A stretch of DNA of 64,000 bases from contig JAYWIR010000014.1 of NCBI GenBank assembly GCA_036172245.1, positions 1,922,001 to 1,986,000 of the forward strand, given 5' to 3'. How positions within the stretch are numbered: position 1 is the stretch's first letter; the number at the start of each line of letters is the position of its first letter. Shown in pieces: positions 1 to 64,000 of this stretch. This DNA is from Raillietiella orientalis. Lineage: Eukaryota. Under the pieces are notes generated by a model, which was not told where the DNA came from, did no database searches, and saw only the letters and a list, made by a program, of their open reading frames with translations. The position numbers were made by a program, and so were the translations under genes.

Positions 1-12956: not shown

Positions 12957-15900
12957 GCAAAATCAATGTGTATCAGAACAAATACAGGAAAATAAGATGA
13001 CTTGAATTTCTTACGGAAACATGGCTGTAATCGTAACATCGGTAATTTCGAACGAACACTAAACCTTTTGTACAATTTCACATCCACTTCTATCAAAAAA
13101 AGTACAATTCATAAATTTCGGTTGATGGCTTATGCCTATTTTTGAAGTTAACTTCCGTGGAAAGAGTCTCTACGGGTAAAAGAATCTCAGTACTTAAAAT
13201 ACCGTACCCAGTTCGTAGACTTCGGATTCCCAGTACTCGAGTTCCGATTTTCAGAATATAAATCAGTAAAATTGTCTAGGGCAGATCCACCTGCATACTT
13301 TCAGAGTATTTCACTTTTAATGGAGCTATTATTTCCTTGTTTACTTGAAAGTGAATTCTAAAACAAATCTACTCCAAAACATATCATTCAGAATGATAAG
13401 GATAAAAATAAAACAGAATTGAACTATTAAAAAAAAAAAAACCTGAAGTTATACAGTATTGTTACGAATCAACATTTTCAGTTCACAACCGTTTCTGCCA
13501 AAGAAATCATCTAGATTCTTTTCAAAAAACTACTCTCCTAGTATCATGAGCATTTCAACTTTATCATGAGCATTTTCTTCATTTTACTTAACTACGTCTT
13601 TCTATGACTTCTTTTTGATAGAAAAAAGTAATGAGCCTTCATGGAAGACAGTGAAAACACTTGAAATATCAAATGAGGAATCATGAGTAGGAAATTTATG
13701 TAAGGAATTTTTTTTAAGAATTTTTTATCAGTTTTTACCGGTCCAAAGTATTTTATTATTATGTGACACAAGGAATCGGAAACATCTTAATTTGTTGTCA
13801 TGTTTTGCAGGATAATTTGCTTACTAAAACTTGCCTTCCGTATGTGCGTGTGTGTATTTTTTAAAAAGAATCTTTACAATATCGGGTCGCTCTAAGCAAA
13901 AACTGTTCATTTTCATGTTATTGTTACTTACTTTCATTACATTTTCCATAATATAATTCTGTTTCTATTTCCAAATATCAGAATGCATTGTTTGCAAGTT
14001 GATTTCTCCTGTCTTCATGGAATCTACTGACTAATATATGAATCTGCTTTGTTCGTAAATGTGTTTAATTCCTATACTATGTTAGTATCTGATAGCCAAT
14101 GTAAGCAGCAAAAATAAAAATGCACTCACTTAATAACAAGCTGACAATCTGAATGATTTCAATGAATTCTAGTGAATTTTATGAGTTAATATTAACAAAC
14201 TACGGAGATATATAAATTCTTAATTAGGTGAATTTAATTTGATTACATTTCTCTTAAAGCATATATGCGTTGCTTTGAACAAAACTAAGAGATAAATAAA
14301 ATGAATAGCAATTTATCATATTTTAAAACTGAAAATCAAAAATTGCCTGCAAGATTTACAGGCGATAGGGAAACTAAAAAATATTTCGAACCATTTTATT
14401 ATCTACGTATACATGCATTTATTCTTTTCAAAAAACCGACTCACGATTAGTCTAAATGTACTTAATTTTCCAAAGTAGTTCTCTTCAGTGTATCATATGC
14501 ACGAAACTCTTGTTTTTATAGCATGCCAACTTTTGAATAAATCAGATCACTTACTAAACTGCGCAGCTTTCCATTATTCAGATGAACTGGTTTTCCATTC
14601 TCCTTTACTGAATAATGTGGTCATTTTATCTAAGGCTCATAAGTCAAGGTTGTTTAATTTTCTTTGTTTATGTCATTCAAATATTTCAGAAGTATTAACA
14701 GCAATAATTACAATAATGTCTGAGCATATTCATTCTTTTTCGTATGTATGCTATCTTGTTCTCCGCCAATTTCTGTCTTAACCAGAGGTCATATGTTTTG
14801 GAATTTTCACATCACCGTAGCAGATGTTGGAGCATTGCCACAAGAATATTCCCTATTTGCTGATAGCCATTTCCTTCTCCTTCATTTCTTCCCTCTTTTG
14901 CTTTCTTTCTTCAGCAACCACCTTTACTGTTTTCGATTTTCTTCGTATAATAATTGTCCTCCCTATAGGTACTACGTCAATGAAGAAAGCTAGGTGCGTC
15001 TGTGCTAGAAGATTATACCTTCGCCTTCGATTGACCCTCAGAGTCTTCTTTGATCCTAACTGAGAAAATTGTTGTATTTCTTACGTGCATCAGGTCGTCT
15101 TCCAAGGTCGGAAAGCTAAGTTGCAGCTTCTGTTCCATATCATGGAGCATATTCTTTTCTTGAAGTTTTTATCCAATTTTTCAGTTTCACTTCATATTGC
15201 AAATAGGTTTGTTAAATGGTATTTAGTAGGCTTGGAAATCCTGCAGTAGCTTGGTCAACCAAAGTGTGACACCTATAGCTTTCTGCTTCCTTGTCCACTT
15301 TGGTTCATGGAATGCTCCTCAAATGGCGCAGTCCCTTTGTTGGTTCTTCTCTCCATATTCAATGCAGAATTCCTTCCATAATTTTTTGCTTCTTGGAAGC
15401 ATCTTTAACTTGTATATGCCCATGTTGCATTTTGTTTCATCACACAGTTACAAATTACATTCCTGTTCTTACATCTTGTTATTAGAGCTGTGCACAGTCC
15501 CTTACTTTGACTGGTTATGATAGTATATGTTTATGATGAATAATAGACTTTCTCAATTTTTGAATATTTGAAATTCAAAGCATTTTAAGGCATTCTTTTC
15601 CTAAATCAAATAGACTTATATTAATATAGGTTAAAATCGGATCTTTCTAAATTGAAAGTTTTTCTTTGTTAAATAACTCAATACTTGAAAATTTCTCTTG
15701 AAATTGTCAAAGTCGATCAAATTAAAGTTTTATCAAGTTTTGCATTGGAATCTTCAAATTCAACTCGATGAGAATTTATTTGAAGAATCATCAAAAACCT
15801 ACTTGAAAATAAATGGTTTTTTAAGAAATAAAAGAACTTTTAATAGAGAAATCCAGTGAACTATCGGAGTGAGCCAAATCTGTTTCCCCCCAAATGCAGA

Positions 15901-16626
15901 CTCTTAATATCCAACTCAATAATATTTTTCAATGTAATTAAACTGCCGTTAGGAAGCTTATAGCAATCAAAATTCCTTAGAACGAGAAAAATGCAAGTAT
16001 TATCATGAAATTTACTCCCATCACTTCTATGCAATCTGATGACTATTATTCTGACTAATAGGGAGTGATTTCATCAACATAAATCATGAATTCAACTGCT
16101 TGTCAATATCATTCTCCAGCTGCTACAAATAGAACTGATTTACCTGGAAAATGCTCTCCAAGAACGTATTTTCAAAGTATGTTAGCTTTCAAAATAAAGG
16201 AAAATGTATAACGGTGCTTGTTTCATATCTAGATACTTAGCACTTGTGCTTCAGTTAATAGTTAAGTGCTTCATTTAATCAGAAGTACAAGAATGAATTT
16301 TAGAGAACTTTATGTTTCAATAAAGCTAAAATCTTTGTGTGCTTTTTCAAATATTTCAATTATTTTAGATGTTCGTTTATGAATGTTTGTATCTAAATAA
16401 CTTGATTTTGTTTATTTTTATTCTCCAACCTACAATAATTCCAGGGGCATAGAGAATACTTATCCGAAATCCTGCATAACTGTACCCAGAATTTGGTATC
16501 CTTGAAGTTGTAACCCAAAGATTTCCGTATGATTATGCGTTGAATCCAATGTTGTGAGTTACAGAAAGGAAACAATGTATAGTCCAGGCTGTAGCATTTA
16601 AGTGTAACAAAGTAGTTAACGTAAGA

Positions 16627-17651
16627 ATGTCCTCATTCAGAAATATGCTTTCTAGTAAGCCATCTGTGGTGTTTGAAGCACTCAACTCGCATTTTTATCG
16701 AAAGTATGCGTTTGAGTATCCAAATAGATGCTTCAGTAGACTGAATCTGGTACATCGTAGTGATCAAAGTTTGTTTCCTGGAGATTCGCATGCTAAAGAT
16801 AAGTTCCTTGAAGATTCGAAGAGTAAGGGTGGTTTTGCCGAAGCCGTTAAGCGGCTCTCAAAGACAACAGATACAACACAAGAGGAAACATTTGCACACT
16901 TGCTTAGAAATTCGCAATTTATTCAGGTTACAAATTGTTTTATATTGTTGAATGTTTCAATCAAAGAGTCTTCTGTTCTTTGTAGTAATTGCTTCCAAAA
17001 ATTAGCTAGGTGATCCAAGGGGAAAAGTAGTTCGAGGCACCATATTCCACGTTGTCGATGATGATTTGTATATCGATTTTGGTTGGAAATTTCATTGTGT
17101 GTGTACACGGCCCGCTGTGGATAAAAGGTATACGTTCTCATGTTGAATCTAATCAAAAGTTAAGGAAATTACCTTCTTGAGAGAGGTTTTTAATAGTAAA
17201 AGGAAACCATTTAATTTATATCCCTGTTGATTGTGCAGAATTCAAAAAATTCGATATCTAAGGGCCAATTATTTAGACCATGTTGTCAATAATTTGTGAA
17301 TGATGTCATTATTTTTTTAACATGTTCAAAAATTATCAAAATATGTAAAATTAGGATTGCTGTTACGGTTTACAAAAGCGGTATTTTAATCTTTGTACAG
17401 GAATTCAAGGTACTTTGTTTTCTAAATACTTTGTGTACTTTCAGATTGCAACATTGCCTTAATTTTTATTGAAAATTTTTTTTTCTGTCTTCTGTATCAT
17501 TATCCATTTTTCTAGTGTGTATCATAGAGGAGCAAAAGTAAGAATAAGGATTAAAGAATTGGAACTCTCTACAAGGTTTTTGGGTGCCTCAAAAGATATA
17601 ACATTACTGGAAGCTGATTGTGTCTTATTAGGAGTATATCAGGGACAATAA
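16627..17651 (+). CDS. MRPS28: Mitochondrial ribosomal protein S28 (bS1m), 3 exons
   Basis: [12 protein letters not shown] / [33 protein letters not shown] / [26 protein letters not shown]. Confidence 0.92.
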
Positions 17652-19240
17652 AAAATTGGTACTGTTGCAATGTAGTTTTATTGAAACTGACTGATTTTTT
17701 TAAGACGTGTGTATTCTGTTTTAGATAAGTTGAATTTTATTATCGAGTATGCCATCAGTTAGCATAGATAAAAACAGTTGCATATTGCAGATGTGTTCTT
17801 TTTATAGTTTTGAAGTAGTATATGGAAAATGAAGTATATGGAATGTATATGGAAAATATAAAGAGATACTAAAACTGAGATAAGTGTTAGGTGCTGTCAA
17901 ACTATACTCACATTCTGTTTTTATTTCCTTGAGCACATATGTTTGTGTGTGCTTGTATTATTTTGAGCAATGTAAGTTAGGAAAAATTCCAAGTTCCTTA
18001 TTTCTGGTTTATTGTATGTTTCTTTTCAATGTTGCATGTTTTTCGATATTTCTGAGTCTTAATTTTTCAAAGTGTTCGTATCTCCAATCTCCATCCTTGT
18101 GTGTGGATAAACCAAGTTTCTGAAGGAATGAGTTCCCTTGAGTTTGTAATTCACAGTGTGTGCATGCCAGGTAGTTATGTTTCATATGTGAATTTATGTG
18201 ATATACAAGTGGACTTTCCTAAAACCTCACTCCTTAATAAGATGTTAAAGGTCCCAGTGGAATAGAACTATGTTTTTGACGTGTAGGTATAAGAAAGCAG
18301 TATAAATATCAGGCAGCATGATTTGAAAATGCAGACCTTGTCATCATCAAAAAAGACTAAAGTGTTTCAGTCTCCATTTGTGAAAGGATTCACTTCTGTA
18401 ATAAAGCATTACAAGTTTTTGCATGTTATAAGATTTTTTGTTCCCATACCTTATATAGGAAGTTTACTGAAATGTACATGTACATGTTACATGTTATCCT
18501 CATTAAGTATGATCTGTACTCTAAGCACCAATATGAGGTTCAGATATAGAAACATTGCTGTGGTACCAGTATTCATGAGATGTGTAGTGTCTTTTCCTAA
18601 AGCTTGGTGAAAGATGTCTTTTTCTGTTGTTTCCGAAATAGCATTGTTAATGTTTTAGCAGCAAAGAGTGGAATAAAACTAATGTGTTTAATTCCAAATA
18701 CATTGTAATATACTTATTTAAATGCAGAGAGGATTCATATTTTCAAAAAATCTTATGTAAACTACGAAGTATAAGCTTTCCAATAATAGTGGGACACTTA
18801 TATTATAAGTACAGCACCATACCAAGTTTAAAACTGGTATGCAGCATGCTTATCAGTTTTTCTGAAATACAACCGTAGTATGAAAAAATAACATACATAC
18901 CTTTATCTTGTTTCCTATCTTTAAGATTGCCCTGTTAAAGGTAATTAAGTGTGATAGAAATTACCAACAACACGTTAGTGATCTCAGAAAAAGTTAAAAA
19001 AAAAAAATCCCAGCATTTCAAAACATGTTCGGAAAAAGAAAAAGTAAACGAAGTATCAGTAAACGTTAACTAGACCGAGAAGTGAAAACTTGACATTGAA
19101 CTACACGACAAATGGGTGTTTTGGGTATGAAGCACGCACCTTAAGCTTCAAACTTGGAGCATTCGCAACTGAGATAAATGTGGAAGCGGGGAAATTTTGA
19201 ATCCAAATACATTTAATGTTGTTCAATTGAGACATTTTAC

Positions 19241-19288
19241 ATACTTACCTGGCTTCGAGGTCTTAATTGTGTTCACGACGACGGTTAA
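19241..19288 (+). ncRNA. U1 snRNA 5' fragment (retrocopied head of Tx1 copy A)
   Basis: Starts ATACTTACCTGGC (U1 5' end). Then stem TTAATTGT (19263-70) / ACGGTTAA (19281-88) closing the 10-nt loop GTTCACGACG, close to the U1-70K loop GATCACGAAG. No stem-loop II or Sm site. Confidence 0.85.
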
Positions 19289-19339
19289 TTAGTTAATTGT
19301 GATCGTGTGTGCCCGGAGGGGGAAAGTGTCTAGAAGAAA

Positions 19340-21253
19340 GTGAGTGTGGACAAGAGAGTGCTGCCTAGGATCAGCTCCTACAACTACAGAAGAAGCGCCG
19401 AGGAGATCACGGCGGAAGACCTGCAAACTTCCTCAGCGGCAGTACCAGCCGCCAGGATGCAGGCAACAGGAAGAGGAACGAGGAGGCCGACGTCCCCCAT
19501 AGAAGAAATGGAGGTACAGTACGGCAGTAGTGAGGCGGCGGCGAGGCCGAGGATCGCGCCCGCGGCGGCAGTTGTTGCGCCGGCGGCGGCGATGCCAAGG
19601 GTCGCGCCCGCGGCGGCGACGATGGAGGTCGCGCCCGCGGCGGCGACGGTGGAGGTCGTGCCCGCGGCACTGACACCGAGGATCGCGCCCGCGGCGGCAA
19701 TGGTCGCGCCTGCGGCGGCGATGCCGAGGTTCCCGCCCGCGGCGGCGGTGGCGGCGGCGGCAACGTCGAGGGTTGCGCCCGCGGCGGCGTCCCAGGCGGT
19801 ACCCGCGGGCGTCCACGCGGTGCAAGGAGCGCAAGATGCGACGCCATCTTGCTCGGCTGCGGCGACACAGCCATTCTCTTACGCGTCGGTGGCGGCGGGA
19901 CAGGTTAGTGTCCACCCACCAAGGAAATTTGGCAAGCCCCTAAGGGGGAAAGTAGAAAGGGTGGACCGGCCGGTTGTTCAGCTAGGCTGGGAGGTCAAGC
20001 CCATAATGTTTAGAACGGGGCTGATCAAATTCAGTAATATCAGGGAAGTATATCTGTCCCTAGATAAAACTGACATAGATTTCGATCGCATTCAGGCGAT
20101 CATTCCCAATAATTCCGGGTTCACGGTCTTCACAGACTGTGAGAACATCAAGGAGAGGTTGATCCAGAAAGGGATCAATATCCAAGGCAGGATGGTCTGT
20201 GGTGTCGGAGAGATGCCGTACACGACCGTCTACTTGAGCGGTAATTCGATCTACACACCACAACTAACGGTGTGGAAATACCTGGAACAGTTCGAGAACT
20301 TCTCTGGGAAAATCTTTTCTGGCGACATAATCGCCAAGATAAAATTGAATGAAGGTGCGCAGATTCCCGGGATAGCTGTCATAGACGAACCATCCCACTG
20401 CGTGAATGTGCGCTACCGGCAACAACCGGTATTTTGCACCGGATGCAAGCAGTTTGGCCACAGGGCCGGCGCTTGCCCAACATCGAGATGCTACCGCTGC
20501 GGCAAGATTGGACACCAAGTCCGAAACTGCCCGCAGCCGGAGGTTTGTTCCTTCTGCAAGAAGCACGGACACGCTAAATGGAGCTGTCCTGAATTCGCTA
20601 ATTGCAGAAGGATCCGTGGACTCTCTCCCGTGAGAGAGAGGAATTTGAGGGAGGCAGAACAGCCTCAAAAGTTGGCAGGAAGGACGAAGAAGACTAAGGA
20701 AGTCGTCCCGGTATCGGCGGACGGCTTCATAGAAGTGGGAAAGAAGGGGAAGAGGAGGATGCTCGTCAAGGAGCAGGAAGCCTCTCTTACCCCAGAAGTA
20801 GCGGCGGAAGGCGAAAAAATGGAGACAGTCCAGGAAGACGAGAAAGTAGTTGAAGAAGCCACTCCGGTGTCGCGGGAGGCCCTGCAGTCCACCGAGGAGT
20901 TGATAAAACTCTCAGAAGAAGTGATGGAGGTGCAAAGCGGACCCCAGCAGGTGCAAATCCTGCAGAAGATCTGCGATGCACAGGAGACTGTGAACCAGGT
21001 GGTGGAGGTAGCCGAGCGAGAGAAGGTGGAGGAACAGCTTCTCGAAGTAAAGGCGAACTTCTGTGCGAAGGTGGCGATAGAGGCGCTACCCAGAAAGGTC
21101 ATCGCGCGAGCAGAACACTCTACGGAGGAGGCCGAATTTACCGACCTCACCGGGACGGAGAGTGACGCTGCAAGCGATAAACCCGCTCCTTCTTCAGTGT
21201 CTGGAAGAGCACGCTCTCCCAGACAGAAGAAGCTCAGGAAGGCCAAAAAGTAG
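19340..21253 (+). CDS. ORF1 (gag-like) of copy A
   Basis: 637-codon open frame: Ala-rich 27-bp repeats (~19545-19790), CTGCKQFGHRAGAC, CYRCGKIGHQVRNC, CSFCKKHGHAKWSC, acidic tail. First ATG is at 19457. Confidence 0.9.
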   Translation: MSVDKRVLPRISSYNYRRSAEEITAEDLQTSSAAVPAARMQATGRGTRRPTSPIEEMEVQYGSSEAAARPRIAPAAAVVAPAAAMPRVAPAAATMEVAPAAATVEVVPAALTPRIAPAAAMVAPAAAMPRFPPAAAVAAAATSRVAPAAASQAVPAGVHAVQGAQDATPSCSAAATQPFSYASVAAGQVSVHPPRKFGKPLRGKVERVDRPVVQLGWEVKPIMFRTGLIKFSNIREVYLSLDKTDIDFDRIQAIIPNNSGFTVFTDCENIKERLIQKGINIQGRMVCGVGEMPYTTVYLSGNSIYTPQLTVWKYLEQFENFSGKIFSGDIIAKIKLNEGAQIPGIAVIDEPSHCVNVRYRQQPVFCTGCKQFGHRAGACPTSRCYRCGKIGHQVRNCPQPEVCSFCKKHGHAKWSCPEFANCRRIRGLSPVRERNLREAEQPQKLAGRTKKTKEVVPVSADGFIEVGKKGKRRMLVKEQEASLTPEVAAEGEKMETVQEDEKVVEEATPVSREALQSTEELIKLSEEVMEVQSGPQQVQILQKICDAQETVNQVVEVAEREKVEEQLLEVKANFCAKVAIEALPRKVIARAEHSTEEAEFTDLTGTESDAASDKPAPSSVSGRARSPRQKKLRKAKK

Positions 21254-21265
21254 GTCTTCCCCTTT

Positions 21266-24200
21266 ATGGCCTCATTCCTATCGACCGCCAGGAGGCTGAA
21301 CATCGCCTCCTGGAACGTAAACGGTTTAATCGACCAGACGAAAAGAAAGAGAATTGTGCGGACCATCGCACAACAGGACATCGTCTGCCTGCAGGAGACC
21401 CACAAGTTGGGACTCGAGATCAGTCAACGGATGGAACGACGTTTCAATGGGCAGATGTTCGCCAGCGAGGGAAAACGGAACACGCAGGGTGTGGCGGTCC
21501 TCATCAAGAACCACCTGGCCCCCACTATTCTGGAAGTGTTTTGTCCCTTGGCTGGACGCATCATCGGAGTGCGACTGTCCTGGTCCGCTACTGTTCACCT
21601 CATTTTGGTGAGCGTGTACGGACCGCACAGGCTAAAACATCGTTGCGCGGAGTCGCCGCACGCAGCACTTCGGGAAAAGGTCGCGCCCAAGGACGTCGTG
21701 ATCGTCGCTGGCGATCTAAACATCCTGGACGTCATCACACATTCCCAGGGCGCCAGAGGAAGGTCAGCGTATCGGCGGCTATCCGACGAGTTCGGATTGT
21801 TGTGGCGAACAGCAAGCCACAAGCCGATCGATCACGTCCTCCACAGCACGGAATTAGGGAATCGCATTCTGGGTTTTCGCGACATACCCACCACCCTGTC
21901 CGATCACCCGCTAGTGCGTTTTTCCCTAAGGACGGAGAATACTCGGCGAAAGCAAGGCACCAGGGCGGCGCTCATCAGCATGCCCGCCTGGTTCGAAACA
22001 CATCCTGGACATCAGGAGGTCCTGGAGGCGATTCTAAAGGCGACAACAATCAGAAGAGTCGCCGACTGGGACAGCCTGAAACACAGGATACACTTGTTTG
22101 CGAATATGCAGTTCGGCGATAGACGATTGAGGCAGGAAGCGTACCGGGAGCTGAACATCAAAGATCGCTCACTCTCCAAGTACTTCGAGGAGTACGAGAG
22201 ACGGTACGTCTTCCATAATGTAAAAGGGGAAGTCGGCGTGCTGGAGAAGAGGAATCTGGCAACAGACATCTTCTGCATCCAGTGCGCCGATCAAAGTCGG
22301 CACACGTCTGAAGATATCGTAGATGCCTTCGAAAGGCATTATACGGAACATTTTCGATGCGAACACCTGTGTTCGGCTACACAAAACACCTTCCTAGGCT
22401 ATCTGGAAAAGAAGCTTGACGACCTCCAGCGGAAGAGACTGGAGGAGGATATTACCGAAGAAGAAGTGAAGACTGCGTTCGGTCAATTACGCAAGGACGT
22501 GGCGGCAGGCCCTGACGATGTTCCCATCTCTCATTATCAGAGATACCTGCACGCCTACCTGCGTTTATTCCACCAGCTGACCCTCTGCATCCGACAAGAA
22601 GGACGACTGCCGGAGTCCTTCTACGAGAGCAGGACGAGATTGTTGCCGAAAGGAGGCGACCTATCCAGGATAGCCAATCTCAATCCTTAACTCGGATGCC
22701 AAGTGGCTGGCAAAGATCTGAGCCAACCGCTTAGGCAAGGTTATGTCGAGGCTGATATCTCCTGTTCAGACGTGTGCGGTACCCGGACGCCACATGCTGG
22801 ACAATGTCAAGTGCGCGCAGACTATCGTGGGACTTAGCCCATACGTCGGTGAGAACCTGGTGCTTGCGTTCACAGACATGGAGAAAGCCTTCGACACCGT
22901 CGATCACGGGATGCTGCTCAAGATTATGGAAAAGCTGGGACTTCCAGAATACTTCAGCATCTTCGTGCAAATGATCCTCCGGAATCAACGCTTCCGGATA
23001 AAAATCAACGGATTGGAAACGGCAGTCATTCGGATGGAGCGAGGAGTTCGGCAGGGCGACTCGCTAAGTCCGATGCTGTTCGTTATCTACATGGAGGCGC
23101 TCTCTTCTTTCGTCGAGAAGAACGGACGTCTAAAAGGAGTGGAAATAGATGACCAGAAGCTCACCCATCTAGCCTACGCGGACGATCTCCTCTTCTTCAT
23201 AAGAGGAAAGAAGGATCAAGAAACGTTCCTGGACGTGGTGAGCCTTATGAAAGACGGATTGGGCTTGAAGATCAACGCCCAGAAGAGCCAGATTTTGCCC
23301 GTCGGAATACTAGATCTCTCCACACTCACGGGGAATGGATTCCGTATGGTAGATACGGCCAAGTACCTGGGAGTCTACATAGGCGACGACTCCGCGTCGA
23401 AGCTGCTGTGGACAGAAATCCTGGGGAAAACGGCCAATGAAGCAGCAAAATACACTCGAATGGACTTTGGGATGAAGCAAAGGGCCAACCTCTGGAACGG
23501 AATACTCCTTCCAAAGGTACTCTTTGGAGCGGCCTTCGCTAGAATGAACAAAGAAACCACGAGAGAAGTAGAGAAGCTGCAACGCAAAACACTGTGGGGC
23601 CACTATCGCCCAAGAGTCCGATTAAAACCCCTGTGTCGTCCCAGGGAAGAAGGCGGTTCCGGGATGAAGTCGCCTGCACATTCCATGGAAATCATGGATA
23701 CGCGACACCTCCTGGATATCGCTACTCACTGGGATGACTGGCCGTATGCGGCGCACAGGGCCTACGCGTTGTTGTTGAACAACTCGAAAGGCCTGATGAC
23801 TGCGCTGCTAGGCCGAACAGGGGAATGGAGAACCATCGACCCCACCTGGACAAGAAAACAAAGGCTAGTGCGAAAGCACAAGATCAAGATTGTGCCGAGA
23901 AGCAGGGAACTCTGGCAGGAGGAATCCATCCTGGTGATCCCGTGGATGCTTCCGGTCCATCCGGACACGAGAAGCTGGATCTACCGGCGGCCCAGAGTTA
24001 CCCTGCAACGAATCCAGGAGTGGAGAAGAGTAGGTTACCTACATCACACTCGTATACTTCGGTATATAGAGATGATGCTAAGTAGGTTCACCCATAAGAC
24101 CCGCGAGGTGTGGATCAACCACAACGATCTCGCGTGGCCTAGGGTAACCAAAATAAACCTTAGAAGATTTATTCAAGAAGACGACCCTGACATCAGTGCC

Positions 24201-24773
24201 CTCCAAGAAGCAGCCGATCGCTACGGGAGTCATCGAATCAACCTGTTAGCGATTGGAACCACGCTCTGGAGGAGTGACCTACCGCCGGACACGCAGGAGC
24301 ACCTCCTGATGTTTTATCATGGAGGAATCCAAAGCGGGTCCAGACTTCAGTACTTTACCGGAAGACCGGAAGATCGAGACTGCGTAGCATGTGGCGACAC
24401 CGACACGAGACTTCACGTCTTGACGTGTCCCACATTGCTACACGACTGGCTGATCCTGAAAAGAATCATAGGACCCAACAACGAGTCCGTAATGGAAATC
24501 ATCACTTAGATGTTCCAGGGAGATGGTAATGTTCCATGTTACAATCCCATGGTGAGGACGACCATTGCTGTCTTCATCACCGCCATACTTGCGCGGTGGT
24601 GGAAGATGAGGAAAGCCAGAAGAGCCGCACCTCCGATGGAGATCCTTCAAGGACTCATCAAGAAGGAGATAGGCATCAGGAATTGTGGAAGAATCCATGC
24701 CTGGACGTACCGATTCATCCTGAAGAGGATTGAAGACGACGCCCGGGACCAAACATCCGGAAACCCACCCTGA
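21266..24773 (+). pseudogene. ORF2 (APE endonuclease, reverse transcriptase, zinc finger) of copy A, disrupted
   Basis: SWNVNG, LQETH, GDLN, IDHV, SDH; DMEKAFD, GVRQGDSLSP, YADD, KYLG; CVACGDTDTRLHVLTC. Frameshifting deletion near 22680, TGA near 22719 and TAG at 24507-24509. Confidence 0.93.
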
Positions 24774-24904
24774 AAGCAGAACTTGTGAAACCCCAAAGAC
24801 TTCAAAGCGGTAATAAAGTGTCAATAGTATGAATGAGATTGTAGTATGAATGAGTTTAAAAATGAAAAATAAATTTACCCCACCCTTGTGGGACTTGAGG
24901 AAAA

Positions 24905-26212
24905 TCGCCCAAGCTTCCGGCTGAAACAACTGTGTCGTCCCAGGGAAGAAGGCGGCTCAGGGATGAAGTCGCTTGCACATTCCATGGAAATCATGGATAC
25001 GCGACACATCCTGGATATCGCTACTCACTGGGATGACTGGCCTTATGCGGCGCACAGGGCCTACGCTTTGTTGTTGAACAACTCGAAAGGCCTGATGACT
25101 GCGCTGCTAGGCCGAACAGGGGAATGGAGAACCATCGAGCCCACCTGGACTAGAAAACAAAGGCTAATGCGAAAGCACAAGATAAAAATCGTGCCTAAAA
25201 GTAGGGAACTCTGGCAGTAGGAGTCCATCCTGGTGATCCCATGGATGCTTCCGGTCCTCCAAGACACGAAAAGCTGGATCTACCAGCGGTCCAGAGTTAC
25301 CCTACAACGCATCCAGGAGTTCAGAAGAGGAGTATACCCACATCACACTCGTATACTTCGGTAGATAGAGATGATGGTGGGTAGGTTCACCCATATGACC
25401 CGCGAAGTGTGAATCAACCACGATGACCTCGCGTGGTTCAGGGTAACCAAGATGAACCTTCGAAGAATGATTAAGGATGAGGACCAAGACACCAGTGCCC
25501 TCCAAGAAGCCGCCGATCGCTACGGGAGTAACCGTTTTAACCTGTTGGCGATTGGCACGACACTCTGGAGGAGTGACCTCCCGCCGGACACTCTGGGCGA
25601 CCTCCTGATGTTCTATCATGGAGGAATCCAGACCGGGTCCAGGCTCAAGCATTTCACAGGAAGACGGGAAGATGAAGACTGCACGGCATGTGGAGACATG
25701 GATACGAGACTACACATCTCGCCGTGTCGCACTTTGCTACGCGACTGGCTGATCCTGAAAAGGATCATAGGACAAAACAACAAGTCTGTGAGGGAAATCC
25801 TCGCCGGGATGTTTCAGGGAGATGGTAATGTTCCCTGTTACAATCCCATGGTGAGGATGACCATTGCCCTCTTCATCACCGCCATACTTATGCGGTGGTG
25901 GAATATGAGGAAAGCCAGGAGAACCAGAACCCCCATGGAGATACTACAAGGACTCATCCTCAGGGAGATTGGTATCAGGAACTGTGGACGACTCCAAGCC
26001 TGGACGTACAGATTCATCCTGAAGAGGATTGAGGACGACGCCCGGGACCAAACGTGTGGAAACCCACCCTGAATGCAGAACTTTGAGTATCTTAACGGAC
26101 CTTCAAGTGAAGTGAAAGTGATAATATATTGTTTGAATGAAATTGTAGTATGAATGTTTAAAAAAAAAATTTGAAAAATAAATTCACCCCACCCCTTGTG
26201 GGACCTGGGGAA
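24905..26212 (+). mobile_element. 5'-truncated copy B of the same family, fused directly behind copy A
   Basis: Homologous to 23625-24904 with several stops; same terminal hairpin; followed by right TSD AATTGAGGCATTTTACATA (26213-26231). Confidence 0.93.
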
Positions 26213-26699
26213 AATTGAGGCATTTTACATAAAACACGCGGCTTTTGGGTAAGTATATTTGCATTGGTAATGAAAAATCAATGTAACTTTGAGTGGGAAG
26301 ACTACGTATTGTGAAACGGTTGTGGACGTGTGAGATGAGTGTTCAAAATGGTATGCTTACTCTAATGACATGGCATGCGTGCAGTCGTCCATTCGTCTAT
26401 CATAGTGTCCGCGTTTTGAATCCAAGAGTAACGCATTTGTTAGGAGAGGAGGCATTCTTCCGCACTCAAGTCTCCGTTGTCGGTTGCTCAGGTGTTACCA
26501 TGGATCATTTTTGAAAAGTTTTCCCTCTGATAATGCAACCCGTTTAACTGCACCAGATGTTTGATTTCATTCGATCTGCGGGATCATGTCAAAGGAATGA
26601 GGATTTTGTAGTCGAACCCAAGAAGTGACACGCTAACATTTTGATTCTTCTATTCGTGAGAAAACGGAACCCAAAGCATCGAATCCATCACACTTTGAA

Positions 26700-26900
26700 A
26701 TAGATATGTACATGAAGTTATACATATATATGTTCACAAATTTATGCATGGAGATCTATATACACAAACGTGAATACATAAATACATATATGAACACGTA
26801 TATAAATCTGTGTATATATCTATATGTATATGTATGCATATACATATAGATATGGATACACTTGTATATGTATTTGTAAGTACTTATGTGAATTTATTCC
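26700..26900. repeat. Degenerate TA/TACA/TATG low-complexity tract
   Basis: Visible alternating-purine runs such as tatatgtatatgtatgcatatacatataga. Confidence 0.7.
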
Positions 26901-29900
26901 TATATAAAAGAAGTATGTATTTCATGAATACATGAATATAGAATTTCGTAAAATAAGAAATAATTCATGTGACGATTCAAAATCGTTCAAAAGATTGGAA
27001 AAGGAAACAAATGAAAAAAACAGAAACAAAATAGGAAATGCGCAACATAGAAACATGAAGAAAGAATGGAAGACGGAAGACCTCTCTTCTTTCTTTGTAT
27101 TTTTGCAGTTGCTAACTTTGATAAGAAAACAGGGATGGATTGTACAGAAGTGCATAGTGGTAGTCCACAAGAGCTGATGGACTTCCACGATGGTTCACTG
27201 TAGTTTGAAGCCTGGCCTGGGGACTAGTACGAAATGCTATTATCCCGAAAACCGCATTTCTCTTGGAGAAAAAAAACGGGCTATCTAAGTGGGATAGAAA
27301 GTCGAATGGATGGGTGCTCTGGTGTTTCATGGAGATCGTTCTTTGCTGGTTATTGCATCGAAGGTTTTTCTGCTTTTTTGGAGGGGTGCTCAGGTATCCA
27401 CAGTTGAATCCCTCAAACACAATTTCTGCTATGCTTGTGCACTCTTTCTCACGCAAAAGTTCCTTCCTTAAAGCATCTTGAATTCGAAATAAAACCAATT
27501 GGAAGTTAGATGTGTTTGAGAAATTCTAGGATTTTTCCAAGAGCAGGAAATAAGCCAACTTCCAGCTTGAAACAGGGAATCCTTCCATTGCCATTGCCGA
27601 GCAATCACCAGGCTGCGAAATGGACAGCATGTATCTTCAACATTCGTAGAACATACCCACTGTACGAATGCAAATGCGGTGAGCGCTTCGGAGATGATAG
27701 AAGAACTGAGCGAAAAATGCTTATCAGTTTTTCTGAAATGCAACCGTATTCTTATATGACTAAACCTTAATACGACCAGAGATCTCGCATGCCAAATTGT
27801 TCAGGAGTTTATAACTTTTGTTCCTAAGTAAATAGCACCATGCTTACGTTCAAGTAACGCTCTTTGCCAAAGAATGAACAGTTCAAAAAGTCGAAGACGT
27901 TCTGAACCAAGGACTCTTGGTGATATGGAAGTTTCTGAAGTATGAGGAAACATATCAAGTGGAGAGTTGTTGGCTAGGTATGCTACTTTTCGAGAAGTCA
28001 GACTTCTGATATTCTTCCCCGAACCGGACATTGGCTAGCACATCTTACCATGTGGGTAATGGATGGCGCTGTCAAAACTCTACCCAGTGTTCTATCAATT
28101 GTATACTTTTCACGCTCCTGTAGTGCGCGAGAATTTTAGAATGCATCCCCTTGTTTTTTGCTTTGATGACTGGGAGAAGTTTTACAAATTCTCGTTTGAA
28201 GATGTAGTGGACTCTACAGAAGAAGATTGATTTCAAATGAGTCCTTTAACCCTAGTACGGATTTGGAATTAGATGCTATACCAAAGCAACGAAGTGTGGA
28301 TTCAGGGTAGGTATTCGAAAAAGAGTTCGAAAGTTGTTAATTTAGGGTGTTACCAAGAAAGTTTGTGTTTTCCATTCAATCCAATGCATTTGGAGGAAAA
28401 ATTCAGATGCCGCGCTATAGAACGAAGACAAAATCTTCCGTTTCAAAATGCATCATTTGAGTGAGCACCCATTTCTTTCAGCTCATGAAATTCTAGGAGC
28501 CTTCCCGCAAGTGACAACAGCATCACGTAGAAAATGAATGCGAGAGCATTCTCCGATTAGAGCCATATCCTAAAAGATAACAAAAGCAGCTATTCATCGG
28601 AAACAAAAATTCCAAAAAAAAAACGGCAAATGATCGTGAAAGTCGGCCAGCCCTTATGGATCAGCGACGTTGACTATTATCTATCTCTGTTTTGTTTTTC
28701 AAAGTTGATAGTTACAAGGGTACAAATAAAAGCCGGAGCTCTCTTCCTATCTTCCGCTTTCCTTTCCTAATCATTGGAGTTTCTACGAGGGATGCAACAA
28801 CAGGTTTCACTCATTGGGTCGTGCTGTAGACCGTATTTCGGAGACGTGTTCTTCTTCGTCGAAGAGCTGTTTCTCGTCATGAGCTTGTCTCAGGTTCTGG
28901 GTATCATCCGGTACTCGCCCAATCCGACGTGTCCATTAGATCTCGCGTGTAGGGAATGAAAAAGTCAACTCTGAGCTGCCTCATTTTAGCCGCTTACATC
29001 CGCGGAACACCCTTTTCTCTGAGGTTTGCTTCATTGAGAGAGGTCCGATTTTGCAAAGGTTCAGTGATGGTGGCCAGCACCTTTGCATGGACTCCTTTCT
29101 TGGACTGCTGGTTGGTGTTGACCCAAAGGTGTTTCCAAGACCTTGGTATTTGGATGCATTCCTGGGGTCTTTCCCATTTTCAAAGGTGCAAGCTGCGGCA
29201 CCATCTTGTTGCCCTTCTGTAATATCAGATCGGAACTCAGAATTGAATCCACACCAGGGATGCACTAATTGTCGAACATCAATTGCCATCTTGCTGTTCC
29301 TACCGCTACTAATTTGATCATATCTACAATTGCATCGTGCCCACCCGTGCAAAGATAAAAGTGCCTTTAGCAGTGATTTGTTATCAGAGGCAACCCGTCT
29401 TCGCACAGAACCAAGAACGACGTGAGCAATCACCTCGTTCTTGTGTTCTGGCAGCTCGTCTTATGGATAGCAGTTTTATCCTTGCACTGTGGATGCCTTC
29501 TTCGAGATGATCTGCCAGGAAGCGGCATGCATAGACTTCGGAGTCGTCAGTAGTTGCTATTGTCTAGACGTGGGGTGGACTACCGGTTTGGTTTCTATCG
29601 GGGATCGCCAGGAGCAGCTACTTCAAGTGCCTGGGCGTCCCACGGGGCGAATTCCCCGTAGAGCAGAGCAAGGATCTGGTCCAACTAAAGGAGGCCCTTA
29701 CTGGCGTCCGGAAAAGTTGAGGATCCGATTCAAAGACATAGGAGCTCTCCTGGTGGCAGGATACGGTGTAGACTTGGACGTAGTTCACGGGCACAACTTC
29801 GGATCTCAGCTATCCGAGACTCATCCTGAAGAATTCACCGTCTGGGAACTCATACTCCATCCAGTGAAAAGGACGGAGTAACTGCAACACGCCTAGTGGC

Positions 29901-32614
29901 AGCTCTGTCTTCCCTAGTGGAGAAGAATGGTAGCCTCCCACCAATGACGTGGGGGCTCACCAGCGAAACTGCGGCAACTGTCAAAGCAAACTTCTTTTCC
30001 ATTATGTACTGGATACTCCCATCGTTGAATTCAAGAGGTTGAGCATAGCTGATGCTGGTTCAGCTATAACAGCTAGCCTTTTCAACTTATCTCTTATTTA
30101 ATATGCTACTTTCTAAGAGGAGCATAAGAAGAATGAAGGTTTAGTCAATGGGGGCAGTCTAGAGTATTCTGGGCTTGTAGTGCACTTTATAGTGCTTTGG
30201 TGCGTGCGGGAATCAGAAACTATTAAGGGCATGAGTAAATTTGAAGCAAACAAAATCAGCTGCCTTGGACACTGACTCCAAATGTAGCTTGCTCGGTACA
30301 AATCGTCTTGGGGATGTCGCCATCCTGAAAGATGGAGATTCACTTCATAAATAGTTCAGAAGTAAGACTTATATGAATTGGTGGTAATGAGAATTATTAG
30401 GGGAGTTTGCTTAATAAATGATAATCCGCGAGGAACTTACTTTTTTAGTGTTTGTATATTGTTGATTTGATTATTTAGAAGTGATTAATTTTCTTAATCG
30501 GTGATCAGAATCCAGTTACAGGTTATGAGGTGGCTAATGGAAATGATTCGTGGAACATTTGGAACATCCACCGTCCGAGTTGTTTTTTGTCGCATTTTGT
30601 TTTCTTTGAATAGATATTGCTTTCGAAATGCTGCTCTTATCTAGATCATGGATGAATTGTTAGCTATTATTGAAGATTTGAATAATTTCGTTCACACTTT
30701 AGCTAGTATTGAATATTTCAATGTGCAATCCATCAACACTCATCTTCAAGGAAAGAAAAAAATGCCGATCGGAGCAATTTGTTTTGCACGTAATGGTATT
30801 TTCATGGTTCATACAATGCGTTCTACAGTGCCTTATTTTTATTGCTCTATATTTTCCTGAAATTTGATAGGAGACATGCAAAGAATACGTCGACATTCAT
30901 TTTTTGACTTCCAGACTCAATGTTCCCCAAACTTGTTCCGATTTTGAATTCCTATTTGCTCTTAAGCAAAGCAGTATGCTGATTCTTTGCGCTGTCACTC
31001 TTTGCGTTGACATACAGTATCGTTGCAAATCAATGAAAATGACATTTTGTATCAATTTTTCCCGCGCTTAGAGAACACTGAAAACTGGTTCCGTAATAGT
31101 GTGAATGAAAAGTAGCAAGCATTAAGTCATAAGAAATCACATTTCGTGGTACCCATGAAGTCCTATCCAAAGTATTCAATTAACAGTAATGAATTTGTGT
31201 ACTTTACGATTTTCCCCAGGTCCCACAAGGGGTAGGGTGAATTTATTTATCATTCATACTACATAACATTCATTCAAACAACTTTCTGCTTTTGCACTTT
31301 TCACTTTCACTTAGGGAGTCACTGTAGGCTTGTCTGCACTGGGTTTGCACTTGGGAGGACTACGTATGGTTTGGGTTCGTGCCTGGACAATACTTCCTAT
31401 CCTGCGAAGGATGTATTTGTATGTCCAGGCTTGCACTTTACCGCAGTTCCTGATACCAATCTCCTTTTGGATGAGTCCTCTGAGGATCTCCATGGGAGAT
31501 ATGGCTGAGCTGGCGTTCTTCATCTTCCACAGGATAGCTGTCGATTCTCTCGCGGACGGGGGAGTCCTTGCATCGTACGCCAGTTAGCGTAATCTGGGCA
31601 GCTCCACCTCGCGTGTCCCCGTGCCTTACAAAAGGAACACACCTCCGGTTGTTGACAACTGCGTACTTGGTGTCCCTGCTTGCCGCAGCGGAAGCACCGA
31701 GAATGCGGACGAACACTGACCCTGTGGCCAAAATGTTTGCACCCTGTGCAGAATACCGGTTCTTGTTGTTATCGTACATGAACCTCCTGGGAGTCCCCAT
31801 CAATATGGACCAATTCCGGAATTTTCACCTCCTTTTGTAACTTCATTTTGGCGATTATATCGCCCGAAAAGATCTTACCGGAGTTCTGGGACTCCACATC
31901 CATGACTTCTCCATATTTGGACAAAAAGGTCCAAATGGCTTGCTTATTTGTGGTGGAGACACCACTCAAAAACACTGTCATGTAACATATCACCAATGCC
32001 ACGAACCAGTCTCCCTCGAAGATTGGTTCCCTTTTGTATAAGGGTTTCGGTCAATAATTCACTATCGGTGTATATAGTGAATCCTGTGGTACTTGGTATG
32101 ATGGCCTGTACGCGGTCGAAATCGACGTTCTCCTTGTACAAGGCCAAGTATACTTCCTTTATGTTGTTTATCCGGATTAATCTGGTCTTGAACGTGATGG
32201 GCTTCAAGTCCGGACCGAGCCGTAGGATCGGCTCATCCACGTTATCAATCTTCCCACTCTCGGGCTTCCCAAATTTGCGTTGCGGCTGGGCGTTGGAATT
32301 GCCCGAAACCAACGCCACATACGAGAATGGCCGCGTTTTCGCAGTCGTACAAGATGGCGCCGCTTCCTGCGAGCTCTCCGCCACGTGGGAGCTCGTATGC
32401 ATCGCCAGTGGCGCCGCTGCGGGCGTAACCAGTGACGCCGACGAACCTCGCACTCGCCGGGTGCTCCGCTTGCATCTTGGCAGTGCGCTGGTGAACCCTG
32501 CCGCCGTCGCTGTGGGACGCAAGTCCTCCACTGTGGTGCCGCTGCAGGTGGTGTAAGTCCTCTGCTGCACTGTCACTGGTGGATGGGCTCAGTCACCGTC
32601 TTTGCACTGATCGC

Positions 32615-32713
32615 TTGCCCGTTCGGGGCACAAAAATTGCCGCGGCAGCGGTAATGTATGTCTTGGCGGGGTATTCGTAAAGTTTTCAACTAGCAATAAT
32701 CGCAACTCCCTTT
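32615..32713 (-). ncRNA. U4 snRNA, 3' portion (head of copy C)
   Basis: Minus strand GCGATTATTGCTAGTTGAAAACTTTACGAATACCCCGCC...GGCAATTTTTG (Sm site), then terminal hairpin TGCCC-CGAAC-GGGCA; matches conserved metazoan U4 blocks. Confidence 0.9.
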
Positions 32714-35700
32714 TGCCCAAGTCCCACAAGGAGTGGGGTACATTTATTTTCTTTTAAATCTCATTCATTCTACAATCACATTCATACAACATACCAACAC
32801 TTTATCACTTTGAAGTCCTTAGGGGTATCACAAGTTCTGCTTTCAGGGTGGGTTTCCAGATGTTTGGTCCAGGTGTCGTCTTCAATCCTCTTCAGGATGA
32901 ATCGGTACGTCCAGGCATGGAGTCGTCCACAGTTCCTGATGCCGATTTCCTTCTTGATGAGTCCTTGCAGGATCTCCATCGGGGGTGCGGCTCTTCTGGC
33001 TTTCCTCATCTTCCACCACCGCGCAAGTATGGCGGTGATGAAGACAGCAATGGTCATCCTCACCATGGGATTGTAACAGGGAACATTACCATCTCCCTGG
33101 AACAACCCAGTGATGATTTCCATTACGGACTCGTTGTTGGGTCCTATGATTCTTTCCAGGATCAGCCAGTCGTGTAGCAATGTGGGAGACGTCAAGACGT
33201 GAAGTCTCGTATCGATGTCGCCACATGCCGTGCAGTCTTCATCTTCCCGTCTTCGCGTGAAATGCTTGAGCCTGGACCCTTTCTGAATTCCTCCATGATA
33301 AAACACCAGGAGGTTGTCCTGGGTGTCCGGCGGAAGGTCACTCCTCCAGAGCGTCGTGCCGATCGCTAACAGGTGATCCTGTCACTCCCGTAGCTATCGG
33401 CGGCTTCTTGGAGGGCACTGGTGTCTTGGTACTGGTCCTTGATAATCTTCCGGAGGTTCATCTTGGTTACCCTAGACCACGCGAAGTCGTTGTGGTTTAT
33501 CCACACTTCGCGGGTCTTATGGGTGAACCTACTTAGCATCATCTCTATATACCGAAGTATACGAGTGTGATGTAGGTAACCTACTCTTCTCCACTCCTGG
33601 ATTCGTTGCAGGGTAACTCTGGGCCGCCGGTAGATCCAGCTTCTCGTGTCCGGATGGACCGGAAGCATCCACGGGATCACCAGGATGGATTCCTCCTGCC
33701 AGAGTTCCCTGCTTCTCGGCACAATCTTGATCTTGTGCTTTCGCACTAGCCTTTGTTTTCTTGTCCAGGTGGGGTCGATGGTTCTCCATTCCCCTGTTCG
33801 GCCTAGCAGCGCAGTCATCAGGCCTTTCGAGTTGTTCAACAACAACGCGTAGGCCCTGTGCGCCGCATACGGCCAGTCATCCCAGTGAGTAGCGATATCC
33901 AGGAGGTGTCGCGAATCCATGATTTCCATGGAATGTGCAAGCGACTTCATCCCAGAACCTCCCTCTTCCCTGGGGCGACACAGGGGTTTTAACCTTACTC
34001 TTGGGCGATAATGCCCCCACATGTCTTCCTCTGCAGCTTTTCTACTTCCCTGGTGTTTTCTTTGTTCATCCTGGCGAAGGCCGCTCCGAAGAGCACCTTT
34101 GGAAGGAGTACTCCATTCCAGAGGTTGGCCTTTCGCTTCATGCCACAGTCCAATCGGGTGTACTTCGCTGCTTCTTTGGCCGTTTTCCCCAGGATTTCTG
34201 TCCACAGTAGCTTCGTCGCAGATTCGTCCCCGATGTAGACTCCCTGGTACTTGGCCGCGTCCACCGTTCGGGATCCTCTCTCCGTGAGAGCGGAGAGATC
34301 CAGGATTCCGACGGGCAAAAGCTGGCTCTTCTGGGCGTTGATCTTCAGGCCCAGTCCTTCTTCCATTAGCGCTTCCTTCACCACATTTAGGAACGCTTGC
34401 TGATCCCTCTCTCCCCTAATGAAGAAGAGGAGATCGTCTGCGTAAGCGAGGTGGGTGAGCTTCTGGCCGTCGATTTCCATGCCCCGTAGTCACCCGCTCT
34501 TCTCGATGAAAGAAGACAGCGCCTCCATGTAGATAACGAACAGCATGGGACTTAGCGATTTGCCCTGCCGAACTCCTCGTTCCATCCGAATGGCTGCTAT
34601 TTCTACTCTGTTGATCTTGATCCGGAAACGTTGATTCCGGTGGATCATTTCTACGAAGTTGCTGAAGTATTCTGGAAGTCCCAGCTTTTCCAGAATCTTC
34701 AGGAGCATCCCGTGATCGATGGTGTCGAAGGCTTTCTCCATGTCGGTGAACGCCAGCACTAGGTTCTCACCGATGAATCGGCTGAGTCCCACAGTGGCCT
34801 GAGCACACTTGACATTGTCCGACATGTGGCGTCCGGGTACCGCACACGTCTGAACAGGAGATATCAGCCTCGACATAACCTTGCCTAAGCGGTTGGCTCA
34901 GATCTTTGCCAGCCACTTGGCATCCGAGTTAAGGATTGAGATTGGCTATCCTGGATAGGTCGCCTCCTTTCGGCAACAATCTCGTCCTGCTCTCGTAGAA
35001 GGACTCCGGCAGTCGTCCTTCTTGTCGGATGCAGAGGGTCAGCTGGTGGAATAAACGCAGGTAGGCGTGCAGGTATCTCTGATAATGAGAGATGGGAACA
35101 TCGTCAGGGCCTGCCGCCACGTCCTTGCGTAATTGACCGAACGCAGTCTTCACCTCTTCTTCGGTAATATCCTCCTCCAGACTCTTACGCTGGAGCTCGC
35201 CAATCTTACTTTTCAGATGACTCGAGAAGGTATTCTGTATCGCCTGACACAGGTGGCATTGCAGATTTTCTGCAGGAGTTGCTCCTGCTGAGGTCCGCTC
35301 TGCGCCTCCTTCACTTCTTCAGACAGTTTCTCCGCCACTTCGGTGGTCTGCAGGGTCTCCTGCGACGCCGGGGTGTGTTCTGGCAACTTCGCCACCTCGC
35401 CTTCCTCCGCAACCTCCATCCTCTCGCCTTCCTCCGCAACCTCCATCCTCTCGCCTTCCTCCGCAACCTCCATCCTCTCGCCTTCCTCTGCCGCTACTTC
35501 CGGGGTAAGTGGAGTTTCCTGCTGCTTGACTAGCATGTTCCTCATCCCCTTCTCTCCTACCTCTACGAAACCGTCCGCCGAAACCGGAGTGGCCTCCTTC
35601 GCCTTCCTCTGCTTTATTACCTTCTGAGGTTTCACCACCTCGGTGAACGCCTTTTCCCGCACGGGGGACTGGCCACGCATAGTCCGGTAGTTGGCAAACT

Positions 35701-36296
35701 CCGGACAGCACCACTTCGCATGCCCTGGCTGCTTGCAAAACGAGCACATTTCGGGCATGTCGCAACTGCGCACCTGGTGTCCCTGCTTCCCACAGCGGAA
35801 GCAGCGAAACCTGGGGCAGGCGCCCAAACGATGTCCAAAATTTTTGCAACCTGTGCAGAACACAGGTTGTTGTCTATAGTTGATGGAGACCTCCTGTGAG
35901 TCACCGTCGATGTGCACGATCCCGGGATCTGTGCACCCTCTGCCATCTTTAGTTTGGCGATGACCTCGCCAGAAAAGATCTTCCCAGCTATGTTCTGGAA
36001 TGTCAGCTCCAGAACCTCCCCAAATTTGGACAAGTCCCACACAGTGAGTTTCGTAGTGGTGAGTCCCACGCCCCTCAGCAGGACGGTCGTGTACGGCATT
36101 TCGCCGATACCCGGGACCATCCTTCCCTGTATATTGATGCCCGTTTCAATTAGGGCCTCTCGCAGGGGATCCGAATAGATGGTGAACCCCGACGTACTAT
36201 GGGATTATCGCCTGAATTCTGTCAAAGTCTACATTTGTCTTGTAGAGAGACTAGTAGACTTCTCTAATGTTGTTGAACCGGATTAAGCCGGTTCAA
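32714..36296 (-). mobile_element. Copy D: 5'-truncated Tx1-like element lacking the endonuclease, inserted in the U4 sequence
   Basis: Perfect 20-bp TSD CAATAATCGCAACTCCCTTT at 32694-32713 and 36297-36316. Partial ORF1 with three CCHC knuckles and an EVAEEGERM 27-bp tandem repeat (~35395-35490), joined near 35250 to the RT part of ORF2. Confidence 0.95.
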
Positions 36297-36338
36297 CAAT
36301 AATCGCAACTCCCTTTCGTTCAGAGGCCGCGATACTGC
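36297..36338 (-). ncRNA. U4 snRNA, 5' stem-loop portion (first ~14 nt missing)
   Basis: Minus strand GCAGTATCGCGGCCTCTGAACGAAAGGGAGTTGCGATTATTG corresponds to U4 GCAGTATCGTAGCCAATGAGG...GAGGCGCGATTATTG; contiguous with 32615-32693 once copy D and one TSD are removed. Confidence 0.85.
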
Positions 36339-36821
36339 TCGTGTGCTTCACGATTCCGGCTTTTAGAAAGAAAGAAAGCACCCGCGCGATACGCTGCTAT
36401 TGTGACAGTGCTCAGGAAGGGATACCAAGCTCACACAGAGGAGGAATTAACTGTTTTGAAATATCAAAGATTACACTTGAAACTTAGTTTTCTTGATCCA
36501 TGGAACAAGAACTAAGCTTGACCTATTTGGAGAGTGCTTTAGACGCATTAGCATCTGTAGGTATTCAAACTGCATCTTTGCTATACATTCACTTTGCTGT
36601 ACCTGAATTCAGTTCTTAAATTCTAAATTTCTGTAATGCTTCAATTACCCACTAATTTTATCAACCAAAGAAATTTTTCTATGAGTTTTCAAAAATTTAA
36701 CAATACAAAATTTGGGATCAAGAAGCTCATGCATTTTTTCTCTCAATGATCTGAAATTAGCGTTTGCATGAACAGTTGATACGAAAATAAATTTTAGGAT
36801 CTATGATTTTTCTTGTGAAAT

Positions 36822-37952
36822 TCACAATCCAATTGAAAATGAGCGCCCACATGCATTATGCGCAAGTTCATGATGTACTTCAGCTACACACTATTCATAC
36901 CAGATACTCCGTTTGCTAGCTCTTCGCAGATGGACTGTGCTTTCACTTACCCTGTCCATAAGAATTCGATCCTAAAATTAGAAATAATATTAGCTATGAA
37001 ATGCAAAATTCTTACCTTGAAGGGAGGCAAAAATTGAAACCAGCTGAACATATCAGGCGTTTGTGTCTCAGGTACTGTACTCAGCATAACGTCTTTATAA
37101 AGATTAGCTTCAAAGTAACCTTCTATGCCATGTAACATTGCTTGCTGGCAGGTACGGAAACTTAGAAAAGCTTATCGACTATAATTCTTATTAGGGTATG
37201 AGAAACATAAATAAGGAAAACAAACTGATGAGCTCTAACCATATTTGGGATGATAAAATGTAAAATAATGGTTACGCGTGTGCCAGTTCTAGCGCCAATT
37301 CCGAAGATGTACAACATAGGGAATTTCAAAGCATGTGTATGCAGGTCTAAAAGGTTCTCCAGATAATGCGACTTCATCATGCAAGCGTGGTGAATGCAAA
37401 TTTGCTAGATTGGATGTGTAGCTGCAAGGGATAATTATTCCTCCTTCTGTGAAAATCCTTGATTTCATATTACGGACATGCATTTCTTTAAATTTTTCCT
37501 ATAAAAGCATTTTAAATTCTTTACTGACAGTTGCTGTTTCTGTCCGTCGGGACATAAATCTTCCATAGCTCGTGAAAGAGCTTTCTGATACAAGTAATAT
37601 TTTGTTGTATCTTTTTCAAAAATCTCATAGTTCTGTGATTCAAGATCATCAATGAAAGGTTGTAGAGGTATCTGCTGATTGTCCTTATAGCATTGCACAA
37701 ATTGTTATAAAGCATTATCTGGAGGACGGTTTTAGCAGAAAATCAAAGTGAATCTGTAACTCACTTGCCAAAGATACAAATACTGCCGGTATGAGCGCAC
37801 AGACTCATGCCTTGGGGCACCACAAAGAACTACTTGAAGATACTGCCGAAATAAACGAATTGGAAAATCCTGATGTGCACGTGACAAAACAGGGAAAGCT
37901 TTACGATTAGTAATGAATGTACTAATTGATAAGGCACAACGTATAGGTTTCT
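36822..37952 (-). pseudogene. PRMT5: Partial, intron-containing PRMT5 copy
   Basis: FITNRKAFPVLSRAHQ, QIPLQPFIDDLESQNYEIFEKD, IPCSYTS, FEIPYVV, TPDMFSWF and GRSFSIGL* are present. The N-terminus and the GAGRG/SELLG catalytic segment were not found, and frame breaks are present. Confidence 0.8.
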
Positions 37953-38805
37953 CTAGCTTCCGAAAGAAGACTTGTTTAAGCTTTTAAGATAAATTTAAAA
38001 GCTTAAAAAAGTTCCACTCGATGTCGAAAGAATTCCTTTTTCTTCTTTAATTTCTGCAGTAATGTGATCGAGTGATTTATAGAATACTAATATACGTCCT
38101 TGCACATTTTGGTATGATAACATGAGTCAAATTTCGTATTTTTCAATGTAGTTGAACTTTATGTTTCTCAAAACTGTTGTCTTCTTTTCGAGTCATACTA
38201 TAGCTATCGCACACAATATGTAGTTTAGTTTCTAATGTTTCTTGTTTGTAAACAAGGAATTTTTGGCATTTTCAATGATTTTCGAGAATTTATCTGAAAT
38301 TTCAGCATTTCAGCATAATTACCATACAAATGACATTTATTTGAAACTTACTTTAATTTACATTAAAGGTTAAAAATTTTGTAGACAGCATGCATCTTTC
38401 AGATAACTCCACTGTACTGCATGGTTTGAAATTCAATTATTATTCACATTTAATTAAAATATATATAAGTAATGCAGTGCAAACAAAGCAATACAGTTTC
38501 CTGTTCAGGGAGTTCAGGTGACAAGAGACAATGCTGCTATGTTTATTGCATTCTTCAAATAAATTATTTTTCATTTCATATTTTTCTAATTTTCATTCCA
38601 CATGAAATAAAAATTCAACATCCATTCATATAAATTTTAAGTATTGCAATTCATTTCTCTACTTGAAGTTTTGCTTGTACACAAAGAATTTAGATAATAA
38701 GTATTCGCTAAATTGTTGCATTGATAAACCTGACATCACTTTTTCCGTGAAGGAAGCATATGTGTGCTTTGAAAAATTTGCGTATGGTATAACCACATCT
38801 GGAAA

Positions 38806-39223
38806 ATGGATAAAGTAAAACTTGCTAGAGTAAGTATACTATATACAAATTTCTGTTTCAGTTTTTGCATAGATTGTCATGATTTTTCGCTAAGAATTTT
38901 TGCTTTTACGATCATTCGTCTAATGCCCCAAATACTGTCAAAAACATCACGTGTAGCATAATAAAGTTGATTGAAATGTACCTCAGTACTTAACTCATGC
39001 TTCCTTAGGTTACAAAAATAATAGGCCGCACAGGATCACAGGGGCAATGTACGCAGGTATTTCATTTAAACTAAAGCAGTATGTTTTGATGTTTCGAAAG
39101 GTACGTGTCGAATTCTTAGATGAGTCTTCACGATGTATTATACGGAACGTGAAGGGACCTGTGAGAGAGAATGATATTCTTCCTCTCCTAGAGTCCGAAA
39201 GAGAAGCAAGGAAACTAAGATAA
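38806..39223 (+). CDS. RPS28: 40S ribosomal protein S28 (3 short exons, not in the ORF track)
   Basis: Exons 38806-38829, 39009-39056 and 39101-39223 give [64 protein letters not shown]. Confidence 0.95.
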
Positions 39224-39461
39224 AATGTAATTGATTTTGCCCCTTGTTTGTTTTTGACTAATGTTATCTTTCAGACCCAATGCACGTATGCTGAATAACA
39301 ACGAAAACGGCAGTTAATAAATTTTTCCTTTAGAATATTTTCTGTGTGTTTATTCAATTTTTTTCTTTCTTGATTTTTTAGAGTTACATCCATCATCCCT
39401 AATTTTTCTGCTAAAAATTGGCAAATTTAATCTTTGTAAATTAAGATATATAGGCCACTTA

Positions 39462-41310
39462 ATGGCAAAGTCAAAGAAAATAGGTACTCACAATGGTGCA
39501 TTTCATTGTGATGATGTGCTGGCATGTGTACTTTTAAAGTTTCTTCCCGATTATGCCAGTGCAGAAATAGTCAGGTGTGTAATGAAAAATACAGTTATTC
39601 CAGAATTATTGTGTGATAATGTCTTATGTAGATCAAGAGATCCTGCAGTATTAGAATTGTGTGACGTAGTAGCAGATGTTGGTGGAACATACGACTTGGG
39701 TAAACTTAGATTTGATCACCATCAAAGGTAGGAATTATGTGACAATGCAACAATTTATAAAAATCATTTACAATTTTACATTTCCCTCCTCCCCTCACCG
39801 TTTGTGTGGAGAATTCATTTTGATGTAATCATAATCACCAGTTCAAAAAATTGTTCTATATATAAAACATTTGAATTCAATTATTGTATTCAAAGTTTAG
39901 ATGATTTTTACTTTCAATTTGCCAAGGCTTCTCTCCCAAATTCTTGTCAAAAAAGCTACAGTTAGCATTTTGATTTTGATTTGGAATCACTGGTACACTT
40001 TTATATGGCAAGCTTCTTTGTCAAACAAAACCATCTATCAAGGCTTGGTTCAGCATGCCATGAGCTAACAAATTTGCACAGATGAGAATATAGATAGATA
40101 GGCTTTACAAAGGAAAGTTATTTTTCAGACTTGAAGTTTATTATCTGGCGATATTTAAATCTTTCACTGTAAAGAATTATCCCTGAATCGCAATCTGTTG
40201 TGTATTATTTCAGTTTCATTTGTATTAACGAACAATCTACTGCTAAATGCTAAATTATAATGCTAAATTATTTATCACATGTTCTAGAACATTTCATGAA
40301 ACTATGCATTCCCTTGATGCAAAAAAGCCATGGACTACTAAACTAAGTAGTGCTGGATTAGTTTACTTTCATTTTGGCGCAAAAATCTTGTCTACTCTTT
40401 TAAATCTGGAGCCAGTACATCAGTTCATTGAGAAAATATATGGCAAGCTATATGAAGACTTTATTGAAGCAGTGGATGCTATAGATAATGGAATAAGCAT
40501 TTGTGAAGGAAAACCAAAGTATATATTAAATATCTAGTTTGCACTAAATTGACTTTTGTATAGATATCGTATCACCACAGATCTGAGTTCAAGAGTTTCA
40601 CATTTGCTTCCATCTTGGAATGATCCTGAAAAAGACTTCAAGACTGCATTTGTTAAAGCATCAGAATTAGTCAAACAAGAATTTTTGGAAAGAATTGATT
40701 ATTATAAAAATTCATGGATTCCAGCATTTGAACTTGTGAAAGCTGCTGTAGAAAAAAGATTTGAGGTAGCTGATTCTTATTTGCTTGATTGTCGCATGTT
40801 TACACTAAGAGAAAATTTCACTTTCATTGCTGCAGTGATTTAGATTGCTTTTTATTCTTATATGAAAACAATATTCAGGTTGATAAAAAAGGAGAAATCA
40901 TCATCTTGGATGCTGGAGGTATTCCATGGAAGGAACACTTACAAGATCTAGAATCTGAAGAAGGAATTGAAGGATGTATCAAGTATGTTTTATATAAGGA
41001 TGTGGGAAAGGAATGGCGTGTACATGCAGTACCTGTGTCACCCAGTAGTTTTCAGCTGAGGTTAAGTATCTGGCTTATGTTGACAAAATATAGAATGTTA
41101 CAACTTTGCAGATTACCGCTACCTGAGAAATGGAGAGGCTTGACAGGCAAGCAGCTGGAGGAGGCCACTGGTATATCCGAAAGTACTTTTGTTCATGCAA
41201 GTGGATTTATTGGATCATGTAAAACTAAAGAAGCTGCTTTAATTATGGCACAAAAAGCACTAAATACATCTTTTTCCCTTTCTTATAGACTAGTCTATTT
41301 CTATTTCTAG
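39462..41310 (+). CDS. MYG1: MYG1 exonuclease, multi-exon
   Basis: [54 protein letters not shown]. Confidence 0.95.
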
Positions 41311-44300
41311 TCATTTTCTCATTCAGTTTGTTTTCTACTAAATCTTGTTAGGTTTTAATTATTTAATCTTGTTGTTACCACAAGAATGATCCTAAGTTTG
41401 TATTTGATTTTCTTTTAATTCAAAGCTTTCTCAGTACTCTTAACTAAAAAATTTTTGAATGATCCAAGCATGGTCATTTAAATACGACCTTGTTATCTCA
41501 TGTTCAATAATTTAAATATAATGAAAAATCCATATAATTAACAGGTTTTCTCCTCCTGAGTCACCAAGAATATCTGCACAAAATCAATTTTCCCTATTGT
41601 AATATTAATTGATTTTGTGCAGATATTCTTAGGTGTCTTAGGAGTGACTTAGGAGGCCAAACCTTTTAATAATACGGATTTTTTAGTAACATAGCTCTCA
41701 ATTTGTACTATTACAAGCAAATAGTATGCTTCTTTTGATAATAGCATCAGTTAAAGGGGCAATTTTACATGCAGCTTGGGATGGAAAAACAATGAATGTG
41801 TTAAAATTTTTTAACACCTTCACTGTTTTTTTTTTCTTTATCACAAGCTACAATGTAGAATGAACATGCTTAAATTACATCGTTTTTGCCAAATTTTTGC
41901 TTGTGAAACTTGTTTATACCTTTACAGTACAAACTATGGAGACCTGCTAGGCCAAAATATCCATAAAAATAGTATCGAGTTAACTAAACCTGATGAATTA
42001 GAAGAATGATAAAATTTACATCATGGAAGGACTCTACAAGATTCACTTTTTCTTTTTGAATCCTGGAAACAATTATCGAAAAACTGATAAATAATCTAGT
42101 TGACTCGAAAAAATTGTATTAGACAAACATACTTAATGCTAAAGGAGTTAGTGTAAAATCATACAAATGTAAGCACCATTTATGAAAAGGTGAAGTAATT
42201 TTCATGGCTTTGATTGTTACATGCATTTAATGCATGATTGTTAAATTAATTTACTTAATCATGACTGTTACATTTATTTTCCTTTAAGTTATGCTCACAT
42301 CCAACTAAGCTTTGATTTCATAATTATTTAACTTGAATTTATTTTCTAACTTGCCACTTTATCAACTTGGTTGATCAAGAGGTTATGGATCATTGATTTG
42401 ATATATGCTAGGATCAGCAATTTTTACTGCACTGGTTAGACAGCAGCATTTCCTTTGCAGAGAATTTGAATAAAATTAAATATTATTTTTCTGAATTAAC
42501 ATTTCTGTTCCTCATAATCAGTCATGTAACAACACTTATCACAATCAGAATTACATTATGGTTCACTTCATATGCAAACTTTTTAATGTTTGCCGCTATA
42601 ACACAAGTATAATTTCTTTAACTATATTAACAAGCAGAAAATTGTGAAAAATAGTCCGAATTTCAATTTCAACATCCTCAAGTGTTCACTTTTCAGGTGT
42701 GAATGCCCAACCAAAGTACATTTAAAAAGATACAAAAGGAAAATCGTGAAATGGTTTATTATTTAGAACTTGCTATTTAGTTCATCAATATTACACCATC
42801 TATGATGAATATCAGTCAGTAAATACGTGATAGTGTTGTCATTATCTATGAACTGGCTGTAACTGTGGAAGCACAACAGCAAAAAGTTCATTACTAAAAT
42901 TATGGCATTTTTGGTAAATGAAATCTATTTATTTTCCACTGACAAAGATTTTTTACAATTACTGAATCCATTTCTATATCCCATTCATTCTCTAAACAAG
43001 TTTCTAATCAATTAAAGTGATTTTTCATTATTTATGTTTTTACATGAGGCATTTATGAACATAATTTCAACTTGGAACAGGTAACACAAGTAAAAACATT
43101 AGCAATTTATGCTATCTAATTACATGAATGATAAATAGAGTTTTGACTACTAAAATCAATCAAGATACAATCACGATAATCAGTTAAATGTTGTTTTATA
43201 GCATTTCCTGATCCTATTCAGGGTTAATTAAGTTTCAAAGAATTTAGGTACTGAAAAAAAAAATTAAACGAAATTTAAAAATGATTAAGGCCCTCTAATA
43301 AATAAAATTCTTTATAACCTAATAAAATTCTTTATCTGCATGTATGCAAAGCCCTTTGCCCATTCAGATTTCCATTCAAATTGTTATTTTTATAAGCACA
43401 TTGAGTGATTCAGGGGGAAACACTGAACAAATAATTTTCCTCTACATTCATATCCATATTTGAACCAAACATCGATTAAAATTCCAATCAACGCAAGAAA
43501 TCATAATAATAATTTGAAGATACATCAGTCTAGAGTATGGAATGTGTTTTCATAAATGTAAACAATTAGAGGAGAAACAAAAACTTTCCATGTTTTGATT
43601 TTACAAACCGATTCATTTTTTGTAAGATCAAAGAAAACACATCCCATTGGAACGCTTTTAATATTAAACGGCCTCTGAATCTTTTGGATTCTTCCATGAG
43701 CATTTTTTGCTTAACTTAAAATTCGCTTTGGTGTTTCTCATTACATTGTTTGGTGTTGAAAACATAGAACAATTTGTCAAATTTGGTGAATATAATCATA
43801 AAAAACTGCTTACTACTCATAACTCTTGTACGAATCTACTCACACAAGCGTTATGAGAACTTTCAATTTAGTCGATATAGATACTTCCAGTACATTTATA
43901 ACTAGCTCAGACTTGCGCACTAAAGACTGATTCTTCATAAATCCAGGATTTTTTTTTTGTTATTCAAACAGAGTGTCGTTTAAGGACCCTTTCATTATCC
44001 AGTGTTTAATACACAGTTAACACCCTGATAACTGAATGAAAACAGTAACAAACAGAAAGGTTGCATTTGCCTTAAAACAAAACACACAAAGCGATACGTT
44101 TTTAAAAGCTCGATGAGAACAAAGTTTTATTAGGTCAATCAACTGATCGCAAATAACACTATTTGGTATTCGCTAATTATCTTGTTTGAATCAGTTACAG
44201 TTTACCACTTCAAAATCCTAATGTATCCTGGGGGAATACATGCCATCACATGTCAGATCAAACCGCATAGGTGTGCTCTGAAATCACTTTTCTGTCTTGG

Positions 44301-45340
44301 GGTATTCGTCATCGAAAATACGTACTCCGGCATCACCTTAAGTCTAGGAAATTCTTTTGGACATGACAGAAAGTAAGCAAAACGTGTTTTTTCACTCTAA
44401 TTACAGATTCTTCCATTCTTCTTTTTGCGCCAAAGTTGCCAAATAACGTGATTTGGGTGTGCTCAGTACTGTGCACGTGTACAATAAAAATGACTTCTGC
44501 GCAATACATATGCATTTGTGCATATGCGTACATGTATTTAATATACATGTACATACATATAGATGTATTGCAGTGGAGGTGCAGAAATGGAGTCTATCGG
44601 GGGGGGGGGAGGGGATCTTTCTTTCTCAAACATCTGAAAGAAATACGTAAAAAAGTGATTAGGATTCCATTTTTAGCATGTATTTTTAAAAATTTTTGCT
44701 TTCAAATCTTCAGTTCGCAGACGTGGCATAACTTAGATTTGCATAATCTGGAGTTTTCCCGTAAATTAACACTGTCATTCGTAACATTGCCGTGAAGTAC
44801 AGTCACGTGGTTTTTGCTTGTGCCCATAATTTTAAAGTAGCAGAAGAACCGATATCCGAGAATCAGGTATTATACGATTTCTCAGATTTCCAATTGAAAA
44901 TTTTGATGCCATTCTCATATGAGCCAATTCTTTTTTCCTACATTTTTTTAGTTTGTCATGGCCAAATCACTTTTCTTATAGTCGGGTTTTAAGTTTTCAA
45001 TAACCGGGAAGGCCGTCGAAGGGAATTTTTCTTTTGTTCACGGAAAGAGAATTGGGTCGAAGGAAATCTACGGTACCATTGAGATTTTTAAAAATAAACA
45101 TCCACCTGATAAAGAGAAGCAGAGATAGTTTCTAATTCAGGAATGCGAGTAAAGGTCTGCAGTTATTTGGGGAATCTTGTTGAAAAGAAACAATGTACAA
45201 TTCCATGTATGAAGAAAAGCAATTCACTATCAGATAGAACAGTTTGCCCGTTTCATACGTAAACTCATTCAGTATCGAATAATGCTTAGAATACTTTCGT
45301 ATATACGTGAAAGAAGTGATTGCTTTGCAGTGTGAAAAAC

Positions 45341-45911
45341 ATGCTATGTTTAGGATTCAGGCTTTTTTTGTTTACTGCAATCTCAATTCTTTTTTGTGGG
45401 CGGCACTTGCTATAGTATATATGTTTCCTTTATTAGGCATACCAACTCCTCAAAAATAGCGCTATTGAAGAAAGGGGAAAAAGACCAAATAATAATGCAT
45501 GTAAAATAGGTCTAGAAAGGTCTGCTATACCATTTTATTCTTCACAACTTCATATGGAGTTGAACATCGCCTATAAAAATAACTTGTAACCCCAAAAAGC
45601 AACAACAAAAACAACATACATACCTATATTTTTCATTATTCTAAGTGATTTAGCAAGCGTTTTCCATTATATAAGTATGTATATACTTGGACTTTATAAG
45701 TGAAAACGCATGCTAAATCACTTAAACTAATCAAAAATATAGGTATTTTATATGCATCATCATTTGGTCTTTTTCCCCTTTATTCAGTAGCACTATTTTT
45801 GTGGAGTTGGTATGCCTAATAAAGGAAACATATATACTATAGCAAGTGCCGCCCACAAAAAAGAATTGAGATTGCAGTAAACAAAAAAAGTCTGAATCCC
45901 AAACATAGCAT
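45341..45911. mobile_element. Foldback/MITE-like long inverted repeat
   Basis: Arms ~45341-45508 and ~45744-45911 are near-perfect reverse complements; an inner imperfect hairpin spans 45621-45745. Confidence 0.8.
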
Positions 45912-46999
45912 ATGAAAGCGTATTATCTTCTTCGTAACAGCACTTGATGATTCGTTGATTCCTTCATATCTTCTTAAGCAAACAATCAATATATTAAATA
46001 ACTAATCAAAATCCTCTCAAATTAATTGCATCTGAAAACCTAAAACTGAGAACTGAGGTTTTAGGTTTTTACCTGCTCCAGCGGTACATGCACTCAAATT
46101 GGAACTCAAAAAACTAATCAAGCATTTGGTGTAATTCCATAAATTGCATAATTATATATGTCACCTTACAAGTTCACAAAAATCATAGTTGTCCTTCTGA
46201 CTTTGACTGTTTGTTTTGAGTCCTTTTGACTTGATACTAAAAATTTAGTCACTCTTTATTTTGTGGTCGTGTGAATAAATAATGTTGATTCGAATGAAAA
46301 TCTCGGATGGATGGCAAAAATTATTTCAGATGCTTCCAAGTGTTTCCGACTATCTGGCATTAATGAACGACAACAGTAGCCAGGATGGTATGATAATCAG
46401 AGATAGCATATGAGCTCCTTCAACATCAACATTAAGCGTCAAGGAGATCGTTTTTGGCATTTTTTTTTTAATTTTCTAATTCTCTTTTGCAATTTTCCAA
46501 TTCAAGCGAAAGAGCGAGAGTGTTGCTGTTACGCTTTTATTTCCTGTTTCTTTTCATTATTCATTCGATCATTTTTTAATTACTTCGAAATCAACTGCTT
46601 TCTCCGCTACAAAACTGATAGTTGTTTCAATGATTTGGATTTTCGACTCTATGCCATTGTAAACATTCTTTGGAAAAATAATTATAATGGAAAACGAATA
46701 ATTTAACATACAAGAAAAATCGATATCTTTTCCTGGATTTGGACACTAATAATCTGGGACGAATATATTGAAGTACTATCCCAGAATGATCGTTCTCTGA
46801 AGCTACATTCTGATCCACTACATAATCAGATTACATTTCATAAGACCTAATGGCGTATGCGATGATTCATTAGAGGATTATTCAGGGAATTCAATTGGTA
46901 TTTTTCAAATTCAATGATTTCCTGAAAATTTTTCTTTTCATTGAATTATTGATTTTCTTCGGCGATTATTTATTCCAGAACGCAGGAATTCATTGCTTT

Positions 47000-47950
47000 A
47001 GGATTTTTGTAGATTCATCTGAAAATAAACAAAGAGGTGCCTGGATGTACGTGCAGTTTTCAATGATTTTGAATTTGTTGTATTCGATGGGGTGGATGTT
47101 GCATTTTTTGATACTTGTCATCTTATTCTGAGGACAGCAGTAAAAAAAAAAAGCAAAGAAAAAATTGAAAAACAAATGTAGCCCGTGTTTCCGGACACTG
47201 ATGATGTAGCTCTTTTATCTTGTATTATCTTCTTTCATCCTGTATTGTTGATGGCACTCTGAAAGTTTTTCCGTACGTTTTGAATTCGTTGTGGTATCCC
47301 GCATTCTCACGGCATGGAGACATCACTCTACTGTAGCAAATTGAATTCTTCGCAACCCTTTGTGCCGTGACAAGTGTACAGGGATTCTCTTTAAACCACA
47401 GAGCTTTCTCACTCTTCATGTACCGATTGCTCTCATCCACTTGTAAGCTAATGCTGTACAGATAAGCACTCTTCTAACACCAATATCTAGAAATACAACA
47501 TGAATCGAGTGCAAATTGTACAACTGGGTGGGTATGCAAATAAAGGGTATAAACTGTAATGTAGACATATAACTTATGTGCACCCTTCTTGTTTAGGAGG
47601 AAATTGGGAAAGTGAGATTTGCTCCGGAAGGGCAATTTTGTCGAGGGCGTGGCATCTCAAGATTCATTCGTTGCTACGCGTGGCAGTTGCGGTGCTGCTC
47701 ACGACTGAAATGGGATATTGTGTTAAAAGTCGTTGACAACCAACACATCAGCACAGCGCATCAGGATTTTCTGCAGAGGTTTCCCAGTACAACTTTCAAG
47801 GGGATGTGTACCTTCTTTCATCGTTGGCGACTACGTTCACTCATATTCGCGCGAGATACAAAATAAGTGTTGGCCGTACATGCGTGATCATGGGTTTGTC
47901 ATTCTCCATGAATGTACCTTTGACTTGTTTCTTGCAGTAAGGAATCAAGC
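47000..47950 (-). mobile_element. Possible heavily decayed piggyBac-like transposase relic
   Basis: Weak minus-strand motif echoes in plausible order: PTLILY...V.ANDERRY...KILMRCADVLVVNDF, plus a Cys-containing tail (APLCL). Confidence 0.25.
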
Positions 47951-48499
47951 ATTCCTAACCAGCTTTTACTTCCTCTGCGGGAGGCCAGAAAAAAGAGATG
48001 GATCAGTTGAAATCATATCATCCAGAAGCATCTCGATTTCGAACTATGAAAGAAATTCATAATTATTGCTAAAAATTACTGTAAAGTCTTCCTAACTTTG
48101 GTGTGCTACCTGGTAAATGGAAATTATGATTTCATTGCTACGACCTGTTTCAAAACCGCTGTTAAAATACCACGAAATACATAATTTGGAATTACCGCTT
48201 ACTGTTGTGTGAAACCTGGTTTTAGAATGCAACAAATGTGAGGTTTTAGATTTTTCAGAAGCGGAAATCCTCTTGTACCTTTTTTTTTAAGGGGGGGGGG
48301 TAGCATAATCCTTAACGTCACTTATACACAATCGATGTCAACACGAATTCGAGGATTATGTAATTTGAACTGTAAAAAATTCACGTACGAATATTTCTAT
48401 AGTCTAAATGGGATGAATCTTTCTGACAGATGGGATGTTGATTCGTCGATAAGTTCAGCATTCTTTTTACATAGCAAAGGTGGTAAATAACGCTTGCGT

Positions 48500-51400
48500 G
48501 AAATAGTTATAAAGCCTAGATTAGATGGAAATACTTGTTTTGGAACCAATTCATCTTATAAATATCAAAAGAAGAATAGAAAAACCGACAGCTTTCCATT
48601 CAGTTTTTTTCCAAGAAAATTTATTCGACTAACTGGGAAATCCGTTTTAGTTTCTGGGACAATGTTCAAAAGACCAGCAGCTGTTATTGAAAAAAGTATA
48701 GGAATCTGGAAGAGTGCAGTTTCCTCCGCAATGCCCCAAGTGTTGCTTCAGAATGTACTCTCACTGGAAGGCAATATTTTGCGTTATCTAAATCGAGAAG
48801 TAATGCTATCTAACAACTGTTATCTTGTAGGTAAGCGATGGTTCTTGTAGATGTATTCCTTTTTAACGAATATGATTATGATTATCCGGGCGAAGAGTTT
48901 CATGCACTTGAAAGATCTATCATTGTGCAACGACCAATGATTTTGAAAATTTTCATCCAGTTAGAACTTCGATCATGAGATGAAAAAAAGTACCGTACAA
49001 AGGGAAGAAAAAGATAAAGTACAAAGTCAAGGTCCTTCATGACTCGAGCAGTTTTCATGTCATGTTCTTCCTATTGAAATGCTCTCCATTGCAACTCCCA
49101 GACTCTCGAAGACCGAAAGCCCAGACCGAATTATTTCTGAAGCACAAGATGCTGGAAAGAAGAAAGCATGTTCCAAGCGTGTTCTGGAAAGGAAGTTGCA
49201 TTGTGGTTCTCCGACAGATTCGTTTGAAAGATATCTTCGTAACTGGAAAGTGTGCATTGATTAACATTTGATGTAGCAATACAAAGAAACTTACTCATTA
49301 CCGACAATTTTGCCGGATAGCAGATATGGAAGTGTTATGATATCCTGATTTCTTCGTTGCTACGGATAGCAGATATGGAAGGGGAAGACAAGTCAGAATA
49401 CGAAGACCTTCAAGAGGTCGGTTCAGTTGAAATCAGATACAAGATGCAAGCACTGGAATAATCATACCGCGAGCACCTTATTTTCAGAAAGATGAATTTT
49501 CTTGGTTCATCCAGAAAGGTGTTTACCGAAGCGGTATTTCTCCGAGTTACAGAAGATTTCGGAAAAATATCGATTTAAATCGACTGGAATTTATCAGTTC
49601 TGAAAAAAAATCATCGTGTTAATTTGTGAATAAGGAACACATAAAGGGCAAATCCTTTCAATATAGAGGAAATTCTTTTGAAGTAAGGTGAGGCTGATGT
49701 TCCCAGTGGTGATTTTGGAACGAATAATACTAATGGCTTTCTCCTTCAGTAGTTCAAGGATGATAAAAAACGATGATATGTAAAGAAGGAAATTCAAATT
49801 AGATAATGTAAACGGAGAAAAGCAATCTGTCAATGTGAATCTCTTTTCTGTTTGGAGCGTCGAGCTTCGAGATGGCTAATTGGATGTACTTAGTGGTGCC
49901 GAGTGCACAACGCAATTTGATATGGGTTACAGATTACGGAAATGGACAAAAGATTAAAGGTTGCTGCATGAAGCCTCCAAAACTTCTTCCATAGTCCTAG
50001 CAGCACATGAGCTCGTGGAATTGACCATCAATCCTGTGGAAAACCGAACCTCGAGATCGGAGGGAAGCAAAGCAATAAGGAGCTGCTGCAAGCATTCTTT
50101 ATTGAAAATACGGCGGCGCTCCAATGGATCTCAGAATCGCAAAACCATATTGTCCTGATGAAACATGTGGCCGTAGATCTCCTAGAAACAAACAGGAAAC
50201 GGAAGAGGAAAGTTTCAAGGAATCTAATAACTCCTTGGAGATCGAAAACTGGAATTCAATTTCAGTTCCGTTCCATTCCGATGAAATAGGATAATTAACT
50301 TCAAGTGTTCAGCAGAAAGTGATAGTCAACAAACTTCTGCTTCTTAGTTACTGTTTAAGAGTTTGGCTCTATCGAATGCGGCACATAACTCTCTCGTGCG
50401 AGCAGAAGATGACTGGAATTACTGTGATATTGCAACCTTTCGAAAAATCTCTGTGATAATCTTCTTAGCTTCATGACCTTCCACAGCTGGAAAGAACATC
50501 AACAAAAACAGCGTCTAATGATATCTCGGCATGAGCAAGTGTGCTCGCAGGATGCATATGCATTTGACTGACATTTAGTGGGCTGAAGATCTTCGCAACT
50601 GCCCTATCGCAGTTGCGACACGTTACCGCTCCTCGGTTTCTAAGGGTGGCATTCTTCGTTTATTCGAATGTCGGTGCTCGTACACCTGTGCACAGCGCGT
50701 CTGGAATCCGGTCAAAGCATCCGATCCACTAAAGGTCATACGAAAAAAATGGAGATACGAGGCAGGTGTGAAGGGATACATGCAAGAAGAAAGCAGATTT
50801 TTTTTTTCTTTTGAATCCACGAAGACAGAGGATGGGTTTTTAGAAGCCCGGAAAGCATGCCTACGGCTTGAGACCAGAGAAAGGAGCTTCACAGACGGAA
50901 ACTGGGAAACCGAAAAATTCCATTAACAAATTCCCGATATGAAAGTCGAAAGATTTGCCTTCCTAAGAGTTGTGAAACTGCGCCGAGATCATGGAAAACG
51001 AGCAGTGTTCACACCGGAAGCTGATTTGAGATGAGAGTATGGCTTTAGCCAAACAGTCCATCCTCTAAGATTCCCCCTAATTCTCCGGTGCAATTGGGAA
51101 GGAACAGGGAAGTCAGTGAATCAGTCCGTATCAAGACACGGGAGCACATTTCCAAGGTTGAAGTGAAGGTAATTTAAGTAGTTGCTCTCGATAACGTCAA
51201 GAATCATCTAACGGATATTTCTAGAAAATGTAGAAACACTGCTTGTTAATGTGATAAGGTGAAGAGATAAGGGGAAATTGATTCCTCAGAGAAGCCTTCG
51301 GATTCGGAATCCAGCTTGGTGATGATGTTGGGTTTGGATGAGCAAGCCAGGAGAGGCGCAAGAACTCCGTCTTTGAATTCTCTCATGAAAAATGATCGAA

Positions 51401-51550
51401 ATAGCACAAATTCTGCAAAACATGGATTTGGGGAAAATTTGCATAGTTTGGGAAACCTAAAGGAAGAAAGAACAGATTTTCGAAGGCTCCATAGGAGTGA
51501 AAAAGAAAAGGGTTTATCATGAGACACTGCCAACCACTGGAATGGCATGC
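48500..51550 (-). mobile_element. Highly decayed LINE reverse transcriptase region; boundaries approximate
   Basis: Minus-strand remnants GQYGFAILRS (~50130-50160) and SDL...FHRID (~50030-50070) in RT motif order, with many stops. Confidence 0.45.
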
Positions 51551-52712
51551 ATGCAAATCTTTGTTCCGGTGCACTTTCAGGAAAAAGAAGGAAAAAGGAA
51601 TGCTAGTTTTAACATGATGAAATATCTGGAACATGACCTTGGGAACTACATGCACCACAGTATGACACATGTGAAACAAGTTGCAGCTTGCCATCCGAGA
51701 TAATGGAAAGAATGCAAAACGAAAAGATTAAGAACGAGGCGTCGGGGCAAATGAACATCTGGTAGCCATCACTTGCATTCCAAAGTCAACGAAACAATCT
51801 TTTCAATCGGTCAATGAGACAAGAAAAGGAAGGTAGCACTGCCTTGAACTGAAGCAATTAAACAATTCAGGTTCTTCATTCACAATAGTCAACCCAGCAC
51901 TGGAAGCTGGAGGCTAGACACCAGCTAAAGCTACACAGAATGTGGAATTTCCAAAACGGAAAATAAAAAGAATGATTTTATATTTAAAAGATTCAAAGTA
52001 GACCTTTGAAGTATGCAAAATTCTATAGAAAGATTCTTCTTAAGTGGGATGTGTTGATTCTTGTGTTGATTATGTGTGTAATCGACTTCGCATCAGAGCC
52101 CAAATTAGCAGATGAGGTGATGTAGAGATGAGTACTGAGATAGATGTAGAGAAGTGATTTCTTAGGTGATTTTCGAAAATTATCACATTTTTGATTGCTC
52201 CGTGCAACATGAAAACGCAAATAAAGCTCTATAAAATGTATCGGATTAGAGTATCCAGTTGATTGGCATGGGAATAAAGATGAGTATCTTTATTGTCCTG
52301 GTGTGTGAGATTCACTTGAATTGATGAATCATTTGAAACTGTAAGTCGCAGGAATCGGTTGAAATTAGTTGTATTGAAGATTACCCATTTCTTTGATCCT
52401 CTTCTCGAACTACCTTTGGAGAACGTTGTAGCACACGGAATTCTGCATCCAGAGTTAAAATCTGATATAATTCCGAATTTCCATTTCGATAGCAGAGAAT
52501 GAAATCAGTGCAATAAAGCTATTCATCACGGAACATAAAAAAGATTTGTAATAGAAATCCAGCTTCAGTCTCAGTGAACAGTGTTTCAGATGCTTGTGAA
52601 TCATCATACACCCTTATGTGTTTTGTTATCTTGAAAATAAAAATTTAACATGGGATTTCATAAATTTTACAAGACAATTTGAACCCTCACGTGGCAATTT
52701 TACTTTTACAAG

Positions 52713-54138
52713 GTTTCGGTAAAGCAGCACTTGGAATGGCAATAGGCGTGGAAAAAGTTTTATCTCGGCATTTAGTAAAAGGAGTTATAAGTATTCCAAA
52801 AGGGAGCAGAAAGCATTTAGAGGAGAATGCAGGCATGTATCTCACAAATAGTCAGATCGAGGTTATCGAAGGAGCTCTGCATAATTTACCTGACGAAGAA
52901 GCCGAAAATGCTTCACGTAAAATGCAGCATATGATCAAGGGAATGCAGGAAACAGACATCCTCGTGGTTCTGATATCAGGTGAATATTTGTGTTTTTGTA
53001 CTCAGAGTTTAAATCTGTTTGTATTTAAAACTTGGCCTGGATATGGAGTAACCAGTTCCCTTTGTTTTTCTCCGTCTCTGTAGGTGGAGGTTCATCCTTG
53101 TTGCCAGCTCCTATCTCTTTTATATCCTTAAAAGAAAAAAACATCATAATAGAAAAGCTAAGTAAGCGTGGAGCTGCCATCCACGAGTTGAACTGCGTGC
53201 GGAAGAAACTTTCCACCCTGAAAGGAGGAGGCCTCGCGAAATTAGCCTTTCCTCGCTTAGTCATTGCCTTGATTCTATCTGATGTTATAAATGATTCATT
53301 AGAAATCATTGCAAGCGGACCAACTGTTCCCGACAATGGAAAAATTAGTGAAGCATTAGAAGTCTTGGGAAAATATGGCGTTTATGGAGAATTATCGGAT
53401 CGCCTTAAAAAGCATTTTGTTGAAGCGGTGGACAAGGAAGCCATTTGCAAATTCGATTTCTCACATGTCACCAACGTCCTTATTGGCAATAATAGAAGCG
53501 CCTTAGAAGGCGCCTTGAAAAAAGCTGCAGAGAGTGATATGGAGTGTGCTATCTTGACCGACACCCTTCGAGGAGAAGCGAGAGATGTCGGGAGACTCTT
53601 GGTCAAATTATGTGAATTATTTTCAGAGTGCTTAAGTAACGGCAGCAGTAGAACTGACTTGGAAATGTTCTCAGGAATGTCTTCTTTTGGAATCACCCTA
53701 AGCAAATTGGATCATGTCGTTGAAAAACTTCTTAGCGCGAGATGCACCGGGAAGCCGATGTGTGTAGTGCTAGGCGGCGAAACAGTGGTTACCGTCCGTG
53801 GCAGTGGGAAAGGAGGAAGGAATCAAGAACTCATCCTCGCTGCAGCAATAGAATTCCAAACCATAAAACGTCCGCCTTTCGAATTTGTGATCCTATCGGG
53901 TGGCTCAGACGGCATTGATGGCGATACAAATGCCGCTGGTGCTGTCACATATGTATCACAAATAGCAAGTGCAGAAAAATGCGGTCTAAATGCCATTGGG
54001 TATCTGAATAGCAACGATTCACACACGTTTTATTCTCTAGTAAATGGTGGCGCGGACCTGCTTCAAGTTGGGCACACTGGAACCAACGTGATGGATGTTG
54101 TCCTTATTGTAGTAGTTGAGAAAGGTTCCCAGGTGTAA
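52713..54138 (+). CDS. GLYCTK: Glycerate kinase type 2 (MOFRL family); first exon not located
   Basis: GFGKAALGMA, LISG/GGSSLL, KGGGLA, SDVINDSLEIIASGPT, GGETVV, GKGGRNQE, GSDGIDG, TGTNVMD; intron ~52980-53083. Confidence 0.93.
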
Positions 54139-54362
54139 GTGTTGCAGCGTTGTTTTTGCTTGCCAATTCATATTGATACGCAAAATTTATGAAGAAATTG
54201 TTAATATTTAGCATGACAAACCGGAAAAACACTACGCTTTCAAACCTGCTGCAGTAAATTATGCAATGTAAATTTCTTATAATAAAATGAGATTTAGCGT
54301 TTTTCCTTAATAATGAATTGTTCGTTTTCTTCCCCAGAGGAATAACGGAATTATTTTAAAAC

Positions 54363-55581
54363 ATGAAGCTTTGTACCATATTAGATAGATTTCCAGGAAA
54401 TATGCAGTTTGCATTTGCTTATGGCTCTGCAGTGTTCAAACAGATGAACAATGCGGATTTAAGGGTATTAAAAAACATTTAAAAAATAAAAAATAAAAAG
54501 AACAACGTTTTAGAAAAACATGTTAGATCTAATCTTTGTAGTAAATGACCCAATGACATGGCACAAAAAAAATTTGGAAATCAATAGGGCTGATTATTCT
54601 TTTCTTAAATATGGTGGTCCAAAACTTGTGATCAAGGTTCAAGAGAATCTTGGAGCAAAGGTCTATTACAATACTCTAATTAAATGTGAAAACAGAGTAA
54701 GTTTAAAGATGAAGTATACCTGTAAATGACAGTTATCTATGGACTTCATCACTTCTCATTAAAAACTTTTTAGGTAATAAAATACGGAGTTATTTCATAT
54801 GAATCATTGATTACCGATCTGCTGGACTGGAATACACTTTACATCAGTGGAAGGTTACAAAAACCAGTTCTCGTTTTAAAGGACTGTAAAGATCAGAGAT
54901 TAACTACAGCACTAAGGATTAATTTGCAAACAGCTGTGCATGCAAGCTTGCTTCTGCTCCCACCCACATTTTCAGAGGATGAATTGTACATTACAATATG
55001 TGATCTTTCATATTCTGGTACAAATGTTGTGTAACTTGGGCAAATAAGCAACTACAATGTAAGTTTAGGTGACTTCCGTATGATGATCGGGGAAAACAAA
55101 AATAAAGTTCGAAACATTGTCCAGAATCAGTTTGAAGAGTTTAAGCAAATGTATGATCCTATTACAAAAAGTCTAAACCAATGGCTACACATCAGTGACA
55201 AGCAAGCTGTCCAGGATTGGTCCCCCATGGCCAAACTTTATCATTTGAGCATGCTACCTAAAACTTTGCAGGTAATTCACTGTAATGCCAAGCACTTCAT
55301 AATTGGATAGGAATTCCTGATGAAAGAATGGAACCGACATGGTAAGCCAAAAGACATGGAAGATGTTCTTCGTGCTTTATCACATGACAATGACTGTAAA
55401 GAACTGGTACAAAAAGGTAAATGGGTCTTGATACTTTCCTAAATTGAATTTATTATTAGGTATTAGAGATGTGGTGTGGAGATCCAGTTGGAAACAGAGC
55501 TTTACAGGCATCCTCACAGCAGGATTACTCAGATCTGTGCAATATGCTGGCTGCAAGTTGAAGAAGATGTTGCAGTTATAA
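54363..55581 (+). CDS. TAMM41: Mitochondrial phosphatidate cytidylyltransferase, multi-exon
   Basis: [60 protein letters not shown]; stop at 55579-55581. Confidence 0.95.
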
Positions 55582-55593
55582 GCAGTGACTTTT

Positions 55594-57834
55594 TTATGTT
55601 TCTTTGGAATCAGGAGGCTCACACCAAAAGTGCTGTCCACCACCTGCCCACCACATACGAACACTAAAGTCTTTTTCTTCTAGGTATCTCTTGCGTGTCA
55701 TGGGACGAACTTTGACTTTCACATTTTGAGGACAAGGAGGCTGTGAGGCTAGTGCCTCATTTTCAGCAGCCCTGTGCACTTTTGGTCTTGACTCACCATC
55801 AGAATCGAATTCCTCCGAGTCAGAGTCATCTAACAATGGATCCGGATAATGGCGCTGACCAGCACTTGTGATGATGATGGGAAGAGTAGGATGCAAACTA
55901 GTTTGCCAGTTACATATATCTTACTTGAACAAGCTTTACCTAATGCCATTGCAACAGTCTCTATGTAACTCATGATCAGCATATGGTGGGATAAATCTTT
56001 CTCCTTGTTCATCTAGCAGAGGAGCTGTATTCAGCCTCCACACACGCACAAATCCATTGCTATTGCCTAGGGAACACAATGGATGAAATGAAGTTTGATA
56101 TTTTTACCCGAAGCCAAAAACTGGCCACTGGGATCCAAATCAAAGTAAATTCGCTGATTTGTCACCACATCTCGGTGAAGAACATATAAAATCTCCCCAG
56201 GATTTCTTATATCCCAGCATATAATTTCACTGTCCTAATGAATGAATAGGAAATAGCATGGCATCCAGATATGCATGTACCTTGCGACCTCCACTATACA
56301 ATTGAAAGCCATCATAAGAAAATAGCATGTGAGTTATACCTCCTACTTGGCCTTCAAGCAAACAAAGCAAAGTACCCTCAGGCTCACTGTATAATCCTTC
56401 AATTAAGCCATTATTATTAAATTTCGTAGATTTATACCAAAGCTTACCAATAGAGCGCAAATAACTCCCAGCAGCATATACAGATGATATAACAGGATTG
56501 AATGCTATGCAAGAGATAATACCTAATTGTGAAGGGGAAGCACCAGCTAAAATAAATGTCAAAAAAAGTCAAATAATTTTTCACACTTAACCTTTCAATT
56601 CTCTTGATGTCAGGGCTACACCAGGAGTAGCAACATCAAACACTTTAATGCACTTATTGTATCCACAATACAAGTGGTTTCCAGACAAATCAAAGCATAT
56701 GCTATGTGCAGATATTAATTCATCCATGTTATTTAAGCCTCTATGAATCATGAGAATGATAAGACGTTAATTGACAAACTCACTTGTAAGAACAACGTAA
56801 CTCTCCACTGTATGCATCCCAAAGATGCACAGGATGATCCTTTGATGTGGTAGCAAAGCTTAAATTTTTTAAAACAATAAATTTAAAAACTGTTAATTTT
56901 CAAACATTGCTTATATAAGTTTTGAGAACATTACCCACACCAAAAGTCACCCATACCAAAAGTTAAAGGCATAAGTTCATTTTGCTTTTTCCGTAATACT
57001 CACCAACAAGATAAAGGATTCTGTGAGTTCATTTTTGGAAACCAACTGAAATCGTAAATTAGTTCTCCTTCTTTAATTTCTGCTGAACACGCGAGTTCCT
57101 TTACGCCATCAGTGCTAAATTTCCAGTTAACATAATCCTTAGGTTTGACAGAGTACAGCTCAAGGGGCAAATCAAAAACCCTTACAGTATTATCATTGCT
57201 GTTAGAGATTAAACAGGTTCCATCTGGAGACCTATACATAATGACTTACTTAACAAATTAAGAAACAATAAATAAAATACCATTTGCAACCCCTCGTGAA
57301 ATATGGTTTATCTTCTTCCTGATTAAACAATCTGAAGGCCTTATAAATCTCATAGGGCTGAACGTCAAACCTATACTCAAAAGGGGTACTTTCTTTAGGG
57401 CACCCACTATCCGTCAACGGGGTACTTTGAAATGCTTCCTCCACATTATTTTTATATATGGAATACAGATTTATATCATCATTTTGGGCAGAAGGCTGGC
57501 TATCATTAGAATTTTCAGTGGTACTTCGGATCTTTTTTGGTGTACGTGTAGTATTCCTAAATGATGAATGATCTTCAGCATGCACCCGATTATTCAAATG
57601 AGTTCCAGTTGTTGAAGTCACCACATCGCTTTCCAAAAATGCATTACAATTACTTTCCCCATCAACTGTGCTAAGCATTTCTACAATACTGTTTTCCTTG
57701 CCTAACTTATTTTCGAGATTAAAATAATTGCAATCTCCGTAAAATTCGTTGTTTTTAACTTGGTATTCAAATCTGGATTCAGTAATACATTCCATAACAC
57801 ACATATCAAAATTTTCCTCATCTTCGACACTCAT
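55594..57834 (-). CDS. WRAP53: Telomerase Cajal body protein 1 (WD40), multi-exon
   Basis: [60 protein letters not shown]. Confidence 0.92.
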
Positions 57835-58949
57835 TTCGTTACTCTACACTTACATATGCATTGCTCTTCAGCAGGGTTGTCAGAGCACCTCATGGCACAA
57901 AACATTGATTTGGATAACCAAAATTCATTTTAAAAAAATCAACTTCTGATTCATAAAACAGAACAGAAATACATAAAAGGATTATTGATTGGATTCTTAC
58001 TGATAACAAACAATCAAAAGAATATTTGATGTCAATTAGATTTACCAAATGCGCTAAGAAAGCATCTATCATCAGCCATTTGTTTTGAAATTACAACTTG
58101 ATAGTTGAATTTTACTGTAAAAATAGAGTAAAATCACACTATACTGAGAAAATACAGGATCAACTAAACAAAGAAGAAAAACATGATCATGAGGCTATGT
58201 ACGATTTAAAATTGAGCATCTTATGGCTCAGTATATTAATTTGTCGAATATTATAATATAGTAGTATATTTTCTTCAATTCACCAGAATTAACTGATAGA
58301 CCATGATTATTTTCATCACCTACATATATTTTTGACTATAACCTCGGAGGATGTCTCATGTTAGATCCAGTTAGAAGTAATCTGTCCTCTGTCTTGAATG
58401 GACAGTAACATTGTGATGTACTCATCCTCAAAATGCAAGCAATGTATATTGTGAATCGATACTAAGTTAGGCTAATTGAAATTTGCATGAATTGACTCAT
58501 GTGAGAAAATCGAAAAAGGAGAAGTACAGATAGCGTTACTTTATTATCGAAAGAGTGATTACTCCCTATTAGTGAATGAATTCACAATTTCTTGCTATTT
58601 CTGTCATTGCAACACATTTGGTTTTTCCATTTACAACAGTTTCCAAATTGATTCTTGTGAAGAAAGATTGCGTTCTAGTCCTTGAAGTTAGCAATTCGTG
58701 TCACTTGGCACTTGAATCATTGGTTAAAGCTCCGATGCAGCTAGGCAGAAATGGCTGCAAAATATCACAGAAGACCATCCCATCAGAGAGAGTCTGTTAT
58801 ACAACAACGCTAAAGAAATCTCTGAATCACTTTTATTCCAACGTATTCCAATGGATTTGCTTTAAGAAAGCCATAAACTGGTCATTGTTTCAGGATCATC
58901 ATATAGAGAATTTTAATTTCTATTCTGTCTCCGACCGTTTCTCACAGCT

Positions 58950-60050
58950 TTTCCTGCAGCTTTTAATGATGGAATAGCCGAATGAAACAATAAAACAATA
59001 GTTACCCCTAAAGTGGAGTATTAACTGAGTTGGCTGCAACTTGGGGTCTTAGCAAAGGATTCAAAGGCTGTTATAAAGGCAAATAAACTTGGAGCTGGAG
59101 TCTACAAGAGACTCGCAAGTGAACAAAGAAAGTAATTCTTGACTGAACTGCTCACTGTGAGATGAGTTCACTCTCATGCAAAATACTTGAAGTAAAAACT
59201 GCCTTAACTCGGAATCTCCAATGTTTAGGCTTTTGGAGGCGAAATGTGTAGAATGTAGTTTCGTATCGAAGGTGATAAATTACATGTATAAAAAACTACG
59301 AGAATTTGCTCATGAACCTAAGACGATGTTGGATCGTTGAAAAAGAAGTAAAATCAGGAAATTCAGTCAGGCCATTTAACTTATGAGTTACTCCGTTTGT
59401 AAAGGAATATGGGCATCTATTGGGAAAACAAGTATTTTTATTTTTATTGTTCATTAACACTGTAAACCAGTGTTGCAAACCAACACTTTGTTCTTTTTTA
59501 ATGTCTTCAAAATTGCTAGTATTTTAGAGGTGGCTTTGTTAGGATCTAGCAGTACTGCTTGAGCGAAACCCAGATGGATATTTATTTGGTCAACAGAGAA
59601 ACTTGTAAAGATGTTCAAGGATTTTCCCTCCAGTTTTTATGCAAAATTGTTGCAACTGTATACTGAGACTAGGTATTTGGTCTGCTGTGAGAACTGTCTG
59701 GAGTAAATATGATTTGAAACCGTTCTTGAATTAAATGACCAACATTAGTCGTCATTCATCAGAATACTGAAGAGAGCTAAACCCTGCATAAATCTTTTTG
59801 AAGTTATCTTGTCGAAATGTAAGCAGATAAGAATACATCATTATTTGAATCTCCTTAGCAGTCTCAGAAGTTTAGGACAACTATGTGGCTTTTGAGGAGA
59901 GTTTAAAAGACGCAAAAATAGGTATCCATCAAAAGAATATAAAAGCAGGTATTCTCAAGAAAGGAACATCTGAGTTTTTCTTCTATCTGGCATTATTCGT
60001 GCTACATTTCAATATTTATTACAGAATAGAGTTAATGTTTAATATAGCAG
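58950..60050 (+). mobile_element. Highly decayed CR1-like LINE RT remnant; boundaries approximate
   Basis: GHLLGKQVFLFLLFINT (echo of QGSVLGPLLFLLFIND) followed by weak downstream RT-like motifs. Confidence 0.35.
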
Positions 60051-61699
60051 CATTAATTTGATTAGTAAACTATGGGAGAATTGAGAAGTAGGTAAAGCAT
60101 TTGCAGAACTAAAACTTTGACTATACAATAGCTGATAGATTAGGATTTCAAAATTCAATAAAATGTAATAAGAACATGTAATAGATAACCACCCAGACTT
60201 TTTCATTTGTTAAAAAAAGATTCCTGTCTTCTGTAATGTCTAATGCACTCTCGTTTCGTACAGTCCGACATCACTTAATTAAAATGATATTGAGATTAGA
60301 ATCTCTCTGAAATCTAAATTTCGGTTGGAAGAAAGAAGCAAAGGATGCATTGGATGATATGATGATGAAAGAATTTTTTTTTCATAACCATTCATTCTGT
60401 TACCCTCTGAAACATGTTAGATTTCGTGGCTACTTTCACCATAAAAGAGTCAAAAATGTTTCACATGGATATGAAAATAACACCAAATATATAATATTTC
60501 TTAAGACTGATAATATTTCTTAGGGAGCGGTGACCTTTCTTCAATGATCTTTGATAAAATAGATGCAACAATTGCGTCACTCTCTCGCTGTTAAAACATC
60601 TCAAAGCATGATACGACAACATAATGACGTTCATTAGAATTACTTGACAAGATTAAGCAATAATGGACTTTAATTTGAATTCGGTCGTTTCAAAAAACAA
60701 GCAAACCATATCCATTATTTGTATGTAAAATATTTTCGTATTTAACTACTACTATTTTCTAAATGAAAGCATTTAAGATGGAATGGCAGCCGCAAAGCTT
60801 GTTACATCTACGTTTTTAGTGTGCACGATATCTTTTCTCGGGTGATTGTAACTTCATGACGCGCCAAGAGTTGAAGCAGTGAGTGTTTGAAAACCAAAAC
60901 AGTCGGCGTAAAGATCACTCTTCAGGTCCGGTAACAGTCTGTAATCCCCTGAATCATGATTCGTCCCTTACTGACATTTTGGAAAACTTTTCACCTATAT
61001 GGAAATGTTTTACGAAGAAAGCAAAAAGCTTTTCTGCTGCCCAGAAAATATCTACACTAAAGTTGCATTGGATTGTCGGCTAGAGATGGAGAGCTGACGC
61101 TCGCGGTATTACTGTGTACCAACAGTAAATGGCAACATGGCATACTGTCCTGTAGCACCCATAACCAAGTCTGACGTAAAAGAATGGCGCCTCTAACATT
61201 GGTAACTGTTACTTGTAACGAAAGCTGGAAAAGATTTCGCCAGGCTTCCACCCCTTTGTTGTATCCAAGAATTCGTGGACTGAAGTCTTTGCAAAGTACT
61301 ATGATTTCTTTCCCTGCTCACAGAGATGTTCGAAAATTGCATTGCATTTCTTGTACTTGGTTAGAGTTCTTGCTTACGTTAATTGCGTTCCTGCTAACGC
61401 TACACTTTTAACTTCATTGATTAACACTGGAACTACATTTCAATCAAGTGCTTTCCGCACACAATTCGCAACGCCACTCATCATTTCAATTAAAATCATC
61501 GTATTTGCAACTTCCGGAAAGCCCTTCACTCCTCATTTAAAACAAACTTCACATAAACAGAGTAAAGCATTTTATTTAACTCCTACCAACAAAAAATACC
61601 GAAATCCACAAGCAAAAATAAAATCCGCTCGCATGCAAAATGGTTGAAAAAAACTTTCTAGGATTCACTACAAAACAATACAAACGCAATTTGAATTTA

Positions 61700-64000
61700 T
61701 CATTCTTCTGGTAAACTCTTGTAAATTTCTTCTGCTTCCATGTAATACTTAGTAGCTAAACGTCCTTTTAAAGCAGCTTGTGCTAATTTGGCTGCAGCTT
61801 CAAATAAGTTTGCAGATTTGAGCTGATTCCGAGCAAGTCCATGCCCCCCCATTTTACACATTTCTGCTTGTCGTGCTACCATTAAATAATTTGCATCATC
61901 AGTTATGGAACTGTTACAATCACTTTCGTCCATATTTGCATTCACAGCTTCTTCATACCAATACAAAGCTTTAACCCAGTCTTGATGCACCACCACATCT
62001 TCATTACATGAAAGACCATTGTCAAAAGCTTTGGCAAGATATATCATAGCAGCACTCTCGCCAGCTTCTGCTGCTTTTTCCATATAAGCAAGTCCTTTAC
62101 TAAAGTTCTCTGAAGTAGAACATATCTGGCAAAGAAGACATCAGAACAGTGAAACCCGTTAGGTCGAAAACCATTAAACTAACCTCCACAGACATCAAAA
62201 TATCATGATCTAAATGCAACAGTAGCTGTGCTAATGCAAGTATGGCTTCTAAAACACCACAGTCAGCTGCATGTCGTAGATGAAATAAAGCAGCTTCCTC
62301 ATCAAAATGTTGTGTGCCAATTACAAATCTTCCTATTTCATGATATTTTGCTAAATCTAAATGGATTTGTCCTAAGACATTTTCTTCTGAGAAATGATTC
62401 AAAGGCAGATGAGATGGGCGATGCCTCTGATGCATCTCTTTACTGAACAGGTCCTGTTCCACTTCTCCAATCAGAGACATACTGCTTTCTGATACATATC
62501 GTTCTCTACAGAATAAGTACTATAAACCGCGGAAATCGTAATCTATCTATAAACCTATGATATATATCTCCATCTGAAGAAAGCTGATCACTGTCTTCAA
62601 ATTCATTCTCTTCCGTTGAAAAAACAGAACCTCCAGAATCCACACGTTTTTTTCCAGGAGAATTACTCATGCTTGAATCACTGCGAAATATGTGACACTC
62701 CCAGAATGAACCTTTCTCATACTCCCAAGGAGATACACACATATCCACAGATCTGCATATGGTTTTCCCTCCATCATGCTGCACAAAATCATACTTCTAA
62801 TTCTTGAACAACAAGCTTACCATTTTTTTTAAAATGTCATCCTGATAACACATCTCAGACTCTGCTAAATCAAAAGCTGTTAATCCCAAACTGCTGCAAA
62901 TATTATTACAAACATGTGAATGGAAGAAAAGTGCCATTCCACGAGTTCCTAAATTTCCTTCGCCATATTCACTTCCTGAGAGAAAGCTTAATCATTACTT
63001 GTGTTTGAAACCCACCGCTAGCTGTATGGATTTGAGGATCAGTATATAAATCTCCTACACCTTGAATATCCACCACAATAAGCTCATGGCCAGAACGTTC
63101 GAAAGTAAAATGACTGAAAGCATGTGGAGTGTTGCGACAGTCCTCATCACTTATGAAACCTGCATTGGAGTTGTACTTAGTGTATCTTCCATGAATAAAA
63201 TGTTCAATATGATAGAAAGGACGTCCTTCTATCTCTGGAAATTCTAAAAGAGCCAACTGGACTATATCCACTTTTTTTGGTGGATTATGGCGATTGTATT
63301 CCTCGCCCCACAGTTTTGCATTCATTTGTAATTTGATATCCTCAAAGTACACTTCTTTGTCAGCAGAATTCATATACCGCTTAGCAACATAATTGTTGGC
63401 ATCGTGGTTCCATGGTGAACCATGCAAGCAGCTGCTCTTTTTTTTCCTATCAGAAATTCAATACCCAATTTGTACCACCCATTCTGTACACACAGGCGAA
63501 AGCATTCTCTCATGGCTCCACTTGCAAAAGACAAGGGCTCCATTTTAACTACCACTTCATCAGTAACCCATGTTTTCTTCAATGCATTATAACGATATCG
63601 AATGGCACGCTGCTCTGGATATTTTTCAAAGTGAAGAGACTGCCAAGGATCTTTCCAGTTTCTTGCCTTGAAAAATAAAACAAAACATGCAGGAAAAATT
63701 AGTGCAGGCAACACGCTAAAATGAGATCCATGTTCAGGTGTTGCCTAAAATAACCTACCTTTACTAGTGCCTTTTTCCAATATTTTTGTGCTTGGTTATG
63801 CTTTTCTATAGCGACATCTGATGATGTAGAGCTGAGGAAAAGGATTAACATAAGATCACCAAGTTAATTGACAAACGCACTTAGGAGATCCAATTGGTTC
63901 CAAAGAATCTAACTGTAATGGAAAAATCATCTTTTCTTCTTCTGCACAAATCATAGAAGAAGATATGTTTTTCCTAACTGGCATTTTTTTTTGTTTTCCG
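61700..64000 (-). CDS. EEF2K: Eukaryotic elongation factor 2 kinase (alpha-kinase with Sel1-like repeats); 5' end beyond the window
   Basis: FASGAMRECFR, YVAKRY, YNRHNPPKKVDI, AFSHFTFERSGHELIVVDIQGVGDLYTDPQIH, C-terminal GRLATKYYMEAEE. Confidence 0.96.

Follow-up and report, generated by a model that had tools for sequence, protein, structure and literature searches.

U1- and U4-headed LINE copies in Raillietiella orientalis: composite insertions with a possible origin by reverse transcriptase template jumping

Two LINE copies in a 64-kb stretch of Raillietiella orientalis DNA (the window, meaning the whole 64,000 nucleotides analyzed) begin with a piece of spliceosomal snRNA, U1 in copy A and U4 in copy C. 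We give about an even chance to the reading that each is a composite retrotransposition of an L1/Tx1-type LINE family, made in a single event, with an snRNA head gained by RT template jumping. A preliminary description of this DNA had proposed two mechanisms, read-through from snRNA genes and RT template jumping, and the evidence in the window favours the latter. Its underlying observations were confirmed: both heads are real and in sense orientation, as judged from a 34.1-bit U4 match and a unique U1 13-mer, and they extend over the ranges it had given (U1 nt ~1-48 in A; U4 from ~nt 15 to the 3' hairpin in C). Its claim that the heads are part of the transposed unit also holds, with TSDs of 17/18 (A) and 13/15 (C) enclosing head and element.

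Using blastn and tblastn across the 64 kb, we recovered one family with five copies (A, A', B, C and a mini copy of 39 nt), and the core of the 3' tail, CCTTGTGGGA, likewise occurs five times in the window as a single family. Every larger copy has a chimeric make-up. The start of ORF1 is kept in A and C alone, which sets the informative sample at n=2, and both (2/2) carry a sense snRNA piece inside the TSD. Scans of metagenomes and prokaryote genomes gave no match to further family copies, and the sample stays at 2/2; on two copies, the systematic mechanism suggested in the preliminary description is a conjecture. The mini copy is described as follows.

5839..5877, minus strand: mini copy, final 39 nt of the 3' tail alone
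5893-5878 / 5838-5823, minus strand: TSD of the mini copy, ATTGA[C/A]AGTGCGATAC, 15/16

The four TSDs of the family lie in unrelated sequence, and by eye they have only a loose AAtTGAG-like start in common; the four target sites thus indicate that the insertion machinery is not restricted to snRNA genes. Besides the LINE copies, a glycerate kinase exon of the host shows at most 45% identity to any protein among the matches listed.

Copy A, together with the truncated copy A' behind it, makes up the larger of the two snRNA-headed insertions.

19241-24905, plus strand: copy A, with a U1 piece at its 5' end
19226..19243, plus strand: left TSD of the composite A+A', ATTGAGACATTTTACATA; the final 3 nt overlap with U1 nt 1-3
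19241..19288, plus strand: U1-derived head of A (U1 nt 1 to ~46-48), with the 5' splice-site-pairing end and a stem-loop-I-like hairpin
19289..19333, plus strand: 45-nt spacer separating the U1 part from the element's own 5' UTR, defined by alignment
19334..21253, plus strand: ORF1 of A, 639 aa in open frame, with the first ATG at 19457 and a single CCHC zinc knuckle
21254..22690, plus strand: N-terminal part of A ORF2, APE-type endonuclease (Pfam Exo_endo_phos, E 1.4e-16)
22722..24509, plus strand: reverse transcriptase part of A ORF2 (Pfam RVT_1, E 1.3e-25), in a different frame
24856..24905, plus strand: conserved 3' tail of A, ending in ...ACCCCACCCTTGTGGGACTTGAGGAAAA, with a small hairpin and without a long poly(A)
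24906..26213, plus strand: copy A', 5'-truncated, 85.4% identical to A 23605-24905
26214..26231, plus strand: right TSD of the composite A+A', ATTGAGGCATTTTACATA, 17/18 against the left copy

The exact 13-nt 5' end of U1, ATACTTACCTGGC, stands at 19241-19253, with 3 nt overlapping the TSD end, and it is the sole match in the 64 kb at up to one mismatch (chance expectation 0.02). The hairpin that follows, with an upper stem AAUUGU/ACGGUU and the 10-nt loop GUUCACGACG, resembles U1 stem-loop I when read by eye, and the loop agrees with the Rfam consensus U1 loop at 7/10 positions. On the stretch trimmed to 19241-19296, U1 was the single Rfam family reported (11.7 bits, E 0.16, model 1-55, truncated mode only), below its gathering score, and Rfam scans of wider stretches around the head did not find U1. 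That snRNA retro-pseudogenes merely adjoin LINE copies through separate events is scarcely credible: each TSD encloses snRNA piece and element, and a 13-nt U1 end that is unique in the window, with 0.02 expected, sits exactly at the TSD edge; all that speaks for such adjacency is the small sample. The loop differs from the Rfam consensus at 3/10 positions although the TSD of A is 17/18, which would fit a head older than its insertion, that is, a 5' module that was gained once per subfamily, became fixed, may be useful and has since been inherited with the element, as in Tx1-2_Crp and SINEU; U1 and U2 heads at the family level are described in the available text on crocodilian Tx1 and SINEU (PMC4494074). 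We regard this as improbable here, since 2-3 changes in 48 nt lie within post-insertion decay, and the window holds one 5'-complete copy per subfamily and none to compare. Moreover, such a module concerns the inheritance of the heads and not their origin, and is compatible with an origin by template jumping or by read-through. Between the U1 part and the 5' UTR, the 45-nt spacer repeats TTAATTGTG of the U1 part in the alignment and may represent another incomplete stretch of U1; it gave no Rfam match, and its resemblance to the 3' hairpin in the U4 head of C is weak and not significant.

In the coding part of A, ORF1 closes with TAG and the endonuclease frame comes next, in the same frame; near 22690-22720, A and B have a frameshift and a TGA stop in common. 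The zf-CCHC domain in ORF1 of A has an E of 1.5e-5 and a weak one is found in B, with no RRM detected in ORF1 of either copy. Among solved structures, human L1 ORF2p comes closest to ORF2 (E 1.2e-23), and the nearest Atlas clusters combine RVT_1 with zf-RVT. ORF2 thus has an APE endonuclease and an L1-superfamily RT, a feature of the Tx1 clade. Plant L1s share the same ORF1 type. According to the available text of PMC5203782, a Type I ORF1 (RRM and/or CCHC knuckle) is consistent with Tx1 in non-mammalian animals. Among the 77 RT matches listed, the best reach 24-36% identity, and most of these are unnamed or resemble plant L1; no named Tx1 reference occurs among the 77, and the family is a candidate member of the Tx1 clade. 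In the 3' tail, 8 pairs are predicted for the hairpin, and the alignment of the five tails contains no compensatory change.

At its 3' end, the complete end of A (...GAGGAAAA) abuts A' directly, with no TSD in between and a single TSD around both. Such an arrangement marks an end-to-end template jump, and since the LINE-LINE joint belongs to the same insertion as the U1 head, it counts for template jumping at the other end of A as well.

Copy C lies on the opposite strand, and its U4 head was later split by the insertion of copy B. It is about 1.5 kb long, internally deleted and non-autonomous, with the U4 piece at its 5' end.

36341..36355, minus strand (36355-36341): left TSD of C, AATCGTGAAGCACAC
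36297..36340, minus strand: U4 head of C, 5' piece from ~nt 15, 44 nt, of which the last 17 nt are the left TSD of B
32711..36296, minus strand: copy B, inserted later into C's U4 head, 5'-truncated within ORF1 (~aa 228)
32694..32710, minus strand: right TSD of B, GGGAGTTGCGATTATTG, U4 sequence
32616..32693, minus strand: U4 head of C, 3' piece with the U6-pairing region, the Sm site AAUUUUUG and the 3' hairpin
31212..32615, minus strand: body of C, with 5' UTR, degenerate ORF1 (ATG at 32474, corresponding to A aa ~1-435) and a jump to the last ~330 nt plus the 3' tail
31197..31211, minus strand: right TSD of C, AATCGTAAAGTACAC, 13/15 against the left copy

The TSD of B, GGGAGTTGCGATTATTG, is identical at 17/17 positions (36313-36297 / 32710-32694), and rejoining the U4 pieces across it restores AUUAUUGCUAGUUGAAAACU. 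This motif falls at 38-57 of the 126-nt joined stretch (the 122-nt head plus 4 nt past the 3' hairpin), so the head of C lacks ~14 nt at the start of U4. The 3' part scored 34.1 bits against Rfam U4 (E 1.5e-4), below the gathering score of 46, and the 44-nt 5' piece (36340-36297) received no Rfam score when scanned alone. Rfam support for the heads named in the preliminary description, U4 at 34.1 bits and U1 at 11.7 bits, stays below the gathering score in both cases, and U1 appears in truncated mode only. The placement of the snRNA pieces in that description, 40-50 bp upstream of ORF1, applies to the points where the open frames start (19334; 32588) and not to the first ATGs (19457; 32474), which lie ~140-170 nt past the snRNA parts.

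Copy B is a mosaic of two lineages. It begins with a 9-nt inverted repeat (TTGAACCGG/CCGGTTCAA), and compared with A its ORF1 part is 64.5% identical in nucleotides (49% in amino acids) and its ORF2 part 90.3% in nucleotides; the two parts meet at a GATGC-like microhomology. A mosaic with a short microhomology at its joint counts for template jumping. In addition, the identity between A and B alternates between tracts of 99-100% (windows starting at 22464-22664 and 23758-23958) and tracts of 75-89%, which fits recombination among lineages. Gene conversion between two loci could also yield this pattern, which weighs against reading the mosaic as recombination or a jump.

We infer that the joints arose through template jumps. 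During target-primed reverse transcription, the RT would arrive at the 5' end of the LINE RNA, jump onto a spliceosomal snRNA and copy it. For C, U4 would have been copied from its 3' end back to ~nt 15; for A, a 45-nt spacer would come first, followed by U1 from ~nt 46 back to nt 1. The complete cDNA would then be joined to the target. Both A and C may be chimeras of the first generation, or they may descend from masters that already had a head. Enclosure by the TSDs (17/18 and 13/15) implies that head and element entered together in both insertions. A junction running through the complete snRNA 3' end is present for U4, whose entire 3' hairpin is joined to the 5' UTR of C, the outcome expected if the RT jumps to the 3' end of an RNA, whereas U1 stops at ~nt 46 and is followed by the spacer. 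Under such a jump the U1 piece needs an extra assumption, namely that the RT jumped to an internal position or that its template was a fragment of U1. Further points against template jumping are the unexplained 45-nt spacer in A, the sample of two informative copies with each junction seen once in the window, and a U1 call that is itself weak by Rfam (11.7 bits, truncated mode only).

The U1 piece also bears on the other proposed mechanism, in which source elements located within a U1 gene (at ~nt 46-48) and immediately downstream of a U4 gene would be transcribed from the snRNA promoters and carry the snRNA part along as a 5' transduction. A head that runs from exactly nt 1, at the TSD edge, to an internal stop at ~nt 46 is the product expected when a transcript from the U1 start site enters an element inserted in U1, which argues against a template jump. 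Likewise, relatives in the Tx1 clade target snRNA genes (Keno: U2), and R2 is co-transcribed with its target, according to the available text of PMC4494074. Copy B itself entered U4 sequence with a clean 17-bp TSD; a random insertion within the 64 kb would strike the 122-nt U4 head ~0.2% of the time, a hint of some preference for U4 sequence. However, no source locus is visible in the window, and the four TSD-defined insertions lie outside snRNA genes, with the exception of B, whose U4 target is a 5'-truncated retro-copy. Read-through would further require that related subfamilies had used two distinct snRNA genes, each with its own insertion position; it leaves the A/A' joint within the same TSD unexplained unless a template jump or a tandem source is added, and the U4 head, lacking its first ~14 nt, has no start-site signature. 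We therefore consider read-through possible but rather unlikely. The lack of snRNA promoters in the heads is explained by their position upstream of the transcribed region in both U1 and U4 genes (PMC4494074, available text).

Joining could also have occurred at the RNA level, with the snRNA ligated to the LINE RNA and the chimera copied as one template, and the U4 3' end placed directly on the 5' UTR of C is in line with this. U6 is made by Pol III and has a 3' end of a special kind. A joining of U6 to L1 ahead of reverse transcription is described in the available part of bioRxiv 10.1101/2025.02.02.635956. That route was described for U6, whereas U4 and U1 are Sm-class Pol II RNAs, and the U1 piece is not joined via its 3' end. 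Nothing in the sequence distinguishes ligation from a template jump; overall, we assign ligation little probability.

Returning to template jumping, the closest precedent comes from crocodilian genomes. As far as the available text of Kojima 2015 (PMC4494074) goes, Tx1-Mar elements carry U1 heads in Tx1-2_Crp, Tx1-2B_Crp and Tx1-4_AMi and a U2 head in Tx1-11_Crp, and the SINEU families mobilised by Tx1-Mar have recurrently gained U1 or U2 at the 5' end. For example, 26 SINEU-2 copies have 3'-truncated U1 5' pieces from multiple independent gains, attributed to template switching, with partial duplications inside the heads. Like A and C, these LINEs of the L1/Tx1 type and their short derivatives have a piece of U-snRNA in sense orientation at the 5' end but no snRNA promoter; as in A, the U1 piece is the 3'-truncated 5' ~50 nt, and the partial duplications are paralleled by the TTAATTGTG repeat in the head of A. 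This precedent counts for template jumping. In contrast to Tx1-Mar, no Mariner target preference is seen here.

Human snRNA/L1 chimeric retro-copies, mostly U6/L1 with U1-U6 reported, similarly place a sense snRNA 5' of the LINE with one TSD around both, and are explained by template switching or RNA ligation (bioRxiv 10.1101/2025.02.02.635956; PMC4494074; available parts of both). In most of these human chimeras the L1 portion is dead and heavily truncated at its 5' side; U6 is present in full length. In contrast, A and C keep the ORF1 ATG plus ~120-140 nt upstream and do not show the variable 5' truncation of the LINE, and their snRNA is itself truncated, at the 3' end for U1 of A and at the 5' end for U4 of C. 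In Magnaporthe, tripartite chimeric retro-copies are attributed to double template jumps in the available text of PMC2104539; they also draw on several RNA templates per LINE event, as in the order A', A, spacer and U1 within one TSD, but involve a fungal LINE and different partner RNAs. Finally, Keno (Tx1 clade; PMC4494074) and Utopia (PMC4640811) target U2 genes, as stated in the available portions of these sources, and B resembles them as a non-LTR element tied to spliceosomal snRNA sequence, located in U4 with a TSD. An insertion of this type into an snRNA gene is ruled out for A+A' and C, whose 3' flanks consist of the TSD and unrelated DNA. In A and C, unlike in Keno and Utopia, the snRNA piece is on the element side of the TSD; U4 is on both sides for B only, and there it is the truncated head of C.

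Altogether, LINEs with snRNA heads are already in print for crocodilian Tx1 (PMC4494074) and human L1, as the available text of these sources documents. What is new here is the U4 head, which was not found reported for Tx1 or SINEU in the available text of PMC4494074, and the host, a distant non-vertebrate animal lineage.

Five copies of a single LINE family lie in the 64-kb window; they were recovered by self-blastn, by tblastn with the three ORFs of the copy designated A, and because the 3'-tail core CCTTGTGGGA occurs five times. Their positions, strands and target-site duplications (TSDs) are as follows:

19241-24905, +: copy A, with ORF1, endonuclease ORF and RT ORF
24906-26213, +: copy A', 5'-truncated, 85.4% identical to A 23605-24905 and directly abutting A's complete 3' end
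19226-19243 and 26214-26231: single TSD around A and A' jointly, ATTGAG[A/G]CATTTTACATA, 17/18
36296-32711, -: copy B, within the head of copy C, with a perfect 17-bp TSD
32615-31212, -: body of copy C, which follows a U4 head; internally deleted, ~1.5 kb
36355-36341 and 31211-31197: TSD of copy C, AATCGT[G/A]AAG[C/T]ACAC, 13/15
5877-5839, -: mini copy, 39 nt of LINE 3' tail alone, TSD 15/16 (5823-5893 including the TSDs)

Beyond A, A', B and C, tblastn of the window with copy A's three ORFs revealed no further diverged copy. In copy A, ORF1 stays open for 639 aa and encodes one CCHC knuckle. A single TAG (21251-21253, +) divides it from the APE-type endonuclease ORF, which is in frame with it; the TAG may be a mutation, or ORF2 may be expressed through stop read-through or by re-initiation. 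The RT ORF lies in a different frame from both. Its product has human L1 ORF2p as the closest solved structure (E 1.2e-23, PDB search), and among 77 database proteins listed, the best reach only 24-36% identity to A. Together, this points to an element of the L1/Tx1 superfamily; the putative assignment, Tx1 versus L1, is left at superfamily level, as no named Tx1 reference was among the matches listed in the protein, Atlas or PDB searches. ORF1 of A gave 102 pattern matches in metagenome contigs, with 0 confirmed, and neither metagenome nor prokaryote genome contigs contained a match to the 3'-tail pattern (0 each).

The two copies that inform on the 5' end, A and C, both carry a piece of spliceosomal snRNA there (2/2 within the window), while the other three are 5'-truncated and silent on heads. 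Copy A begins with ATACTTACCTGGC, the U1 5' end, which is the sole match in the window at ≤1 mismatch (0.02 expected) and shares 3 nt with the TSD edge. For the stretch cut to 19241-19296, U1 was the sole Rfam family returned, at 11.7 bits (E 0.16, model 1-55) and thus far below its gathering score of 69.5; the wider Rfam scans (at gathering thresholds, of 18500-37500 and of 19200-19340) returned no U1. Because Rfam is weak on U1, the call rests on the exact 13-mer in the right place and on a stem-loop-I-like hairpin read from the sequence. The U1 part is followed by a 45-nt spacer (19289-19333), in which TTAATTGTG from the U1 part recurs and for which Rfam gave no match (19287-19332). We dropped the idea that this spacer represents an snRNA Sm site and 3' hairpin, since its 15/19 likeness to the U4 3' hairpin of copy C was equalled by 100/300 shuffles.

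In copy C, whose body joins a degenerate ORF1 to the 3'-terminal ~330 nt of the element, the U4 3' piece scored 34.1 bits in Rfam (E 1.5e-4; gathering score 46), and the 44-nt U4 5' piece by itself gave no Rfam match. Across the duplication of copy B, the 5' piece runs on exactly into the 3' piece, restoring the conserved AUUAUUGCUAGUUGAAAACU, the Sm site and the 3' hairpin. Judging from where the conserved block lies, this head lacks ~14 nt at the 5' end of U4. A hidden head on copy B was dismissed, as its first bases already align to ORF1 at ~aa 228 (tblastn); B is therefore 5'-truncated and uninformative on heads. At its start (36270-36296, -), TTGAACCGG recurs six bases later as its reverse complement, CCGGTTCAA, and this 9-bp snap-back at the truncation point may be a trace of second-strand priming. 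A comparison of the 5' UTRs of A and C, aimed at locating the true 5' end of the element, gave a best local score equalled by 95/300 shuffles and a weak MAFFT alignment.

Altogether, these results bear out the preliminary description of both heads, with the U1 13-mer at the TSD edge of A and the U4 match on C. Rfam names the expected family in each case, yet scores both segments below the gathering thresholds. The preliminary interpretation as a whole is supported in part; the systematic origin that it proposes for such heads, by read-through or by RT jumping, is a hypothesis drawn from two copies.

How the heads were acquired can be approached through the joints that the copies preserve. We favor template jumping with moderate confidence: the RT would switch templates, and the snRNA would be copied after the LINE RNA in one insertion event. 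The U1-headed insertion itself also contains the A'/A joint, in which a complete 3' end meets an internal position of a 15%-diverged copy. Had A and A' been inserted one after the other at the same site, a duplication would be expected between them; none is present, which counts for a template change. Similarly, the U4 piece of copy C adjoins the 5' UTR through its complete 3' hairpin. Copy B combines an ORF1 part that is 64.5% identical to A at the nucleotide level (49% aa) with an ORF2 part that is 90.3% identical, joined at a short GATGC-like microhomology, and over the shared 2.5 kb the A-B identity switches between tracts of 99-100% and 75-89%. However, this mosaic could also reflect gene conversion between two nearby loci. 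A frameshift and an in-frame TGA in the RT N-terminus are common to A (22620-22790, +) and B (34830-35000, -) within a 100% tract; both may descend from a mosaic master that already had these defects, or gene conversion may have passed sequence between their loci.

The U1 piece itself fits an end-to-end jump poorly, as it starts exactly at nt 1 and ends at an internal position. This is what would be expected of a U1-promoter transcript entering an element inserted in U1, and hence of read-through from source copies located in snRNA genes, with the head carried along; overall, we regard this origin as possible but rather doubtful. Two further points speak against a simple end-to-end jump: Keno, a member of the Tx1 clade, targets U2 genes according to the sections of Kojima (2015; PMC4494074) used here, and copy B landed in the 122-nt U4 head, an improbable target if insertion were random. 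On the other side, the four duplications lie in unrelated sequences, so that snRNA genes are not the only targets of this machinery. The weight left by template jumping and read-through is shared among RNA ligation, a functional head that is inherited, and chance.

At the opposite end of the element, the last ~30 nt are near-invariant in five of five copies (AAATAAAT..ACCCCACCCCTTGTGGGA..GGGGAAAA), whereas ORF1 regions are only ~65% identical. The aligned 3' tails are located as follows:

24856-24905: copy A
26166-26213: copy A'
32711-32760: copy B
31212-31260: copy C
5839-5880: mini copy

A small hairpin is predicted in this tail, and compensatory double changes were found in 0/8 of its pairs across the five copies. 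The conserved tail is probably the recognition site of the RT. The mini copy, a 3' tail flanked by a TSD, indicates that reverse transcription begins at the exact 3' end and that very short copies can integrate.

Among further features of the window, the Rfam scan at gathering thresholds reported only a 28S rRNA fragment, an internal piece of ~0.8 kb outside an rDNA context (6540-7417, -; LSU_rRNA_eukarya, 605.7 bits, model 665-1455). It adjoins or overlaps an opposite-strand ORF (7175-7831) with a weak Bcl-2 match (E 5.6e-4), its rRNA likeness stops by eye near ...CCATGTACGGAAAA, and it may be a retro-copied rRNA fragment. Matches to microRNAs at 26740-26905 (mir-297, mir-466 and others, on both strands) were rejected as spurious, with 21-37 bits against gathering scores of 81-101 in AT-rich TA/TG low-complexity sequence. 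Host exons were assigned by Pfam:

1640-3037: NAT10-like acetyltransferase
39321-41307: MYG1
52664-54135: glycerate kinase (DUF4147 and MOFRL)
61703-63457, -: alpha-kinase with Sel1 repeat

The exons are long and lie near one another, as in a rather compact genome of animal type, which is what they suggest for the host. The glycerate kinase exon shares ≤45% identity with each of the 120 proteins listed, of which those with names come from animals of many phyla; this places the host in an animal-like lineage distant from crocodilians.

For some crocodilian Tx1-Mar families, the same sections of Kojima (PMC4494074) describe U1 heads (Tx1-2_Crp, Tx1-2B_Crp and Tx1-4_AMi) or a U2 head (Tx1-11_Crp); partial duplications within heads are described as well. 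SINEU families, which Tx1-Mar families mobilise, repeatedly acquired U1 or U2 pieces at their 5' ends, and 26 SINEU-2 copies carry extra 3'-truncated U1 5' pieces. The likely cause named there is a template switch; transcription that starts in the flanking sequence is left open as a second option. Chimeras of human L1 with U1-U6 snRNAs are likewise described in the part of a preprint covered here (bioRxiv 10.1101/2025.02.02.635956). Thus, the phenomenon and both candidate mechanisms are already in print. What differs here is the host and the second head, U4; the term 'U4 snRNA' occurs 0 times in PMC4494074, and we found no paper on a U4-headed LINE family in the literature searched, whose coverage lies outside most subscription journals and Repbase.

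As they stand, A and C are both well-documented insertions of a chimeric type that is already known, and are useful for annotation; on present evidence they offer a well-preserved example with sharp junctions and no new mechanism. It is a speculative and improbable extension that the RT of this lineage routinely ends by a jump onto snRNA, that most 5'-complete copies carry exchangeable heads (U1, U4, perhaps others), that headed RNAs might profit, and that SINEU-like families of non-vertebrates arise from headed copies shortened by deletion, such as the 1.5-kb copy C. For example, proteins binding the Sm site or the U1-70K loop might promote nuclear retention or stabilisation of a headed RNA. 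If the pattern holds genome-wide, this would be a second, independent animal lineage whose L1/Tx1-type elements acquire snRNA heads, widening what Kojima observed in crocodilians to include U4 and a distant host. With its young copies and sharp TSDs, it would then provide a clean system for studying how LINE RTs finish at the 5' end and how short retroposons with snRNA heads originate.

Follow-up and report, generated by a model that had tools for sequence, protein, structure and literature searches.

A full-length L1/Tx1-like LINE joined by its 3′ tail to a truncated relative inside a single target site duplication in Raillietiella orientalis

Introduction

Chimeric retroelements formed by LINE template switching have been described by Gogvadze et al. 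(2007; PMC2104539), who reported WEIRD/Mg-SINE/MGL in Magnaporthe and B2/U6/L1 in mouse. In the study of R2 reported in PMC11371274, the junctions called "tandem insertion" place a second copy, full length or truncated, behind the 3′ end of the first. McGurk and Barbash interpreted tandem junctions in Drosophila, at which the tail of a non-LTR element meets an internal position, as double insertion (bioRxiv 10.1101/158386). Regarding 5′ ends, Kojima (2015) described Tx1-Mar LINE families with U1 or U2 heads, as well as the SINEU of crocodilians (PMC4494074). At the other end of the element, read-through of L1 past its own 3′ end is common according to the abstracts of PMC9311842 and PMC13009371.

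Here we describe a non-LTR retrotransposon unit on the plus strand (19225-26231) of a window of 64,000 nucleotides from Raillietiella orientalis, the whole stretch of DNA that was analysed, in which a copy A lies upstream and a copy B downstream. Like the chimeric retroelements described in PMC2104539, this unit consists of different transcripts fused head to tail in one orientation with a LINE 3′ end as its 3′-most part, and a single direct repeat surrounds the whole, which is of 14-16 bp in those chimeras and of 19 bp at the A/B unit. Unlike in the chimeras of that report, both main partners are related LINEs, and the joint is formed by the exact 3′ tail of the upstream one, a full-length element; compared with them, the A/B junction could either have been made during reverse transcription or have pre-existed in the RNA. 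The locus resembles the R2 tandem insertions of PMC11371274 in that the 3′ end of one copy meets a second copy, full length or truncated, and in that sequence of a small RNA lies at the 5′ end. However, R2 as used there has a restriction-like endonuclease, a single ORF and identical supplied templates, whereas the A/B locus involves an AP-endonuclease L1/Tx1-like LINE and partners that are 85% alike. The 3′ transductions of L1 and SVA outlined in the abstracts PMC9311842 and PMC13009371 likewise comprise an element plus downstream sequence, a usable 3′ end and one target site duplication (TSD), but at the A/B locus the 3′ portion of a different LINE would have been carried along, and this portion would have supplied the specific tail for priming. 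The unit also resembles the U1-headed Tx1-Mar LINEs of PMC4494074, as a LINE of the L1/Tx1 group with a U1-derived 5′ end carried into non-U1 sites; unlike in the families described there, the head of copy A is short, diverged and known from one copy.

We regard the A+B unit as a clear example of an already known retrotransposition accident, a LINE chimera or a transduction. Composite LINE insertions show the shuffling and recombination of retrotransposon sequences, and how tandem LINE arrays, a seed of satellite DNA, can start. The A/B locus offers a clean, datable example, in which one duplication encloses a full-length element tail-joined to a truncated relative, with a second composite at a distance of 6 kb.

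Results and Discussion

Boundaries and Architecture of the A/B Unit

The 7-kb unit is flanked by a TSD of 19 bp, as the original prediction had claimed. Its left copy, AATTGAGACATTTTACATA (19225..19243, plus strand), and its right copy, AATTGAGGCATTTTACATA (26213..26231, plus strand), are identical at 18 of 19 positions, and when the neighbourhoods of the two junctions were shuffled (n = 2000), 18/19 was reached in none of the shuffles. Copy A, a full-length L1/Tx1-like LINE, extends from 19241/19244 to 24904 on the plus strand. Copy B (24904..26214, plus strand) is a 5′-truncated relative, homologous to positions 23605-24905 of A (85.4% over 1314 columns).

The fusion of the two copies, which had also been proposed, was confirmed, with the exact 3′ terminus of copy A directly adjoining an internal ORF2 position of copy B. 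The sequence TCGCCCAAG, placed directly 3′ of the tail of copy A, is the homologue of A from 23606 onward, and base 24904 (A) fits both the tail of copy A and the copy B homologue of A 23605, which gives the joint a 1-nt overlap. No TSD copy was found between copies A and B, and the tail of copy A runs straight into internal sequence of B. As predicted, the 5′ part of copy B was present neither upstream nor elsewhere on that strand of the window. The unit thus displays what is expected of a LINE chimeric retrocopy, namely a fusion of different transcripts that share one orientation, a LINE 3′ end in the 3′-most position and a single enclosing TSD.

The flanks of the A+B unit are single-copy in the window, with no paralogous empty site there. 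The public run X1 yielded 157 pieces of related copies (short contigs, 85% likeness). None of the pieces listed from this run (8 of 165, short contigs) bridged the joint at 24904, and in the loose ends listed (6 of 86) the flanks after the tail differed from the A/B joint.

Coding Capacity of Copy A

ORF1 of copy A (19457..21253, plus strand) is open over 598 amino acids from its ATG and matched zf-CCHC in Pfam (E = 1.5e-5); its translation shows a repeat region rich in Ala and Pro, together with three CCHC knuckles (CX2CX4HX4C). The first part of ORF2 (21266..22690, plus strand) matched an AP-type endonuclease (Exo_endo_phos, Pfam, E = 1.4e-16), and the second part (22743..24773, plus strand) a reverse transcriptase followed by a C-terminal region (RVT_1, Pfam, E = 1.4e-24). 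Two features of AP-endonuclease non-LTR elements of the L1/Tx1 group, an ORF2 with endonuclease and reverse transcriptase and an ORF1 with CCHC knuckles, were present in copy A. A search of a protein database with the element returned 89 matches, the best of them AP-endonuclease/RT proteins, many with the zinc-binding domain PF13966 and one named Transposon TX1; the best was 30% identical, and no close family member was among them. We class the element provisionally as L1/Tx1-like.

The ORF2 of copy A is broken twice, by a frame change near 22672-22743 and by a premature TAG at 24507-24509. The frame break comes from a gap of 11 nt relative to related contigs of run X1 (at place 22672), and the same gap is shared with copy C, an A-like copy on the minus strand of the window (see below), inside a block of 331 bp with 100% identity. 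Copy A may be non-autonomous, its own enzyme perhaps not being encoded, or the 331-bp block may have been copied between the two inverted copies. Since copy A possibly lacks an enzyme of its own, arguments from cis-preference are weakened. No second copy of the 5′ region of A was found in the window.

Decay of Copy B

The ORF2 remnant of copy B (24906-26072) carries premature stops at 25218, 25362 and 25410, and is followed by a 3′ UTR and a GAAAA tail. Over the same 389 codons there are three premature stops in copy B vs. one in copy A, and 42 private non-synonymous codons vs. 13. When all coding sequence was taken into account, B presented three lesions in 1.17 kb and A two in 5.3 kb (one-sided binomial of about 0.04). 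Judged from these sequences, copy B looks older than A, a comparison of ages that is rough because the local similarity among A, B and C is mosaic; in 24105-24404, for instance, copy B resembles C more than it does A. Dating of A vs. B by branch lengths and dN/dS was dropped as unreliable given this mosaic, and the lesion counts were kept. If both copies arrived together, the greater damage in B means that it was already broken at arrival. Copy B was thus probably dead before the insertion event, which is what one would expect of an old copy into which A had landed.

A 3′ Terminus Shared by the Family

Five 3′ ends of the family were found in the window, those of A, of B, of C at 32711 (minus strand), of a LINE G at 31210 (minus strand) and of a tail-only copy at 5834 (minus strand). 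All five align through AATAAA...CCCAC..TTGTGGGA....GAAAA, and the 3′ end of copy A aligns base for base with the four other copies up to ...GGGAC(T/C)TG(A/G)GGAAAA, which identifies the last base of copy A as the terminus of the family. This alignment delimits the 3′ UTR of copy A (24774..24904, plus strand), with its AATAAA, the conserved CCCAC...GTGGG and the GAAAA tail. At the joint the tail of copy A has four A's, the same number as in the other four copies. The CCCAC/GTGGG hairpin folded no better than shuffled sequences (z of −0.6 to −1.1) and is considered here as a conserved motif only. A metagenome scan for the 3′ motif returned 120 loci and no relative among them, and blastn gave only chance matches of 21-37 nt.

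The tail-only copy (5834..5875, minus strand), of about 42 bp, ends at this same terminus and is bounded by a TSD matching at 14/15 positions (0/5000 shuffles). It shows ordinary target-primed insertion by the family.

Evidence for a Single Insertion Event

The single significant TSD and the lack of a TSD copy at the A/B joint support a single insertion event, in which A and B arrived together. The single insertion proposed by the original prediction, which named serial template jumps and transduction of a pre-existing tandem as routes, stood in this respect, while its inclusion of U1 as a separate joined segment is doubtful. In contrast with the double insertions described for Drosophila (10.1101/158386), in which a copy of the target duplication is predicted at the joint, such a copy is absent at the A/B joint. 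As all four measurable TSDs of the family in the window are of 15-19 bp, a duplication-free second insertion exactly at the first base of B is unlikely.

We considered two steps in place, in which B would have inserted first, making the 19-bp TSD, and A would have landed later at the border between the left TSD and B without a TSD of its own. Such an order of events would agree with the larger number of lesions in copy B than in A; the border, ...ACATA|TCG, contains the A|TCG core of other junctions, and the first three bases of A (ATA) overlap the TSD, as in microhomology joining. Nevertheless, a normal second insertion leaves a third TSD copy between A and B or, alternatively, the first bases of B duplicated upstream of A, and neither is present. 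The border, moreover, matches the target pattern derived from two sites (given below) at only 4 of 10 positions, and a hit on exactly that base pair is improbable a priori. We therefore consider the two-step order very improbable.

If the terminal 1.3 kb of a single element had been duplicated locally in tandem, the same order of sequences would be expected. However, A and B are 14-15% different, which rules out duplication in place, while the two TSD copies differ at only 1 of 19 positions and the ORF1 of A is open over its 598 codons. In addition, B is nearer to C than to A in 24105-24404, and a duplication would need a right breakpoint that coincides exactly with the last base of the element. 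As to an assembly error at 24904, a misjoin would be expected within sequence common to both sides, whereas the tail here adjoins an internal position unrelated to it. Local duplication and misassembly, taken together, deserve hardly any credence.

The U1-like Head of Copy A

A U1 snRNA-like head was located at 19241..19290 (plus strand) in copy A, with scores of 13.5 and 15.4 bits against Rfam U1, whose gathering score is 69.5; at that gathering score, Rfam U1 gave no match in the head. The value of 13.5 bits (E = 0.35) was obtained in a permissive search, and that of 15.4 bits (E = 0.013), covering U1 model positions 1-46, in a search with 53 bases. Positions 19241-19253 match the 5′ end of the Rfam U1 consensus at 13/13 positions, and the first 3 nt of the head (ATA) overlap the TSD. 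Beyond nt 13 the resemblance is weak and diverged up to about nt 46, with a hairpin like stem-loop I whose loop differs from the consensus.

The original prediction had counted three joined segments, with the U1 fragment as the first. U1 sequence is real at the 5′ end, as the 13/13 match indicates, but a third jump is doubtful in view of the divergence beyond nt 13. Most likely, the U1 head is an inherited 5′ part of the lineage of copy A rather than the product of a third jump, because a fresh U1 copy made at the time of insertion would be expected to be no more decayed than the remainder of A, which does not hold for the head, and because Tx1 LINE families with heads derived from U1 have been published (PMC4494074).

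Possible Routes: Read-Through From a Nested Source or a Template Jump

The account that we tentatively prefer, while holding it to be far from assured, is read-through from a source locus at which A was nested in an older B, with the composite RNA being inserted once. At the source, a full-length, U1-headed A would have landed inside ORF2 of an older, dead B in the same orientation, by an ordinary endonuclease-primed insertion. Transcription from the 5′ end of A would then have passed its own AATAAA and tail and ended at the 3′ end of B, 1.3 kb downstream. Priming would have begun at the end of B, where the 3′ motif and the GAAAA tail used by the reverse transcriptase of the family are likewise present, and the whole A+B RNA would have been copied into the new site by one target-primed reverse transcription, giving rise to the 19-bp duplication. 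Within this account, we infer the source locus, the read-through and the U1 head as part of A.

Several observations at the joint bear on the preferred account. The four-A tail of copy A was counted in its favour, since ordinary primed junctions look like this. In copy A, the site homologous to the joint, GCCACTA|TCG, agrees at 7/10 positions with a target pattern drawn from only two genuine TSD-bounded targets, GCCGGAA|TCG (unit G) and GCCGGCA|TTG (tail-only copy), and 86 of the 5652 positions in element A (1.5%) score as well as this site. The C homologue of the joint site reaches only 6/10 against the same two-site pattern, and the other two genuine target sites in the window are without its GCC part. 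Directly after the tail, T-Y-G was found at three of the window's four 3′ junctions with a TSD, and also in the one clear 3′ flank available from other copies (run X1). LINEs of this group cover about one fifth of the window, so that a nested source is not far-fetched. The greater decay of copy B and the frequency of read-through in L1 (PMC9311842, PMC13009371) also speak for this account.

A template jump would produce the same structure, in which one TSD surrounds the unit and the tail meets an internal position with an overlap of 1 nt. Here, priming would have taken place on a B-type RNA, of which the last 1.3 kb were copied, and the end of the cDNA would have primed on the tail of an A RNA. 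This separate A RNA would then have been copied to its 5′ end, the U1 head being part of A or one more jump. Jumps of this kind are known for R2, which in vitro passes from the cDNA to further 3′ UTR RNAs and in cells gives "tandem insertion" junctions and U6 fusions (PMC11371274), and tripartite chimeras inside one TSD have been documented as well (PMC2104539). The window itself contains another fusion of two LINEs (F-C), bounded by a perfect 17-bp TSD, and an internally deleted, U4-headed copy (G), both of which would fit. The mosaics of A, B and C are such as recombination between LINE RNAs would give, but they are equally expected from gene conversion of DNA. Against a jump, the first template would have been RNA of a dead copy with three stops, and the resemblance of the jump point to the targets of the family would be due to chance (1.5% of positions). 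Furthermore, a jump onto a polyadenylated RNA should often add A's, and the tail has the standard four. We hold a template jump to be possible but somewhat doubtful.

A broader proposal, that re-priming from the end of the cDNA onto the tail of a second LINE RNA within one event is habitual for the enzyme of this L1/Tx1-like family, seems unlikely to us. If true, single events would lay down head-to-tail LINE-LINE composites (B, full-length A and perhaps U1), which would be a possible origin of LINE arrays in the genome. The family would also provide a natural in vivo counterpart of serial jumping, so far seen mainly with R2 in vitro or in engineered cells. Should such joints be unique and frequent genome-wide, it would represent a natural system for template jumping in vivo; should they trace to nested source loci, they would represent ordinary transduction.

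A Second Composite Nested in an Older LINE

On the minus strand, the composite F-C (32711..36296) lies inside one perfect TSD (17/17, 0/5000 shuffles), composed of 17 bp of U4 sequence at 36313-36297 and 32710-32694. Its segment F (36296-35256) is an ORF1 fragment of another family, with 67% identity to A, and is fused to C (35273-32711), which comprises the 3′ part of ORF2 and the tail of an A-like copy, with 90% identity to A. Since F is without a 3′ end of its own, F-C moved as one piece and not as two insertions.

The older host of F-C is a U4-headed, internally deleted LINE G (31196..36355, minus strand), bounded by a TSD of 14/17 at 36355-36339 and 31212-31196 (0/5000 shuffles). The U4 head of this unit runs from about nt 13 to the 3′ end of U4 (34.1 bits, E = 8.1e-5) and is directly followed by LINE G, in which the final 64 codons of ORF2 are attached to ORF1. 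The F-C insert sits inside the U4 head; it is younger than its host unit G, nested in it and itself composite. A reading of 36355-31196 as one six-part chain of jumps was considered and rejected, as the inner perfect 17-bp TSD marks a nested insertion.

Of the four inserts with a TSD that the window contains, two are composites. This frequency speaks for a template jump and against read-through, being high if each composite needs both a nested source and a read-through.

Identity between inverted LINE copies

The full-length U1-headed L1/Tx1-like LINE copy ending at 24904 (+), copy A, and the A-like copy C (ORF2 3′ part and tail, 35273-32711, −) are inverted copies located 7.8 kb apart. They share two blocks that are 100% identical, one of 331 bp (22466-22796, + vs. 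35150-34820, −) and one of 406 bp (23701-24106, + vs. about 33913-33508, −), and in the blocks adjoining both of them likeness drops to 77-87%. Inside the 331-bp block lies an 11-nt frame-breaking gap that is common to A and C. These identical blocks would reflect either recent gene conversion between the inverted copies or recombinant source lineages.

A composite nested in a U4-headed LINE

Copy C is fused to F, an ORF1 fragment of another LINE family (36296-35256, −), through a joint that links an internal position of one family to an internal position of the other. This LINE-LINE composite, F-C, is bounded by a perfect 17-bp target-site duplication (TSD) and is nested in G, an older U4-headed LINE with an internal deletion (36355-31196, −) that is itself surrounded by a TSD matching at 14 of 17 positions. 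The sequence of the F-C TSD is that of U4 nucleotides about 47-66.

LINE tails and the U1-like head

The Rfam U4 alignment pairs the last ~20 bases of the LINE tail (CTTGTGGGACTTGGGCAAAA), which is that at 32711-32733 (−) and of the other LINE tails, with U4 positions 1-20; the tail may mimic the U4 5′ end. A tail-only copy of the same LINE 3′ end, of about 42 bp, was found at 5834-5875 (−) between TSD copies identical at 14 of 15 positions (TTGACAGTGCGATAC / TTGAAAGTGCGATAC). A eukaryotic large-subunit rRNA fragment (6595-7417, −), which scores 605.7 bits and covers positions 665-1455 of the 3401-position model, sits within a GC-rich block at about 6000-9700 and does not adjoin the tail at 5875. 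It may be a retrocopy, the flank of an rDNA-specific element or a sequence of another origin.

In the U1-like head of A, a stem-loop at 19262-19283 (+) has a 6-bp stem, AAUUGU/ACGGUU, that includes two G-U pairs, and a loop similar to that of U1 stem-loop I; in this single copy, the stem is retained despite sequence divergence.

Repeats in ORF1

The N-terminal part of A ORF1 is made up of seven imperfect spaced repeats of 21-48 nt (19535-19795, +) encoding Ala/Pro-rich units. Related contigs from the public sequencing run X1 lack 68 and 126 bases in this repeat region.
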